Part shown: positions 1-64,000 of the stretch, piece after piece
How positions within the stretch are numbered: the first letter of the stretch is position 1
Layout of the letters: every line of letters starts with the position of its first letter
Assembly: GCA_945883775.1 (NCBI GenBank)
Contig: CAMCYG010000004.1
Coordinates: 1,844 to 65,843, forward strand
DNA: 64,000 bases
From: Victivallis vadensis
GTDB lineage: Bacteria; Verrucomicrobiota; Kiritimatiellia; UBA8416; CAMCYG01
Direction: 5' to 3'
Made by a program: the position numbers and the translations under genes
Notes under the pieces: generated by a model
Told to the model about the DNA's origin: nothing
The model's database searches: none
The model's input: only the letters and a program-made list of their open reading frames with translations

Positions 1-98
1 GGAATACAGAGACCGCCAATGATGAGAAACGATGTAATATAAGCCGTGCATATAAAGAATGCACAGAAACGAACTATGCTTTTAATCTGTTTCATAAT

Positions 99-314
99 CT
101 ACGATTCAATGCGTTCCTCAGTAAAGTTCTCTATATGATAACCTGTATATATTCTGCCAGTCTTCAGGTCAGCAACAGCACAGTGCCCCTTCATATTCTC
201 TATTTCGCCTAGGAACAGATATGACTTGCCTTTCTTGAACGGATACTTGGAAGCCTGTCTTGCTGTTAGCCCTTTACCGAACACTACCAGCTTTAGTCCT
301 GATTTCTTCTTCAT
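99..314 (-). CDS. hypothetical small protein (71 aa)
   Basis: ORF track only. Lys-rich N-terminus, no family motif recognised. Lies in the AT-richer segment beyond tRNA-Val. Confidence 0.3.
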   Translation of the reverse strand: MKKKSGLKLVVFGKGLTARQASKYPFKKGKSYLFLGEIENMKGHCAVADLKTGRIYTGYHIENFTEERIES

Positions 315-441
315 ATTGCCACCCTTGAGATTGGCTACATTATTATACTGAGATGGCTGACTTGCAATGATGGATTTAAAGAAATATGCATTGTAATATA
401 TCAGCTTCTTTTACAACACGCTTTCTGGATAATTCCCATTC

Positions 442-1092
442 ATGAGCAAAATACAAAATATTATCAAGAAGTACCGGAAGCAATGTCAGGCAAAGCAACC
501 TAATCCCCCTGACAAACGGGATGAAATATCGCTACTCAGAGAAGCCCAACTGATAAACACCCTTGAGACTACTATTAAAGATAATCTCAGTAATCCAGCT
601 AGTCCATTATCGCAGTTATTGTTGGCATATAAAGGGGCGGTTACTGCAAACGATAATGCAAGGCGGATTTTCTATGCTCAGGAGTTGGCGGAAGATTCCA
701 ATAACACTAGTCTTTGTTACTTTTATGGCATAGAACTCTACAGGAACGGACTCTATGACAGGGCTTGCGACTCTTTTGCGATAGGGTTTGAAAAGAATAA
801 TAACCATATGGGATGCCTGAACGGTGCTGCTTCATGCCATCTTGCGAAATTAGAACTGAACGAAGCAGAAGCATTGTTCAAAATGGCAGACAAGATAGAG
901 CCTGAATCATTTGCCAAGAAGAACCTGCAATACATTGATGAGATGATAGCAGAAACCCCTCCTCAAATACTGAAAGAGAGGCAAAAGAATCTCTGGGCAC
1001 AATACCGTCGGATGGAGGCAAGAAGACTTAGCGAACAGGAGCAGAAGGAGCGGATAGCGATGACGTTAATAGAAAATGCGAGTAAGATTTAA
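442..1092 (+). CDS. hypothetical protein with TPR-like helical repeats and charged C-terminal helix
   Basis: 216-aa ORF. Segments LCYFYGIELYRNGLYDRACDSFAIGF and AASCHLAKLELNEAEALFKMADKIEP resemble TPR units. No catalytic motif. Confidence 0.45.
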   Translation: MSKIQNIIKKYRKQCQAKQPNPPDKRDEISLLREAQLINTLETTIKDNLSNPASPLSQLLLAYKGAVTANDNARRIFYAQELAEDSNNTSLCYFYGIELYRNGLYDRACDSFAIGFEKNNNHMGCLNGAASCHLAKLELNEAEALFKMADKIEPESFAKKNLQYIDEMIAETPPQILKERQKNLWAQYRRMEARRLSEQEQKERIAMTLIENASKI

Positions 1093-1535
1093 GGCTTAGG
1101 TGGCGTTGCTGGCTCACTGCCTTTGACTCTTACGGGAAACCATTGAAGTGATGATGCAAGCAATGGGAAGCCGACAATATACAGAATGAAGTGGGGGTCT
1201 GGTAATATTTTAACAATCGGGGCGACACATGATAATATATACATTAAAATAGCAGAGGAAATGCCAAGAACTACACTGTATCGTCTACGTATTACCGCCG
1301 CTACAATTGAAACAATCAGTAATGCTGGAAACTGCATGGAGACCAAGATGGATGACATAACAAAGCAGTGCTCATAATAATCTAGCACTGTTTGACCTAT
1401 ATCTGGCTCATGATTAAGAACCCATATCCAATTGAAGACAGCATTTATTGCTAATATGATAAACCAAGACGCTAGAATCGTGATGAACGCATAGATTATC
1501 GGGTTATGCGTAATTCTATCAAACAACCTCTTCAT
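1089..1535 (-). CDS. hypothetical integral membrane protein (about 4 hydrophobic segments)
   Basis: 148-aa ORF with repeated ~20-aa hydrophobic stretches. Convergent with the previous ORF, 4-nt end overlap. Confidence 0.4.
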   Translation of the reverse strand: MKRLFDRITHNPIIYAFITILASWFIILAINAVFNWIWVLNHEPDIGQTVLDYYEHCFVMSSILVSMQFPALLIVSIVAAVIRRRYSVVLGISSAILMYILSCVAPIVKILPDPHFILYIVGFPLLASSLQWFPVRVKGSEPATPPKP

Positions 1536-1630
1536 TCCCGATTATTATAATATCTAAGCCTGTTTCTCAAGGGCATAAGCAAAAGAATTCCTGCCATATC
1601 CTGCTGACAATCTGTAACGGGGGTGGTAAA

Positions 1631-2689
1631 GTGCACGTAATGAAGATTGTTAATATTTTGGTCGTGATTAGCCTGCTGGTCGGCTTGTCTGGGTGCGTAA
1701 GTCAGACCCCTAACCAGAAAAGGTACAAGGCTCTTAAAAAGATAAAACCTGAATCCGTTCAACAAGTAGACGTTTCCACGGATAGCGTCTTTTCTCCTAC
1801 ATCATTTACCACGACTAACCGAGCTGTAATTGATTCCTTATGTAATGCATGTTCTTTGAGCGGGTCTTATACCTATCCCAAGCTAAACAATGAGCCAAGA
1901 AGAACAACGGTATGCAATATTACAATTACATTTAAGGACGGGGCAAAACAAAGTATTCTGGCTGTATGGTCACCACGGAGTTCGGCGGTAACTTGTTTCT
2001 TTGTCCCTGATAAGGCAACCTATGTAGGCGAAAACCAGTGCTTCGCTAATCCTGCCTTGTATGATTGGCTGGTGGCTAACATTACAGCTCTATCGGTAAA
2101 GAAGCTGACAGACTCTGATTTCAAAGAGTTTTCTGACTTTGAAAGCCCTTCATTTCCTATGGAATATTTGGATGCTTCAGATTGTCTAGGGCTTCGTACC
2201 CTAAAGAGCGAGAGAGGAGAAGCAAAGGGGGTCAATGTCTCGGGATGTAGTAATCTGGCTTATTTTCTGTGGATAAACCAACGCCTTTTAGATGTGAATA
2301 TTTCTGGTTGTGCCAGTCTTCAAACTTTTGGCTGCTACAACAATCAACTGACCAGCTTGAATATGTCTGGATACACCAATTTAACGCTATTATGGTGCAA
2401 TCAAAATCAATTAACGAATCTGGATGTTTCAGGTTCAGCAAGACTACAGGATTTGAATTGCTCCCGAAATCAACTAACTGCTTTGAACTTAATTTCCAGC
2501 ACTAATTTGACAAAGCTGGTGTGTTCCGGCAACCGACTGACTAATAGCCTTAACTTATCTTTTAACAGAAATCTGGCATATGTAGACGCAACCAGTAATA
2601 ATCTGTCTGAAATAGTTTTGTGGAATACCAACTCTCCGCCTGCAACATTACGGTATGACGTTGGGGTGACCATAAGGCAGGGGAATTAG
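1631..2689 (+). CDS. leucine-rich-repeat lipoprotein
   Basis: Hydrophobic N-terminus ending in lipobox LVGLSG-C (alternative ATG start at 1640, MKIVNILVV). The C-terminal half is consecutive ~22-aa LRRs (NQLTSLNMSGYTNLTLLWCNQNQLTNLDVSGSARLQDLNCSRNQLTALN...). Confidence 0.7.
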   Translation: MHVMKIVNILVVISLLVGLSGCVSQTPNQKRYKALKKIKPESVQQVDVSTDSVFSPTSFTTTNRAVIDSLCNACSLSGSYTYPKLNNEPRRTTVCNITITFKDGAKQSILAVWSPRSSAVTCFFVPDKATYVGENQCFANPALYDWLVANITALSVKKLTDSDFKEFSDFESPSFPMEYLDASDCLGLRTLKSERGEAKGVNVSGCSNLAYFLWINQRLLDVNISGCASLQTFGCYNNQLTSLNMSGYTNLTLLWCNQNQLTNLDVSGSARLQDLNCSRNQLTALNLISSTNLTKLVCSGNRLTNSLNLSFNRNLAYVDATSNNLSEIVLWNTNSPPATLRYDVGVTIRQGN

Positions 2690-2739
2690 CTGGGGCGAAA
2701 TAGAGGGTTGATTGTAAAAGGTTACTGTTCAGATAAAAA

Positions 2740-3429
2740 ATGAAAACTGTATCAATATCGGAGTTTAACAATCTTGTGAGCCCGTTGTTTGGCATGAGCG
2801 TTTCCCTTCCTTGGTGCGGATATGGTTCTGCTATATTTCTTGAACTCGGCAAGCTCCAGCCATTAAGCAATTCGAGGCAATATCATGAACGTGGCGAAGT
2901 ATGCATTTCATTTGAATGGGACTGGCGATTAGAGAGTGATAAGAAGATTATTTACGGAAGTTCCAATAGTATGCCAGAGATTGCGAAACATATCTCACAG
3001 CTTGTTAATCTAAAGGTGAAAGAAATCACAGTAGAAGGCAGAGTTCCGGAATTATCAATTCAATTTGACAATGGATTTGTATTGCGGTCAATGTCCATGG
3101 TTACCGGCGACCCACAATGGGATATTAGACTTCAAGACGACAAGTGGCTTTCCTGTATGAATGGAGAAATTACTATTGGTAATGGCGAAGGAACTGGGAC
3201 AACGGCGGAGGAAGATGAGGCAATAGAGCATTCAGAGATTACGGCAAAGAGATGGGGAGCTCCAGTAATTGAGCCGAAGCTTGGCGATTGTGGCAAATGC
3301 AACTTCTTTTGCAGACTAGACGGTCATTTCAGTCTTCTAGATTATGGTGTCTGCACATCTGCAAACAGCCCCTTTGACGGGAAGGCAACTAATGTTAAGA
3401 GTGGCTGTCAATTATTCAGTCCCGAATGA
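2740..3429 (+). CDS. hypothetical protein with C-terminal Cys-rich knuckle
   Basis: 229-aa ORF. The C-terminus GDCGKCNFFCRLDGHFSLLDYGVCTSANSPFDG...SGCQLF looks metal-binding (reminiscent of DUF3027-type tails, unverified). Confidence 0.45.
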   Translation: MKTVSISEFNNLVSPLFGMSVSLPWCGYGSAIFLELGKLQPLSNSRQYHERGEVCISFEWDWRLESDKKIIYGSSNSMPEIAKHISQLVNLKVKEITVEGRVPELSIQFDNGFVLRSMSMVTGDPQWDIRLQDDKWLSCMNGEITIGNGEGTGTTAEEDEAIEHSEITAKRWGAPVIEPKLGDCGKCNFFCRLDGHFSLLDYGVCTSANSPFDGKATNVKSGCQLFSPE

Positions 3430-3518
3430 GTGATATTTCCTCTTGTAAATCCCATTTAAGTTGCCACATTTCTGACACTTTTGACGATGAAAACTAGCAA
3501 TTGAAATCAGCCACCCCC

Positions 3519-3656
3519 TCACTTCCCGCTCAGCATCTTCTCAATATTCCTTGTCGCCGTATTCATATCTTCCTGTAGCTTGGTAAACACAGCACTTTGA
3601 TAGCCCGCCGTAGTTTTAATATTAGTATGCCCCATGAGAAACATTTTAGTCTCATG
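3519..3656 (-). pseudogene. tyrosine recombinase (phage-type integrase) C-terminal remnant
   Basis: Minus-strand translation reads HETKMFLMGHTNIKTTAGYQSAVFTKLQEDMNTATRNIEKMLSGK*. This contains the (L/M)GHxxIxTTxxY box that carries the catalytic Tyr. An in-frame TGA at 3657-3659 closes the frame upstream, so only ~45 codons survive. It lies 225 nt from the tRNA-Val 3' end. Confidence 0.7.
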
Positions 3657-3716
3657 TCAGGAATGTTGCTGTATGTCGCCAAACTGCTTCCAAACTGGCT
3701 ATACTGCCGTAAAAAC

Positions 3717-3758
3717 GACCCTAGCTGATTTTACCACCTGACCCTAGCTGAATTTACC
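3717..3758. repeat. tandem 19-nt direct repeat GACCCTAGCTGA(T/A)TTTACC x2, period 23 nt
   Basis: Copies read directly at 3717-3735 and 3740-3758, with one substitution. Located between the integrase remnant and tRNA-Val. Confidence 0.85.
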
Positions 3759-3840
3759 TTTATGCAATGAAACGATACAAAAGCCCAATTTTCTATGCTT
3801 CAAAAGAATATCTGCATAAGTACTGTAATATCAGGGAAAT

Positions 3841-3870
3841 ATAAAGGGCGTTCATGGTTAGTGAACGCCC
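3841..3870 (-). terminator. intrinsic terminator downstream of tRNA-Val
   Basis: Perfect 9-bp stem GGGCGTTCA/TGAACGCCC (3846-3854 and 3862-3870) with a 7-nt loop. On the minus strand it is followed by TTTAT. It starts 10 nt after the tRNA 3' end. Confidence 0.65.
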
Positions 3871-3880
3871 CGATAATAGT

Positions 3881-3956
3881 TGGTGGGCGATGTGGGACTC
3901 GAACCCACAACATCCAGCGTGTAAAGCTGGCGCTCTGCCAATTGAGCTAACCGCCC
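3881..3956 (-). tRNA. tRNA-Val (anticodon TAC), CCA encoded
   Basis: The reverse complement GGGCGGTTAGCTCAATTGGCAGAGCGCCAGCTTTACACGCTGGATGTTGTGGGTTCGAGTCCCACATCGCCCACCA folds as a 76-nt cloverleaf. Acceptor stem is 7 bp, D stem GCTC/GAGC, anticodon stem CCAGC/GCTGG with loop TTTACAC, T stem GTGGG/CCCAC with loop TTCGAGT. Confidence 0.95.
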
Positions 3957-4232
3957 ATGGAATATGAAGCAGGCGATAAATTAAATATTTAGCGCTGGTA
4001 AGTAAAGAACTAATCCCGTATGCCGAATTAAATTATCAATGTATTTGCGGTTCGCTAGATGTTGTCCTAGCGTGGCAAATAGCCACAACCAAAGATTTAC
4101 GACAGAATGAACAGAATGATAATTTAGTCATGCTGTCAAAATGCGTCATTGGAGTCGAACTCGTAGGGTGCATTTATCACAAAGGCTGTGAGAAATGCAG
4201 GTTCGGCCGATGTTGTCTTAAGAGGTCGCAGT

Positions 4233-5405
4233 CTACCTTGTCAAACTGTTCAGTGCAGACTGTTGGACTGTCTTGAGCGGAATATTATGCTTTTGGGCTA
4301 AAACCAGGCAGTCCTCGTACTCAGGTGATGATGTAACGGCCTTACCGTTGCGAAGCCCGAGCTTAATCCTTACCTCGCCATACGGAGTCTTGACTGTTTC
4401 GTGCTTGCGGTCAAGGATGTGTCTTTTGCATGTATATTCCCTGATCCCGAAAGTAGTTGAGTGTGCGAGTATCATCTCAATAAAGCTCGTTGCATCGGAA
4501 GGTTTGCTGATCACTGTCAGCATGGTGGCAAGCCTGAATTTCTTCATGTGAAGGGGCGTCAGTGTTACGTCCAGAGCGCCGTTTTCCATAAGCTTTTCAG
4601 CAAGTGCGCCAATGACCTCAGGGGTCGAGTCATCTATATTGCATTCCAGTACAACACAGCTGTCCGAAGATGTATTAGCAGTGGAAACGGAATCCAGCAG
4701 TGTTGCTCTAAGCAGATTAGGTCGCGATCGGAGTGTTCTGCTGCCGAACGAGCTGGATGTTGCTCCGACAGTATGCGTCTCATCTTCGTCAGGTTTGCTC
4801 CACAAAGTTGTAAGCACAGCCGCTGCGGTAGGTGTGAGAAGTTCAAATGGTTCATCAACCTGGCTCATGGTAAAGCCTTTCATCAGTTCCATTGTTGCCG
4901 GGGCAGGGATAGGCAAAACACCATGCTGGCTCATTATCTCACCATGACCAGTAGGCAGGGAGCTGAAGGTGACACGAAAGGTGCCGAGTGTCTCCAGGCA
5001 AATGCATATGCCGACTATGTCGATGATTGAATCAATAGCACCTACTTCATGGAAATGAACTTTGTCGGGGTGTATCCCATGCACTTTGCCTTCTGCTTCG
5101 GCCAGCCTTCTGAATATTGCACCAGCAGTTTTCTTTGTCTCTGCGTTGAGCGAGGATGCATTTATCAGAGACACGATTTCGGTTAAGCCGCGATGATGAT
5201 GGTGTTCGTGGGGACAATCTATAACGAGTTTAAGGCCGTTAAGACCATGTGAAGCAAATGGCTCTACCCTGATTTGTAACCGGCCGATGTTCAGGGTGTT
5301 CAGCTTTGTGTTCAGAAGCGCGACGTCAACGCCAAGGCCGATAAGCGAGGCGAGTATCATGTCGCCGCTGGCGCCGCCAATGCTGTCAAATCTGACCATT
5401 CTCAT
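4233..5405 (-). CDS. larC: LarC-family nickel insertion protein (nickel-pincer cofactor biosynthesis, DUF111)
   Basis: The N-terminus MRMVRFDSIGGASGDMILASLIGLGVD is the DUF111/LarC signature. A His-rich patch (HEHHHH) is present. 390 aa, 1 nt after larB. Confidence 0.85.
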   Translation of the reverse strand: MRMVRFDSIGGASGDMILASLIGLGVDVALLNTKLNTLNIGRLQIRVEPFASHGLNGLKLVIDCPHEHHHHRGLTEIVSLINASSLNAETKKTAGAIFRRLAEAEGKVHGIHPDKVHFHEVGAIDSIIDIVGICICLETLGTFRVTFSSLPTGHGEIMSQHGVLPIPAPATMELMKGFTMSQVDEPFELLTPTAAAVLTTLWSKPDEDETHTVGATSSSFGSRTLRSRPNLLRATLLDSVSTANTSSDSCVVLECNIDDSTPEVIGALAEKLMENGALDVTLTPLHMKKFRLATMLTVISKPSDATSFIEMILAHSTTFGIREYTCKRHILDRKHETVKTPYGEVRIKLGLRNGKAVTSSPEYEDCLVLAQKHNIPLKTVQQSALNSLTR

Positions 5406-5406
5406 C

Positions 5407-6153
5407 TTATACAGTCCTGTTGATCAACGCTGCCGCAACGCCAGCTCCAAATCCATTGTCGATGTTTACAACGGAGATTCCGGGTACGCAAGTGTTCAGC
5501 ATTGCCAGCAGGGCGGTGATTCCTCCCAGATTGGTCCCATATCCTATGCTGGTAGGTACTGCGATGATTGGCTTGTCAATAAGACCTCCGACCACAGATG
5601 GTAAAGCGCCCTCCATTCCTGCTACCACCACGACAGCTCTGCATTTACGCAGGGTGGGGAGATGCTTCATCAGGCGATGTAGTCCGGCTACGCCGATGTC
5701 GAATATGCGTTCAACCTTTGCTCCAAGCTGTTCGGCGGTCAACGCCGCTTCTTCGGCAACCGGTATATCCGAAGTGCCTGCGCATATGACAGCTATCCTG
5801 CCCAGCTTCCGACGTTTCTGCCCAGGTTTGATATCCATTGAGACTATACGGGCATTTTTGTCGTAACGCGCTTTTGGGTAAGCGACAGCTATTTCGCGGT
5901 ACTGATCTGCAGTGCATCTAGTGGCAAAGACATCCTGACCATTGCGGGAAAGAGCGCTCATTATCCTTATGATCTGTTCTGCAGTCTTTCCCTGACAAAA
6001 GATTACTTCTGGAAACCCGCGTCGCCTTTGTCGGTCTGTATCCACCTTGGCAAAGCCCAGATCCTTTTCAAATACATCGAGGGCTTGCAGGGCCTGTGCT
6101 GCTGTCATTTCTCCGGCCTGCACCTTTGCAAGGATCTTTTTAAGGGCTTTCAT
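5407..6153 (-). CDS. larB: nickel-pincer cofactor biosynthesis protein LarB (AIR-carboxylase-like)
   Basis: GFPEVIFCQGKT, AVICAGTSDIPVAEEA, VVVAGMEGALPSVVGGL, IAVPTSIGYG and VVNIDNGFGAG match the PurE-like LarB pattern. Confidence 0.85.
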   Translation of the reverse strand: MKALKKILAKVQAGEMTAAQALQALDVFEKDLGFAKVDTDRQRRRGFPEVIFCQGKTAEQIIRIMSALSRNGQDVFATRCTADQYREIAVAYPKARYDKNARIVSMDIKPGQKRRKLGRIAVICAGTSDIPVAEEAALTAEQLGAKVERIFDIGVAGLHRLMKHLPTLRKCRAVVVVAGMEGALPSVVGGLIDKPIIAVPTSIGYGTNLGGITALLAMLNTCVPGISVVNIDNGFGAGVAAALINRTV

Positions 6154-6158
6154 CAGGA

Positions 6159-7589
6159 TTAATCCGCCAATAACTCCTGCAGTTTATCGGTCAGTTTATC
6201 TGCCGAGATCCGTTCCTGTTTCATAGTGTCCCGGTCACGCAAGGTCACGGTATTGTCCGTAATCGTCTGGAAATCGATTGTGATGCCGTAAGGCGTCCCG
6301 ATCTCGTCTTGCCTTCTGTAGCGCCGGCCTATGGCACTGGTATGGTCGTAGAAGCAGGGCCATCTGTTATTCAGTGTGTCGAATATCTTCCTGGCCTTTT
6401 CGACAAGTTCCGGCTTGTTCTTGAGTAGAGGGAATACTGCAGCCTTGAAAGGTGCAATACGGGGGCTGAACTTGAGAACTGTTCTGGCCTCGTAATTCTC
6501 GGGGACCGGCTTACCTGGTTCAGCCTCGATCACTCCGCCCATCGATTCGTCCTTGGGTATCCATTCTTCCCTGTAAGCGTTGCACAACAAAGCCAATGCA
6601 ATACGGTCGACACCGGCAGAAGGTTCAACGACGTGTGGAATGAACTTTTCATTAGTGTCCTGATCGAAGTATTCCATCGATTTGCCGCTGAACTGCTGGT
6701 GTCTGCTCAGGTCAAAGTCAGACCTGGCGGCGACGCCCTCGAGTTCCTGCAGACCGAACGGGAACTTGAACATGATATCGACGCAGGCGGAAGCGTAGTG
6801 AGCAAGCTCATCTTTCTTGTATACGTATTTCTCAAGGCTGTCAGCGCTAAGGCCGATAGAGTGATACCATTTCAGCCGTTCCTCCACCCAGTAATGGTGC
6901 CAGTGTTTGTCGGTCCCGGGCTTCACAAAGAATTCCAGCTCCATCTGCTCGAACTCGCGTGACCGGAAGGTGAAATTGCGCGGATTGATCTCATTTCTGA
7001 ACGCCTTGCCGATCTGTGCGATTCCAAAGGGTACCTTCTGCCGTGATACAGAAAGTACATTGCTGAACTGCGCAAATATCGCCTGGGCGGTTTCAGGCCT
7101 CAGGTATGCTACGGAGGTCTCGTCCTCGACAGGGCCGACAAACGTTCTGAACATAAGATTAAAGGCTTTTGGTTCAGTCATCGCCTTGGAGCCACAGGCC
7201 GTGCATTTGATGCCTTCCGGCAGTGCAAAGCCCTTATCTGTCTTAATAAGTTTCTGTCCCTGTTCTTCGCATAGATTATCAGCCTTGTAGCGCTTTTTAC
7301 ATTCCAGGCAGTCAACCATAGGGTCTGCGAAGCCGGCCAGATGTCCGGAGGCTTCCCATATGCGGGGGTGCATAATTATGGACGCATCCAAACCTACGAC
7401 ATCTTCCCGCTTCTGTACCGTGTTTCTCCACCAGGATTCCCGGATATTCTTCTTGAGTTCACAGCCCAGTGGTCCGTAATCCCAGAATCCGCTAAGTCCG
7501 CCATATATTTCAGAGCTTTGGAAAATAAAGCCGCGCCTTTTGCATAGTGACACAATGCTGTCCATCAGGTGATTCTCGTTGTTTGCCAT
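6159..7589 (-). CDS. glyQS: glycine--tRNA ligase (dimeric class II GlyRS)
   Basis: KRRGFIFQSSEIYGGLSGFWDYGPLGCELKKNI is the canonical N-terminus. 476 aa, with class II motifs (FRNEINPR, SAGVDR). Confidence 0.95.
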   Translation of the reverse strand: MANNENHLMDSIVSLCKRRGFIFQSSEIYGGLSGFWDYGPLGCELKKNIRESWWRNTVQKREDVVGLDASIIMHPRIWEASGHLAGFADPMVDCLECKKRYKADNLCEEQGQKLIKTDKGFALPEGIKCTACGSKAMTEPKAFNLMFRTFVGPVEDETSVAYLRPETAQAIFAQFSNVLSVSRQKVPFGIAQIGKAFRNEINPRNFTFRSREFEQMELEFFVKPGTDKHWHHYWVEERLKWYHSIGLSADSLEKYVYKKDELAHYASACVDIMFKFPFGLQELEGVAARSDFDLSRHQQFSGKSMEYFDQDTNEKFIPHVVEPSAGVDRIALALLCNAYREEWIPKDESMGGVIEAEPGKPVPENYEARTVLKFSPRIAPFKAAVFPLLKNKPELVEKARKIFDTLNNRWPCFYDHTSAIGRRYRRQDEIGTPYGITIDFQTITDNTVTLRDRDTMKQERISADKLTDKLQELLAD

Positions 7590-7747
7590 TTTCTATCCTT
7601 GATTCTTTATGTTGTCTAAAATCTATGACCCATCATCAAACTGCCGAAACAATCATGTCATTTACTATGATAAGAACCGGCTATCCCTTCCGTACATGAA
7701 AGGAACGAGGAATATAGACTAGCCGGTGCATATTTCCAGTATAAACT

Positions 7748-10174
7748 TCAAGATTGGGGAAGTAATATGCGTGCTACTCCAGAGTCGGTACGGGTTTGGC
7801 GGGGGTTCATCCTGGTTCTGAAAATTGCGGTGGCACTGGTTTTTTCTCCGCTTTCAGTTGCCGCTTCGGTTTTGATGCCTCGCTCGGCTTTCACTTTCTT
7901 CATTTCCTGGCTAACGGCCTCTGCCGCTTCCATCTGGCTCGATATTGTAAGCTTCTTCTGGAGCTCAAGAAGATTGTTGATATATGCCTGGGCGGCAGAG
8001 AACAAGCGGCTTTCCTTGTTCATTTGTAAATTGTCGACCATGTCAATATAGGACTTCTGCAGGACCGACAACTCTACTGAGGAGTTCACGATATCCGATT
8101 CTTTTACTGTCCGAACAAGGGTAAACCTGTCAATTTCGTCCCGCACCAACGACCAGGCGTCATAATCTCCTGCTTGCTGAAGATTCATCTGCAATTCTGA
8201 TAATTCCGATAACTGATTCTCCGGCAGTAATTCAAGTTTGGTGGCGAACTCCTCCTCGGTAATTGCCAGATCCCTCTGGTAATCCTCGCGCATCAGGCTC
8301 ATGATCATTGTCGCATTGAGAATGTCGCTGGTTTCGGTTGCGGTGCCCGGTGATTGAGGCATAAGCATGTAGCTGGCATTGAAAAGGTGTGCATACCATT
8401 CAAGCATGGGGCCCAGAAGCGTTTCTTCGTGCATATACTTGATCGGCTTATACATCGAGTTCATAAGAGATGGGAAGTTGGGGGCCATGAGCTTATAGAC
8501 CGGAGCGCTGGATACGATGTAGATAAAAACAACGGCAAAGACCGACTCCATGGCATATTTAACCATTATGATCTCGCGCAGCAGCTGGATCTTAATGAGC
8601 TTTTTGCGGGCAACAGTTGTCTGGCGTCCACCCTGCTCAATGACTTTTCTGCACATATGTATGGCAAGTGTCCATTGTCTGGACGCAATGGCCTTGTCTA
8701 TTTTGACGATAGCCATTTCTGCTTGCATTGCCGGTATATCGGCTTTGGTTTTAGTCCAGGATTTGTCGGGACAAAGTGATTCGTATTCTGTGATGCTCGA
8801 CAAGGCGCTCTCGTATTCTGCACTACTCAAATGTGCGGGTATAAGCAGCCTGAGCTCCTCGATCCTGCGGATGCTATATTCCGATTTTTCTACCAGTCTG
8901 GAGACTTCTTCAAGTATTTTGCTGCCGTTGAGTCCTATGGGTTTGAAGCCGGTAAATCGCTTTCCTCTGTTGATGGTTTCCGCATAGTTCTTTAAGGCGA
9001 AGTCGTTTTTCATGGCGGAGCAGAAAGATGCGGCCCGTTCGTATTCGCGAGCATCAGCCCCGCACAACCCGCAGTAGGGTATTCCGAAGCGGGTGTCGGA
9101 TCCGCATTCTGCGCAGCGCTCACTGCCATCCCATCCGCATTTACTGCAGAAAGCGATGTTTACCGGATTGACAGTTTCGCACCATTTACAGCGCCAGGAT
9201 GTCTTAATTGTCGGGATCTGTACTGTTATATTGGTCTTGATGTCGATCAGTGACGCCAGCAGTTCAGAGGCTGATGTCCATCTTTTGTCGCGGTCCGGGG
9301 ATAGGGCCTTTACGAGCGCTTTGCGGACCTGTTCAGGGACGTCGCTTTCTCTGAAAAAACGGGGATTATTACCCGTGAGGCAGTAATACATAATCGCACC
9401 AAGCCCGTAAATGTCGGCTCGCTGATCTGAGCTGGAGGCATCGACCTCCTGTTCTGGTGCACCGTAACCCAGCGAAAGCATTTTATCTCCCGCTACGGTA
9501 AGACCAGAAGACTCTTTCATGTTTCTGGCGAGCCCGAAATCAACGATCTTCGGCTCGCTGCTCGAGTCTATCAGAATGTTAGACGGTTTGAGATCTCTGT
9601 GTATGACACCGGACTGATGCGCATATTCAATGGCTCTGGTCAGCTTAATGAGAACATCCACCGCTTCGTATACTGGCATTGGGCCGTTTTTGTTTATGGC
9701 CTCGAAAAGTGTGAAAGGATTCGACGGTAAGTCTGCTCCGACAGGCTTTCCAGGTCCGGAGACGTATTCCATGACTATATACGGGCCCTGAGCGTCTTCT
9801 TCGAGGGCATAGACATGTACTATGTAAATGTGGTTGAGTGCGGCAATAAGCTTGGCTTCTGTGGAAAACCTCTGCCTGAGCCCATGACTCTCCAGTGCTT
9901 CCTTGTGGAGCCGCTTTATGGCGACGTACCTGTTCAGCCGCACCTCCTGTGCCATATAAACAGCGCCCATTCCTCCTTCGCCTATCTTGCGGATGACATT
10001 ATAGTCAGTCGTGTTAATGACAGGGTCAGCGGTACCTGGGAAAGCGGATGCAGTGATGAGCACAGTCTTCTCACCTTGTCTCGACACAGGAACATCGTCG
10101 TCCTTTACAGGGCTGACTTTAATCACTGGTATGTTTTTGTCCTTGCTCATATTTAATGGATTGGAAATATACAC
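7748..10174 (-). CDS. membrane Ser/Thr protein kinase with double zinc ribbon and C-terminal extracytoplasmic coiled-coil region
   Basis: Hanks motifs IGEGGMGAVY...AIK, HRDLKPSNILI and DFGLA. Four CxxC pairs lie at aa 329-371. One TM segment at about aa 543-560. GTG start with GAAGGA upstream; alternative ATG at aa 9. Confidence 0.85.
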   Translation of the reverse strand: MYISNPLNMSKDKNIPVIKVSPVKDDDVPVSRQGEKTVLITASAFPGTADPVINTTDYNVIRKIGEGGMGAVYMAQEVRLNRYVAIKRLHKEALESHGLRQRFSTEAKLIAALNHIYIVHVYALEEDAQGPYIVMEYVSGPGKPVGADLPSNPFTLFEAINKNGPMPVYEAVDVLIKLTRAIEYAHQSGVIHRDLKPSNILIDSSSEPKIVDFGLARNMKESSGLTVAGDKMLSLGYGAPEQEVDASSSDQRADIYGLGAIMYYCLTGNNPRFFRESDVPEQVRKALVKALSPDRDKRWTSASELLASLIDIKTNITVQIPTIKTSWRCKWCETVNPVNIAFCSKCGWDGSERCAECGSDTRFGIPYCGLCGADAREYERAASFCSAMKNDFALKNYAETINRGKRFTGFKPIGLNGSKILEEVSRLVEKSEYSIRRIEELRLLIPAHLSSAEYESALSSITEYESLCPDKSWTKTKADIPAMQAEMAIVKIDKAIASRQWTLAIHMCRKVIEQGGRQTTVARKKLIKIQLLREIIMVKYAMESVFAVVFIYIVSSAPVYKLMAPNFPSLMNSMYKPIKYMHEETLLGPMLEWYAHLFNASYMLMPQSPGTATETSDILNATMIMSLMREDYQRDLAITEEEFATKLELLPENQLSELSELQMNLQQAGDYDAWSLVRDEIDRFTLVRTVKESDIVNSSVELSVLQKSYIDMVDNLQMNKESRLFSAAQAYINNLLELQKKLTISSQMEAAEAVSQEMKKVKAERGIKTEAATESGEKTSATAIFRTRMNPRQTRTDSGVARILLPQS

Positions 10175-10269
10175 CGTATTCCTTCTGCTTGAAAGTCATA
10201 AAATTATAAAATTATTAAATCCCATAAAGAGGTTTGACCAATCTGCTTTTCGCCCATATTCTCTGACCA

Positions 10270-11174
10270 TGCCGGAAATTATCAAGAAGGGTAGATACAG
10301 GATATGCATCGCGGATGAGTACAAATGCGATGCCATGGTTGACTATCTGCTATCCATAGACAGCCATCTTGCCTCAGGGCGGATCATAACCAAGGGACGG
10401 AATATCACTGTAATATCAGCGGCTCCAGGCAGAGAAAGTGAAATCGATGTTGTCATAAAGGCATTTCCGTCTTCGTCATCGGTCAGGCATTTACTCCCTG
10501 GCGGCGGCTACACTAAAGCAAGACGTAACTGGGAGGCGGCCGTGAGGCTGTATGAGACAATTCAGGGCACTCCTGTCCCTGTGGCTTATGTCGAACATGT
10601 GATCAAGCTGGGCACCGTTGCAAGTTTCTATATATCGGTGTATGCCGATGGTTTCTCGAGCTTTAAGGAGGAGTTGCTGAATATTTACCTCAGAGAGTGC
10701 GAAGGGGATAAGCTCAGGTCGCTTCTCGGGTCAGTAGCGGCAGGCGTGCGGAGAATGCACGACAACGGGGTGGTGCATCATGATCTGGGTAACCAGAACA
10801 TCTTCCTGCGCAGGAAAGGGGATTATGACTGGGCTGATGTTTTGTTTATCGATCTGAACAGAGGGCGTGTCTACAAAGAGATAAGCCTCCTGCGTAGAGC
10901 CAGTGACCTGTCTCGTCTTGCTTTGCCTCCAAATCTGATGAAGTTTTTCATTTTCATGTATTGCGGGAAAGATATTGAGCCGACAGAACTTGCTGCGCTG
11001 GAAGGCTTGGCCAGGTTCAAATATCAAGTCCATCACCGGAGCCGGTCTTTGCGCCATCCTTTCAGAGAGGCCAAACTTGCCGGCACGACTGATTCCTGGA
11101 CCCTTTATCCCCCGGTAAATGCGATAATGATTTCTGAAAGAGGCAAAAAGATTCCGTTAGTGGAGTTTAAATAG
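10270..11174 (+). CDS. lipopolysaccharide kinase (Kdo/WaaP/InaA) family protein
   Basis: Start trimmed to the ATG at 10270 (MPEIIKKGRY), because the track ORF extends into the divergent kinase gene. The VVHHDLGNQNIFL catalytic-loop-like motif and the size fit the PF06293-type family. LPS genes are adjacent. Confidence 0.6.
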
Positions 11175-11192
11175 GGGCTTGGCGCGTATCGT

Positions 11193-12290
11193 CTATTCAC
11201 TTTTCTTCAACAGAAATATTCCGATAAAAGTGGCGGCGATCACCGGTAACCACACGACTATATCAGCTCTCAATACCGGTGTCTTTACCAGGTATTCGGC
11301 AAGCATGGTGAGCAGGTAGTAAATCATTACAGCGACTAGACTCATCACAATGCCAACGGATGACTCGCGTCTATGTGTCTTTATGCCGAGAGGGATGCCG
11401 AGCACAATGAAGGCAACGCAAGACATTGCGTAACTCATTCGCTTGTTCAATTGGAACATATAACTCATCTGCTGTATATCCAGCGCTTTCCCAGACAAGT
11501 TTGGATGGTATGTTGAAACATTCTGGATCCTTGTGACAAGGTCTGCAAGCGTCATGTCCTTTACTGTTGCAAAGTATGTCTTGCTGAAAGTAGCTTTGGT
11601 GATGCGAATAGGCCATCGGTCGCAGTAAGCGGCATCCGGTATGTCTTTCGAGAAGGGTTTTATTGTCACTCCCTCGAGTTCCATTATGACGTCATAGCTG
11701 TTCGTGTCACTTATGAGTACTCCTGACCTGGCGGTTATCTCCCTCTTCATTCCATCTTCCCTTGTGTCATAAACCCGCACCTTAGAGAGTTTGTTGTCGG
11801 TTCTCTTCCCTATGTGAATAGACAGTCCGGGGTATTCTGTGATGTAGCGGCCTTCTTCGAACATGCTGAAGATCGAGGAGGTGCTCATCTGGGACATATA
11901 ATACCTCTGCATGTAATGTGCCTTTGGGGAAAGTTCATTTTGCATATATACCGACAAAACTGCCATAAGTATGCCGAAAAACACTGGTGTCGATACTATG
12001 CTCTCCAGGCTAATGCCGCTTGCCTTCATGGCGGTGATCTCCCCGTCTGAAGAAAGTCTGCCGAAAACAAGAAGGCTGCTGATGAGTCCTGCCTGTGGAA
12101 GAGCAAAGACCAGTGCTAATGGGATACTCGTGGCAAGTATTGACAGTAAGGGACGGGCTGATACGTCTTTTGCCAGAAGATCTGTAAGTTTGAATATCAC
12201 GCTCAATGACACAACAAAAGTAATTATGAGCAATGCCATAAAGAAGGTGACAAGGAACGCACGGCCCACATAATTTTTAAGTATTCGCAT
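11193..12290 (-). CDS. LptF/LptG family LPS export permease
   Basis: The N-terminus MRILKNYVGRAFLVTFFMALLIITFV is typical of YjgP/YjgQ. It has the 6-TM layout with a central periplasmic domain. 365 aa. Confidence 0.8.
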   Translation of the reverse strand: MRILKNYVGRAFLVTFFMALLIITFVVSLSVIFKLTDLLAKDVSARPLLSILATSIPLALVFALPQAGLISSLLVFGRLSSDGEITAMKASGISLESIVSTPVFFGILMAVLSVYMQNELSPKAHYMQRYYMSQMSTSSIFSMFEEGRYITEYPGLSIHIGKRTDNKLSKVRVYDTREDGMKREITARSGVLISDTNSYDVIMELEGVTIKPFSKDIPDAAYCDRWPIRITKATFSKTYFATVKDMTLADLVTRIQNVSTYHPNLSGKALDIQQMSYMFQLNKRMSYAMSCVAFIVLGIPLGIKTHRRESSVGIVMSLVAVMIYYLLTMLAEYLVKTPVLRADIVVWLPVIAATFIGIFLLKKSE

Positions 12291-12321
12291 AACTTACCGA
12301 TACGATTGATTGCTGATGCTG

Positions 12322-13899
12322 TCAAGCAGGTTTTCGTCTGGATTCAAGCAGAAGCTGTACTTCCTTCTTGAAAAACAGAGTGCCGATGATGCCGTAAGAC
12401 ACGATTCCCGCCAAAATGCCTGCAGAGAGGGACAAGCCCTGTTGAAGTTTGTGATGCATGCCGATCTCATTGAGCAAAAGGAAAGAATTATGTTCAGCAT
12501 ATAACGCGGCCAGAACCATTATTGCGGATGCGAGAAGCGGCTTTACTGCATAAGACACGAGGCCCGGCCATCCTATATCGCCAATCATTTTGCGCGCCGA
12601 AAGGCCGAGCATGATGCAGTTTATAATGCTCGCGATGATTGACGACACGGCCAATCCTGGAAGTTTCAGGTGCCTTGGAAGTACTGTTATGAATATAATG
12701 TTCAGTATCAGATTGACAGCCACGGCTGTTACCGAAGCTATGAAAGGCGTTTTGGTGTCCTTTAATGAGTAGAATACCGGCGGCAGAATTCTGTACAACG
12801 AGAAGACGACCAGCCCGGGTGCATAGAAGATCATATAGCTCACGGTATGGCAGGTTGATTCAGGCGTGAATCGGCCATACTCATATAAGAACCGCACCAG
12901 TGGTTCGCATAATGCGGTCATTCCTGCTGAGGCAGGGATCATTATGAAGAAAATAACTCGTATCGATCTGTTAAGGTTTGTGCGTATCCCTGCGATGTCA
13001 GAGGCGGCCGCCATTTTAGAAAACTCAGGAAACATTACAGTGCTAAGCGCTGTTGCAATCATCCCCAGCGGAAGATAGACGAGGACATCTGCATAATAAA
13101 CGGCGGCAGGGCCCCAGTCGGCTATTCTCATCGCAAGAATACTGCTAATGGTGATGTTCACAAGAACCACGCCACTGGAGAAGGCTACAGGTATCATCAT
13201 CTTGAGCATGTCTTTGACTCTGTCATCACGCCAGTCAGCAGTTAGTTTCAGCCTGAAGCCCTGTCTGCGTAATTCAGGATATTGCACGAGGAATTGAGCG
13301 ATTCCGGCAAATGTAACCGTAATCGCCACGATGTATATCCCTTTATTCATTGAATCCTTGAAGAAAGGGCAGAGGAAGAGCAGGGCGGCTATCCAGATCA
13401 CATTCAGCAGGATGGGTGATATGGCAGGGGCAGTAAATCGCTTAAGGGAATTAAGGATGGCCATGGACAAGGCGGCTAGGCAGATAAACAGCATGTACGG
13501 AAACATTATCTGCATCAGGGGAAGTACCAGCGCCGTCTTTTCATCCATAGGGATGAGTAGCCGGTATAATTGTATGCCGACAATAACTATTAATATGATT
13601 GCAGAGAGGACCGCTGTAAGCAGGGAAAACACCTTGTTTGCAAGTTGCCAGGAATCTTCCAATCCCTTGTTGTGCATGTTCCTGGTAAAAACCGGTATAA
13701 AAGAGGCGGAAAGGGCGCCTTCTCCAAACATTGCCCTGAACAAATTCGGAATTCTGAATGCCAGTACGAAGGCTGAATTGGCGAGCGCTGTCCCGAAAAA
13801 ATATGCCATAAGCATCTGTCTGGCAAGTCCCAGTACTCGGCTAATGCTTGTGAGGATACCTACTATCGCGGTTGCCCTGACTATGTTATGTCTGCTCAT
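12322..13899 (-). CDS. murJ: lipid II flippase MurJ
   Basis: SISRVLGLARQMLMAYFFGT...AFVLAFRIPNLFRAMFGEGALSASFIPVF is the MurJ/MviN signature. 525 aa, polytopic. Confidence 0.92.
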   Translation of the reverse strand: MSRHNIVRATAIVGILTSISRVLGLARQMLMAYFFGTALANSAFVLAFRIPNLFRAMFGEGALSASFIPVFTRNMHNKGLEDSWQLANKVFSLLTAVLSAIILIVIVGIQLYRLLIPMDEKTALVLPLMQIMFPYMLFICLAALSMAILNSLKRFTAPAISPILLNVIWIAALLFLCPFFKDSMNKGIYIVAITVTFAGIAQFLVQYPELRRQGFRLKLTADWRDDRVKDMLKMMIPVAFSSGVVLVNITISSILAMRIADWGPAAVYYADVLVYLPLGMIATALSTVMFPEFSKMAAASDIAGIRTNLNRSIRVIFFIMIPASAGMTALCEPLVRFLYEYGRFTPESTCHTVSYMIFYAPGLVVFSLYRILPPVFYSLKDTKTPFIASVTAVAVNLILNIIFITVLPRHLKLPGLAVSSIIASIINCIMLGLSARKMIGDIGWPGLVSYAVKPLLASAIMVLAALYAEHNSFLLLNEIGMHHKLQQGLSLSAGILAGIVSYGIIGTLFFKKEVQLLLESRRKPA

Positions 13900-13996
13900 A
13901 TAAGAAAAAGGTCAAAAGTATAACGTCAAACGTGAAATGTCTCGTGCCATGCCGCAATTGTTGCGCCTGTCTTTTTTATCTTATACTTTTAGTGTT

Positions 13997-15022
13997 TCAC
14001 TTTATACTGCTTCGTTCCATCAGCTCTTTTGCTGCATCGATAACGGACTGGGGTTTAATCGAGCGCAGTATTGATATGGCATCAGGGTCATCTTTGCTTA
14101 TCTCGCGCCGGCCAATGATCCCGTCGACGGTTATGATCTTAAAGTGTCTTCCCAGTGGGCCGGTCTTGATGGGGTCGGTGATCCCGAAGACCGCTACCAG
14201 CCTGGCTCCGCAGGCCGAGGCGAGATGCATGCCGCCTGAATCATTGCATATTACTGACAACGAATTTCGCAATATTGCAGAGAGTTCAGGAATTGAAGTA
14301 AGGCCGGCAACGCTTTTTGCCTGCATCCCAATGCTTGAGGCGACGCGTGAGCAAAGTTCTGATTCTTTCTTCGACCCCAGTATCAGGGCGCGGCATGAGT
14401 AGTCATGGATTAAAGCTTTTGCTGTCTCGACAAAATGCTCAGGTGGCCACTGTTTGACCAAGCCGTAAGCCGCACCTGGCATTATCGCCACATAACGATC
14501 ACCTGTACCAATGCTGGCCTTGGACAAAGCTGATGCTTCGGTTGCCGTGGGAATGGTGATATTTGGCGATTCCTCTTCAACAACACCTTTGTCGAGGCCG
14601 AATATATCCGCATATTCCAGGGATTGATGGCAGTTAGCATGTGCCTCTCCGTCCGGGATAATATTCGATAAGAGCAGTGAACGGCTATGACCCGGCATGC
14701 CTGTCCTTGGCGATATCCCAGCAAGGGCAGGCATTAGCGCTGATCTTATTGAATTGGACAGAATGAATGCTTTGGAACAGTCCATACGCCTGATTCGCAG
14801 TGAGGTTGACAGCGACCCTTCAATTCCTTCATCAAGTTGGATAATGTAATCAATCGAATCATGCATCTCCCAAAGAGGGATGAGGTTCTTTTTGACAAGC
14901 AGGCATACTCCGATATCTGGATTCCTACGCTTGAATACCTGTATGGCCGGCATGCTCATTATGCTGTCGCCAAGCCAATTGGTGGCAGAAATCAAAACAT
15001 TCTCTGTAAATTTTTTAACCAT
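13997..15022 (-). CDS. glycosyltransferase family 9 (ADP-heptose:LPS heptosyltransferase-like)
   Basis: NWLGDSIMSMPAIQVF at the N-terminus and CNDSGGMHLASACGARLVAVFGITDP at the C-terminus are GT9 hallmarks. Confidence 0.8.
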   Translation of the reverse strand: MVKKFTENVLISATNWLGDSIMSMPAIQVFKRRNPDIGVCLLVKKNLIPLWEMHDSIDYIIQLDEGIEGSLSTSLRIRRMDCSKAFILSNSIRSALMPALAGISPRTGMPGHSRSLLLSNIIPDGEAHANCHQSLEYADIFGLDKGVVEEESPNITIPTATEASALSKASIGTGDRYVAIMPGAAYGLVKQWPPEHFVETAKALIHDYSCRALILGSKKESELCSRVASSIGMQAKSVAGLTSIPELSAILRNSLSVICNDSGGMHLASACGARLVAVFGITDPIKTGPLGRHFKIITVDGIIGRREISKDDPDAISILRSIKPQSVIDAAKELMERSSIK

Positions 15023-15123
15023 GAAGTTTTGAATATAAATGAAACAACATGGTTAGACAACTGTATATCGAAAAGACCAGATTTGTCGTGTCATGTCTTA
15101 ACGAGAAATGAATCTAAAGAAAC

Positions 15124-15150
15124 CACGTCGCGGCCAGAGGCCTCGCCTGC
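15124..15150 (-). repeat. degenerate reverse-orientation copy of the GTAGGGCGAGGCC repeat core
   Basis: ACGTCGCGGCCAGAGGCCTCGCCTGCC aligns with the reverse complement of 23807-23834 (GACGGCTCGGCCGGAGGCCTCGCCCTACC). Intergenic between GT9 and kduD. Confidence 0.5.
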
Positions 15151-15194
15151 CAATATTCCGAAAACACAAAAAGCTTCAGTTCAGGCCGTCCGTA

Positions 15195-15956
15195 CTAGCG
15201 AGCGAGCCAGCCGCCATCTACAGGAATCACAGAGCCAGTGATATAATCAGAAGCAGGAGAAGCCAGAAATGTAACAGTGCCCTTCAGGTCGTCGGGAGTT
15301 CCCCATCGACCTGCGGGAATCCGTTCGAGAATCTGCTTATATCTCTTCTTGTCTGCCCTCAGTGCAGTGGTATTGTCGGTCGCCATATAACCAGGAGCTA
15401 TTGCGTTGACTTGTATGTTGTGCCCCGCGAGTTCATTAGCCATGGCCCTGGTTATTCCGACCACAGAATGCTTGCTGGCTGTGTACGAGACCACTCGTAT
15501 TCCGCCCTGGTATGAAAGCATTGATGCAATATTGATGATCTTGCCTCCCGACTTTTGAGCAATGAATTGCAGCGCTGTCGCCTGAGACAGGAAGAAAAGT
15601 GACTTCGCATTAAGATTCATCACGTCATCCCAGTCCTTCTCGGAGAATTCGGTTATATCAGATCTGCGTATTATGCCGGCACAGTTTACCAGAATGTCGA
15701 CCTTTCGCATTTTCTTTGCGGCTTTGCTGATTACTGATGCACAAATCTTGGAGTTCATCAGGTTAGCCTTGATGCCAAAAAAACGACGACCAAGTGCGTT
15801 TACAGCATTCTCTGTTTCTGTTGTTTCCAGTATATCCACCCCGACTATGTCTGCTCCTGCTTCCGCAAGTGCCAGAGCCATGCCCTGTCCTAATCCTCTG
15901 CCTGCTCCGGTTACTATTGCGACCTTGCCTGTCAATTTGAATTGATCGAGTATCAT
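15195..15956 (-). CDS. kduD: 2-dehydro-3-deoxy-D-gluconate 5-dehydrogenase
   Basis: MILDQFKLTGKVAIVTGAGRGLGQGMALALAEAGADIVGV plus the SDR catalytic YxxxK (YTASK). Adjacent to kduI. Confidence 0.88.
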   Translation of the reverse strand: MILDQFKLTGKVAIVTGAGRGLGQGMALALAEAGADIVGVDILETTETENAVNALGRRFFGIKANLMNSKICASVISKAAKKMRKVDILVNCAGIIRRSDITEFSEKDWDDVMNLNAKSLFFLSQATALQFIAQKSGGKIINIASMLSYQGGIRVVSYTASKHSVVGITRAMANELAGHNIQVNAIAPGYMATDNTTALRADKKRYKQILERIPAGRWGTPDDLKGTVTFLASPASDYITGSVIPVDGGWLAR

Positions 15957-15966
15957 AATTGAATTC

Positions 15967-16812
15967 CTATGCTATTTTGTTACTGTCGACGGCGTCCATA
16001 TCCGTAAATACCTGATTTTCTCCGCACATGGCCCAGATGAAACAGTAGTTGGACGTCCCCGCGCCGGAGTGTATAGACCAGCTGGGGGAAATTACTGCTT
16101 GCTCGTTCCTGACGACTATATGCCGCGTTTCGTCGGGTTGTCCCATGAGGTGGAACACATTAACGCCGGGTTTCATATCGAAGTACATGTACACCTCCAT
16201 GCGCCTGTCGTGAGTATGGCATGGCATGGTGTTCCATATACTGCCTTCCTGTAAACGGGTCATGCCCATTACCAGTTGACAGCTGGATATTCCTGCGGGG
16301 TGTATGTATTTGGATATTGTGCGCTGGTTGCAGTCAGCTTTACTGCCCAGCTCCGTCTTCTCCGTACCGGCGACACTGACCATGACTGATGGTTTGGCTG
16401 CGTGGGCAGGGCAGCTTGCAATATAGAACTTTGCAGGATCAGATGCAGATTCGCTGGCAAATACCACATCTTTTGAGCCTGCGCCGATGTAGATGCCGTC
16501 CAGCCGGGCGAGAGCGAAATCTTTACCGTCAACCGTGACGATACCGGGGCCGCCAATATTGATGACACCGGCTTCTCTGCGCTGAAGGAAGAAATCAGTT
16601 CCGGTAAGATTTGATGAAGGGATTGCAAGTTTGCCGTCGCAAGGCATTATGCCACCAAAAATCATCCGGTCAGGCTGAAAATATGTGAGAATAACCTCAT
16701 TCTTCAGGAATAACGATTTCAGCAGGAACCGCTCTCTGATGTCGGCTGTACTATAGCGCTTGAAATCGACCGGATCGCAACCGTATTTTGTAATGATAGG
16801 CTTATTTGTCAT
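15967..16812 (-). CDS. kduI: 5-dehydro-4-deoxy-D-glucuronate isomerase
   Basis: DRMIFGGIMP, the cupin His cluster (MPCHTHDRRMEVYMYF) and the C-terminus match KduI. Start set to the ATG at 16812 (MTNKPIITKY), overlapping the eda stop by 11 nt. The track ORF extends 32 codons further without support. Confidence 0.88.
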   Translation of the reverse strand: MTNKPIITKYGCDPVDFKRYSTADIRERFLLKSLFLKNEVILTYFQPDRMIFGGIMPCDGKLAIPSSNLTGTDFFLQRREAGVINIGGPGIVTVDGKDFALARLDGIYIGAGSKDVVFASESASDPAKFYIASCPAHAAKPSVMVSVAGTEKTELGSKADCNQRTISKYIHPAGISSCQLVMGMTRLQEGSIWNTMPCHTHDRRMEVYMYFDMKPGVNVFHLMGQPDETRHIVVRNEQAVISPSWSIHSGAGTSNYCFIWAMCGENQVFTDMDAVDSNKIA

Positions 16813-17446
16813 GACGTGTTGCCTTGATTTTTGCAACGTAGTCAGATGCATTCTGGGTGATCTGACTGTATTTGCCGTCTTTATATCCTGCAATGAGGCT
16901 GCCTCCAACGCCTACCGCTACTGCACCTGCAGAGAACCACTCGTGAACGTTATCCAATGTTACTCCGCCAGTCGGCATAAGTTGTGCTTGTGGTAGAGGT
17001 GCCATAAACGCCTTGATGATACGAGGGCCAAAGACTTCTGACGGAAATACCTTGATTATATCTGCGCCAGCTTCCATTGCCTCTACTACTTCTTTAACAG
17101 TCATGGCCCCTGGCATGCAGGGTATACCGTACCTGTTGCACAGCTTGACTGTATTCAGGTTGAGGCATGGTGATACAATATACTGGGCCCCATTCAAAAT
17201 AGCGGTTCTTGCCGTTTCTGGGTCTAGCACGGAGCCTGCCCCGATAATGATCTTATCTCCATGCCTCTTTGCCAGTCGCGATATGACCGCAGGCGCATCG
17301 CTGAGTGTAAATGTGACCTCGATAGCCTTAATCCCGCCGGCAAGGCAGGCTTCGGCCGCCTTTTCTGATGTCTCTGCGGAATCTGTCCTTATAATAGCAA
17401 CAATTCCGCTTTTCTTTATTTCAGTTAAAACTGATGACTTGTCCAT
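16802..17446 (-). CDS. eda: KDPG / 4-hydroxy-2-oxoglutarate aldolase
   Basis: GIKAIEVTF, IIGAGSVLD, YIVSP, PGAMTVKEV, IIKVFP and MPTGGV form the Eda pattern. 214 aa. Confidence 0.9.
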   Translation of the reverse strand: MDKSSVLTEIKKSGIVAIIRTDSAETSEKAAEACLAGGIKAIEVTFTLSDAPAVISRLAKRHGDKIIIGAGSVLDPETARTAILNGAQYIVSPCLNLNTVKLCNRYGIPCMPGAMTVKEVVEAMEAGADIIKVFPSEVFGPRIIKAFMAPLPQAQLMPTGGVTLDNVHEWFSAGAVAVGVGGSLIAGYKDGKYSQITQNASDYVAKIKATRHDK

Positions 17447-17515
17447 TTGTTTCTCCGGTAAATTAAATACGTTGAATAATCAATATCAAAACCACCAAGG
17501 GAGTAAAGCGTAATA

Positions 17516-17767
17516 TCAGAAGAATATTGATCTAACCCAGTCAATGAAGGAGTTGACGGCTGATTTGGGGCTGGTTCGCTCTTTTATCATTTCATCAGAC
17601 TGAATGTATTTGTTGTAGTCAAAGCCAGTATCGGGCAGATCCAAACCATCATACCTAGTCGACTCGGTATTCCACCCGGTGTTGTGGTCGGAGCCGCATG
17701 CCGGACAGGATAATGATCCGTCAGGGACTTCAGTTCCGCAGTTAGGACATGTTTCTGGCGTTTCCAT
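17516..17767 (-). CDS. small zinc-ribbon protein (83 aa)
   Basis: The N-terminus CPNCGTEVPDGSLSCPACG is a CxxC-x11-CxxC ribbon. It starts 18 nt after the tadC stop, so it may be the last gene of the Tad operon. Confidence 0.5.
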   Translation of the reverse strand: METPETCPNCGTEVPDGSLSCPACGSDHNTGWNTESTRYDGLDLPDTGFDYNKYIQSDEMIKERTSPKSAVNSFIDWVRSIFF

Positions 17768-17785
17768 CGTTATGATGTATATGAT

Positions 17786-18709
17786 TTATAGGCCACTCTG
17801 GAAGATCTTATTCAGTATAGGCCCCAGAAGAATCAGAAATACGGATGGGAAGATGAAGAGGAGCAGGGGGGCCAGCATTTTAACAGGTGCTTCATTGGCG
17901 AGTTTCTCAGCACGTTCGAACCGTCTTTGTCTGATTTGATCTGCCTGAATTTTGAGTATTGACCCTATGCTTACCCCAAGTTCGTCGGCTTGGACCAGTG
18001 CATTGATAACTGAACGTAATTCCGACAGATCCACTCTCTTGGACATCTCTCTAAGCGCATCGCGTCGGGTCTTGCCAAGTTGTATCTCTCTTGTGACGCG
18101 AAGCAGTTCCTCTCCCAGCGCATCGAGCTGTCGCTTGTCGACATTGCGTTGGAGCGCAGTCATGAAGTCCATTCCGGCTTCTACCGATAGCGTAAGAAGG
18201 TCCAGCACAAACGGGAGAGATCTTCTTACGGAATTATGCCTTGTGACAACGGCGTTTGCCAGCCATGCTTGCGGATAAATCACCATCAGGCCCAATCCCA
18301 TTATTATCAACGGGCCTTCTATCTTTGCCAGCAGGCTTACGGGACCTGCCGCGAAACTGGCCATCTTAATGAAGAGCATCCAGACCATCATCATTACGAC
18401 AGGGAACAGTATGCGGATCCCGATAAATTCCTGTCCGGATACAATCCCTTCGAAACCAGCAGCAGTAAGTTTTTTATCTGTCTCATGTACAGTTTTGCGC
18501 ATTACTGCTGAATTAGTTATGGGCTGCATATTGGGGCACAGGGGCAGTATCAGCTTAAAAAGAAGCGGTATGCTGCGTTCCATCTTTCGTCCATCGGCCA
18601 GTGTCACATACGTGATCTGCCTGGACAACTCCAGGACATACCAGCCTGCAAGGCCGAGCGAGACGGCCCATAAGGAGCTCAGCATGATCATTTGTAAGCT
18701 GTCGTTCAT
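17786..18709 (-). CDS. tadC: Tad platform protein TadC (type II secretion system F family)
   Basis: T2SSF-type cytoplasmic helical domain (LDLLTLSVEAGMDFMTALQRN) flanked by TM segments. 4-nt overlap with tadB. Confidence 0.8.
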   Translation of the reverse strand: MNDSLQMIMLSSLWAVSLGLAGWYVLELSRQITYVTLADGRKMERSIPLLFKLILPLCPNMQPITNSAVMRKTVHETDKKLTAAGFEGIVSGQEFIGIRILFPVVMMMVWMLFIKMASFAAGPVSLLAKIEGPLIIMGLGLMVIYPQAWLANAVVTRHNSVRRSLPFVLDLLTLSVEAGMDFMTALQRNVDKRQLDALGEELLRVTREIQLGKTRRDALREMSKRVDLSELRSVINALVQADELGVSIGSILKIQADQIRQRRFERAEKLANEAPVKMLAPLLLFIFPSVFLILLGPILNKIFQSGL

Positions 18710-19605
18710 ACGTTTATGTTGATGATCCTCTTAATTGTGACTCCGCCAAGGAACAGCAGTACAGCGACGGCAAAGATACTGATAAATCCTACCGGAGAGC
18801 AGAAGAACGGCTTCATTAGATCAGGATCCAGTATCGTCAGGGCAATGCCGATGACCACAGGCATTGATCCCACAATGAAGCCCTGCATTTTGCCCTGCGC
18901 CGTAAGAGTCTGTATCCTGTTCTCAATCCTCATCCGCTCTCTGATTGTATGAGCGATCTTGTCAAATATGTCAGTAAGGTTTCCGCCGGTTTTTCTTGCA
19001 GTGTCGATCGCCATTACGACTAAAGTAAGGTCTTCGCTCTGAACCCTTTTTTCCAGGTTGAACATTGCATCGCTGAAGCTTACTCCGACCCGTGTTTCCT
19101 GCAGGAATAACTCGAATTCCTGTGATATAGGCTTCTCACCCTCGCGGACGACAGCCTCAATGGCCTGACTGATGCTGAAGCCGGCCTTTAATGCATTGCT
19201 CATTGTGATAAGTGTATCCACCAGCTGGAGATTGAATTTCTTTAGTCTATTCGCCTTCATGATCTTAAGCGCTTGTTTGGGTATGAACATCGCGCCACCG
19301 GCTGCTGCGGTGCCTAAAAGCATGCCGAAGAATATGCCTTTCTCTGACGAAAAATTGCCTGTCAGTCCAAAAACCAAGATGAATGCAGTTCCGGCAAGGG
19401 CAAACGATATTTCCGTTATCCGCTTGGGCGAAATGAACAGAAACAGATCCTCAAATTCCCGCGCGGTTGTCTTTGAGTATTCGCCGGAATACTCGTCCGC
19501 ACCTTTGAAGAATGCCTGCAAACCGAAATATGCCAATCCGGCAAAAGATATTCCTGTCAGCGTCCCGATAAGCAAAATAGGAATCATATCTTGAACGAAA
19601 GTCAC
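18706..19605 (-). CDS. tadB: Tad platform protein TadB (type II secretion system F family)
   Basis: T2SSF domain (LVDTLITMSNALKAGFSISQAIE). N- and C-terminal TM segments. Follows cpaF. Confidence 0.8.
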   Translation of the reverse strand: MTFVQDMIPILLIGTLTGISFAGLAYFGLQAFFKGADEYSGEYSKTTAREFEDLFLFISPKRITEISFALAGTAFILVFGLTGNFSSEKGIFFGMLLGTAAAGGAMFIPKQALKIMKANRLKKFNLQLVDTLITMSNALKAGFSISQAIEAVVREGEKPISQEFELFLQETRVGVSFSDAMFNLEKRVQSEDLTLVVMAIDTARKTGGNLTDIFDKIAHTIRERMRIENRIQTLTAQGKMQGFIVGSMPVVIGIALTILDPDLMKPFFCSPVGFISIFAVAVLLFLGGVTIKRIININV

Positions 19606-19608
19606 TGT

Positions 19609-21345
19609 TTAATCCCTCCATTTCTGAGGATCGAACATGGAATGGTCAACCGTGAGGCCGCGGGAACCAATATCTTCAAGGAAAGTCGGCACGGAACCTG
19701 TAGGCGAATATTTTCCCAGCACCTTCCCGGTAGCGTCAATGCCGGACTGCTTGAATTCAAATATCTCCTGCATGGTAATCTGCTCTCCTTCGAGTCCTAC
19801 GATCTCAGTTATGCTGGTCACTTTCCTGGAGCCGTCGCTGAATCTGGACTCATGAACTATCAGGTCGACGGCAGAAGCTATCTGCTCTCTGATCGCCCTT
19901 ACAGGAAGGTCCATTCCTGACATCAGCACCATAGTCTCAAGTCTGGAGATGGTATCCCGTGGTGAATTTGAGTGTGCTGTCGTAAGTGAGCCGTCGTGAC
20001 CTGTATTCATCGCCTGAAGCATGTCGAGTGTCTCGCCGCCGCGGCACTCGCCGACTACTATCCTGTCCGGCCTCATACGCAGGGCATTCTTTACAAGATC
20101 CCTTATGGTTATAGCGCCTTTGCCTTCGATGTTTGGCGGTCTGGCTTCCAGTCTGACAACATGTGTCTGTCCCAGGCGCAATTCTGCCGCATCCTCGATG
20201 GTTACGATGCGTTCCGTTTCGGGTATATAGTTGGATAGAACATTCAGCAGTGACGTCTTTCCCGATCCGGTTCCGCCTGAAACGATTATGTTCTTGCGCA
20301 TATGCACACAGATTTTGATAAAATCAGCCATTTGCTGGGTCATGGTCCCGAATTTTATCAGATCCTGATCGGTAAAAGGTTTCTTGCTGAACTTTCTGAC
20401 GGTAAGGCATGGGCCTATGAGCGAGAGGGGATGTATTATAGCGTTTACGCGTGAGCCGTCAGGAAGGCGTGCGTCGACATAAGGTTGGCTCTCGTCGATT
20501 CGTCTGCCAAGCGGGGAGACTATCCGCTCAATGATTGCAAGTACTGATGCCTCGTCCATGAAAGTCCGGCCGGACAGCGTCAGTTTACCTTTCTTTTCGA
20601 CATAGATCCTGGAAGGTCCGTTGACCATTATTTCGGTTACGCTGTCATCGCGCAGGAATTCCTCAAGTGGGCCCAATCCCAGCGCTTCATCGCAGATGTC
20701 ACTGACGAGATCCTCAGGGTTTATACCGGGTGGCAGTTTGTGTGCGATCTCTGCGACTATCTCCCTGATTGTTCCGGTCGCCTTGAACCTGAGCTCCTTG
20801 GATGTCATACGTGTTGCTGAAAGCCGTTTGATGTCCATTCGCTCAACAAGTGCCTTGTGGATCTGCTGTTTAATTGATCTCTTGATGTCAAGCTCCTGTA
20901 TGGATTCTTCTGGAATTTCAGGGTTTTGCTTATCCAGCGTTTTTGGCGATTGTGAAATATCGGGTGTCGCTACTGCCGCTTGAGCCGGTCTTTGCACTGG
21001 TTCAGCGGGCCGGTCTGCCGTAGTTTTGGGACGCTCTGCCGGTTGAACAGGAACTGAACCCAGTATAAGTTTAAACGGGCCTATGGTTATTACCTGACCA
21101 GTCCTGATGCTCATGCGTCCGCTGACCTTTACGGAATCCAGCAGGGTTCCAACCCTTGACTGTAAATCCTCGATCCAACAGCCATCATCCTTGATTGTAA
21201 GAATAGCATGCCTGGTTTCGATTGACGGATCAGGCAGATGGATCTTGCAACCATCCTCTGAACCGATGGAGTATACACCGTTGCTGATGGAGCCCTTATA
21301 GGGTTCTTTCCCTGGTAAACCTATCGTGATCTCAATAGCAGGCAT
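19609..21345 (-). CDS. cpaF: Tad secretion ATPase CpaF/TadA with N-terminal FHA domain
   Basis: Walker [37 protein letters not shown] and the GHDGSLTT His box. The first ~100 aa show an FHA pattern ([15 protein letters not shown]...IETRHAIL...[17 protein letters not shown]...ITIGPFKL). Confidence 0.93.
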
Positions 21346-21360
21346 GTGGTCTCCAATGGA

Positions 21361-22179
21361 TTATAGGCTCTTCTTGAACCTGATCTTCTGTTGCCGGTAT
21401 GCGTTCAGCTCCGGCAGGCTTTTCTCCATCTTGTCGAAATTGATTTCGGGGAGGTCTTTCTCGAATGACGGGTCATTCGGATTTCTCAGCGCCAGAGTCA
21501 TTGCGCCCCTGAGTTGCTGAACGAACACAAGCAGTTCCGCTTCTTTCGGCGTGACCTCAAGTGTGACTGTGCTGTAGCTGGTGCTTTTGGCTTTCTTGCC
21601 GTCAAACGCCTGATCTGCCATGGTTTGGCCGACCGCTAGAACTGTGACATCCTGGAGCATTGTAAGAGTGACCGTCTCGGTCTGTGTCGGGTTGGTCTTC
21701 AGCGGCATATTGAATGTGCCGAGGACATCAATCTGGTTGTTAGGCTGTATCATTCCGCTGACTGCATTAGCGCCGCCGATAGGGAGGGATATAGCCCTCA
21801 TGCCCGGTTTGATCTTTGGTGCAAGTCCGGTGTGGGTTGCCGACCCGCCCACGATGTAATCCCAAAGGATGGGCTTTTTGGCTGATATCTCTGATTCTGC
21901 TTTCTTACCGACGATGTATTTGTACTCACTTCTCATTACGACTCTATCCGGCAACTGCGCCTCGAAGAAATCCTTTGCCGCCAGATCGTCGGCGCTGATG
22001 GTCGTTCCGCTAGGTATATTGTTACGAGCGACTACCACCTCAACCATTTTTGCATTCTTATAAATCAGCTCTTTTGCTTTCTGGACCTCATCGACCTTTG
22101 CCTTAAGATACTGACTGGTCAGAATGAAGGCTACAATTCCTATGACAACCGCTATTATCGGGATTAGTTTCTGTTTCAT
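21361..22179 (-). CDS. cpaB: Flp pilus assembly protein CpaB/RcpC
   Basis: N-terminal TM segment, a SAF-like segment (VVVARNNIPSGTTISADDL), and a C-terminal RcpC-type segment (MRAISLPI...IQPNNQIDVLGT...VTVLAVGQ...VTLEVTPKEAELLVFVQQLRGAMTLALRNP). Confidence 0.85.
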   Translation of the reverse strand: MKQKLIPIIAVVIGIVAFILTSQYLKAKVDEVQKAKELIYKNAKMVEVVVARNNIPSGTTISADDLAAKDFFEAQLPDRVVMRSEYKYIVGKKAESEISAKKPILWDYIVGGSATHTGLAPKIKPGMRAISLPIGGANAVSGMIQPNNQIDVLGTFNMPLKTNPTQTETVTLTMLQDVTVLAVGQTMADQAFDGKKAKSTSYSTVTLEVTPKEAELLVFVQQLRGAMTLALRNPNDPSFEKDLPEINFDKMEKSLPELNAYRQQKIRFKKSL

Positions 22180-22205
22180 ATCATCTCCTGTTGCTGTTCA
22201 AGTTA

Positions 22206-22940
22206 TTACAATTTAAGAGGCATATGCAATAAAGTAATCGTGGAATATCCGCTTTGACTTTTCTGCACATAAAGAATGCAATTCTCTCCGGCTTTTGAGA
22301 AGACCGACATACATGATTGGCCCGCGGCAGAAACAGGTTTTATCGGCAAAGACCAGCCGGAAGACTGCATGGACGATGTCATGTAGGACTGGATAGATTC
22401 GGTGGCAGCCGGCGCTTTCTCAAACGACAGGGACATGCCCGTTTTTTCATCCTCAATGCCAAGATCGGTGCTGGAGCCTGGATATGACGGAAGTTTACTG
22501 ATCGCTGCGGGGCGGGCAGGGGAATCGGCACCGGCACGGGTCATTCTTATCAAGTATATGACAGTTGATAGAGATTGCGGCATCTTGATCGCCATGATCG
22601 TTGTCTTGTATGCAGGGTCGTCGATGTTGCCTATTATCATACCGTCCCCGGCCATCTTAATGAAATCTTTGCCGTATGTATCGATCAGGGTCTTCATCGT
22701 GTCCCGGAAACTGGTGCTGGTGCCTATGGTCTCCAGATAGCCCTTTTTTCCGTTAACCACGATGTCTGACTTGTAGATGGAAGCGCCATTAATGGCTGAT
22801 ATGACATCGTTGATGCCAGCCGGCCCTGAGCCTGTGAGTTTAAATATTCGCCCGTGTGATAGAAGTGTCGTTAGGCACAAGGTCACTGCGATAACCGTGT
22901 ATCTCATCCAGCTGGATAAATTATATATATGTATTTTCAT
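22206..22940 (-). CDS. hypothetical exported protein inside the Tad operon
   Basis: 244-aa ORF with a signal-like N-terminus (MRYTVIAVTLCLTTLLSHG is a possible true start). No family motif recognised. Confidence 0.45.
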   Translation of the reverse strand: MKIHIYNLSSWMRYTVIAVTLCLTTLLSHGRIFKLTGSGPAGINDVISAINGASIYKSDIVVNGKKGYLETIGTSTSFRDTMKTLIDTYGKDFIKMAGDGMIIGNIDDPAYKTTIMAIKMPQSLSTVIYLIRMTRAGADSPARPAAISKLPSYPGSSTDLGIEDEKTGMSLSFEKAPAATESIQSYMTSSMQSSGWSLPIKPVSAAGQSCMSVFSKAGENCILYVQKSQSGYSTITLLHMPLKL

Positions 22941-23075
22941 TCAAGCCTAATTTGTACTCTCTGTGCTACACGCATCAACTTCCTTTGCGAAGAATCGCCG
23001 ATCAGGGGATCGGCTCCTACAGTCTGAGCTCAAAGGTAGAGCCGGTTTAATACCGTCTATATCTCCTCTGAACCA

Positions 23076-23210
23076 AGATAGCCGGGGTAAAACCGGCCCT
23101 ACCTTTTCGGAATTGAGGTAGGGCGAGGCCTTCCGCCTATGCCAAGAGGCTCCGGCGAGACATGCTGGCCGAGCCGTCTTTTGTGATTCGCAATTTGTAA
23201 TCTGTGATTG
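23076..23210. repeat. intergenic structured repeat, copy A (two hairpins + GTAGGGCGAGGCC core + TGTGATT tail)
   Basis: Hairpin GCCGG-ggtaaaa-CCGGC (23081-23097). Hairpin CCCTACC...GGTAGGG (23097-23123). Then GCGAGGCCTTCCGCC...GGCCGAGCCGTC and TGTGATTCGCAATTTGTAATCTGTGATT. Confidence 0.75.
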
Positions 23211-23212
23211 TT

Positions 23213-23710
23213 TCAATATATCCCTTTAGTCCACGTCATCCATGCTTCGCATTCGATGTCTATCGAATCGGCGTCATACAAGAAATGCCTGACTGCTGGT
23301 ATCATGTCTATCTGCGCAGAGGTTTTTGCCTGGCCTTTTATCAAGCCAAACACTGATGATGGCACGGCAGAACCGTGCAGTTGTGAAATTTTGTTAGCGT
23401 TAAGCTTGTCGATATACTGCCATTCAGTAGGATCGGCTACAGACTTCTCTACAATCGTATTCTGCAGGTCGAACGGGTTTGCCGTATCTGAGGTATCATC
23501 GGACGTTAATTGTTTTTCGTCGCCGCCTTCCTGCCAATCTTTAATATAGTCGGCAGAGGTCATGGGGTCGAAATCCATCATCATATCAGATGCCGCGTTT
23601 TCCCTGGCTTCCGTCATCGTCTCTGTTTGTGCCCTGGTGAGCGAGACCAGTTGAATCATTCCAGCGAAAAGGACAAGCACAGCCACAAGTCCAATGATGA
23701 ACTCAATCAT
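23213..23710 (-). CDS. TadE-like pseudopilin / pilus assembly protein
   Basis: Start trimmed to the M at 23710 (GQA-MIEFIIGLVAVLVLFAGMIQLVSL). This is a TadE-type hydrophobic N-terminus. The track ORF extension runs through repeat copy B and into the upstream gene. Confidence 0.55.
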   Translation of the reverse strand: MIEFIIGLVAVLVLFAGMIQLVSLTRAQTETMTEARENAASDMMMDFDPMTSADYIKDWQEGGDEKQLTSDDTSDTANPFDLQNTIVEKSVADPTEWQYIDKLNANKISQLHGSAVPSSVFGLIKGQAKTSAQIDMIPAVRHFLYDADSIDIECEAWMTWTKGIY

Positions 23711-23763
23711 TGCCTGCCCGTTTCTGTTATATTTGGTTGCAGGGCTAATTGTGATCGGTCTCC

Positions 23764-23840
23764 AGAATAGCCGATATAAAATCGGCCCTGTCTTGGTCCG
23801 GCAAGGTAGGGCGAGGCCTCCGGCCGAGCCGTCCTTGGCC
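23764..23840. repeat. intergenic structured repeat, copy B
   Basis: Hairpin GCCGAT-ataaa-ATCGGC (23770-23786). Hairpin CCCTGTCTTG-gtccgg-CAAGGTAGGG (23786-23811). Then GCGAGGCCTCCGGCCGAGCCGTCC. Confidence 0.75.
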
Positions 23841-23870
23841 CAAATGGGACACTTTAAGTTTAATAATCGT

Positions 23871-25328
23871 CTAATGTCCACGGCGTGTACCTCCTCCGGG
23901 ACCACCACCGCCACCGGGCGGTAATATGCAAAGATAATCATATTCATCCAGCCAATCGGAGCCGGCTTTCCGGAATGTCCTGCTTTCCCATGTTAAAAGC
24001 TGTTTGCAGTAATAACATTCCGACATTTCATCGTTACTGTTTATAGCGTCTGGCCCTGTGTCCATGTACATGGATAAATGTTCGTCAATATGTTTGCGCC
24101 AGGCAAGGTTGTAGCCGCCGCCTGACCCGAGAGTCGAGGCGTCGAGTGGAATGAGCCGAACATCATGGTATGCCGGCATGACCAGTTCATACGTGTTTGG
24201 CAGGGAGGGGCCGTCGAGATATCCAAATGGTTTGGCGGCTGCCAGCCAGTCAACTGTGTTCTGAAGTTTTGCGCCGCGAGCGCCAGGCGTAACTCGCGTG
24301 GCAGTGGCTGATACCCGGACCACCGCGTCGACTCCGCTATAATCATACTCAGGCTTTATCGTGCCTGTGACCGGGAATGCGCCAAGGTCATTGAATTTTA
24401 TCTTGTCCCATGATCGGCTCCAGTGCTCTTCATTCATATTGTAGCAGTACCAGTTTGCCGTCACACTTGCGCCTTCATCGGTGACGGCACCTGTGAGGTT
24501 CCTGTCTTCCAGTATTTTATCAAGGACGTCTCGGTCTGTGACGGGATTGAGCCGTGATTCAATTCTTAGCAAGTCGAGCCCGAATATTTCGGAGTTCATA
24601 TAAGAAGGGTGTTCCGGCACAGGCAGGCCAGGCCACCAGCAGGGAAAGAAATTCTCGTATTCGTCGAGCAGGTCACGTGCATTATGGTAGAACCAGCACC
24701 AGCTCTGTCCTGCGACGGCGTCATAGAAGTCCGGCCTCAATAGATAATGGCCGCTGGCATAATCAGTGTAATATGACACATTGTCAGGTCCGGCCGCTAC
24801 ACCGTCAGAGGCGACGAGATCTATCATGTCAGCGTATTCCTGCCAACAGTTGGTATAGGGCTCCTGAAACAGGGTAGAGCCGTCAGCGCCGCTGATCTCA
24901 GTGTAATCCTCTCGTACAGATCTGGCATGTTCGCTGGTTATCTCATCGAAGTCATGGTTTCTGAAAATATTGTTGGCCTTGGCTGCTTGCTGTGCGGCGA
25001 CCATTGCAATCATCGGGCCAGTGTAGCATAACCGGGCTCTGATATTGTCAATGCATGCAGAAGCCGCGTAATTGCTTTCGGAAAGAGCTATGGCATTAAG
25101 GATATTCAAATCTCCAATGAGATTCAGGCTTATGCCCTGCCATCTTGCTGCAGCAAGAGCTGATGAGTCGCCTGCATTCTGGGTTATCGACTTAACGTGT
25201 ATTATCCTGTGTACGTCATAGTTCCATAGAGCCATAAAGACAAGGATGACAAGGATCATCATCATGAACATGAGTATCTGTCCTGAGCGTTTGCCGCGGT
25301 TTTTCTTATTTTTCCAGATAAAGCGCAC
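23871..25328 (-). CDS. TadG-like pilus assembly protein
   Basis: N-terminal RGKRSGQILMFMMMILVILVFMALWNYDVHRI...QNAGDSSALAAAR fits the TadG-like N-terminal domain. 485 aa with a Gly-rich C-terminus (PPGGGGGPGGG). Confidence 0.7.
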   Translation of the reverse strand: MRFIWKNKKNRGKRSGQILMFMMMILVILVFMALWNYDVHRIIHVKSITQNAGDSSALAAARWQGISLNLIGDLNILNAIALSESNYAASACIDNIRARLCYTGPMIAMVAAQQAAKANNIFRNHDFDEITSEHARSVREDYTEISGADGSTLFQEPYTNCWQEYADMIDLVASDGVAAGPDNVSYYTDYASGHYLLRPDFYDAVAGQSWCWFYHNARDLLDEYENFFPCWWPGLPVPEHPSYMNSEIFGLDLLRIESRLNPVTDRDVLDKILEDRNLTGAVTDEGASVTANWYCYNMNEEHWSRSWDKIKFNDLGAFPVTGTIKPEYDYSGVDAVVRVSATATRVTPGARGAKLQNTVDWLAAAKPFGYLDGPSLPNTYELVMPAYHDVRLIPLDASTLGSGGGYNLAWRKHIDEHLSMYMDTGPDAINSNDEMSECYYCKQLLTWESRTFRKAGSDWLDEYDYLCILPPGGGGGPGGGTRRGH

Positions 25329-25941
25329 TATGGTCCTCTATAACTGCTTTCCCGTGCAGTTCTACGGTGTCATCTACATAGAAAGCCTTGTGCATCGGCA
25401 CCCAGTTGGAGACCACCTGGCTTACGGTGACGTCTATGAACGGTGTCGACCCCTCAATATATGAACCCATGTCAGGTGCAGAGATCCCGATATTGTCCCA
25501 TCTGGCATAATCCAGAATCGCTCTCGCCCGGTTCTCGTTGTCGCTTGCCATAAACTCGGGGATCCGGGCTCGCTCGATGTTAAGTTGGTTCAGGGCAGGT
25601 GTGACCCCAATGCTCTGTATGAATATTGTACCGGGCTTCTCGTTGTCGATCATTGACTGAAGAACAGCATCTTCATTGTCGAACTCAGGGACTGTCATTC
25701 TGCCGGCATTCGGTATGGTGGCAACCAGTACAGCCTTATGACTCATCCATTCATTAAATCCGACGGTCTTGGCTCGCGCCGCTCGCGCCGCGGCATGATA
25801 CAGAATCTCACGCGCGGTGAATAGCTGGGAAACCTGGAACAATCCAAAGAAAATTAGGCAAACAAGACCCATCATAAGACAAGTCTCTATAAGCGATTGG
25901 CCCCCTTTATTTGAAGGGTAAGGCAAATCTGTCCGACGCAT
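25306..25941 (-). CDS. TadE-like pseudopilin / pilus assembly protein
   Basis: N-terminal KGGQSLIETCLMMGLVCLIFFGLFQVSQL is TadE-type. 211 aa. 23-nt overlap with the downstream TadG-like gene. Confidence 0.62.
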   Translation of the reverse strand: MRRTDLPYPSNKGGQSLIETCLMMGLVCLIFFGLFQVSQLFTAREILYHAAARAARAKTVGFNEWMSHKAVLVATIPNAGRMTVPEFDNEDAVLQSMIDNEKPGTIFIQSIGVTPALNQLNIERARIPEFMASDNENRARAILDYARWDNIGISAPDMGSYIEGSTPFIDVTVSQVVSNWVPMHKAFYVDDTVELHGKAVIEDHSALYLEK

Positions 25942-25996
25942 ATGTCTTATCGCTTTATTTTGGATGGGTCTGCTTAACTGCTGATGCCATCTTTAG

Positions 25997-26233
25997 TTAT
26001 GGAGCGGCGACGCCGTCTTTTGTTATGGACTTCAGTCCATCTACTGACGGTGTATCCACGGCAGTATCTACTGCGCTGGTGTCTCCACCAAGTTCTACCA
26101 CAGCTCCGCCCATCATCGCCCGGATTCTGTCGCTGAATACGCCGAAAATGGCCAATGCTGCAATTGCGATTATAACCACGATAATGATATACTCAACCAT
26201 AGTCTGTCCGCTTTTACTGCTCTTTCTGCTCAT
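25997..26233 (-). CDS. flp: Flp-family type IVb prepilin (79 aa)
   Basis: Start set at 26233: ATG lies 9 nt after AGGAGG. MSRKSSKSGQTMVEYIIIVVIIAIAALAIF contains the G/XXXXEY processing motif plus a hydrophobic helix. Confidence 0.72.
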   Translation of the reverse strand: MSRKSSKSGQTMVEYIIIVVIIAIAALAIFGVFSDRIRAMMGGAVVELGGDTSAVDTAVDTPSVDGLKSITKDGVAAP

Positions 26234-26256
26234 TTTTATCATCCTCCTGTTCAATG

Positions 26257-26406
26257 TTATGGATATTCCGATGCCACCAGTTCTACTACTCGATATGACT
26301 GCTCCCTGAAAGTGTATAGCAATATCGACACTATAAGCACCATAGTCGTTACTATCGCAGCAGTGATCGCATATTCTACCATAGCCTGACCCCGGCGGCT
26401 TTGCAT
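26257..26406 (-). CDS. flp: Flp-family prepilin (about 50 aa; start uncertain, 26406 or 26421)
   Basis: MQSRRGQAMVEYAITAAIVTTMVLIVSILLY has G/XXXXEY followed by a hydrophobic helix. No clear SD for either candidate start. Confidence 0.55.
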   Translation of the reverse strand: MQSRRGQAMVEYAITAAIVTTMVLIVSILLYTFREQSYRVVELVASEYP

Positions 26407-26503
26407 AAAGCACTTTGTCATGGCAAGAATGTTACCAGCTTGACGCATACATGTAAATTATTTATATTAAAATCTGTTTCTGGCCGTTATTTAAAGTATC
26501 TGC

Positions 26504-27592
26504 ATGAAAAATTATTTTCTTTATATTACGATATGTCTTTTTGCTCTGCATGCGCTGGCCGGGCTAAATATTTGCGGGAAGTGCGGATACGAGAATGGCG
26601 CCGATGCTGTCGTATGCAATCATTGCTCAGCCGCCATGTCACCAGCAAAGGGTAATACCCAAGCCAAAGAGGAAGTTCCGCGAGGTATTATCGGAATAGA
26701 CGAGAAGGTTATCAAGGGACAGCTTGTGCTCGCCGACACGGCTTTTGCGAAAGGTGATGTGTCTCTGGCTCTTCTGCGGTATAGGAATGCGGCAGCGCTT
26801 AATCAACTTGTCGAAAATGCTGACCCGGCTCTCGGGAGCAGGATTCTTGCTCAAATCAAGAAGTGCAGGGCGGTCGAAGACGTCGGCTCTCGGAAGTGTC
26901 CTGTGTGCGAGGGTGGCGGTGATTACGTGATGAGTTACAACGATCTGTCAGGCGCGGAACAAACCCGAACAGTGAAGAATAAAATGTGCGAGACCTGTTT
27001 TGGGACCGGTAAGATAAAAGTCCCGCTGACCGTTGACGAGAAAAAGTTCAAGATTGGACAGGCGAGCCGAAGGTTTGCAGAGGAGCAGCAGTCCAAGCGC
27101 TGGATCAGTGTGGGAAATGCATGGTTGCCTGCCAGCGCGGATGGCCTTCTGACTGCAAAACAGACGGCAATTGTGACGAAAGCGATGGCCGATGCCTGTA
27201 AAGAGTGCGGCGGATTCGCTAAAGTAGATTGTGGTAAATGTAAGGGACGCGGACAGGTCACTTGCCCCGGGAAATGCGATCATGGCATGGTCCGGATACA
27301 GGAAGAGTTTAGTATGACCAAATCAAAGCTCAACAGGACCGAGAAGTGCAAGACCTGTAAGGGTAAGGGTAGTGTCATTTGCGAAGAATGCCGGGGGCAG
27401 GGCAAAGTTTTATGTGATAAGTGCGAAGGAACAGGAGAGCGGGCTGACTGTGCTAAATGCAGTGGTGCCGGGGCTGTGGAGTGTTCCAAATGCAAAGGTA
27501 CAGGCAATGCCAAGGACGGCAAGTGTGCCGGTTGCCGGGGTGAGGGATTTAGCTTATGTAACGCCTGTAAAGGTGATGGGAAGAAGAAATGA
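26504..27592 (+). CDS. exported Cys-rich protein: zinc ribbon + TPR-like region + about 12 DnaJ-type CxxCxGxG units
   Basis: Signal-like N-terminus MKNYFLYITICLFALHALAG. CGKC-x10-CNHC ribbon. Units CPVCEGGG and CETCFGTG, then CKECGG/CGKCKGRG/CPGKC, then seven contiguous units CKTCKGKG...CNACKGDG. No J domain. Confidence 0.7.
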   Translation: MKNYFLYITICLFALHALAGLNICGKCGYENGADAVVCNHCSAAMSPAKGNTQAKEEVPRGIIGIDEKVIKGQLVLADTAFAKGDVSLALLRYRNAAALNQLVENADPALGSRILAQIKKCRAVEDVGSRKCPVCEGGGDYVMSYNDLSGAEQTRTVKNKMCETCFGTGKIKVPLTVDEKKFKIGQASRRFAEEQQSKRWISVGNAWLPASADGLLTAKQTAIVTKAMADACKECGGFAKVDCGKCKGRGQVTCPGKCDHGMVRIQEEFSMTKSKLNRTEKCKTCKGKGSVICEECRGQGKVLCDKCEGTGERADCAKCSGAGAVECSKCKGTGNAKDGKCAGCRGEGFSLCNACKGDGKKK

Positions 27593-30500
27593 GCGATTTC
27601 AACCTTCCAGGTTTCGAGGTGCTGGAGAAGCTGGGGCAGGGCGGGATGGCTACCGTATGGAAGGCTCGTCAAATTTCTCTGGACCGTACGGTTGCCATCA
27701 AGATACTTCTCTCGCGGATGTCTCGCGATCAGTCGGATGTTGACAGGTTCCTTGCGGAGGCAAGATCCGCCGCCAAGCTCAAACATCCCGGGATAGTCCA
27801 GGTCTATGATGCTAATGTCGATCAAAACTTGTATTACTTCGTTATGGAGCATATAGGTGGTTATACGGTTAGCGACTGGATTAAGCGCAAGGGCCATTTA
27901 TCAGAAACTGATGCATTGCTTGTTGCTCAAAGCGTCGCCGATGCACTCGGGTACGCGTGGGAGTCCCAGCGGCTTATACACTGTGATATAAAGCCAGATA
28001 ATGTAATGGTCGACTCGGATGGAACTCTCAAAGTGACCGATCTTGGTCTTTCCAGGACTATTCAAGCGGCCTATGACAATGAATTCGAGGATGAGGTCAT
28101 GGGCACGCCTGCTTATATGTCACCGGAGCAGGTTCTCGGCAAGTCCGATCTGGATTTCAAAAGCGATATCTATTCTCTCGGTGCGATGCTTTTCCATATG
28201 GCGACGGGGCGCCTGATGTTTGAGGGGCAGGACGAAGAAAAGGTCATGGAAATGCAGGTCAGCGGGGTGGAGGAAGACCCACATGATGTAAATCCGCAAT
28301 TGACAATGCCTATATGCTGGTTAATCGAGAAGATGCTAATCAAAGACCGTGCGCAGCGGTACGGCAGTTGGTCTCAAGTTCAGGACGATATACTGAGGGT
28401 CAAGCGTGGTGTGCCGCCCGCAGGGCACAAGCCCAAGGAAGGCTTGAGTTCTGTCAAGCGGTCAAAATTACGTAATCATCCTGATTCATTCAAGACGCAT
28501 AACCAGCATACGGTCAAGAATAGTCATTCCTCTCGATCGGCCGTAATTATCATGCTTGTTGTGCTGGCCTGTGCTGCAGCAGCAGGTGTCTGGTATTACA
28601 GCAATAAACAACAGGAAAAGATCCGTGAATTGGAAGCTCAGAGGATAGTGGTGCAGAGGAATGAGAGCAAGGAGGCACAGCAAGAGGCGGAGAGAAAGGC
28701 GAAGGAGGTTTCTGCCCGGGAAATGTTCGAGTTCGCGGAGAAATGGGCTGCCTCTAATCCAGGTAGGTATGATGAAGCATGTGAACGATTCAAAAGTGTG
28801 GCATCGCAGACCAAGGGAACCAAGTATTCGCTGATGGCTGATGACAAGGCGAGTGAAATCGACCGTGCAAAGAATGATGAGTGCAGCAAAATATTCGGCA
28901 GACTAGCCCTTGATGCCGCAAAACTGGAGTCTGCCGGGGACTTGATAGGTGCTGCGAAAATTTATACTGATTATAAAGGTACGCTGGCTGGTAGTACGGA
29001 GGCTAGGCGGACCGAAGCCGCTGACAAATTGATGGCGAGGCATGATAAGTTGATTTCCGAAAAGAAAGTTATGAAGGACAAAGCGGACCGCATATATCAT
29101 GGCATGGTCAAGGAGGTAGCTGCAGTGGTTCTGCAGAAGGGAGCCGGAAATGCACTGGTGCTTTTATCTTCCAATGCGAATAAGGCTGAATTTACTGACT
29201 ATATGACGCAGATCTCCGAAATGAAGCAATTGCTTCATGATGCAAGTCGCATAGATGACGATGTTCTGCAGTCATTTGCCGATCAAGCTGGTGCTGATGT
29301 GCAGATAGAGACGACAACCGGCTCAAAGAAAATGACGATAAAGGAAGTCATTGGCGGGAAAATAATTGCGGAACAGAAAAAGAAGTCAGGGGCTGCTGAA
29401 TATTCAAGTACTTGTTCATTAGCTCTTGGAGATATTGCCCTTAAAGAAAGGTTGATCAGGATGGGCGACGAAGCAAAACCGCATGTCGCGCTGGCGAAAG
29501 GTTTACTTCTGTTTAGCAATAAGCAGACGGAGGAGGCAAAGAAATGCTTTGCTGCAACCGGGGTGCTCCTGTCCAAGCCTATTTTGGATAATATCAGTGA
29601 AAGCAGTGTCAATGCGAGCGGCCGGCAGAAAAACGGAACAAATACCAGAGATGTTTCCGGTCCGGAAGTTAAAAGAAGGCAGGTTTTTGAGCATGTCGTG
29701 CATGCTGACTATCAAGGTATGCTGGATGACCAGGATCAGATACTAGAGGCGCTGTATCGTTTGAATCCGGATTTTCCGAGTGGTCAGATTCGAATGAGTG
29801 CTTCAAATGGTGATGGAAAGGCTTCTAAAGTGCTGTTTTATGGTGCAGGAGGGGCGCTTCTTCGCGATATCGCCCCCTTAAGTGCTCTAACCTCTCTCAA
29901 GGTTCTGATTTATTCTGCTGAGCCAGGGGCAAAGTCCAGATTGAGCGATATATCCTGCCTTAAGGGATTGGATATGAAAGTTATATCCCTGCCAAATACG
30001 CGGATAAGCGATATCACTGCGCTGAACGGTATGACGCTGGACGAGTTGAATCTGTCAGGAACTGATGTGTCTGATTTGTCGGTGCTTAAGACGATGGACG
30101 TAAAAAGTCTTAGTCTGAATAATATAAGAGCGAGCGACTTCTCCTTCATTCAGGGGCTTGGTAATCTTACCGAATTGAGCCTCGCAAATTGCCTTTCCAA
30201 GGATTTGCGATTTCTTAAAGGGCTCAAACTGGATTCGTTGGATTTGTCGGGTGTCAAAGTAATGGATTACTTTTCGATGTCCGGCCTTGATCTTAAAAAA
30301 CTTGTGCTCACTAAGTCTGGCGTAAAGAGCTTGGACTTTTTAAGGGCAATGGCTAGGCTTGAGTCCCTGGATTTGGGAGAAACGCAAGTTGCGAGTGTGT
30401 CATATTTAAAAGGGGTTCCGCTGAAGGAGCTTAACCTGAACAATACTTCGATTAAAGATTTCTCCATTCTGAAAGATATGCCGCTGACCGTCCTTAATTT

Positions 30501-30945
30501 ATCAGGGACTGCATTCGGCTCGATCGACCTGGTCAAAGGAAAAAAGCTTGAGTCGCTGGATATCTCCAAGACCAAGGTAATAGATATCAGCGGGCTATCA
30601 GGTATGCCTCTGGCGTATCTCAACGTCGAGAATACATATGTCAGCAATGTCAGGGCACTGAAGGATGCGCCACTCAAAATATTTATGTGCAGGGGGGCTC
30701 GGATTAATGATTACAGCCCGTTGCGGGATTCTAGCATTGAGAGCCTTTGGATTGATGAGCCCTTCAAGCAAAGGGAATTATTGAGGAGTTTGAGTAGCCT
30801 GAAGGAGCTTAACGGACGGGTTCCTTTGGAATTGTTAAATGAATCAATCATGGAGGATAATCGAGCGATTGGGCCCCAGATTGGAACGCCTTTTGAAAGA
30901 GTTAGAGAAGGCGGACGTCGGCCTAGACATGCTCCCGTAAAATGA
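27589..30945 (+). CDS. receptor-type Ser/Thr kinase: N-terminal Hanks kinase, one TM, coiled-coil, C-terminal LRR ectodomain
   Basis: LGQGGMATVWKA...AIK, HCDIKPDNVMV, DLGLS and GTPAYMSPEQ. TM at about aa 317-337. About a dozen or more ~22-aa LRRs (LxxLxLxxTxVSDLSxL type) in the last ~300 aa. ATGA overlap with the upstream gene. Confidence 0.88.
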   Translation: MSDFNLPGFEVLEKLGQGGMATVWKARQISLDRTVAIKILLSRMSRDQSDVDRFLAEARSAAKLKHPGIVQVYDANVDQNLYYFVMEHIGGYTVSDWIKRKGHLSETDALLVAQSVADALGYAWESQRLIHCDIKPDNVMVDSDGTLKVTDLGLSRTIQAAYDNEFEDEVMGTPAYMSPEQVLGKSDLDFKSDIYSLGAMLFHMATGRLMFEGQDEEKVMEMQVSGVEEDPHDVNPQLTMPICWLIEKMLIKDRAQRYGSWSQVQDDILRVKRGVPPAGHKPKEGLSSVKRSKLRNHPDSFKTHNQHTVKNSHSSRSAVIIMLVVLACAAAAGVWYYSNKQQEKIRELEAQRIVVQRNESKEAQQEAERKAKEVSAREMFEFAEKWAASNPGRYDEACERFKSVASQTKGTKYSLMADDKASEIDRAKNDECSKIFGRLALDAAKLESAGDLIGAAKIYTDYKGTLAGSTEARRTEAADKLMARHDKLISEKKVMKDKADRIYHGMVKEVAAVVLQKGAGNALVLLSSNANKAEFTDYMTQISEMKQLLHDASRIDDDVLQSFADQAGADVQIETTTGSKKMTIKEVIGGKIIAEQKKKSGAAEYSSTCSLALGDIALKERLIRMGDEAKPHVALAKGLLLFSNKQTEEAKKCFAATGVLLSKPILDNISESSVNASGRQKNGTNTRDVSGPEVKRRQVFEHVVHADYQGMLDDQDQILEALYRLNPDFPSGQIRMSASNGDGKASKVLFYGAGGALLRDIAPLSALTSLKVLIYSAEPGAKSRLSDISCLKGLDMKVISLPNTRISDITALNGMTLDELNLSGTDVSDLSVLKTMDVKSLSLNNIRASDFSFIQGLGNLTELSLANCLSKDLRFLKGLKLDSLDLSGVKVMDYFSMSGLDLKKLVLTKSGVKSLDFLRAMARLESLDLGETQVASVSYLKGVPLKELNLNNTSIKDFSILKDMPLTVLNLSGTAFGSIDLVKGKKLESLDISKTKVIDISGLSGMPLAYLNVENTYVSNVRALKDAPLKIFMCRGARINDYSPLRDSSIESLWIDEPFKQRELLRSLSSLKELNGRVPLELLNESIMEDNRAIGPQIGTPFERVREGGRRPRHAPVK

Positions 30946-32663
30946 TTTCCATGGAAGACGACAAATGGCAAGTCTTGTTTCTGCAGTTGCCGAATATCGA
31001 TAAGCAGACCGTTTGGCATTCGGAGAACCCTAAATTAGCAGCGGTCTATCTGTCAAACTCCGTTCGCAATTCTAATGAATCAGGGAATTGGTCGCTGATT
31101 GTTCCCCCAACGGATTTGGACCTGTGCGGTGACGCTGCTTTGATAAAATTCATCATCGCACAGAAGCCGGATGTCATCTGTATGACACTGTATCTGTGGA
31201 ATGTGGAGCGGTCGGTCGCGATTATAAGGCGGATAAGAAATATTCTGCCGCGAGTTCATGTTATGGCTGGAGGTCCGGAAGTCGCCTTCGATCATCCTTT
31301 TCTTTTTGCCGGTACTGATATTGACATGGCGCTGGAAGGAGATGGTGAATCATTGTTTCCGCATATGCTTGAGTGCGTAAGAACGGGGAAGCCGCCGGAC
31401 TATGAGTCCGTGATATTTCTTGATAAAGGCAATTATACTGTCGGGAGCAAAAAAGCGGAAATTCAGTCGCTCGCCTCAATCCTTCCTTCTCCGGATGATC
31501 ATCTGCTTGCGCCGGACAATAAGGGTGTTGCCTACCTGGAGACTGGCCGGGCTTGTCCTTACAAGTGTACTTTCTGCAGATACAGCAGGATGCGCAAGAA
31601 GGTGTCTTTTATCTCCGCGGAAGATGCAGTTCGTCGGGTTGCTGTGATGATTGAGCGCGGTGCTAAGGAAATAAGGTTCATAGATCCTTCAATGAATATG
31701 AATCCCGATTTTGATAAGATATTAGCAGGGCTTATCAGGGTAAACAAGAGGGGCAGGGTTGGTTTCTTTGGTGAGATGCTTGCCGAATATGTGACAGCGG
31801 ATCAGGCTGTGCTCATGAAGACGGCCGGGTTCACTTGTATTGAAGTCGGGGTGCAGAGCACTGATCCTGATGTCTTGAGGGCTGTGAGACGGCCGGCGGA
31901 CGGTGCCAGGGTCTACGAAGGGATCATGAATATGTCTAAGGCCGGCCTCAAACAGACTATCGATCTTATGTGCGGCCTTCCGCTTCAGGGCCTTTGTGGA
32001 GTTAAGAGTGCCCTCAAGACTTATGCGGCGATACCAGGGGCAGAGGTGCAATTTCTTCATGCGCTGCTTTTGCCTGGTACGGAGATAAGGAGGCAGGCCG
32101 GTGAGTATGGTATGGCCGCTATGCCAGTTCCGCCTTATAAGGTTGTGAGCACTGTTACCATGAGCCAAAAGGACATGATGCAGGCTGATATCGAATATCA
32201 ATCGGCTACCGGTCTTTATCCTGATGCGGAAGAGTCATTACTTGTGACAAGGAGCCTGCGCCGGTTTTATAATGATAGGCAGTGCATCGATCTTGATTCT
32301 ACCCATCCGTGCGAACTCCTGACTGACCGTTCGATATACAGGGCGTTGATCTTTAAGTCGGCAGACTTCTGGGCTGGACGTGAGAAGTTGTTCGCAATCA
32401 TTGAATCAGCTTGCAGGCAAGAGCCGCATTCAATGTGGCAATTCATACTGTCGACTGATAAAGAGTTTCCTTTGGATCTGATTGATGTCGTAGTTGCCTC
32501 AATAAAGAAACTCGATGATGTAGTTGCCGACCGGATGGCTGCTGCAGGTGACTCTGATAGAACCGTATCGAGAAGAATATTTCTTCTGCTAGAAAAGAAA
32601 TCCTCTATACCCAAGCAGTGGGTCGATGAAGCGGAGCATCTGCTTATGTCAGCGTTTCGTTGA
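30942..32663 (+). CDS. B12-binding-domain radical SAM protein with uncharacterised C-terminal extension
   Basis: Rossmann-like N-domain (PDVICMTLYLWNVERSVAIIRRIRNILPRVHVMAGGPEVAF). Radical SAM cluster motif CPYKCTFC. About 170 aa of C-terminal sequence with no motif recognised. ATGA overlap with the kinase stop. Confidence 0.8.
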   Translation: MISMEDDKWQVLFLQLPNIDKQTVWHSENPKLAAVYLSNSVRNSNESGNWSLIVPPTDLDLCGDAALIKFIIAQKPDVICMTLYLWNVERSVAIIRRIRNILPRVHVMAGGPEVAFDHPFLFAGTDIDMALEGDGESLFPHMLECVRTGKPPDYESVIFLDKGNYTVGSKKAEIQSLASILPSPDDHLLAPDNKGVAYLETGRACPYKCTFCRYSRMRKKVSFISAEDAVRRVAVMIERGAKEIRFIDPSMNMNPDFDKILAGLIRVNKRGRVGFFGEMLAEYVTADQAVLMKTAGFTCIEVGVQSTDPDVLRAVRRPADGARVYEGIMNMSKAGLKQTIDLMCGLPLQGLCGVKSALKTYAAIPGAEVQFLHALLLPGTEIRRQAGEYGMAAMPVPPYKVVSTVTMSQKDMMQADIEYQSATGLYPDAEESLLVTRSLRRFYNDRQCIDLDSTHPCELLTDRSIYRALIFKSADFWAGREKLFAIIESACRQEPHSMWQFILSTDKEFPLDLIDVVVASIKKLDDVVADRMAAAGDSDRTVSRRIFLLLEKKSSIPKQWVDEAEHLLMSAFR

Positions 32664-32698
32664 CACCGCACTTCGTCTCATTCTTACGCAGTCAGGGC

Positions 32699-33703
32699 TC
32701 AAATCCTGCCATCACGGGAAGCGCTGATGAATTCCATGCCGTATTCGTCATTTCCGAGGAGCAGATCCTTGGCCAGCTTGAAGCTTTCGCTGTTTGCATC
32801 CAGATTCTGCAGCATTTTCTCGTTGATCTGTATCGGGTCAACTATACCGCTGTCGGCTCCGTTCTCTACGGCTAGGTAGGTAAACACCTGATTAATCAAC
32901 TTTCTTGCAGGCATGCCGAAGGATACATTGCTGAAGCCACCTGAGATGTGTATTGCCGGACCATAGGTTTTTCTTATCGATGCAACAGCTTCCAGGAAAG
33001 CTTTTCCGTTGTTGCCGTCAGTTGATATAGGGAATACGAGCGGGTCAATATAGATGGAGTCATCAGCAAACCCAGCAGTTTTTAGCATTTTCATCAGTTC
33101 TGCGAGGTTTGAAAGCTTCTCTTCGGTAGAGGAGGGCAGTCCTTTTTCTCCAGCGGCAGATGCAATGACGACGGCCTTGTATTTTGCCGCGACATCGATA
33201 GCCTTGACTCGCTCCAGTGAAACAGAGTTAACCATCGGATTGCCGCGATTTTTGTCTGCGGCCTCCAATCCTGCATTCAGGATAGCTTCGTTGGACGAAT
33301 CGACGCTGATAGGGATCTTGACTGCCTTCTGGACAACGTTCACAGTCCACTGCATGAGCCTGACGCGCTCGGCGACATCCGTGCTGAATTCGTCGACGTT
33401 GATGTCAAGGTACGATGCTCCGGCCTTTTCCTGTTCAATAGCCTTGCATGTTATATAGTGTGCGCCGGAATCTTTATCGCCATAGACGCCCTGCCATATT
33501 GCAACTGCGCAGTGCTTCACTTTCTCAGCCTGCCAATCAGCAGACTTCAGAAACTTCTCGGGGACCACAAGAGCGCAGCTTTTTTCGCCATCTTTGTAGG
33601 TGATAGCATGCTTGCCGGGTGATACTTCTTTAACGTTTGCGCCCCCTACTTTAAGTATCCTAGTGCAGTGAATGTTTTCTCCGATTGGTATGAATTTTGC
33701 CAT
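32699..33703 (-). CDS. pterin-binding methyltransferase (methyl-THF:corrinoid methyltransferase, MeTr/MetH pterin module-like)
   Basis: IGENIH, YLDINVDE, PISVDSSN, MVNSVSLE, YIDPLVFPIS and GGFSNVSFGMP parallel the MeTr/AcsE and MetH pterin-domain pattern. Confidence 0.82.
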   Translation of the reverse strand: MAKFIPIGENIHCTRILKVGGANVKEVSPGKHAITYKDGEKSCALVVPEKFLKSADWQAEKVKHCAVAIWQGVYGDKDSGAHYITCKAIEQEKAGASYLDINVDEFSTDVAERVRLMQWTVNVVQKAVKIPISVDSSNEAILNAGLEAADKNRGNPMVNSVSLERVKAIDVAAKYKAVVIASAAGEKGLPSSTEEKLSNLAELMKMLKTAGFADDSIYIDPLVFPISTDGNNGKAFLEAVASIRKTYGPAIHISGGFSNVSFGMPARKLINQVFTYLAVENGADSGIVDPIQINEKMLQNLDANSESFKLAKDLLLGNDEYGMEFISASRDGRI

Positions 33704-34590
33704 TATCGTACTCCGTTTATTAGTTTTTTGATTGCTGTTATATGTTCCGGCGTCGTGCCGCAGCAGCCGCCGATGATATTGGCGCCTGCCTGTATGACTA
33801 GTTTAGCGTTCTCTGCCATTTCCACCGGCTGTTCCGGAAAGACATCCTTGCCGTTGACGTTTACCGGCATGCCGGCATTGGCATGGACCAGAATGGGTAT
33901 GTTTGTGTCAGCTGTTCTTATTTCGCGGACGATATCGGCCATGTTCTTCATGCCGTTACCGCAGTTTGTGCCTACAATGTCAGCCCCGGCAAGTTTCATT
34001 GCACTTGTCATGTCCGTCGGAGACACGCCCATCATGGTCCTGTACTCGCCCTGCATTGTCTTTTCAAACGTAAATGTGACAATGATTTCCAGCTTGGTGT
34101 TTTCTTTTGCGGCCTTGACTGCGCACCTCGCCTCATCAATGTCTGAGAATGTTTCTATACAGACGGCATCAGCGCCACCTTTCTCAAGAGCCATTATCTG
34201 GTCTCGGAACGCGCTATAAAGCTCTTCTTCTGTAACGTCTCCCATGAGGAGCATCTTGCCGGTTGGTCCCACAGAAGCTATGACATGCTTATCTTTACCT
34301 GCGGCTTCTCTGGATATTTGTGCAGCGGCAAGATTGAATTCTGAAACTCTTTCTGTAAAGCCGAAATGTTCCAGTTTGAATCTTGTCCCGCCGAAGCTGT
34401 TGGACTCTATCATGTCTGCGCCAGCGGCCACATAGCTTTTGGCGATGGCAAGCACGATGTCTCTATGATCAATGCACCAGAGTTCTGGGCATTCACCTGG
34501 TTGCATGCCACTTTTTTGAAGAAAAGTGCCCCATGCACCGTCAGAAACCAGTACACGGCCGCTTTTAAGCTCGTCTTTGATTCTTTGCAT
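33703..34590 (-). CDS. homocysteine S-methyltransferase domain protein (MetH Hcy-binding module-like)
   Basis: VLVSDGAWGT, IESNSFGG, VGTNCGNG and IIGGCCGTTPEHI (zinc-ligand Cys residues). TAATG overlap with the downstream pterin-module gene. Confidence 0.88.
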   Translation of the reverse strand: MQRIKDELKSGRVLVSDGAWGTFLQKSGMQPGECPELWCIDHRDIVLAIAKSYVAAGADMIESNSFGGTRFKLEHFGFTERVSEFNLAAAQISREAAGKDKHVIASVGPTGKMLLMGDVTEEELYSAFRDQIMALEKGGADAVCIETFSDIDEARCAVKAAKENTKLEIIVTFTFEKTMQGEYRTMMGVSPTDMTSAMKLAGADIVGTNCGNGMKNMADIVREIRTADTNIPILVHANAGMPVNVNGKDVFPEQPVEMAENAKLVIQAGANIIGGCCGTTPEHITAIKKLINGVR

Positions 34591-34662
34591 GCCGTAACAG
34601 AACCATATCAGCTAATGGCAGTCAAGCCTGTCTTACTCTTATGAAGCCGACGGTTTTCTGTG

Positions 34663-35298
34663 TCAGACGCCGCAAAGTTTCTTTGCAAGATCAGCAGCCG
34701 ACGCGGCATCAGGGGCATAGCCGTCAGCACCTATCTCGTCAGAGTAGGCCTGAGTAACCGGGGCGCCACCGACCATTATCTTTGTCTTGGATGCGATTGC
34801 CGAAGCCTTAAGTGCGGTCACAACCGCCTTCATGTTTGTCATGGTGGTGGTGAGCAGGGCGGATACTCCAATGATGTCAGCATTGTGCTGTGCAGCTGCT
34901 TCCACGAATTTCTGAGGTTCAACATCTATGCCGATGTCGACGACCTTGAATCCTGCACCTTCAAGCATCATACATACTAGATTTTTTCCGATATCGTGCA
35001 AGTCGCCCTTTACTGTACCTATGATGGCAATCGCCTTGGCCTGAACTCCTGCTGCTACCAGTTTGGGTTGGAGAATTGCCATTCCTGCCTTCATCGCGCG
35101 TGCCGCAATAAGAACTTCCGGGACATAGACTTCGTTTTTCTTAAACTTCGCACCTATGACACTCATTCCGGAAAGCAGTCCTTCGTTGAGGATCGTGGAA
35201 GGGGCTATGCCTTCAGCAAGCGCCTTTTCAACATGCAGTTTTACATCGTTAGCTTTTCCCTTCATCAGACTTTCGGCCATAAGTTGAAGCGTGCTCAT
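34663..35298 (-). CDS. corrinoid (cobalamin)-binding protein, cap + B12-binding domains
   Basis: DLHDIGKNLV (DxHxxG), SALLTTTM (SxL) and MVGGAPV. 211 aa. Confidence 0.88.
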   Translation of the reverse strand: MSTLQLMAESLMKGKANDVKLHVEKALAEGIAPSTILNEGLLSGMSVIGAKFKKNEVYVPEVLIAARAMKAGMAILQPKLVAAGVQAKAIAIIGTVKGDLHDIGKNLVCMMLEGAGFKVVDIGIDVEPQKFVEAAAQHNADIIGVSALLTTTMTNMKAVVTALKASAIASKTKIMVGGAPVTQAYSDEIGADGYAPDAASAADLAKKLCGV

Positions 35299-35458
35299 CT
35301 ATGTACTCCTTTTGTTAGTTAATAAATAACGGGTAAAGATTAACTTATGGTGTCAGTAAAGTATAGATACATTATTGCTTATAATATAACGATTTTGCTG
35401 TTTAATGCTTGAAAGTTACGAAAACAACCCTAGAATGGCGCATATTTAAGGATATGGT

Positions 35459-36679
35459 ATGGCAATATTGTCGAAAAGACTGATTGGTCAGGTATCTGCC
35501 GAATATAGCAGGAGGTTCGGGTTAAAGGCCCGTCTTGTTAATGTCGCCGGCAGGGTCGAATCGCTTGACATTGCTAACCCAATAGTCAGACAGCCAAAAA
35601 GAAAAACAAGCTATGCGTTGCATGAAAGTATTAATCTAGGGGTTCCTTATGTATATACGATCAATGGCTCCATCGCAGTCTGGGTTGTCGGGCTCGAAGA
35701 TTGTAACATTGTGCATGGCGGCCTGATTAGCGGAGAGGTCCGGTTGCAGTCGCCTTCCTCCTATAGTAGAAGTGTTTTGGCCGTCGATAATATTATCAAG
35801 CAGTTTGTCGATGCGGGAATGTCCGGCGAGGATGCTGGTAGGTATGTAGATGGCTTGCCGATATGGAATGACGAGCAGGTGCGGGTGGCTGCGGAAGCTC
35901 TTCAGGATATATTTTATATGATGAGCGGATGGAAACCGGTACTTATCAGAGAGAACAGGCTCAAACATCTGCAGAAGGAACAGTTCAGCAGGGCGATTGA
36001 AGACCAGCGGAAGACTGGTGTGCAGGTTCTGTATAATTTTGAGAAAGAGCGGTTGCTCCTGACAAATATAAAGGCTGGCGATAAGAATGAGGCGCGCCGT
36101 ATGCTCAACGAAATGCTGGCGATGATATACATGTCGAGTCAGCAGATGGCAGTGCTCAGGGCTCGAACTATCGAATTGTTAAGTTACCTTTCGAGGGCCG
36201 CTATTGAGGATAACCCCATGCTGGAGCCGCTTATCGAGAAGAATCATTCATGGATACATAAACTCGTGAAAGCCAAATCATTTGAAGAATTGTCCGAGGT
36301 TCTGCGTTGTGCCCTGGATGAGTTTATCAATGGCATTTACCTGCACGGGGTGAACCGGTCCAGCAAGAAGATACGGGCTGCGCTGGACTATATCAATATC
36401 AGTTACGGTCAGAAGGTGAGCCTGTCGACTACTGCAGCGAAAGTCGGTTTGAGTCCATGGAGATTTGCTCATCTGGTGAAAAGTCACACAGGTAAGACTT
36501 TCTCTCAAACTCTGCAGCAGATACGCATACAGAATGCCCAGAGACTGCTTGATAGGACATCGAAAACCTGCACCGATGTGGCTTACGCATGCGGGTATCA
36601 AGACCAGAGTTATTTCATAAAACATTTTCGCAGGATAACAGGAACCACGCCGGCCAAGTACCGTAAATGCGGCGGTTGA
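35459..36679 (+). CDS. AraC-family transcriptional regulator with ~290-aa N-terminal sensor region
   Basis: C-terminal double HTH (VSLSTTAAKVGLSPWRFAHLVKSHTGKTFSQ...VAYACGYQDQSYFIKHFRRITGTTPAKYR). Divergent from the corrinoid operon. Confidence 0.8.
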   Translation: MAILSKRLIGQVSAEYSRRFGLKARLVNVAGRVESLDIANPIVRQPKRKTSYALHESINLGVPYVYTINGSIAVWVVGLEDCNIVHGGLISGEVRLQSPSSYSRSVLAVDNIIKQFVDAGMSGEDAGRYVDGLPIWNDEQVRVAAEALQDIFYMMSGWKPVLIRENRLKHLQKEQFSRAIEDQRKTGVQVLYNFEKERLLLTNIKAGDKNEARRMLNEMLAMIYMSSQQMAVLRARTIELLSYLSRAAIEDNPMLEPLIEKNHSWIHKLVKAKSFEELSEVLRCALDEFINGIYLHGVNRSSKKIRAALDYINISYGQKVSLSTTAAKVGLSPWRFAHLVKSHTGKTFSQTLQQIRIQNAQRLLDRTSKTCTDVAYACGYQDQSYFIKHFRRITGTTPAKYRKCGG

Positions 36680-36823
36680 TCTATTGTTGTTTTTAAGCGA
36701 AGGAGGGCACTGGCGAGCAGTTCCGCTTCATTCAGAATGTCAGATGTGGCATAACCGTGTAAGCGTCACGCTCCAAATACATTTCGTTAGACATGGGTTT
36801 ATGGCCCTGATATATTCGCCGCG

Positions 36824-37525
36824 ATGAAATTAAGGGATTTAAGAGAGCAGGTGTGGTTGGCCAATATGGAATTGGTCAAGGCTGGGCTCGTAAAGCTGAC
36901 CTGGGGTAATGTGAGCGGAATCGACCGCACCAAGGGACTTGTTGTCATTAAGCCCAGCGGGGTGGAGTATTCCAGGCTGAAACCTGCACAGCTTGTCATC
37001 CTGGATCTTGAGGGTAAAGTTGTAGAGGGCAAGCTGAATCCATCAACCGATACGCCAACGCATCTTGCGCTTTATCTCGGTTTTCATTCCATTGCAGGAG
37101 TGACGCATACTCATAGCGTTAATGCCACTAGTTTTGCTCAGGCCTGCATGCAAATACCGTGTTTTGGGACGACGCACGCAGACTATTTTGCCGGCCATAT
37201 TCCGGTTACGCGAATGCTGACGTCGGAGGAGACTGAGTCTGATTATGAGTTGAATACGGGCAGGGTCATAATTGAATGCATGGGTGAAACAGATCCGATG
37301 CATATGCCAGGCATTATTGTTGCTAAACACGGTGCCTTCACCTGGGGGAAAAGTGCGATGGATTCTGTGAAGAACAGTATCGTATTGGAGAATGTGGCGG
37401 AGATGGCCGGTAATACTATAGCACTGGATCCGGGCGCAAAACCCGTTCCGGCTTATCTGCTTAGAAAACATTATTTGCGCAGACACGGTGAAAACGCTTA
37501 TTACGGGCAGGTGAGAACGGTGTAA
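36824..37525 (+). CDS. araD: L-ribulose-5-phosphate 4-epimerase
   Basis: Collinear with E. coli AraD: LTWGNVSGIDR, VIKPSGVEY, PSTDTPTHLALY, GVTHTHS, GTTHADYF and HYLRRHGENAYYGQ. Confidence 0.9.
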   Translation: MKLRDLREQVWLANMELVKAGLVKLTWGNVSGIDRTKGLVVIKPSGVEYSRLKPAQLVILDLEGKVVEGKLNPSTDTPTHLALYLGFHSIAGVTHTHSVNATSFAQACMQIPCFGTTHADYFAGHIPVTRMLTSEETESDYELNTGRVIIECMGETDPMHMPGIIVAKHGAFTWGKSAMDSVKNSIVLENVAEMAGNTIALDPGAKPVPAYLLRKHYLRRHGENAYYGQVRTV

Positions 37526-37632
37526 TGAGTAAGGTGTAGCGTGCCAGGCTTCAAGAGTTTGCGATGTGAAGTGGGTTATCGGCTCTGCATTCTACTTTCC
37601 ACTTTTTACCTTTAACTTCTTTCTGTTCTGCC

Positions 37633-38658
37633 TCACGGTCTCCATATATACATCAGCCTTGGTGCATCAGGTCGATATATGGATTTAATATCGGGCATGG
37701 GATTTTTTGCTTCTGTCAGCCAATCGAAAAAGTATTCGCGTGTGTTGTACTTGATGATCTTTACCTCGGGCGCACCCAAGAGGTCTTTAATAAGGGCCAG
37801 CGCATCGTCCAGATATCCTATCTGATCTATAAGTCCATTTGTCAGAGCCGCGTCACTATGGAATACGCTTCCGTCGGCAATTGCTTTTAGTTTTGTCTCG
37901 TCGAGTCTCCGGCCTTCTTTCACGATATTGAAGAATTTCTTGTATGAATCATCAATCAGCGCCTGAAGTATTTCAATGTGCTGGGTGTTTACCGGTCTGA
38001 ATGGATTTAGAATATCTTTGTTGTCGCCTGATTTGATGGTTACATCTTCAACTCCAATCTTCCTGCTTAGTCCGGTGAGATTGATTGTCTGCATGATTAC
38101 GCCGATGGACCCTATTATGGAAGTGGGTTCGGCTATTATCTTGTCGCTGGCCATTGCAACATAGAAGCCGCCTGAAGCGGCCATATCTCTGACAAAAGTG
38201 ACAATCGTTCTGTCCTCCCGGCTTTCTTTGAACTTCTTGAGCGCCATGTATATTTCATCGGATGAAGTTACAGTTCCTCCTGGCGAATCCACTTCGAGGA
38301 GTATTCCGGCAATATCCTCATCATTCTGAGCCGCCTTTATCTGTCGCAAAGTGGTTTCGGTCATATCCATTTGTTCACTAAATAAGCCGTCAGTTTTGTC
38401 GCGGCTTATGATTCCGGATATAGGAATTCTGACGACTTTCACATCGCCGCTGCCGTACGACCACTTTTCTGTGAATTGCGGAAATTCATCTTCCGCCTTA
38501 TCGCTCGATATCGAGCTGGCTATGCCTTCTTTCGCCACAAATGCAGTGATAAGCCCGAGATTAAGCAGAAAGCTTATTCCGAGCATGATAGACATTACTA
38601 TAAGGCTAGTTGCCAGGCATCCTTTTGCGAAACCGCTACTGGTGTTGTTTTCTGACAC
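37633..38658 (-). CDS. sppA: signal peptide peptidase SppA (S49, 36K type)
   Basis: N-terminal TM. DSPGGTV, ASGGFYVAMASDKIIAEPTSIIGSIGV. The start overlaps the bioA end by 23 nt. Confidence 0.8.
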   Translation of the reverse strand: MSENNTSSGFAKGCLATSLIVMSIMLGISFLLNLGLITAFVAKEGIASSISSDKAEDEFPQFTEKWSYGSGDVKVVRIPISGIISRDKTDGLFSEQMDMTETTLRQIKAAQNDEDIAGILLEVDSPGGTVTSSDEIYMALKKFKESREDRTIVTFVRDMAASGGFYVAMASDKIIAEPTSIIGSIGVIMQTINLTGLSRKIGVEDVTIKSGDNKDILNPFRPVNTQHIEILQALIDDSYKKFFNIVKEGRRLDETKLKAIADGSVFHSDAALTNGLIDQIGYLDDALALIKDLLGAPEVKIIKYNTREYFFDWLTEAKNPMPDIKSIYRPDAPRLMYIWRP

Positions 38659-39991
38659 GTTTTACTCCTTTGTTTAGAGAAATATTGATTGCATTGACAA
38701 ATACACTGCACAATCTTTTGAGTTCTGTGCAGGATATTACAAGAGGTGGCATTAAGTAAACGACATTACCGAGCGGGCGTATCAGAACGCCTCCATCAAG
38801 CATTCGGCGCCTGATTTCTTGAGATATGATAAGGCCTAATTTTCCCTTGAATTCAACTGCTGCTATCAGGCCGAGCGTTCGCAAGTCAGCAATTGCTGGA
38901 TTTGGCAGAAGTCGGGAGAAAGCATCTCGCATGATCTTTGCCTTTTGTCCGACTGCTTTTGCGAATGACGTTTTGCTGTATATCTTCAGGGCTTCGATTG
39001 CAGCGGCGCATGCAATCGGATTACCTCCGAACGTATGTCCATGGTAGAAGGTTTTATCAACCGGGCTGTCTGTAAATGTGCGAAAGATGCTGTTTTTCGC
39101 GATAACGGCACTTATCGGCAGATACCCGCCAGATAACCCTTTGCCGATACAGGTAATGTCCGGGGCTATACCTGCATGATCAAAAGCAAACATTTTGCCG
39201 GTTCTGAACATTCCCATGGCAATCTCATCGACGATCAGCAATACCTTGTTTCTGCGGCACTCTTGGGCAAGGCTCTTCAGGTATCTGGGCGAATACATTC
39301 GCATTCCGCCAGCGGCCTGACAGAGCGGTTCAATTATGACGGCGGCAGTGGTGCTCGCATGTGCTTTTATGGCATTGCGCATAACGGTAAAGCATTGAAG
39401 TCTACAGGTGTCTGGCTGCAGACCGAAACTGCACTTTCCGCAACAGGGTGATTCAACGCGTCTGACCTTGAAGCAGAGGTCCTTATAGTGTTTATGGAAA
39501 ACCGGAAGAAAGCCTGCTGATATGGCGCCTACCGTGTCGCCATGATACGCTTCACTGAAGGATATGAACCTGTTTTTTTGGGTTTTCCCAACATTGCTCC
39601 AATACTGTACGGCAATCTTCAACGCAGCATCTACTGATGACGAGCCGTCACTGCAAAACAGAACCTTGCTTTGTTTGTCAGGGAATAACCTTGTGATCAT
39701 CCACGCAAGCTCTATTGCAGGTGTATGGGACATGTTGCCCAGTATGCTGTGCTGAAGTTTACTTATCTGTTTCTTGATGGCATTGGTTATTTGTCTATTG
39801 CTGTGTCCAAGATTGCAGCACCACCAGGACGATATCGCATCTACCCATTTCTTGCCGTCAGTATCGAAGAGGTGAATACCCTTTGCCCTATCAATGACGG
39901 GAAACTGTTCCGACTCGATGGCCGTTTTTCGGGTGTATGGGTGCCAGATGGCGGCCAGGTCTTTTTTGCGAAGTGTTGGAGTCTTATTCAT
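38636..39991 (-). CDS. bioA: adenosylmethionine-8-amino-7-oxononanoate aminotransferase
   Basis: IWHPYT, SSWWCCNLGHSN, AYHGDT, DEIAMGMFRTGKMFA. 451 aa, in the bio operon. Confidence 0.9.
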   Translation of the reverse strand: MNKTPTLRKKDLAAIWHPYTRKTAIESEQFPVIDRAKGIHLFDTDGKKWVDAISSWWCCNLGHSNRQITNAIKKQISKLQHSILGNMSHTPAIELAWMITRLFPDKQSKVLFCSDGSSSVDAALKIAVQYWSNVGKTQKNRFISFSEAYHGDTVGAISAGFLPVFHKHYKDLCFKVRRVESPCCGKCSFGLQPDTCRLQCFTVMRNAIKAHASTTAAVIIEPLCQAAGGMRMYSPRYLKSLAQECRRNKVLLIVDEIAMGMFRTGKMFAFDHAGIAPDITCIGKGLSGGYLPISAVIAKNSIFRTFTDSPVDKTFYHGHTFGGNPIACAAAIEALKIYSKTSFAKAVGQKAKIMRDAFSRLLPNPAIADLRTLGLIAAVEFKGKLGLIISQEIRRRMLDGGVLIRPLGNVVYLMPPLVISCTELKRLCSVFVNAINISLNKGVKRVRKQHQ

Positions 39992-40628
39992 GCGGTATGT
40001 GCGAAACGCTTATTACCGTAAGCCCGGTGAGTTCTTCGATTGTTTCAATATTACTAGTGATGATGTATTTCTCTTTAATTGATTCTGGCTGGTTTAAAAT
40101 TATACAGCTGATATGGATCTTTCTACGGCGCAATGCTTCGACTGTTAGAAGGGTGTGGTTGATAGTGCCTAGGCCCGCTCTTGCGACAACAATAGCCGGC
40201 AAGTCCAGCGCTTTGATCAGATCTATCATGCAAAATGATCCGCAGACTGGTACATGTACCCCGCCTGCGCCTTCAACAACCACGACTTCATGATTCTTCT
40301 GAAGGCCATTGAAACATCGTATTATTTTTTTGGGATTGATTCTTGTCCCAGCTCTGATTGCGGCCAGGTGAGGGGAGCAAGCGTCCCGGAATCTATATGG
40401 CGATTGAATGTCAATGTTGCTGTCATCGATGCCGCAATTACTGTTGCAGTGATTGATGTCGGCTGGAACCAGCGCACCGCACTTTACTTTACATCCGGTC
40501 TGGACGGGTTTGAAGGCTATTGCATCTACACCTGATGCACGTAAGGATGCGACTATCATGGCCGTTACATATGTTTTGCCAACTCCGGTGTCTGTGCCTG
40601 TGATAAAGATGCCCTGATTATTATTCAT
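39984..40628 (-). CDS. bioD: dethiobiotin synthase
   Basis: GIFITGTDTGVGKTYVT P-loop. 214 aa. 8-nt overlap with bioA. Confidence 0.9.
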   Translation of the reverse strand: MNNNQGIFITGTDTGVGKTYVTAMIVASLRASGVDAIAFKPVQTGCKVKCGALVPADINHCNSNCGIDDSNIDIQSPYRFRDACSPHLAAIRAGTRINPKKIIRCFNGLQKNHEVVVVEGAGGVHVPVCGSFCMIDLIKALDLPAIVVARAGLGTINHTLLTVEALRRRKIHISCIILNQPESIKEKYIITSNIETIEELTGLTVISVSHIPHE

Positions 40629-40734
40629 ATGGTTTACAATAAATTTGAAATATAGCTGCGAAAGGGAGCAAAATATACAAAAATATTGAGACTGAACAAG
40701 CTATGGATAATTCTGCATGATTCTTATGCGGAAT

Positions 40735-40896
40735 GTAGGGGCGGTGCTAGTCGCCGCCCGCAACGGAAGAAAGACAGGCGTCGATAAACAATGCGCCTAC
40801 GGGAGAAAAAGCTCTGAGTGTTGTTCCTACGGGCGCTGATCAGCAATGCCGCTAAGCCGTTTAAGGAGCACGGGCGTCGACTAGCAACGCCCCTAC
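40735..40896. repeat. cluster of four REP-like units (GTAG head + GC-rich stem-loop), orientation + - - -
   Basis: Unit 1 at 40735-40760: GTAGGGGCGGTGCTAGTCGCCGCCCG. Unit 2 at 40775-40800: CAGGCGTCGATAAACAATGCGCCTAC. Unit 3 at 40830-40856: CGGGCGCTGATCAGCAATGCCGCTAAG (degenerate). Unit 4 at 40871-40896: CGGGCGTCGACTAGCAACGCCCCTAC. Unit 4 is the near-exact reverse complement of unit 1. Confidence 0.8.
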
Positions 40897-40934
40897 GAGA
40901 ATCTGAATACGGACTACTATGGCGATAAATGCTC

Positions 40935-41717
40935 TCACTTAATAGCGGTCAGATAAAGTATTTCGTATGTGGCCGGGATATTGTATCTACCGTATTGACT
41001 ATCCATGTACTGCATTAGGGCTTTTATTTCGAGCGGAGTCAGCAAGGTGCCATTGCCGGATATGCTTCCGCCGGTGACGCCCAGGTTGTGAAGTGAATTC
41101 AAAAGTGAACGCATGTCCTTATAGAGTAAGGTTTCTGTATCCGTCATCGTTTCGATTTTAGAGAAACCGCAGGATTCAATGGCTTTTATGACAGAACGGG
41201 CAGATGGGAGTGATTTTTTCGGGAGCTTGCCGGGTATGACGGCTTTCCTGGCTGAGTGTAGTTCTTTCAGTGTCTCTTTTGTCATCATGCCGAAATATAC
41301 GGCACCGTTCTTTTTCAAATGATTGAATGACTTGGAGAAGGTCTTTCTAATAGGCTGCATCCAGTGCAGTGCAGAACTACTGGCTATTATATCGAAGCGC
41401 GAGGCGCAGGTGTATTCGACTGCATCTGCAATTATCCATTTGATTCTTTTGCAGGATGCGCATTCTTGTTGTGCCTGCATTATCATTTTCTCGGAAATAT
41501 CCACCGCGGTAATGTGCGCTTTCGGGTAAAGCTTTGACAGTTTTCTGGTGAGAAGACCTGTTCCGCAACCGAGTTCAAGTATTTCTAGCGGTTGCTTACC
41601 GGAGTCCTCCATGAGCTTAATGAGCTGTTGGGAAACCTTTTCCTGTATGACCGCTTCTTGGCTATATGTTGTTGCGGCAGCAGAGAAGCGCTGACGTATG
41701 TTTTCGCATTTATTCAT
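40935..41717 (-). CDS. bioC: malonyl-ACP O-methyltransferase
   Basis: RFSAAATTYSQEAVIQ and ILELGCGTGLLT (SAM motif I). 260 aa, in bio operon context. Confidence 0.8.
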   Translation of the reverse strand: MNKCENIRQRFSAAATTYSQEAVIQEKVSQQLIKLMEDSGKQPLEILELGCGTGLLTRKLSKLYPKAHITAVDISEKMIMQAQQECASCKRIKWIIADAVEYTCASRFDIIASSSALHWMQPIRKTFSKSFNHLKKNGAVYFGMMTKETLKELHSARKAVIPGKLPKKSLPSARSVIKAIESCGFSKIETMTDTETLLYKDMRSLLNSLHNLGVTGGSISGNGTLLTPLEIKALMQYMDSQYGRYNIPATYEILYLTAIK

Positions 41718-41810
41718 GTCTGGTCATATAGCCTATAGAATCATGATATTCGACATGACAATAAGAGGCTTTATCTTTCAAATGGTAGCTCCTGTTTCTC
41801 ATGGACCTTA

Positions 41811-42497
41811 TTAAGTTTTATGTGTAAGAAAGCTAGAGATGGCATCGCTTATATTTTCGGCATGCGTCAGCGGTATTGCGTGGCCTGCATCTTCTATGAG
41901 CTGTAGTCGGCTGTTCGGAATGTTTCGGGACAGATATTCAGAGGCTCCGGCTGGCACAATGCGATCTTTATTGCCGTGTATCAACAAGACCGGCATATTC
42001 AGGGATGCAAGGGTGCTCCGAACATCGAATTCGCGCATATATTTCAGCCCGTCCGCAAGTTTCTCCTGACTAGCAGCAAAAGCCCCTTTAAGAAGGTGGT
42101 TGAGAATCGGCGGGCTATAACCTTTCGGCATGAATGACTTTTTGTAAAAAGCCTCAAGAGTCCATCGTGGTTTTTTGTAGATGCCGTCTATCATGGTATC
42201 AAGTCCTTCTCTTAGTGTACCGTGGGCATAGTCGGGTCCGTAGCAAAAACGACCAGTCCCGCTGATAAGGATCAGAGATGCGATCTTTTCTTTCAACTTG
42301 ATTGCGGTTTCCAGGCATGTCATTGCGCCCATAGACCATCCGATAAGCACAACGGGTGATGGTGCAGATGTTATCCGGTCAGCTAATATATCAAGCTCAG
42401 GCGGAGCATAATCGGCTATGGGGCTTGTTAATCTAATGAGGGCGTCAGCAGGGAATGCCCATCCAGACACTGTTATGATTTTTGTATTGTCTTGCAT
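41811..42497 (-). CDS. alpha/beta hydrolase, probable pimeloyl-ACP methyl ester esterase (BioH-like)
   Basis: Nucleophile elbow GWSMGA, with candidate triad Asp (GNKDRIVP) and His (DAGHAIP). Sits between bioF and bioC. Confidence 0.62.
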   Translation of the reverse strand: MQDNTKIITVSGWAFPADALIRLTSPIADYAPPELDILADRITSAPSPVVLIGWSMGAMTCLETAIKLKEKIASLILISGTGRFCYGPDYAHGTLREGLDTMIDGIYKKPRWTLEAFYKKSFMPKGYSPPILNHLLKGAFAASQEKLADGLKYMREFDVRSTLASLNMPVLLIHGNKDRIVPAGASEYLSRNIPNSRLQLIEDAGHAIPLTHAENISDAISSFLTHKT

Positions 42498-42511
42498 TGT
42501 TGATTATCCGT

Positions 42512-43687
42512 TTAGTTCCTTGTTAAAATTCTTTTGCAAATCTTGATGAATGTTGTGGCGACATGGTCGAGCTCGTCATCGGTCAGGTCATTGTGTACGG
42601 AGAACCGTATACGTGCTGTTCCCATGGGCACGGTAGGCGGTCTTATCGCGACAGCTATGATATGCTTTTCTTTCAAGGCTTTTGCGATTGCCAACGCCTT
42701 ATCATTGTCTCCGATGATAACAGGGACGATCTGGCTTAATGATCCGCAGGTGTCAAAATCCGCGTCCTTTATCTTCTCACGGAATCTTTCCGCCTTTGCC
42801 AGCAAGCCGGAGCCCAGGCCTGGATTCTTCATGAGATATTTGATTGCTCCGATGGATGCGCCTATGACAGCTGGGGGCAGGGCCGTAGAGAAAATGAAGG
42901 TTCTTGCGGTGTTGATGATGTATTCACGCATTTCTGTGGAGCAAGCAATGAAACCGCCATAACTACCAAATGACTTGCTCATGGTGCCCATAGAGATGTT
43001 TACCTGACTTTGAAGCCCCAGTTCAGCGACGATGCCGCTGCCATTGGTTCCAAAGACTCCAGTCGAGTGGGCCTCATCTACAAACACCAAGGCATTGAAA
43101 TCATTCGCCGCTTCACAAATTTCCTTAAGTGGGCCAATGTCGCCATCCATGCTGAAGACCGATTCCGTAATGATTATGATATGCCTCGCGCTCCTTATCT
43201 TTGAAAGGCGCCTTTTCAAGTCATTGACATCATTATGGTTGAATCGTTCTAGCAGGGCTCCGCTCTGAGCGATTCCATCAATTATACTGGCATGAATAAG
43301 TTTGTCGGCCAACACAACGTCTTTTTTGTCAGCCAGTGCCGGAATTACACCGGTATTGACAAGGTAGCCGCTTCCAAGAACCAGAGCAGCAGGGTAGCCT
43401 TTGTACTCTGCAATAAGCTTTTCAAGCTCATCATGACACTCTAAAGAGCCGGTAACCAGGCGGGATGCCCCTGCGGCGGAGCCGCGGTTCCTGAGTTCAG
43501 ATTCAGCACTTGCAAGCACTTCGGGATTGGTCGATAGGCCGAGGTAGTCATTGGAGGAGAGGTTGAGATAAGTTTCGCCGTTGATGTTTATGCGGCCGCC
43601 TGCCGAGCTGTATGTGGTCAGTTTTCGGTAAAGCGACTTGTCCGCCAGTGCGTCAAGCTCGTCCTGTATCCATTCTTCAGCTCTCAT
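42512..43687 (-). CDS. bioF: 8-amino-7-oxononanoate synthase
   Basis: NDYLGL, DEAHSTGVFG and TMSKSFGSYGG (PLP Lys). 391 aa. Confidence 0.9.
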   Translation of the reverse strand: MRAEEWIQDELDALADKSLYRKLTTYSSAGGRININGETYLNLSSNDYLGLSTNPEVLASAESELRNRGSAAGASRLVTGSLECHDELEKLIAEYKGYPAALVLGSGYLVNTGVIPALADKKDVVLADKLIHASIIDGIAQSGALLERFNHNDVNDLKRRLSKIRSARHIIIITESVFSMDGDIGPLKEICEAANDFNALVFVDEAHSTGVFGTNGSGIVAELGLQSQVNISMGTMSKSFGSYGGFIACSTEMREYIINTARTFIFSTALPPAVIGASIGAIKYLMKNPGLGSGLLAKAERFREKIKDADFDTCGSLSQIVPVIIGDNDKALAIAKALKEKHIIAVAIRPPTVPMGTARIRFSVHNDLTDDELDHVATTFIKICKRILTRN

Positions 43688-43719
43688 AAAGATAGATCAC
43701 AAATTGAAAATCACAGATT

Positions 43720-44682
43720 TCAGATAAGCTCCAGGTCCTGAAGCATTTGCGTGTCCGTTTTCGGGTCGCGTCCAGCAACGGTAAGCAGGGGGCCCACCAT
43801 CATTCCGGATGCACCGGCCAGGAATATCATGGATTGCAGGTCACGCAGATGCAGTCTGCCGGCGCACACCTTGATCTCTGCCTTTGGATTTGTCATCCTG
43901 AACATCGCTATACTTCGCAGTATATCCAGCGGCTTCATCGGTGCCATATTTCCCAGGCGCGTACCTTTTACCGGAACAAGGAAATTCATCGGGATGGCAT
44001 CGACTTTTATTCTGCTCAAGCTCAGTGCAAATTCCACCCTTTGCTCAAGCGATTCGCCGAGTCCCAGTATTCCGCCGCAGCATAGCTCAAGTCCGGCTTT
44101 CTTTACAGCGACCAGTGTCCGGAATCTTTCGGCGTAAGTGTGAGTTGAGCAGATATTCGGAAAAAAGCTTTTTGCCGTTTCCAAATTGTGGTGAAAGCGT
44201 TTGACTCCGGCTGATTTCAAGAGACGCAGGCCGGTCTCATTTAAGGTGCCGAGTGATGCGCACCAGGTCAGGTTCTTAAGCTTATGAGTCTTTACCGCAT
44301 TGCATACAACCTTGACTCCTTCTGGTGAAAGCGTTTCGCCGCTTGTGACGATGCCGAAGTTGGAAATGGAGTACTTCGCGGCCTCATCATACGCTTTGAT
44401 CATTTCCTTGCTGGATTTGAGGCCGTATATCTCGGTATGCGTCTTGTGTTTTGCTGATTGCGCGCAGAAGGCGCAGTCTTCAGAGCAAGCGCCGCTTCTG
44501 GCATTCATTATAGAGCAAAGATTGAGTTTTTTCCCATACCAGCGATTTTTTACCTCACTGGCGTAATAGAAAAGCTCGTGCAGGTCGTCTTTGGGGTACT
44601 TGAGAATGGTCATAGCGGTCTTTTCTGAGACCGGTTTTCCTGTGCGTACTGCTTTTTCTAGATTTTTTCGTATATCCCTCAT
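43720..44682 (-). CDS. bioB: biotin synthase
   Basis: [11 protein letters not shown] radical SAM motif. 320 aa. First gene of the bio operon. Confidence 0.93.
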
Positions 44683-44778
44683 AACTTCTCCTTGCAGTAG
44701 GATTTATACATCATGCCGCGTGGTAATGACAATGCGAAACATAATTAGTAGAGGCTCTAACTGCCTTAAGTCCGAAAG

Positions 44779-44834
44779 GGTAGGGCGAACCGTCCACGGT
44801 GAGCCGCTCTTATGGGATTGCACCTAATCACAGA
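44779..44834. repeat. partial copy C of the GTAGGGCGA... repeat with TGTGATT-type tail
   Basis: GGTAGGGCGAACCGTCCACGGTGAGCCGCTCTTATGGGATTGCACCTAATCACAGAT aligns with copy A (23117-23210) apart from indels. Lies upstream of bioB. Confidence 0.55.
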
Positions 44835-44879
44835 TGCGCCCGAGGCGCTGCGAAAGAGTCAATATGCTGCCGCCGTTAT

Positions 44880-45782
44880 TTATTTCGATGGCTTTGCCGG
44901 CTGAATGATTCTGACCGTGAGTGATATGTCCAGCATTGTCTTCATGCCGTGCCGGTTATAGCCGACAAGGAATGAGTCGTAGAAATTGGAATCCTTTTGA
45001 AGGCCACCTATGGTTATCGTCTGGCCGTTAAAGACAGTTATCTCGGTTGCGGCCCTGATGTACTTTACCCGATATGCCTTTATGTCGACCAAACTACTTA
45101 TTTCGGGTGTTATCTGGATGTTTATATAAGGACCATTGCCGATTACCTGTGGCCGGACATTGAGAAATGCCCCGACATTGCGGATCTGTATATTATTTTG
45201 AATGTAGCCCCAATTCCTCCCGAACTCGATTATCTTTTCGATATATGGGACTTCCTGTCCTATAAGAAGATGTGCCTCTCGTCCGCTTTGGACCAGGAGT
45301 GTCTGCTTGGAATTGGAGGAGGAGGTTACCATTTGCCTATGTGCTTGTGGTTCAATAATGATGTCGGTTGATGTCCTATTCGGGTGCTTTATGACCTCAA
45401 CTTTGCCACCCACCTCTAGCCCTGTGCTCTCTTCTTCTGCTCCCTCTATGAAGTTGACGTCTATCTGGACGTTCATGGGGATAGTATTGATATCCTTGAG
45501 AAGCATCTCGACCATCTGGTGTTCGTTGGTTCTTGCTATGACCATAAGCTGACTGCTCAGTTTATCAAAAAAGACCTTCCGGTCTTTGCCGATGAGGTCT
45601 TTGACTGCGCTCACGATGAGGTTTGGATCAGAGCTGATGATCTTGTATGACTTATAAACATCAATTTCGCGGGTGCTGGCCGTGGAATCGGTGGAATGGC
45701 CTAGCAGAGGGGCTAGCAGTAAAGCTGCAAACACTACTGACTTAATGATCCGTATGATAGAGACGTGTAAATAAGTGCTCAC
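44880..45782 (-). CDS. short secretin-like outer-membrane protein (300 aa)
   Basis: Signal peptide and one secretin-N-like unit (IISSDPNLIVSAVKDLIG...QLMVIARTNEHQMVEMLLKDIN). C-terminal secretin-like segment (VGAFLNVRPQV...INIQITPEISS...ATEITVFNGQTITIGGL...MLDISLTVRII). GTG start in a GTGA overlap with the upstream gene. Confidence 0.5.
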   Translation of the reverse strand: MSTYLHVSIIRIIKSVVFAALLLAPLLGHSTDSTASTREIDVYKSYKIISSDPNLIVSAVKDLIGKDRKVFFDKLSSQLMVIARTNEHQMVEMLLKDINTIPMNVQIDVNFIEGAEEESTGLEVGGKVEVIKHPNRTSTDIIIEPQAHRQMVTSSSNSKQTLLVQSGREAHLLIGQEVPYIEKIIEFGRNWGYIQNNIQIRNVGAFLNVRPQVIGNGPYINIQITPEISSLVDIKAYRVKYIRAATEITVFNGQTITIGGLQKDSNFYDSFLVGYNRHGMKTMLDISLTVRIIQPAKPSK

Positions 45783-46459
45783 ATTGTTGATTTAACATCC
45801 CGCTCTATTTTTGTCCATGATTCAACGTATAGCATTTTCTTGCCGTTCTTTGTCCGTTCCTGGCCGTTAATTTCCACGTTGGTATCGTTGAGCTCCTGCA
45901 TTTCTTTGGATTTGCCGTTTAAGAATACTATGTAAGTGGTTCCCGCTTCCGATTTTATTGACATGGAAGTGAGGGTCCCTTGCTCGTCTTTTGTTGTGGA
46001 GAGTTTTCCGACCACATTTGCTGACTGGGGTTCTGTGTCGGCCGGAGTCTCTGTGTCGACGACATTGGGTTTGGCAACACTATCAGGTGTTGTTATGTTT
46101 GAGGGAGGCGGTGTGCCGTTATCGTTTGATTTCTTAGCTCTGTAAGTTGTGGGCACTTCGGGTTCTTCTCCTATATCATCGGTGTTGCCTGTTCTTATAA
46201 CCTTACATTTCCCTAAAGTTGATTTCGTTGATTTGGTCTGCTTTGGTGCTCGTTCGATTGCCGCGGCGGTGTATTCGGCTTGATTAGATGAATGTTGATC
46301 GGGGGCGATCTCTTTTGGGCTCGCTGAATTGGAAGTCTGATCAGTTTTTGCACTGTTATTGTTCTTAGTATTTTTACCCTCGCTTTGGGCAAAACACTTC
46401 GTATATTCAGAAGCTGTAATTAGTAGTGAAATACAAGCAATCAAGTATGTGGCTCTCAT
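45779..46459 (-). CDS. hypothetical exported protein with long low-complexity (S/T/N/P/K-rich) region
   Basis: Signal-like N-terminus MRATYLIACISLLITASEYTKCFA. About 130 aa of disordered-looking sequence, then a small C-terminal domain. Translationally coupled to the secretin-like gene. Confidence 0.45.
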   Translation of the reverse strand: MRATYLIACISLLITASEYTKCFAQSEGKNTKNNNSAKTDQTSNSASPKEIAPDQHSSNQAEYTAAAIERAPKQTKSTKSTLGKCKVIRTGNTDDIGEEPEVPTTYRAKKSNDNGTPPPSNITTPDSVAKPNVVDTETPADTEPQSANVVGKLSTTKDEQGTLTSMSIKSEAGTTYIVFLNGKSKEMQELNDTNVEINGQERTKNGKKMLYVESWTKIERDVKSTM

Positions 46460-46630
46460 ATCATTCCTTTACTTTCTCTTTGACTGACACATCCGAAGCT
46501 TTCAGTGTTCGGCACATGCAATATGCTAATAGCGACACTATTCCGCTCCCGATCAATAACCAGGAAAATGCGTCGGTCTAAATACATACAATAGTAATAC
46601 CAGCCTGACAGGAGTAATTCAATAGCAAGG

Positions 46631-47560
46631 TTAAGGCGATGGATTGTTGTCTTTGCGTTGATGGGTTGTGCATGCACGTTCCAAGAGCTCGCCGACCAGA
46701 ATCAGCAATAACAAGCCGGTTATGAACACCAGATATCCTGAGAATACGTGATAGAATCCCATTGCTGTTTCCTGCGATGTCAGTTGTGCCAGAATGCCGA
46801 GCGATATGATTCTGATTATGTTGCTGGCCATTGCTATAGGAATTGAGCTGATGAAGATGATAAACCGTTTTGTATTGCTGACGGTGAAGAAATAGCCGTA
46901 TGCCATTGCCAGGGCGGCCATGGTCAGCATCGATTTAATGCCACTGCAGGGATCTGCCACATCAAGCTGGAATTTGCCCGAAGTGGCAATGATTGCGGAG
47001 CCGGTACGTTCAACTTCGATACCGATACCGTTAAGGAGTGCCGTTGAAATCACGGTGGATATCATTCGGAGCGGGAAAGTGAGTGAGTCAAGGAAGTTAA
47101 ATGGAATGCAAAAGGTCAGGTACGCTATCGGGAATAGTATCAGTCGGGCTAAGTTTCTGCCGTAAAGGTAAAGCACCGAGCTCCATGTGAGCAGCAGGAA
47201 TGAGAAGAGCGACAGTCTTGGCTGTTGTGCCCGTGCCGCAGCCCAATGCAAGAAAAGGGCAATGGTGATAAGCCATAAAGCCTTGTAACACGTTTCTTTT
47301 TCTGCCACTGCCAGATCTTTACGTTTTCTCCAAAGATCATAGATGCTTACAAATGGCATGAGCCAGCCAAGCGAATATCCTCCGGCTGCAAAATTAGCGT
47401 CAGCCCAGCGGGCGGTCATCCATTTGAATACAGATCGACCGAAATGCTCGACATCAGTGGTGTTACCCAGAAAATGATACAGTGCCAGTATCCAGACGGC
47501 GGTAACTATAAGCATGCCTGCTCTGACGGCCGTGGTTATGGTGTTTTTTTCTGTGTTCAT
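46631..47560 (-). CDS. exosortase family protein
   Basis: Polytopic, 309 aa. Catalytic-type motifs DPCSGIKSM, ASNIIRI and FYHVFSGY match the exosortase Cys/Arg/His pattern. ATGA overlap with the upstream GT26-EpsI gene. Confidence 0.85.
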   Translation of the reverse strand: MNTEKNTITTAVRAGMLIVTAVWILALYHFLGNTTDVEHFGRSVFKWMTARWADANFAAGGYSLGWLMPFVSIYDLWRKRKDLAVAEKETCYKALWLITIALFLHWAAARAQQPRLSLFSFLLLTWSSVLYLYGRNLARLILFPIAYLTFCIPFNFLDSLTFPLRMISTVISTALLNGIGIEVERTGSAIIATSGKFQLDVADPCSGIKSMLTMAALAMAYGYFFTVSNTKRFIIFISSIPIAMASNIIRIISLGILAQLTSQETAMGFYHVFSGYLVFITGLLLLILVGELLERACTTHQRKDNNPSP

Positions 47561-49128
47561 TTGTTGCTGTGCAGTGAGCGGTATATTTCCCGTGTCAATT
47601 CTTGTGCGTAAGTTGGAAACGATGTCTCTCCGGCGTCACTATTAATTCCTGATATAGAGATGTAGGACCAGCGAATTGCATGACCTCTGAAGATCCTACT
47701 AGTTGCAGAGTGCCACATTCTCTTGATGTGCGATGCCGTCTCGATGTTGTCGCCCACGAACCAGTAAGCATAGAATCCCTGTTGTGCGGAACTATGATGC
47801 ATTAGTAGCCTTCTGATGTTCAGGATTGACAGCTCAAGCGTTCGATTGTTTCCAAGCTCTATTTTTGTTTTCTGTTCTTTTGTAATCTCGTTTCCCTGGG
47901 CGACCAGGCACATCTGGGGCCTGTGAATGCTGGTATGCTCCTTTCCGCTTGTGACGATGGTAACCATACATAAATGGCCTAATGCATCAGTGTACGCTTT
48001 TTTGGAGAGTACAGTATCCTGCGGGAGAATATTCTTTTCGGCTAAGGACCAGTTCTTGGCCAATGCTGCTCCGCATTCAGGGCAGACTGTGACATTCTTG
48101 CTTCCGGAGATAAGAGGGCGCATACAGTCCTTATTGTGACAGTAATAGACATCCGAATCGGTCCAACCTTCAAAATGTGACGGAAGAACCGTGTTTATGG
48201 TGACAGCGTCTATGACTTTTACATTCACGGAAAAGGAGAGGGCAATAGTGGCGGCTAGCAGAAGGAGCCATAGTGGCGTCAGTTGTCCGCACAATGTCCG
48301 GATGTCCCTGGTTTCGGCGCTGAAATCTGTTGGAAATCTTCGCAGACCAGTCAGTTGCAGGAACGAAAGCCATGCGAACGTCGGTACAATCTTCAGGTAT
48401 CTGCCAGCAAGCCTGCTTGGTTCCTGGCAGAGCCTGTGGAACCATTGCAGTCCGGCATTCTTCATCCATTGCGGGGCATCATTGATGTGTCCGGTGTGGA
48501 TATCGAATGCCGCCCCAACCCCGAGAAGGACTCCGCGGCTGATGCGGGGCAGGAGGCTTTTCATGAAAAACTCCTGTTTCGGCGTGCTGAGCCCGACCCA
48601 TATGATATCCGGCTTGGTCCGGTCGAGTGTATCGGTCAGCTTCTTCATCTCTTCATCATTCAGCGGCCTGAATGGCGGGGTAAATGTGCCTGTGATCTTA
48701 ATCCCGGGATATTTCGTCTCAAAAGCAGACTTGAGCTCTTCGGCGATGCCGGGTTTGCCGCCGTAGAAGAAGTGTTTGATATCCATTGCGACCGTCATGC
48801 GGCAGATGTTGTCCATGAGCTCCGGGCCGTAGACTCTGCCGATGTCTTTAAACCCCCGCAGTTTGCCAGACCATACAAGGGGCATACCGTCGGGTACATT
48901 AAGCATAGCAGTGTTGAGAATGTCCCTGAGTTCGGAATTCGACTGAGCCTCGATGACTCCATGCGCTCCAGTGACGCATACGATGCCTTTCCCGCCTGAA
49001 GCTGCACTGTCGCAGATTGCCTCGCAGGCCCGGCCCATGTCCGTCCTGTCTACAAGTATTCCAATGACATTTAATTTATTGCTGGTCATGTCCTGATCTG
49101 CCAAATGCTGTTTGTCTTTTCTGTGCAA
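47557..49128 (-). CDS. fusion protein: WecB/TagA/CpsF (GT26) glycosyltransferase + TM + EpsI-family (DUF3485-like) exosortase-associated domain
   Basis: aa ~17-255 is GT26-like (NVPDGMPLVW, HFFYGGKPG, IIWVGLSTPKQE, GVGAAFD). TM at about aa 283-303. The rest is EpsI-like (LPSHFEGWTDSD, HRPQMCLVAQGNEI, FYAYWFVGDN). TTG start at 49128; alternative ATG at 49089. Confidence 0.72.
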   Translation of the reverse strand: MHRKDKQHLADQDMTSNKLNVIGILVDRTDMGRACEAICDSAASGGKGIVCVTGAHGVIEAQSNSELRDILNTAMLNVPDGMPLVWSGKLRGFKDIGRVYGPELMDNICRMTVAMDIKHFFYGGKPGIAEELKSAFETKYPGIKITGTFTPPFRPLNDEEMKKLTDTLDRTKPDIIWVGLSTPKQEFFMKSLLPRISRGVLLGVGAAFDIHTGHINDAPQWMKNAGLQWFHRLCQEPSRLAGRYLKIVPTFAWLSFLQLTGLRRFPTDFSAETRDIRTLCGQLTPLWLLLLAATIALSFSVNVKVIDAVTINTVLPSHFEGWTDSDVYYCHNKDCMRPLISGSKNVTVCPECGAALAKNWSLAEKNILPQDTVLSKKAYTDALGHLCMVTIVTSGKEHTSIHRPQMCLVAQGNEITKEQKTKIELGNNRTLELSILNIRRLLMHHSSAQQGFYAYWFVGDNIETASHIKRMWHSATSRIFRGHAIRWSYISISGINSDAGETSFPTYAQELTREIYRSLHSNK

Positions 49129-49380
49129 AACATAACGATAGTACCCTTAGCCCGGAGCATTTGGAATTAAAAAATATGCTAGTTGAGTCATTAGTCAAAG
49201 TGTTTTGAACATTGCTATTAAGGTTCTGCGGGTCATGTATGGTGGTTTTGACGAATTATGCACGTGAGTCCATCTAATTTAAACGGTTGTCGGGTAATTG
49301 TTGTTGACCATGTCATATTAATAAGAAATACTCAACTTGCTATTGCGTGACATCCATATATCAAAAGGAGTCAGGAATTC

Positions 49381-50529
49381 ATGAGGGTTCTGTTTATCCA
49401 TACCGGCAGTGATCTTTATGGTGCCAGCAGATGCCTGCTGAGGCTGGCCACCAGGATGGTTAAGGACTCAGATAAGGTGCATGTTGTCCTGCCATATGAC
49501 GGGCCGTTAAATGCGGCTTTGGAGTCTGGCGGGGTAAATGTATTGATTGAAAAGTCAATGCCTCTGCTCACAAGGGACATGTTCAGGAATATCCTTTCGC
49601 CATTTCGGCTTTTGTTGCGGTCGTTGGTTTTCGCCAGCAGATTATGCCGCATGGTGTCGAATATTCGACCCGATCTTATCCACGTAAATACCGCAACCGT
49701 CCTTCCCGCAAGTCTGCCCGCTGCATGGCTGTACGGATGCAGACACACGCTGCATGTGAGGGAATCGTTTGGCGAGTTCGGCGGTCTTTGGCGGGTATTG
49801 CGCGCGGTCTTTGTGATGTCTTTCCGCCGGATAATCTGCGTCTCTCAATATGTAGCAGGGCAGTTCAAGCCTGACGGGAAGGTATGTGTTATTAATGACG
49901 GTATACCTGCGGATGAGTTTGACGGCGTCACGTCCGAATCGATAAATGTCTTCAGGAAACAGCATGGCTTCGAAGGCCGGCCCAGTGTAGGGGTTGTCGG
50001 CAGGATAAAGATAAAGAGAAAAGGTCAGGAGACATTCATCAAGGCGGCGGCGCTTGTGGCCGAGAAGTATCCTGAAGCGGTATTCCTGCTCATTGGAAGC
50101 CCGTTTCCTGGAAATGAATCACATCTGACTGACGTTCTGGGTCTCGCTGAGAAGCTTGGCATAAGAAATAAGGTCATATATACAGGTGATGTAAAAGATG
50201 TTAAGTCGGCAATTTCCGCTTTAGATGTGCCGGTCATGTCTTCCGGTCAGCCGGAGCCATTCTCGAATTTCGTAATAGAGTCTATGGCGTTATCCAGATG
50301 CATAGTGGGAACTTCCTGCGGCGGGACTTCTGAACAGATCGAAGACGGTGTCACAGGCGTGCTGGTCCCTCCTAATGATCCCGAATCGATGGCTGCGGCA
50401 ATTTGCCGGTTGCTGGCCGATAAACAGTTACAGGTTTCTATGGGCGCTGCAGGGCGCAATAGATATATGGCTAACTTTGAATTCGAGCCTTATTACAGGA
50501 AAATGTGCGAGGTTTATCAGCAACGATGA
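49381..50529 (+). CDS. glycosyltransferase family 4
   Basis: MRVLFIHTGSDLYGASR and the C-terminal EPFSNFVIESMA...GVTGVLVPPND (E-x7-E type). AAAGGAG SD upstream. Confidence 0.82.
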   Translation: MRVLFIHTGSDLYGASRCLLRLATRMVKDSDKVHVVLPYDGPLNAALESGGVNVLIEKSMPLLTRDMFRNILSPFRLLLRSLVFASRLCRMVSNIRPDLIHVNTATVLPASLPAAWLYGCRHTLHVRESFGEFGGLWRVLRAVFVMSFRRIICVSQYVAGQFKPDGKVCVINDGIPADEFDGVTSESINVFRKQHGFEGRPSVGVVGRIKIKRKGQETFIKAAALVAEKYPEAVFLLIGSPFPGNESHLTDVLGLAEKLGIRNKVIYTGDVKDVKSAISALDVPVMSSGQPEPFSNFVIESMALSRCIVGTSCGGTSEQIEDGVTGVLVPPNDPESMAAAICRLLADKQLQVSMGAAGRNRYMANFEFEPYYRKMCEVYQQR

Positions 50530-51539
50530 TGAGCAACAGGCGTATTATTATTACCGGAGGGTCAGGTTTCATCGGGACAAATCTTTGTGATTATTTGGCT
50601 GATTCCGGTGCGGACTTTCTCAATGTCGACATACAGAGCCCTTTGAGCGGCAGACACCTGGATCGGTGGAGAAAATGCGATATCATGGACCGTGAGGCGG
50701 TGAAGAATGTTTTTCTGGAATACCGTCCTACCCATATTCTCCACCTGGCCGCAAGGACTGATTGTGATGAGACCGTATCGGTTGACGAATACAGCGTTAA
50801 CACTGCGGGCTCTTCAAATGTCATGTGGAATGCCAGGAACTGCGGTACTGTCGAGAGGATTGTGATGTTCTCTTCGCAGTATGTATGCAGGCCAGGGCAT
50901 GTTCCTGAGAGTGATGTCGACTTCGATCCTCACACTGTTTACGGTCAGAGCAAGGTCCTCATGGAACAGGCAATAAGGAACGAGCTTGCTGATGGGCCTG
51001 TCTGGACTATAGTCCGCCCGACCAATATCTGGGGCCCATGGCATTTCCGGTACCGAAGGGAGTTCTGGAGGATGATAAAGAAACGTTATTACATGCACCC
51101 CGGAAGAGAGCCTGTGATAAGGTCCTATGGTTATGTCGGAAATGTGATTTGGCAGGCTATGAGGATCCTTGAGCAGAGCGCTGATCTGGTCGGAGGCAAG
51201 GTCTTCTATCTGGGTGATATGCCTGTCGACATATTCAGCATTGCCGATGCTTTCTCAATGAGGCTGACAGGCCGGCATGCCAGAGTCGTTCCGAGACTGC
51301 TTGTGGCATTTCTTGCCGGATGCGGTGATGTCCTTAAGGCAGTTGGTATCGTGCCGCCTGTTTCAACAAGCCGATTTGAGAATATGACAGGCCACTATCC
51401 GGTTCCGATAAAGAAGACCTTCGATATGCTCGGTTCGGCGCCATTTTCTTTGAGCGTTGGTGTTGATCTGACTGCTTGCTGGCTGGATGAAGTTAGCCTC
51501 GTGACGGGTCATGACAAGCTATTTGGGGAACATGCATAA
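50526..51539 (+). CDS. NAD-dependent epimerase/dehydratase family protein
   Basis: Start set at 50526 (ATGA overlap with the GT4 stop). IIITGGSGFIGTNL Rossmann motif and YGQSK catalytic YxxxK. Confidence 0.85.
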   Translation: MMSNRRIIITGGSGFIGTNLCDYLADSGADFLNVDIQSPLSGRHLDRWRKCDIMDREAVKNVFLEYRPTHILHLAARTDCDETVSVDEYSVNTAGSSNVMWNARNCGTVERIVMFSSQYVCRPGHVPESDVDFDPHTVYGQSKVLMEQAIRNELADGPVWTIVRPTNIWGPWHFRYRREFWRMIKKRYYMHPGREPVIRSYGYVGNVIWQAMRILEQSADLVGGKVFYLGDMPVDIFSIADAFSMRLTGRHARVVPRLLVAFLAGCGDVLKAVGIVPPVSTSRFENMTGHYPVPIKKTFDMLGSAPFSLSVGVDLTACWLDEVSLVTGHDKLFGEHA

Positions 51540-51560
51540 TAACTGGATTGATATTGCCTT

Positions 51561-52637
51561 ATGAGCGAATTACCCACTAGAGTCAGGATGTTTAAATGTT
51601 TACTTCCATTGCTTTCTGTTGTCATCACATTCTTGATTCTGGAGTTGTCTGCAAGGACGGTAAAGGGCAAATGGGGTTTCAGGAACTTCTGGCTGGAGGA
51701 TCAGGCCCTGCTCAAGTCGACCTACCCAGTCGAATTCCATCCTGAATTTGGGTGGATTCCCAAACCTGGGTACAGTGGTAAGAACAACTATTGGGGAAAG
51801 AACGTAACAATCGATACAAATGGTTTAAGGATAGCCACTCAATCAAGCGGGATGAATATGTCTGAACCCATTCTCGCAGTAGGAGACTCGTTTACTTTCG
51901 GTGATCAGGTGTCGGACGGCGAGACCTGGCCAGCTCAGCTGGAGCGGTTGGCCGGAAAAACAGTGATTAACGGTGGAGTCTTCGGATATGGATTTGACCA
52001 GACATATTTGCGAATGTTGGAGCTGAATCGTCGGCACAGGCCTTCAGTGATAATCATGCAGTTGATTCCCGAAGACATTGACAGGTGCGAGCTTTCGGTC
52101 AGAACATCTGTCCCTAAACCATATTTCACTATAGAAGACAACAGCCTTGTGGTGCATGTAGACCACATTAGACGTATTGAGCCAGTACCGTCCTTTCTTA
52201 AGAAAACAGGAGGTTATAGTTATATCTTCAATGAGTGCATGGAGCGTGCTTTCCCGTCTTATTGGAAGGTGGGTTCAATGGAAGACAAGAAGGCGCACGA
52301 TAAGGGAGACCAAATAGCATCTGCGATAATCAACTCGCTTAATAGCTTCGTCAAGGACAATGCTAATGTGGTCAGGTTGATTATTCTGGCACAGTACAGA
52401 TGGATCGATAAGCCTACTGATGCAGAACGTTTGCGTAATCTGATCAGATGTCGGCTTGATCCCAGAATAACATTTTGTGACACATACGACCCGCTTGAAC
52501 TTATCAGGAAAAATGATCCTCCGGCATATAGGCTACTTTATGCTGGTCATATGACTTCCGGCGGAAATGCTTTTATAGCCGCTAAAGTGTGGGTGTTGTT
52601 AAGTCAGCGTGGTGAGGAAACCGATTCGAGAAAATAA
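51561..52637 (+). CDS. membrane-anchored SGNH/GDSL-like hydrolase
   Basis: N-terminal TM, block I ILAVGDSFTFGDQV, and GGVFGYGFDQ. 358 aa, in a polysaccharide locus. Confidence 0.55.
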   Translation: MSELPTRVRMFKCLLPLLSVVITFLILELSARTVKGKWGFRNFWLEDQALLKSTYPVEFHPEFGWIPKPGYSGKNNYWGKNVTIDTNGLRIATQSSGMNMSEPILAVGDSFTFGDQVSDGETWPAQLERLAGKTVINGGVFGYGFDQTYLRMLELNRRHRPSVIIMQLIPEDIDRCELSVRTSVPKPYFTIEDNSLVVHVDHIRRIEPVPSFLKKTGGYSYIFNECMERAFPSYWKVGSMEDKKAHDKGDQIASAIINSLNSFVKDNANVVRLIILAQYRWIDKPTDAERLRNLIRCRLDPRITFCDTYDPLELIRKNDPPAYRLLYAGHMTSGGNAFIAAKVWVLLSQRGEETDSRK

Positions 52638-52703
52638 GTCAAGAAGCACGGCGTTACAGATAGTGTATTTGCATTTGGGCGCTGGGATACAGGGTGATGT
52701 AAT

Positions 52704-53492
52704 ATGAATACTGATAAACACTGGCAGTATTACGGCAAGAACTGCCCATACTGGTCTGTTGTGACATGGGACGAATTCAAAGGGGACATCGCATCAGATG
52801 GAGAGCTGTTGGACCGTTTCTTTTTTACCGGCCAGGAATATGTGCGGAATATCTTATCGGTTGTTAAGTCGGTAAACCCTGAATTCAAGCCTTCGACACT
52901 GCTCGATTTTGGGTGTGGCGTTGGAAGACTGCTTGTTCCTTTTGCTGAGACGGGGTTGTCGGTAAGCGGTGTTGATATTTCAGAGGATATGCTGAGGATA
53001 GCAGAAGGCAACTTGTCTTCTCGCGGTCTAAAGTGCGGGCAATTGGTGCGGGCACTTGACGACCTTCCCGCTGAAGGAAAATACGATTTGGTCCACAGTT
53101 ATATAGTATTGCAGCACATTCCGGTAAATAGAGGCTATGCAATAATTAGACAACTGCTTGATCGGGTCAGTCGGCAGGGGATTGCGGTTCTGCATGTGAC
53201 ATATGCCAGCGAACGTATTTCTGCAAAATGGTTATGGCCATCTATACGTAATTTGCTCTTGAATGTGATCGTTCGGGTTGGGTTGCTCGGGCGTATATAC
53301 AGGACTTTAAAAGGCAAGATCGCCAATCCCCCGATGCTTATAGGCAAATACTCGCTGAACAAGTTGTTTGCAATGTTGAATCAAGAGCGTTTTAATAATC
53401 TTCATGTTTGTCATACTATTCATGGGGATAACATGGGCATCATAATTATAGCGCAGCGGCATGGCGCCTCCCAGTATGATGAAAGATTCTGA
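52704..53492 (+). CDS. class I SAM-dependent methyltransferase
   Basis: LLDFGCGVGRLLVPFAE (motif I) and DLVHSYIVLQHIP. Confidence 0.75.
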   Translation: MNTDKHWQYYGKNCPYWSVVTWDEFKGDIASDGELLDRFFFTGQEYVRNILSVVKSVNPEFKPSTLLDFGCGVGRLLVPFAETGLSVSGVDISEDMLRIAEGNLSSRGLKCGQLVRALDDLPAEGKYDLVHSYIVLQHIPVNRGYAIIRQLLDRVSRQGIAVLHVTYASERISAKWLWPSIRNLLLNVIVRVGLLGRIYRTLKGKIANPPMLIGKYSLNKLFAMLNQERFNNLHVCHTIHGDNMGIIIIAQRHGASQYDERF

Positions 53493-53500
53493 GTGATTAT

Positions 53501-55021
53501 ATGAGCAGGAAAAAGATTATATTGATTGAGCCGCCGTTTTACAGGCTATATAAGGAAAGCTATGCCCTTGAGATGTATCCGCTGTCGTTGGGTTACCTTG
53601 CCGCAACGGTCAAAAGGGACACGGATTGGGACGTGATGGTCTACAATTCTGACTTTGTCCCAGATGCGGAGATGGTCCAGTTGAGCTATGTTGCAGGACA
53701 GGGTTACGAGAACTACCTGAATAATCTGAAGAGTCAGGATTCGAAAGTATGGCAGGACGTCCGCACTGTGATAAAGGAATACAGTCCTGATGTCGTCGGT
53801 ATCACAGCGAAATCCCAGAACTTCGCCGCTGTAAGGATAGTGGCGCGTATAGTAAAGGAATGCTGTCCCGTTTCGATTGTTGTAGTCGGCGGGCCGCATC
53901 CTTCAATGGTTGGGCCTGATGTCCTGAAATGCCCTGACATCGATGTCGGCGCAGTCGGAGAAGGTGAAAAAACACTGGTCGAACTTCTTGAACGGATATC
54001 TTCAGGCTTCGGCCTTGACGGTGTTGCAGGGATATCTTTCAGAAAGTCCGGCGCAGTTGTAACAAACCCGCCTCGCGGATTGATAGAAGACCTTGATTCT
54101 CTGCCTTATCCGCACCAATACGCAAAGTATGTGCTTAAAGACTATGACAAATATCCTGCCGCGGCTTTTAAGGGAGTGTTCGCTATACGAGGCTGTCCTT
54201 ATGCCTGTTCGTTCTGCGGATCAAGATATATCTGGAGCCGGAGTGTCAGGTTCCGCAGTCCCGAGAACGTGGCGCGTGAAGTCCAGTCGCTCAGGGAGAT
54301 GGGCCTGAATATCATACGCTTCGATGACGACACTTTCGGAGTTTCTAAAGATTACATCAAGTTACTGTGCGCTGAGTTGAAGAAACGCTGTCCTGGTCTT
54401 ACATGGAATTGCGAGCTTCACGCAAAGATGGTCAACAGTGATATTCTTGCGGTGATGAAAGACGCGGGCTGCTATCAGATACAGATAGGGATAGAATCAG
54501 GGGATGACGGTATGTTGAAGAAGATAGGGAAGAACATAACCATCGCTGAGGCTGTTGCCGCTAATGATCTCATCAGGTCGTTCGGGATGGAATGCCATTC
54601 TTTCTTCATGGTCGGTTTCCCTGATGAGACGGTGGAGACCCTTGCCAACACAAGGAAAGCCATTGAAAGCATACAGAGCGACGGCCTGATATACAGTGTT
54701 TTCACTCCTTACCCCGGGACGGATCTGTTTGAGGTATGCCGCCAGCAGGGCTCTGTCGGACCGGAATATGACGTTGCGCTTTACAACCACCAGAGTCCGG
54801 CAAACCATTTCTGCCCTAACATACCGCGGGATGACTTCAGGGCTATGTATGCTGAAATCGCGAAGATTGTCCAGCGTAAGAACAATACCTCTAAACTCCG
54901 GAGGATATACTCGGCGGCTGAGTGGAGGCGGCTCAAGGATATCGGCTTCCGCAGGTCAGGGCGAAAACTTGTTTCTTTTGTCCGCGGTTATCTTGGCGAT
55001 ATGTTCGATCGGTGCAGATAA
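53501..55021 (+). CDS. B12-binding-domain radical SAM protein
   Basis: PDVVGITAKSQNFAAVRIVARIVKECCPVSIVVVGGPHPS (B12-binding-like) and CPYACSFC radical SAM motif. 506 aa. Confidence 0.85.
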   Translation: MSRKKIILIEPPFYRLYKESYALEMYPLSLGYLAATVKRDTDWDVMVYNSDFVPDAEMVQLSYVAGQGYENYLNNLKSQDSKVWQDVRTVIKEYSPDVVGITAKSQNFAAVRIVARIVKECCPVSIVVVGGPHPSMVGPDVLKCPDIDVGAVGEGEKTLVELLERISSGFGLDGVAGISFRKSGAVVTNPPRGLIEDLDSLPYPHQYAKYVLKDYDKYPAAAFKGVFAIRGCPYACSFCGSRYIWSRSVRFRSPENVAREVQSLREMGLNIIRFDDDTFGVSKDYIKLLCAELKKRCPGLTWNCELHAKMVNSDILAVMKDAGCYQIQIGIESGDDGMLKKIGKNITIAEAVAANDLIRSFGMECHSFFMVGFPDETVETLANTRKAIESIQSDGLIYSVFTPYPGTDLFEVCRQQGSVGPEYDVALYNHQSPANHFCPNIPRDDFRAMYAEIAKIVQRKNNTSKLRRIYSAAEWRRLKDIGFRRSGRKLVSFVRGYLGDMFDRCR

Positions 55022-55022
55022 T

Positions 55023-55793
55023 TCAGCGGCTCACTGATTCAGCTTTTCTTCCGGTATATATGCACTGATAACATGTCTCTGACTTGATGAACATGTCCTC
55101 TATAAGGGTTGTAAACCAGTAGGGCATGACGGCCATTACAAACCTTATGGCCCTGATCAGGGTCTTTGCAGGATAATCCCTGTTGTCGGAATAAAGGATC
55201 CTGTCGCATCTGCCTGTCTGGATAAGTGAAAGTGTGGACAGCCCTGCGGCTTCAGCTTTCCTTTGAAGGTCTTCAGGGCTGTATTTCCTGCAATGATGCG
55301 GGTCTGTAACGAATTCGTTGATGGGCACATTTATCAGCAGTATTCCGCCGGGTTTGAGCGACTCTACGAGCATGGCAATTACCATCAGATCGTCTTCGCA
55401 GTGTTCCATCACATGTGAACACACCGCGAAATCGAATCCGCCCGGCTCTATCCTGCCGTTATTAATATTTACGATTTTGAAAGACTTTCTGCCGAACGTC
55501 TTTCCGACGATCCTGGTCGCTTCCTGTGATAACTCGTAGCCGTATAAGGATATATTGCCGGGTATCATGCTCAGCAACGATCCCCACCCGAATCCGTAGT
55601 CCAGTAAACTGGCATCTCTCCCCGGTGTTGAAATCTTGTCGAAATACTGGCAGAGAACTCTCAGATTCGGCCTTGCTTTGAGCTTCTGGTCGAAAGAACA
55701 GAACCTGTGCAGCTTAAATGCTAAAGGGCTGGAATGCGCATAGAGCCTGTCATAATAGGCTTTGTTTATGACTGATATTCCGGTTGTCTTCAT
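55023..55793 (-). CDS. class I SAM-dependent methyltransferase
   Basis: LLDYGFGWGSLL (motif I), FDFAVCSHVMEH and LKPGGILLI. Convergent with the radical SAM gene, 1-nt gap. Confidence 0.7.
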   Translation of the reverse strand: MKTTGISVINKAYYDRLYAHSSPLAFKLHRFCSFDQKLKARPNLRVLCQYFDKISTPGRDASLLDYGFGWGSLLSMIPGNISLYGYELSQEATRIVGKTFGRKSFKIVNINNGRIEPGGFDFAVCSHVMEHCEDDLMVIAMLVESLKPGGILLINVPINEFVTDPHHCRKYSPEDLQRKAEAAGLSTLSLIQTGRCDRILYSDNRDYPAKTLIRAIRFVMAVMPYWFTTLIEDMFIKSETCYQCIYTGRKAESVSR

Positions 55794-56893
55794 TTTGTTG
55801 CCAACTTACTGTAGACGTTAACAAGTGATTCTACGTGCCGGTCCCAGCTAAATCGCATGATGTTAGTCATGCCCTTGTTGCGTAATTCTGCCTGCAGTGA
55901 CTGGTCTTTGGCAAGAATTGATATTTTGTCTGCAATATCATCTGCTGATTCTGGATCGCAATACAGAGCTGCATTGCCCCCCACTTCTGGCAATGATGAT
56001 ATTTTGGAAGTAATGCATGGGAGTCCGCATGCTTGCGCTTCGATGACCGGCAATCCAAAGCCTTCGTAAAGTGATGGGAAGACAAGCATATGGCAGGAGT
56101 TATAAAGCTCCAGTACATCCTGTTTGGATACATATCCCAGATTAATGATAAGATCCTGGTCTGGTTCTTTGCCGATTGCAATCCTTTGATAGTCTTTGTC
56201 AAGTGCTGCTCCAGCCTTTATGACAGTTACTGGTAACCCGACGGCTCTCAGCCTGTCAACTGAGGATAAAAGTCGTGCGAGGTTCTTTTGAATTACATTA
56301 TGTCCCAGAGAAAGCAGCAGTATCCGATCAGTGCGCATCTTTCGAACGGCAGAAGCAGCAGGCCCATAGTTGTGACCATCCGTAAGTATCCTAAAGAAGG
56401 GGTCCCTGCCATTGTGGTTTACGATGATCTTATCACTGGGTACGCCGCCGAATAGCTGGAGATCCTTTGCTGTGCACTCTGAAACCGCCATAACAGCATT
56501 TGCTTTTTTCGCGTAAGCTACCCTTCTGAACCAACGTTCGCGCTGCCTGGGTGAGATATCGGAGAACCTGAATAGTATAAGGTCGTGGCATGTAACGACG
56601 GATCTTAAAGGCTTGAATCGGATTAGAGGTGCATAATACTGGTCTGTGACATGAAGAATTGAGTCTGGGGGTGAGTTGCTGATCGTCCTCTTGACTGTCA
56701 GCGGATAGAATATATGGCGAACCAAGGCCCTTATCCATTTGTTATTGATGCTGCCGAGCAACGGGTTACATATCCTCAGGTTTATATTGCTGTGGGCTTT
56801 TAGTCTCTCTATGACGTTACTGTTGCAGGCGGATACAGATATCCATCCGTCCGACTGCAGACAGGGCGCCATAATTATGTTAATAGGGCTCAT
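55790..56893 (-). CDS. glycosyltransferase family 4
   Basis: C-terminal FPSLYEGFGLPVIEAQACGLPCITS (GT4 E-x7-E). 4-nt overlaps on both sides. Confidence 0.8.
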   Translation of the reverse strand: MSPINIIMAPCLQSDGWISVSACNSNVIERLKAHSNINLRICNPLLGSINNKWIRALVRHIFYPLTVKRTISNSPPDSILHVTDQYYAPLIRFKPLRSVVTCHDLILFRFSDISPRQRERWFRRVAYAKKANAVMAVSECTAKDLQLFGGVPSDKIIVNHNGRDPFFRILTDGHNYGPAASAVRKMRTDRILLLSLGHNVIQKNLARLLSSVDRLRAVGLPVTVIKAGAALDKDYQRIAIGKEPDQDLIINLGYVSKQDVLELYNSCHMLVFPSLYEGFGLPVIEAQACGLPCITSKISSLPEVGGNAALYCDPESADDIADKISILAKDQSLQAELRNKGMTNIMRFSWDRHVESLVNVYSKLATK

Positions 56894-58035
56894 CCAGTTT
56901 GGTGTCCAAGTCTGTTGTAAACGCCAATTACCTCATCGACCATTCTCTGCTTGTTGAACCGGAATGAAAGGGACAAGGCGCTTTCAGCAATTGCGTTCCT
57001 CCGCTTGGCGTCTCTGCTCAGTTCCAGCATTGCGCGGGAAAGGGCGGTTGCATTTCCTGGCTCTACAAGCACAGCCCCTTCTGATTCGCATGTCATTTCG
57101 GGGATTCCACCGGTTTTGCTAGCAATTATGGCCTTTCCAAGGCTCATCGCATGAATTATCACAGTTGGGAAAGGGTCTGGCCGGGTGGGTGTGTGTACGA
57201 ATATGTCCACAGACTTGATAATCTCAACAGCTTTCTCCGTCCAGCCTGTAAAGACGACTTTATCTTCTGGTATAAGCTGTCTGCACATCTGCTTGAGGGT
57301 GTTCTCGTGCTTTCGCTCCTCTGGGTGATTCCTTGCCCCGCCTCCGATAAGCAGTTTAGCATGTGGAAACTCTTTTAAGACTTCAGGAAAGGCTTGGATC
57401 AATGTATCCTGTCCTTTCCATGGTGTCATCGCGGAGATTGAGCCAATCAGCAGATCTTCCTCGTTTATGCCGTAACTTGGTCTCACATCTTTGCAGTTAA
57501 TGTTGTGGTAAATGGAGAGATCAACACCGTTATATATGCGTGTTGTGTCTGGTTGGCTGTGTTCAGAGCAAACAACATCCTTTACGGCATCAGATACCGG
57601 AATGGTGGCTGATGAAACGATTGAGAGATATATGCTTTTGAGGCACGATAAATACGGGCTGTCGACTATATCGTGTACATGGACGATTAGTGGTCTTCTT
57701 GTCATGATAGCCGCTAGGCCGGCATGGTAAGCCAGCCGGGGTGAGTTGACGTGAATGACGTCAGCGCGCAGTTGTTTAGTAATTCCGGATAAACTTAGAT
57801 TATTTAGAAATACATTTCTTGACTGTTCTGCGGCGTTACGGGTTGTGTGGGTTGGAATTGTGGGAACCAGTTTATACGGGATCCCGGCGGTTGTGCATTT
57901 GTCGGTAAGCCAGCCGGTAGACGGAACTATCAAGAATGGATTATGTCCTTTTCCAATGATGCCGGTCATTACGTGCAGAAGAATCTCTTCTGCGCCGCCA
58001 TGAATTGATGTCTGGTTAATGTATAATATTCTCAT
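56890..58035 (-). CDS. glycosyltransferase family 4
   Basis: MRILYINQTSIHGGAEE and the C-terminal FPTVIIHAMSLGKAIIASKTGGIPE. Confidence 0.8.
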   Translation of the reverse strand: MRILYINQTSIHGGAEEILLHVMTGIIGKGHNPFLIVPSTGWLTDKCTTAGIPYKLVPTIPTHTTRNAAEQSRNVFLNNLSLSGITKQLRADVIHVNSPRLAYHAGLAAIMTRRPLIVHVHDIVDSPYLSCLKSIYLSIVSSATIPVSDAVKDVVCSEHSQPDTTRIYNGVDLSIYHNINCKDVRPSYGINEEDLLIGSISAMTPWKGQDTLIQAFPEVLKEFPHAKLLIGGGARNHPEERKHENTLKQMCRQLIPEDKVVFTGWTEKAVEIIKSVDIFVHTPTRPDPFPTVIIHAMSLGKAIIASKTGGIPEMTCESEGAVLVEPGNATALSRAMLELSRDAKRRNAIAESALSLSFRFNKQRMVDEVIGVYNRLGHQTG

Positions 58036-59504
58036 TGAATTATCTGCGCAGCGTCTTCCTGCGGTTTATCTTTTGAGTTTAACAGGAGCTCAAGAAGGCC
58101 GCCGTAAAAGAATAGAGTCGGAAATGAGACGGGAACATCACCATAAATTGCAACATAATTGAAGCTCAGAACGGCGAACATGATATACAAGGCAGAATGA
58201 ATCCTTTGCTCTTCAGCATTCTGCCATTGAGAATGAGCGACCCTCCAGTGTCTTATCAGTATCCCGAAGATAAAAGCAACTCCTGCTGCCAGACCGGGCA
58301 ATCCCATGCAAATCAGCAAACTCAAAATGCCCTGATGGTATGCTCCGGAGAAAAGAGCCCATTGTATGTTGTCAGACTGTGACACTCTGGACCCTCTCAT
58401 TATTGAAATGAACGTTTCAGCGTCATAGGAGAATCCTTTCCCGATGATGACGTATTCCGGGATATCCTTGATGGCTGCTTTCCAGACCTGAACTCGCCAG
58501 TCTGATGTTGCCCTTGCGTCGTCTGTCATTCGATGGCTGATCCCTGTTCCCGGAACAAAAGATAACGCTCTCTGGGCGTTAAGGGGGAGAAGATGAGCCG
58601 AGAACGCCAGCAGCATCCAGCAAAAACCCAAGGCTGCCGAAGACTTGATCATATATGTGAGCTTGTTGCTGGCTTTGAAGAAAAAGAATGACCACGTAAA
58701 CAAGAGAATGGTTATAATAAGAAGTCTATGTCCGGTAAGCGCAGCGAATATGAGGCTCAGGGTGATGAAGGCTAAATGTGCTAAAAAAGACCTGGAAGAA
58801 AACGGTAATAGTGCAAATGGCAGCAGGAATACGCTGTATGCCGGCATGAATCCCTTGAATCGATATGAAAAGTCCAGATTATTACGGACTTCTTCGAACG
58901 ATATCGACGACGCCTGAGGATTGATGAATATGGCGTTGAGAAATGGTCTTGCAGACCCAGTCAACATCCCTGTTATTTCAGCAATAGCCGGCAGGATGGA
59001 AAATATACACATCATTGAAATAGCCGTGCGCCACTGGATTAGTGTGAGCCGCAATGACATGGATGCGATGAAGAATAGGGCACACGGAATCAGCACAAGG
59101 TACATTCCGCCGCCCCAGGTCGAGCCTCCTGTGCTTTGAAAACCAAAGCCGCGATAGTACATTAGAAATCCAAGAATGCCCACAAATACCGTAACGCAGA
59201 TGTTAAGGAATGTCATCCGCCATGGCCGCCGACCGGTAAAGATGTGCAACAGGCATGAAATAAAAGTCATCCCCATGAAAAGTTCATACATCTGCCTAAC
59301 GCCAGGCGCGAAAGGGATCTTTATCCAGCTGCAAAAAAAGGCGATAGACAGCACCGCCATAACACCAGGATTTGATAATGACATTAATCCCAGCGGCAGA
59401 AGAACGGTTAGTGCCAGACCTAGCATGTTTCCCGTAAACAGGAAGTTCAGCCCTGCAGCAAGGGAAACTATTATAAGGATTATGTTTTTTGTGGTCTGGG
59501 GCAT
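58032..59504 (-). CDS. O-antigen polymerase/ligase (Wzy-like) family membrane protein
   Basis: Start trimmed to 59504 (ATG 6 nt after AAGGAA; MPQTTKNIILIIVSLAAG). Polytopic, about 10-12 TM, with a large loop. The track ORF upstream extension is Arg-rich and non-membrane, and overlaps the flippase gene. Confidence 0.6.
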   Translation of the reverse strand: MPQTTKNIILIIVSLAAGLNFLFTGNMLGLALTVLLPLGLMSLSNPGVMAVLSIAFFCSWIKIPFAPGVRQMYELFMGMTFISCLLHIFTGRRPWRMTFLNICVTVFVGILGFLMYYRGFGFQSTGGSTWGGGMYLVLIPCALFFIASMSLRLTLIQWRTAISMMCIFSILPAIAEITGMLTGSARPFLNAIFINPQASSISFEEVRNNLDFSYRFKGFMPAYSVFLLPFALLPFSSRSFLAHLAFITLSLIFAALTGHRLLIITILLFTWSFFFFKASNKLTYMIKSSAALGFCWMLLAFSAHLLPLNAQRALSFVPGTGISHRMTDDARATSDWRVQVWKAAIKDIPEYVIIGKGFSYDAETFISIMRGSRVSQSDNIQWALFSGAYHQGILSLLICMGLPGLAAGVAFIFGILIRHWRVAHSQWQNAEEQRIHSALYIMFAVLSFNYVAIYGDVPVSFPTLFFYGGLLELLLNSKDKPQEDAAQIIQ

Positions 59505-60802
59505 TTCGGTTCCTTGTTGCCTGAAGATGTCATAAATAGGGTTCTGACTCCAAGATATATCATTATGTTGAGAAGGTGAATCGAAAAAGCGATAACATTC
59601 GCAAGGGCTACTCCATACGATCCTGACATCCGAAAGACCCACGAGAAGCAGATAAGAGCAGAAGCCCAAATAAGGTTTAGCCAGAACCAGGGCCATATCA
59701 GGGTCTGTAATACCATCGCCTGACCTGCGACGGTTATCACCGACAGCAGGCATCCGGAGATGAGCATGGCGGTCAGGCATTTGCTTCCGTGAGAGAATTC
59801 CTGGCCGTACCAGCTCATCACGGTCTCTGAAAAGATTATCATCGGTGCGGCAGTTGCGACAGAGAACACTATGTTCAGCCCGAGATTTGCTGCATATATC
59901 TTCATAGTGTCGGAGTCTTTCATCAGCTTGCTTCGGTTTGCAAGCACGGATACGAATACCATCGATACTACCCCTGGAAGATAGACGACAAGATTCCTCC
60001 ATTGGGATGCTATATTGTAAATGCCGACTTCAGGTACGCCGTCCGGCTGTCTCGAAAGCAGAGCGGTACATGTCCAGTTGGCCGGATAGACGATTATGGA
60101 GCTTAACAGGGCGGGCAGACTGTACTGAAGTATAAGAGACGGGCCTGTATGCGACTTAGGAGCAGTGGCCATCATACCGTGCGATACGCGCTGCAGGTGT
60201 ATTACACGGCAGTTCATCAGGTACAGGACTCCTGCGCTCAATGTGTTAGCGGCAATGACCCCGGTTATGCCGCAGTATGCCGCTGCCAGACCGGATGATA
60301 CCACCGATATCAGAGCGTAGATGAAGTTCACGGCGCTTGTCTGTCTGAATGCTTCAAATCCGGTAAGAACCCCGTTCTGTTCGGCCGTGACAATGCTCAG
60401 GAACATCCAGATCGATGATGCAGCCAGCAGTGAGTCGATATGCGGGGCTGCAAATACGCTTCCGGCCAGCTGCTTCGAGAACATGAATATCAAAAGCGCT
60501 GCGGCGGAGGCCGCGATAATCGCGAAACGCTGAGTGTCTCTAATGACCGCTGATGCCTGCGCAGGGTCAGATGTCCGGTGTTCGGCAATGTATCTTGCTG
60601 CAGCCGTGCCGAATCCGGCGCCAGAAATCGAGTAGAATGTGCCAATCGTTACGAGCACTATGGAGTATGATCCAAAATCGTCTTTGCCGACTATCCTAGA
60701 TACGATCATTCCGGTGATAAGCCCTGACATCCTCAAGGCAACAGATGAAAGGAGGTTCCAGGCGGAGCATCTTATAATCCTTGCAAGTACTTCGTTAAGC
60801 AT
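59480..60802 (-). CDS. polysaccharide (Wzx-type, MOP superfamily) flippase
   Basis: 440 aa, about 12 TM. The N-terminus NLLSSVALRMSGLITGMIVSRIVGKDDFG is typical of oligosaccharide flippases. Confidence 0.72.
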   Translation of the reverse strand: MLNEVLARIIRCSAWNLLSSVALRMSGLITGMIVSRIVGKDDFGSYSIVLVTIGTFYSISGAGFGTAAARYIAEHRTSDPAQASAVIRDTQRFAIIAASAAALLIFMFSKQLAGSVFAAPHIDSLLAASSIWMFLSIVTAEQNGVLTGFEAFRQTSAVNFIYALISVVSSGLAAAYCGITGVIAANTLSAGVLYLMNCRVIHLQRVSHGMMATAPKSHTGPSLILQYSLPALLSSIIVYPANWTCTALLSRQPDGVPEVGIYNIASQWRNLVVYLPGVVSMVFVSVLANRSKLMKDSDTMKIYAANLGLNIVFSVATAAPMIIFSETVMSWYGQEFSHGSKCLTAMLISGCLLSVITVAGQAMVLQTLIWPWFWLNLIWASALICFSWVFRMSGSYGVALANVIAFSIHLLNIMIYLGVRTLFMTSSGNKEPKCPRPQKT

Positions 60803-60806
60803 GTCT

Positions 60807-61757
60807 TTATCCTTTGCGGTATACTGCTGTCACATGTACGCCGGAATCAGTGCTTACTGCTGGCAGGCCGACCAGTGATGCAAGTACTGCGATGGACGTG
60901 GAACATTTCTTGAATAATGAGAAGTCAATGAGGGGCATCGGCCTGTTAAAAAGCTTGTATATCCTCGCTATTGCTCCTGATCGCCGGATGAATCTGATCT
61001 GACGGGGCGGAAGAGGCTCGTGCTGAAGTAGCAGCAATTGCAGGGGAAGCAGCTTGCCCATATTCCTCAAAACGGAATCAGGCCACCGGGTCACGTGGTG
61101 AGGTGGCATGTCCAGGGGAAAGTTAATAAGGGTTCCCATTATTGAGTCGCTGGATGGAAGTGCGATTATCAGTTTTCCGCCTGTCTTTATGCACCTGATG
61201 CAGTCTTCAAGGAACTGCCTCGGGTCTGTAATGTGTTCGAGGACCTGGAAAAGACATACAACATCATATGCTTCCGGATGGCTTATGGCATGGTTCTGGA
61301 TACTCTGCAGGATTATTCTCCCGTCGTTTGCGGCCTTCACTGCCTTGCTGCTTAGCTCTAGGCCGGTGTACTGATTGTTCTTGAGGAGTTTTGCAAAGTT
61401 TCCTGATCCGGCACCGACTTCGAGTACATTGTCGCCCTCTCTGATTTGTGCCAGAGCGACATGGTATTCGTGTTTTGATTCCATGTAGTATGAGTTATTG
61501 CGCTGGATACGGTCGTAGAATTCCGAATTGCCGGTGTCTGGCGGGTCGAAGCAGATAAGTCCGCAGGCGAGGCATTTTCTCAGGTATATTGTCCCTGCTG
61601 ACAGGAGCGATGACGGGTCGATGTCAAAATGTCTGCGGTAAAGTCTGCATATGTCCGAAGCCCTGAGTGACGTGACTTCCGCTGTATTGCTTGAGTGGCA
61701 AAGCAGGCATGATGTTACGGTGGAGTTGTATGTTTTGACGGTCATCCTGCCTGTCAT
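60807..61757 (-). CDS. class I SAM-dependent methyltransferase with N-terminal CxxC...CxxC knuckle
   Basis: CLLCHS...CLACGLICF at the N-terminus. VLEVGAGSGNFAKLL (motif I) and YDVVCLFQVLEH. Confidence 0.75.
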   Translation of the reverse strand: MTGRMTVKTYNSTVTSCLLCHSSNTAEVTSLRASDICRLYRRHFDIDPSSLLSAGTIYLRKCLACGLICFDPPDTGNSEFYDRIQRNNSYYMESKHEYHVALAQIREGDNVLEVGAGSGNFAKLLKNNQYTGLELSSKAVKAANDGRIILQSIQNHAISHPEAYDVVCLFQVLEHITDPRQFLEDCIRCIKTGGKLIIALPSSDSIMGTLINFPLDMPPHHVTRWPDSVLRNMGKLLPLQLLLLQHEPLPPRQIRFIRRSGAIARIYKLFNRPMPLIDFSLFKKCSTSIAVLASLVGLPAVSTDSGVHVTAVYRKG

Positions 61758-61780
61758 AATATCGCTCTGTCATGTTCTGG

Positions 61781-63103
61781 TCATGCCCTGATGACGTGAC
61801 TGCCTTCCTTGCATATCCCTCTGGTGTCCACTGTCAACTGTACGCCTTTGGCTATCTTGTCATGGTCAACGCATTCGTGGGCTGTAAGGATAATGGCGCA
61901 GTCGAAGTTCTTCCTGTTTATGTTCGAAAGCTTGGCGCTTTTGATCCCTGCCAGTTGCGAATGCTCCCTTGACGGTCTTACAACAGGGCAGTAGGGATCA
62001 TAGTAACTGACTTTTGCCCCGAGTTTGTTGAGTTTCTCCCAGATGATATATGTCGGGCTTTCCCTGTCATCGTCTACATTCTGTTTGTATGCCAGCCCGA
62101 CCAGAAGTATCCGAGTGCCTTTTATCGACTTTCCTCTTACGTTCAGGGCATCAGCAGTCATCCTGATGACATAGTCCGGCATGCTGGTGTTTATCTCGCC
62201 GGCAAGTTCTATGAACTTGGTGCCAATCCCGTATTCCTTGGCTTTCCATGTCAGATAGAAGGGGTCGATGGGTATGCAGTGACCGCCGAGTCCGGGGCCG
62301 GGATAGAATGGCATGTAGCCGAAAGGCTTTGTGCTGGCGGCCCGTATGACTTCCCATATGTCTATGCCCATGGCTGTGAATATCATCTTGAGTTCATTTA
62401 CCATGGCGATGTTTATTGACCGGAATATGTTCTCGACGAGCTTAGTGGCTTCTGCCGCTGCACAGCTGGATACCGGAACAGTCTTGACGACAACACTGCC
62501 GTAAAGGGCACATCCGACCTCCTGCGAGGCTTTGTCAATCCCGCCGACTACCTTAGGTATCGTTGCGGTCGAATACTTGGGGTTGCTTGGATCCTCGCGC
62601 TCAGGTGAAAAGCATACGAAGAAATCTCTTCCGGCCTTCAGCTTTGAGCCGCTTTCCAGGATCGGGATCATGACCTCTTCGGTCGTTCCCGGATATGTGG
62701 TCGACTCGAGCGATATCACCTGTCCCTTCTTGATATGCGGAGCAATTGCCTTTGATGTGTTTACGATGTAGCTCATGTCTGGGTCCCTGTGCTCAGTTAG
62801 CGGGGTGGGGACGCATATTATAACGGCTTTGCACTTGGATATCTTCCGGAAGTCCGTGGTGGCAGAGGCATGCGAATTATCAGCAATGGCTGACTTTACT
62901 GCTGAAGCTGGTATATGCCTGATGTATGATGCACCCTTATCCAGGTTGACAACCTTTTTCCTGTCGATATCCAGACCTATCACCGGAAAGCCTTTTTTTG
63001 CAAACTCGATGAGAAGCGGTAGGCCAACATACCCGAGTCCTACAACGCCCACGGTTGCTTTTCTGCTTTTGATAAGGGTCAATAATTGTTCCTTAATGTT
63101 CAT
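61781..63103 (-). CDS. nucleotide-sugar dehydrogenase (UDP-N-acetyl-hexosamine dehydrogenase-like)
   Basis: VGVVGLGYVGLPLLIEFAKKGFPVIGLDID, CVPTPL and the catalytic-Cys region GLGGHCIPIDP. 440 aa. Confidence 0.88.
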   Translation of the reverse strand: MNIKEQLLTLIKSRKATVGVVGLGYVGLPLLIEFAKKGFPVIGLDIDRKKVVNLDKGASYIRHIPASAVKSAIADNSHASATTDFRKISKCKAVIICVPTPLTEHRDPDMSYIVNTSKAIAPHIKKGQVISLESTTYPGTTEEVMIPILESGSKLKAGRDFFVCFSPEREDPSNPKYSTATIPKVVGGIDKASQEVGCALYGSVVVKTVPVSSCAAAEATKLVENIFRSINIAMVNELKMIFTAMGIDIWEVIRAASTKPFGYMPFYPGPGLGGHCIPIDPFYLTWKAKEYGIGTKFIELAGEINTSMPDYVIRMTADALNVRGKSIKGTRILLVGLAYKQNVDDDRESPTYIIWEKLNKLGAKVSYYDPYCPVVRPSREHSQLAGIKSAKLSNINRKNFDCAIILTAHECVDHDKIAKGVQLTVDTRGICKEGSHVIRA

Positions 63104-63171
63104 ATATAATCTCCAGTATATCTTTGTTAACGATGCCCGAGAAAGATATCACACGTGCGGAGGTATTGCAA

Positions 63172-63828
63172 TTATTTGAATTGCTGCAGGATCACGGTTC
63201 CGTCGTTGCTTATCACGGCGAAATGAGCCGGCATTTCGAGCCACGACCCTGTATTGATGAACCTTATGCCGTCAATCGTCACATCTTCGCAGAAATGCGT
63301 ATGGCCGCAGATCATAATCCTGAATCCGTTCTTTTTTGCGAATGATACGGCGTTGGATTTAACGTGGTTTCTCAGCAACGTGTACAGGAACTTAAATCGC
63401 TTCGCAAAAGCTGAAACATGCATCGATTCAGCCTTGAACAGGTGCAGGAACCAGTGTGAGAACATGAATATCCATACAAAAGGCCTGTTCATTCTCATCA
63501 TAATGTCAAAAGTGTGCCCGTGCGATACCATGACATCCCCGATAGAAAGAAACGGCATGAATATTATTGAGCCGTAATTGTCCGGTCTGTGCTTTTTGTC
63601 GTGATTGCCATCAATCCAGATGATTTTTGTCCTGACGGAGAGGGCTATCAATTCCTTGATAACGGATTCTTCCTTATCACCGTAGAATTTCCTGCGCCTG
63701 TTGAGAGTGTCGCCGTTTAAGACAAGGGTACAGTCCTGCAATGGTAATGTTCTGAGGAACTTGAGAAATAAGTCCGTCTCGCTGTGTCGTGAGCCCAGAT
63801 GGATGTCGCTGGTTATGTAATAAACCAT
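63172..63828 (-). CDS. calcineurin-like metallophosphoesterase (LpxH-like)
   Basis: SDIHLG, NGDTL, DGNHD, SHGH and CGHTH metal-ligand motifs in order. 218 aa. Confidence 0.7.
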   Translation of the reverse strand: MVYYITSDIHLGSRHSETDLFLKFLRTLPLQDCTLVLNGDTLNRRRKFYGDKEESVIKELIALSVRTKIIWIDGNHDKKHRPDNYGSIIFMPFLSIGDVMVSHGHTFDIMMRMNRPFVWIFMFSHWFLHLFKAESMHVSAFAKRFKFLYTLLRNHVKSNAVSFAKKNGFRIMICGHTHFCEDVTIDGIRFINTGSWLEMPAHFAVISNDGTVILQQFK

Positions 63829-64000
63829 TTACTCGTTTTCCTTCGTACGGGTGGAGCCGTATATCGATGAGATGCTCAAAACTGTGCTTGTGGCAACGAC
63901 CGCGCCCAGAATCCATACAGTAGCTGGAATCTGGAGGTTGAAATCGCCAAGGGAGTGAAAGGCCATGGCTATACCCGAAAGTAATCCGCCTAATATGTAT
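63829..64000 (-). CDS. C-terminal end of a membrane protein, O-antigen ligase/Wzy_C-like (partial, continues beyond the window)
   Basis: Own translation of the minus-strand frame ending in TAA at 63829-63831: YILGGLLSGIAMAFHSLGDFNLQIPATVWILGAVVATSTVLSISSIYGSTRTKENE*. The H-S-L-x-D-F-N-L-x-I-P-A pattern is typical of O-antigen ligase family C-termini. Not in the ORF track because it has no start in the window. Confidence 0.5.
   Translation of the reverse strand, partial: YILGGLLSGIAMAFHSLGDFNLQIPATVWILGAVVATSTVLSISSIYGSTRTKENE

Follow-up and report, generated by a model that had tools for sequence, protein, structure and literature searches.

A multi-zinc-knuckle protein and an LRR receptor kinase as a candidate signalling pair of a Tad pilus locus in Lentisphaerota and Kiritimatiellota

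The window, i.e. the whole 64-kb stretch of DNA that was analysed, harbors three consecutive open reading frames on the plus strand. These are gene 1 (26504-27592, 362 aa), predicted to encode an exported multi-zinc-knuckle protein, gene 2 (27589-30945, 1118 aa), predicted to encode a receptor Ser/Thr kinase, and gene 3 (30942-32663, 573 aa), predicted to encode a class B (B12-binding) radical SAM enzyme. Both stop/start junctions are formed by the sequence ATGA (27589-27592 between genes 1 and 2, 30942-30945 between genes 2 and 3). Re-reading of the sequence and Pfam searches confirmed the three frames, the two overlaps and all domain calls of a preliminary description of this DNA, in which the trio had been interpreted as one functional unit. 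Since gene 3 overlaps gene 2 or is separated from it by a gap of at most 5 nt, it is probably co-expressed and, in this genome, probably co-transcribed with genes 1 and 2.

The gene 1 protein is composed of a Sec-type signal-like N-terminus (aa 1-20), a zinc ribbon (CxxC-x10-CxxC, C24-C41), three predicted helices (aa 67-124), a DnaJ-like hairpin pair (C132/C135 and C162/C165) and a knuckle array (aa 232-359). Ten strict CxxCxGxG units were counted together with one relaxed unit (CKECGGFA) and one CxxxC unit (CPGKCDHG), and seven units are contiguous between residues 282 and 359. The signal-like N-terminus, the ribbon and the approximately twelve units with seven of them in a row at the C-terminus were thus found as described before, while of the reported TPR-like stretch the helices were recovered, but matches to TPR folds were weak (E about 1-3). 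The Pfam models DnaJ_CXXCXGXG, BSD2_CRD and Zn_Ribbon_1 all matched under their gathering scores (PF00684: 26.9 bits, cut-off 32.7), and gene 1 had neither a J-domain match in Pfam nor a match in NCBIfam. An assignment as type I DnaJ (Hsp40) chaperone was therefore rejected, only the motif and the local fold being DnaJ-like. In line with this, the best fold matches of an AlphaFold2 model (mean pLDDT 77) were the zinc modules of BSD2, DnaJA2 and anti-TRAP, all of them weak (E of 0.03 or worse). The CxxCxGxG repeats are likewise predicted to form zinc-knuckle hairpins as in the DnaJ Cys-rich domain, BSD2, anti-TRAP and LQY1/CYO1; gene 1 differs from these proteins by about twelve units instead of two to four, by the missing J domain and the sub-gathering Pfam scores, by its predicted extracytoplasmic location and by its genomic partners, a kinase and a pilus locus.

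An exhaustive HMMER search retrieved at least 205 clusters of gene 1 homologues at E <= 1e-30, nearly all of 330-440 aa, which form an unannotated family. Across seven homologues with 34-72% identity all 28 cysteines of the CxxC/CxxxC pairs are invariant, and the family has 13-14 invariant CxxC pairs of the DnaJ/BSD2 type. The window protein begins with MKN-YFLYITICLFALHALA, directly followed by G, and carries the hydrophobic segment MKNYFLYITICLFALHALA ahead of the same G, as was seen on heuristic inspection for n- and h-regions and an AxA-type site. A hydrophobic N-terminus immediately precedes the ribbon in 104 of the 109 full-length family members, a lysine or arginine precedes the hydrophobic stretch in 92 of them, and AxA-like motifs lie immediately ahead of the ribbon. 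Judged by these heuristic criteria, gene 1 is likely exported by a Sec-type signal, in agreement with the earlier proposal, and the protein is therefore predicted to be extracytoplasmic.

Gene 2 encodes a Hanks-type kinase domain (aa 9-261, nt 27613-28371; PF00069, 174.8 bits, cut-off 31.7), followed by a single hydrophobic transmembrane helix (aa ~316-338, nt 28534-28602). This helix is followed, putatively in the periplasm, by a helical domain (aa ~360-565), a small module of beta structure and helices, about 13 leucine-rich repeats (LRRs; aa ~796-1052, nt 29974-30744; LRR_4, 51.3 bits, cut-off 27) and a disordered tail. In the AlphaFold2 model the ectodomain comprises an extended helical part and a series of about 13 strand-turn repeats that recur every 21-22 aa (pLDDT 84-93). 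Foldseek matched the LRR domain to internalin A (InlA, E = 3.5e-14) and to a Roco LRR domain (E = 1e-13), so that profile match and modelled solenoid fold both point to LRRs of the internalin type. The motifs VAIK, HCDIKPDN, DLG and GTPxYxSPEQ are invariant in nine orthologues, and the catalytic set GQGGMATVWKA, VAIK, HCDIKPDN, DLG and GTPAYMSPEQ is invariant or nearly so. By profile and catalytic residues gene 2 is thus classified as a Hanks-type Ser/Thr kinase, and it is a non-RD kinase because the arginine of the HRD motif is replaced by cysteine (HCD loop) in all orthologues. The invariant motifs, the single transmembrane helix and the modelled LRR solenoid suggest an active kinase with a periplasmic sensor.

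This agrees with the previously proposed combination of a Hanks kinase, one transmembrane helix and extracytoplasmic LRRs, while what had been called an inverted polarity corresponds to the ordinary layout of bacterial receptor kinases such as PknB, in which kinase, transmembrane helix and sensor follow each other in this order. Like PknB/Stk1, gene 2 has an N-terminal cytoplasmic kinase, one transmembrane helix and a C-terminal extracytoplasmic sensor; it differs in its sensor of a helical region and about 13 LRRs and in its non-RD (HCD) catalytic loop. PASTA repeats were absent in the Pfam scan, and an assignment as PknB/Stk1 PASTA kinase was rejected, as the match to NF033483 reached 275.2 bits (cut-off 450) and stopped at residue 374. 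A plant-type LRR receptor-like kinase was rejected as well, since the domain order is reversed, with the kinase (9-261) preceding the transmembrane helix (~316-338) and the LRRs (~796-1052).

Gene 3 matched the Pfam models for B12-binding (PF02310, 49.1 bits, cut-off 32.1) and Radical_SAM (PF04055, 73.9 bits, cut-off 29.5) above the gathering scores and carries the cluster motif CPYKCTFC (CxxxCxxC), on which basis it is classified as a class B (cobalamin-binding) radical SAM enzyme. No Pfam model matched its C-terminal ~170 aa, a region which the preliminary description had also left unplaced beside the correctly recognized B12-binding domain and cluster motif. All 31 NCBIfam matches stayed far under their cut-offs (best: TIGR04013, 97.5 bits, cut-off 251), and placement in a characterised B12-radical SAM subfamily (TIGR04013, PhpK, KedN5, HpnR, BchE, Mmp10-type and others) was rejected. 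The nearest solved structures are the methyltransferases TokK (E = 5e-16) and CysS (E = 2e-12), and gene 3 probably encodes a housekeeping-type class B radical SAM enzyme with methyltransferase activity.

On the minus strand, divergent from gene 1, lies a block of ten Tad/Flp genes (17786-26448) that was annotated with Pfam. Read in the direction of transcription it comprises flp2 (26257-26448, true start probably 26421 or 26406), flp1 (25997-26227), a TadE-like gene (25306-25941), a TadG-like gene (23871-25328), a second TadE-like gene (23213-23947), orf244 (22206-22940), RcpC/CpaB (21361-22179), an FHA-CpaF ATPase (19609-21345), TadB (18706-19605) and TadC (17786-18709). The core set of a Tad/Flp (type IVc) system is therewith present, i.e. 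Flp pilin, TadE/F/G pseudopilins, RcpC/CpaB, the CpaF/TadA ATPase and TadB/TadC. Both Flp proteins matched Pfam only weakly (27 and 16.6 bits, sub-gathering) and contain the G/xxxxEY motif (GQTMVEY and GQAMVEY). The TadG-like protein has five invariant cysteines including one CxxC. Neither the secretin RcpA/CpaC nor TadZ/CpaE, TadD or the prepilin peptidase TadV/CpaA was found in 17786-26448 or its immediate flanks; a short secretin-like ORF (44880-45782) is located 19 kb away next to an exosortase gene. As stated in the preliminary description, the divergent flp genes lie within 100 bp of gene 1 (55-97 bp depending on the flp start) and the ATPase of the block carries an FHA domain.

This FHA domain (21058-21288, minus strand, aa ~20-96 of CpaF) was matched by the Pfam models FHA (49.2 bits) and Yop-YscD_cpl (48.7 bits). 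Its register was verified residue by residue against the FHA domains of Rv1747 (6cah) and CT664 (3gqs). In all seven orthologues the contacts to phosphothreonine are altered: the Arg of 'GR' is Ser, the Ser of 'SxxH' is Glu or Asp and the Asn of 'NG' varies, leaving only the His and the fold-level signal of the canonical features. The same degenerate domain is present at a related locus without the kinase (L025). A canonical phosphothreonine-binding FHA domain was therefore rejected. The link to an FHA-bearing Tad ATPase that had been drawn before stands insofar as the Tad locus is relevant to genes 1 and 2, but the obvious model of signalling from the kinase to the FHA domain is unsupported, because the canonical phosphothreonine-binding Arg, Ser and Asn are lacking.

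To place genes 1 and 2 in context, 18 independent gene 1 loci from metagenome-assembled genomes of Lentisphaerota and Kiritimatiellota were compared. A Hanks/LRR kinase gene lies directly 3' of gene 1 in 14 of 16 informative loci, and the stop/start overlap of the two genes (ATGA or TAATG) is kept in about 10 of 14. Of 17 informative loci, 15 have the ten-gene Tad/Flp block upstream in divergent orientation, and its gene order is collinear in every related locus that reaches far enough. At two loci (L017 and L025/26) gene 1 is found with Tad but the kinase is missing, and at two others (L014 and L027) gene 1 and the kinase have no Tad block next to them, the kinase of L014 being devoid of the LRR domain. 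The three-way link of gene 1, kinase and Tad is thus not obligatory.

Consensus scans and alignment of the intergenic region revealed a gapless promoter core of 40 bp (26429-26468) with predicted promoters on both strands. On the plus strand, a sigma70-type promoter of gene 1 is predicted with the -35 element TTGACG (26440-26445) and the -10 element TATATT (26463-26468), and on the minus strand a sigma70-type flp promoter with the -35 element TTTACA (26457-26452) and the extended -10 element TGgTAACAT (26437-26429); the positions of the transcription start sites are those predicted from these elements. The two promoters are interdigitated, each -35 hexamer being located within the spacer of the opposite promoter, and both transcription units therefore share one control region of ~40 bp. 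In an alignment of 12 non-redundant loci the core shows no gap; TTGAC does not vary at all, and TGTAAA and the 'TA' positions of the two -10 elements hardly vary. The core is kept across loci whose gene 1 proteins share only 30-40% identity. It was present in 14 of the 14 loci with a divergent flp gene and a kinase (or where the kinase status could not be determined), and was not found in the Tad-less loci L014 and L027 or in the kinase-less locus L025. This conservation, which is invisible from a single sequence, suggests that genes 1 and 2 are linked to the flp operon both by position and by regulation.

These results are best read as a conserved pair, genes 1 and 2, that belongs with the neighbouring Tad pilus cluster, and a passenger, gene 3. 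To the proposal that genes 1 and 2 constitute a Tad-associated envelope signalling pair and that gene 3 is unrelated to it, we assign a probability of roughly 0.6. A Cys4-zinc protein in the periplasm is unusual, which counts against this proposal. A less probable, though serious, alternative is that gene 1 mainly serves the Tad system in the periplasm, as a factor for its assembly or for folding. Like DnaJ-type zinc-finger proteins, it would be a holdase or a thiol-disulfide chaperone, with pilins or the Cys-bearing TadG-like pseudopilin as its clients; the kinase would be a later regulatory addition and gene 1 not its co-receptor. This is consistent with the retention of gene 1 beside Tad, with all knuckles kept, at the two kinase-less loci and with the five invariant cysteines and the CxxC of the TadG-like protein. 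It also fits with the fold matches, the best of which are client-binding modules (BSD2 and the zinc modules of DnaJ), but these matches are weak. The plant DnaJ-like zinc-finger proteins LQY1 and CYO1, which are listed among the disulfide-handling proteins of the thylakoid membrane (PMC3800646), speak for it as well. Against it, gene 1 accompanies the kinase at the two loci without adjacent Tad, and the conserved stop/start overlap argues for stoichiometric co-production of gene 1 and kinase.

The proposal of the preliminary description that all three genes act in one pathway, in which the B12-radical SAM enzyme would modify the Cys-rich protein or another partner of the kinase, is now very improbable and largely refuted by synteny. 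It had been suggested by the ATGA at 30942-30945, which points to co-transcription in this genome, and one further locus (L016) has a radical SAM homologue 2.7 kb from the kinase; the latter is, however, encoded on the opposite strand beyond a gene of the IF-2B family. The lack of synteny in other genomes, which the preliminary description had itself named as an argument against the trio, was found for gene 3: it follows the kinase only in this window and is missing from this position in the other eight of nine informative loci, in six of which a convergent IF-2B-family gene occupies the slot. Conversely, hundreds of full-length gene 3 homologues (36-42% identity) exist in Kiritimatiellia, Lentisphaerae and Desulfobacterota, so that the family is taxonomically broader than that of gene 1, which was not found in Desulfobacterota. 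Neither gene 1 nor the kinase was present near gene 3 homologues at any of five independent other loci, the neighbourhoods of which are unrelated to one another. Furthermore, B12-radical SAM genes are common in this genome, as a second one is located in the window at 53501-55021. Among the kinases compared, the window gene 2 product has the longest C-terminal tail beyond the LRR cap, which agrees with a rearranged junction before gene 3.

Least probable is an anti-phage defence function of the kinase (with or without the radical SAM enzyme) akin to PD-T4-6 or MADS kinases, beside the pilus locus by chance, since the matches to the PADLOC models PD-T4-6 and mad6 (kinase domain) and candidate PDC-M51A (radical SAM enzyme) and a partial match to NCBIfam MAD6 span only generic kinase and radical SAM cores far under the NCBIfam cut-offs, gene 1 has no PADLOC match, and the stable collinear pairing of the kinase with gene 1 and the Tad block in two phyla, with a shared promoter, is unlike a mobile defence island.

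The arrangement of genes 1 and 2 resembles the T6SS threonine phosphorylation pathway of Pseudomonas aeruginosa (PpkA, PppA, Fha1, TagR), in which an envelope nanomachine likewise has a single-pass Hanks kinase with a domain in the periplasm encoded alongside it, an accessory protein of the periplasm is placed upstream of this kinase and an FHA module is present on the machine side. This pathway has been invoked as a model for Tad-like systems in the description of Kil (PMC8460266). In contrast, the machine at the present locus is a Tad pilus, its FHA domain is a fused part of the ATPase and is devoid of the residues that bind phosphothreonine, the kinase ectodomain consists of a helical region and LRRs instead of vWA, and the accessory is a multi-zinc-knuckle protein unrelated to TagR. 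A cognate PP2C phosphatase as in the T6SS pathway was not found among the scanned ORFs of the window, nor in those related loci for which Pfam tables were available. The window ATPase shares an FHA domain at its N-terminus and a disordered linker with the 'class III' CpaF and the KilF of Myxococcus (PMC12019362; PMC8460266). As with Kil, TadD and RcpB-type components are missing from the window locus, and some of its genes have no known function. While class III CpaF is described as mostly betaproteobacterial (PMC12019362), the present lineage is Lentisphaerota/Kiritimatiellota, the FHA domain is degenerate and no secretin is encoded in the block; neither study reports a Hanks kinase dedicated to the system or a Cys-rich exported partner (PMC12019362; PMC8460266).

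Gene 2 further resembles plant LRR pattern-recognition kinases in its LRR ectodomain, its kinase superfamily, its non-RD (Cys-Asp) loop and the adjacent, predicted secreted Cys-rich partner. Pattern-recognition receptor kinases of plants and animals typically have a non-RD catalytic loop. The domain order of gene 2 is reversed compared with the plant kinases and its LRRs are of the 21-22-aa internalin type. This resemblance should be regarded as an analogy only, by which neither common descent of the whole architecture nor a ligand-receptor contact is supported.

Taken together, the signalling pair might operate as follows. Genes 1 and 2 would form a conserved two-gene operon that belongs to a kind of Tad (Flp) pilus locus found in Lentisphaerota and Kiritimatiellota. 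A sigma70-type promoter, interdigitated with that of the flp pilin, would drive the operon. The gene 1 protein would be exported via Sec and consist of the ribbon, a short helical module and about 12 DnaJ/BSD2-type CxxCxGxG knuckles, which may build seven Cys4 centres. The gene 2 product would be a single-pass Hanks kinase with its kinase domain in the cytoplasm and its helical-plus-LRR domain in the periplasm, where most likely it meets the gene 1 protein as a sensor or co-receptor pair. The kinase would then phosphorylate a cytoplasmic target, by which production or activity of the Tad pilus may be adjusted, probably not via canonical phosphothreonine binding by the FHA domain of the ATPase. 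Gene 3 may have been put directly behind the kinase by a local rearrangement in this lineage only.

A bolder and doubtful version, to which we give somewhat less credence than to the assembly factor, is that the exported protein with its about dozen DnaJ-type zinc knuckles is a dedicated ligand or co-receptor of the non-RD LRR kinase in the periplasm, and that the pair controls the Tad pilus while bypassing canonical FHA-phosphothreonine recognition. The kinase might, for example, phosphorylate the linker of the ATPase, or the pair might act on the promoter region shared by flp and gene 1. If true, this would be a bacterial counterpart, of independent origin, to the plant pairs of an LRR receptor kinase and a secreted Cys-rich protein. 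For Tad machines whose ATPase is fused to an FHA domain, it would then be the first sensory input to be defined.

Three plus-strand open reading frames encode a predicted exported poly-CxxCxGxG protein (gene 1, 26504-27592, 362 aa), a Hanks-type kinase with leucine-rich repeats (gene 2, 27589-30945, 1118 aa) and a B12-binding radical SAM (rSAM) enzyme (gene 3, 30942-32663, 573 aa). The positions and the ATGA overlaps at both junctions were recovered as given in the preliminary description, and its domain reading agreed with Pfam and NCBIfam profile searches. Stop/start overlaps seen in one genome do not turn an operon into a pathway. Divergently upstream, on the minus strand, lies a ten-gene Tad/Flp block (17786-26448) encoding two Flp pilins, a TadE-like and a TadG-like protein, a second TadE-like protein, orf244, RcpC, a CpaF ATPase bearing an FHA domain, TadB and TadC. 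Downstream, three genes that together look like a split cobalamin-dependent methionine synthase (32699-35298, minus strand), with pterin-binding, homocysteine S-methyltransferase and B12-binding domains, converge on gene 3, the stop codons being 35 bp apart, and an AraC/PocR-like regulator is located beyond them (35459-36679). A terminator scan gave no signal above shuffled background.

Relatives of gene 1 were gathered by a word-indexed search, a reference-genome scan run from a 4-sequence alignment, a metagenome scan, which contributed three further loci, and an exhaustive profile search; the word-indexed search with gene 1 returned only seven relatives, an underestimate of the family size. 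With the window included and near-duplicate contigs counted once, 18 gene 1 loci were available. A kinase gene was found directly 3' of gene 1 in 14 of the 16 loci that reach far enough, with a stop/start overlap (ATGA or TAATG) in about ten of these 14. The two exceptions are L017 (2836-3720), where an SDR-like ORF follows gene 1, and L025/26 (11238-12539 in L025), where a convergent aminotransferase gene follows it; in both, gene 1 still lies at a Tad block. The Tad block was present divergently upstream of gene 1 in 15 of 17 loci, in identical order wherever the contig reaches. Only L014 and L027 carry gene 1 and the kinase with no adjacent Tad block, and in L014 (5602-7695) the kinase is a 697-aa protein lacking the LRR part. 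The synteny expected for the first two genes was thus observed, and genes 1 and 2 are a conserved Tad-associated pair that shares its promoter region with the pilin genes.

In 12 non-redundant loci, part of the short region separating flp from gene 1 can be aligned gap-free. All of them have TTGAC, and there is almost no variation in TGTAAA or in two flanking TA-rich hexamers. This core can be read as two overlapping promoters: one for gene 1 (26440-26468, plus strand; -35 TTGACn, 16-17 nt spacer, -10 TAnnAT) and one for flp (26457-26429, minus strand; -35 TTTACA, 17 nt spacer, -10 TAnnnT, often with an extended TGn), both of which were also detected in the window by a consensus scan. Each -35 hexamer falls within the spacer of the opposite promoter, and about 53 bp separate the predicted start sites. 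Given the usual footprint of RNA polymerase, two polymerases could not be bound at both promoters simultaneously, which makes joint control of the pilin operon and the gene 1-kinase operon likely, through competition or via one regulator. No such core was seen in L014 and L027, which have no adjacent Tad block, or in the kinase-less L025. It is kept between loci even where their gene 1 proteins are only 30-40% identical. This noncoding conservation is the strongest single sign of a functional link between the gene 1-kinase pair and the pilus genes. The promoter position also bears on flp2 (26257-26448, minus strand), the listed start of which (26448) lies upstream of the inferred flp -10 element (26429-26434); the real start is therefore probably Met10 (26421) or Met15 (26406) of the listed ORF, and flp2 homologues begin to align where such a start would place the N-terminus.

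Gene 1 contains ten strict CxxCxGxG motifs, one relaxed motif and one CxxxC, seven of the units being contiguous at the C-terminus. Matches to DnaJ_CXXCXGXG, BSD2_CRD and zinc-ribbon models were all sub-threshold, and no NCBIfam match was obtained. The exhaustive profile search returned 205 clusters at E <= 1e-30; among the best 150 of these, nearly all are proteins of 330-440 aa that match from end to end. All 28 cysteines of the CxxC/CxxxC pairs are invariant in a seven-sequence alignment, and most family members have 13 CxxC motifs. A hydrophobic stretch is found just before the zinc ribbon in 104 of 109 full-length members, it is preceded by Lys or Arg in 92 of the 109, and many members carry AxA-like motifs a few residues ahead of the first Cys. 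Sec signal peptides have this layout, and on this sequence basis export of gene 1 is a well-supported prediction. An AlphaFold2 model (mean pLDDT 77) comprises the ribbon, three helices, one DnaJ-like double hairpin and a C-terminal array of knuckles, and its best structural matches were the zinc modules of BSD2, DnaJA2 and anti-TRAP, with weak E-values. Gene 1 belongs to a sizeable new zinc-knuckle family, predicted to be exported, that has no Pfam or NCBIfam model.

For gene 2, a strong Pkinase match (aa 9-261), an LRR_4 match and one strongly hydrophobic helix (aa ~316-338) were obtained, giving the topology of an ordinary bacterial receptor kinase. Nine orthologues share the motifs VAIK, HCDIKPDN, DLG and GTPxYxSPEQ without exception, and the kinase is therefore probably active. 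Its catalytic loop is of the non-RD type, with Cys replacing the HRD Arg in all nine aligned orthologues; such loops are associated with pattern-recognition receptor kinases of plants and animals. As a word-indexed search with the ectodomain found only three true orthologues among generic LRR proteins, the structure was modeled from a 4-sequence alignment. In the resulting model (mean pLDDT 76), a long helical domain and a small beta module accompany about 13 LRRs, and the repeats match the LRR domains of internalin A and Roco proteins. Kinase genes seem to be plentiful in this genome: another Hanks Ser/Thr kinase, with a double zinc ribbon (7748-10174, minus strand, 808 aa), is overlapped on the other strand by a Kdo/WaaP-like kinase ORF (10011-11174, plus strand). 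Another LRR-containing ORF with an LRR_4 match (1631-2689, plus strand, 352 aa) lies far from gene 2.

In the mechanism that we favor, with a probability of roughly 0.6, gene 1 and the kinase ectodomain would form a joint sensor in the periplasm, the kinase would pass the signal into the cytoplasm, and the output would bear on the Tad pilus. Candidate targets of the kinase are the Pro/Ser/Thr-rich linker of CpaF (aa ~100-170, poorly conserved), another Tad component or a factor acting at the shared promoter. The main competing explanation, to which we give clearly less weight, is that gene 1 primarily helps to assemble the pilus or handles thiols for it in the periplasm, the kinase being an add-on. 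This explanation agrees with the two kinase-less loci (L017 and L025/26), the chaperone-like fold matches of gene 1 and the five invariant cysteines of the TadG-like protein, but fits less well with the two loci that have gene 1 and the kinase and no Tad block. These cysteines (C101, C211, C438, C441 and C467 in the protein encoded at 23871-25328, minus strand; eight orthologues, one CxxC) could matter should gene 1 act on thiols or metals in the periplasm.

A first working model, in which phosphothreonine made by the kinase is read by the FHA domain of CpaF (19609-21345, minus strand; FHA at aa ~20-96), was downgraded because the contact residues are lost and the same FHA domain occurs in a kinase-less locus. 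All seven orthologues have Ser in place of the GR-motif Arg and an acidic residue (Glu or Asp) in place of the SxxH Ser, and the Asn of the NG motif is variable; the register was confirmed by alignment to the solved FHA domains of Rv1747 and CT664. Pfam scores for FHA and for the YscD-type cytoplasmic domain were about equal, and the degeneracy is identical in kinase-less L025. No PP2C phosphatase was found among the window ORFs scanned. No secretin gene belongs to the Tad block. A short secretin-like ORF (44880-45782, minus strand, 300 aa) overlaps an unannotated 226-aa ORF (45779-46459) and is adjoined by an exosortase EpsH gene and a WecG/DUF3485 fusion (region including 46631-47560); the Kil system of Myxococcus uses an unusually short secretin, and a link of this ORF to the Tad block is conceivable. 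An ordinary biotin synthesis cluster (38636-44682, minus strand) contains BioA-, BioD-, BioC-, BioH-, BioF- and BioB-like genes.

The three-gene pathway proposed in the preliminary description is not supported; for gene 3 the expected synteny is missing, and the rSAM enzyme was rejected as a member of the module on these grounds. Among nine loci informative for the position after the kinase, an rSAM gene was found there only in the window, while in six of the nine a convergent IF-2B-family gene follows, often with Rce1-like and GT2 genes behind it; no homologues of IF-2B, Rce1, GT2 or NAD synthase were found anywhere in the 64-kb window. Five independent loci with gene 3 homologues each have a different neighborhood (extended sigma-70 proteins; MreB and HU; arginyl-tRNA synthetase; RF1/PrmC; RuvC and RuvA), and genes for a kinase or a Cys-rich protein are lacking from all five. 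Beyond its LRR cap, the window kinase extends further than any of the orthologues compared. We infer that gene 3 was brought against gene 2 by a lineage-specific rearrangement. Apart from the window, L016 alone has a gene 3 homologue near the gene 1-kinase module (17085-18824, minus strand, 39% identity). It lies on the opposite strand past a convergent IF-2B-family gene, and its position may reflect residual regional synteny and not functional linkage.

Gene 3 itself is an ordinary class B radical SAM enzyme. B12-binding and Radical_SAM were both above the Pfam threshold, and its well-populated family consists of ~570-aa proteins (36-42% identity) labelled Kiritimatiellia, Lentisphaerae and Desulfobacterota. 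Since these align over 98% of its length, the C-terminal 170 aa, previously described as unplaceable, form a conserved part of the family. Membership in a characterised B12-rSAM subfamily was not indicated, no curated NCBIfam model reaching its cut-off; among solved structures, the methyltransferases TokK and CysS come closest, both being distant PDB sequence matches. The window holds at least two B12-rSAM genes, the second (53501-55021, plus strand, 506 aa) being located inside a glycosyltransferase/SAM methyltransferase cluster (49381-61757). A reading of the locus as a defence system was dismissed, the matches being to generic kinase and rSAM cores only.

Tad pili function in adhesion and surface sensing and, in predators, in contact-dependent killing. 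To our knowledge, control of Tad pilus building is largely unexplained outside Caulobacter. The module resembles plant LRR receptor kinases and their Cys-rich ligands, including the non-RD loop, but this is an analogy only and the plant domain order is reversed relative to gene 2. The logic is also similar to that of the T6SS threonine phosphorylation pathway, yet two defining features of that pathway, the phosphatase and a canonical FHA domain, are both missing. FHA-fused CpaF ATPases have been recognised as 'class III' (PMC12019362), and one of them, KilF of Myxococcus, is encoded in a locus rich in FHA proteins, for which a signalling cascade was proposed by analogy with the T6SS pathway (PMC8460266). 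In the literature searched, no report was found that connects a Tad locus with a Hanks kinase or an exported Cys-rich protein.

The poly-CxxCxGxG proteins, predicted to be exported, are now defined as a family, and phosphothreonine reading cannot be taken for granted for the FHA domain of this clade. FHA-fused Tad ATPases themselves were already known (PMC12019362; PMC8460266); what is new is that a kinase and its predicted exported partner are bound genetically to an FHA-ATPase Tad locus across two PVC phyla.
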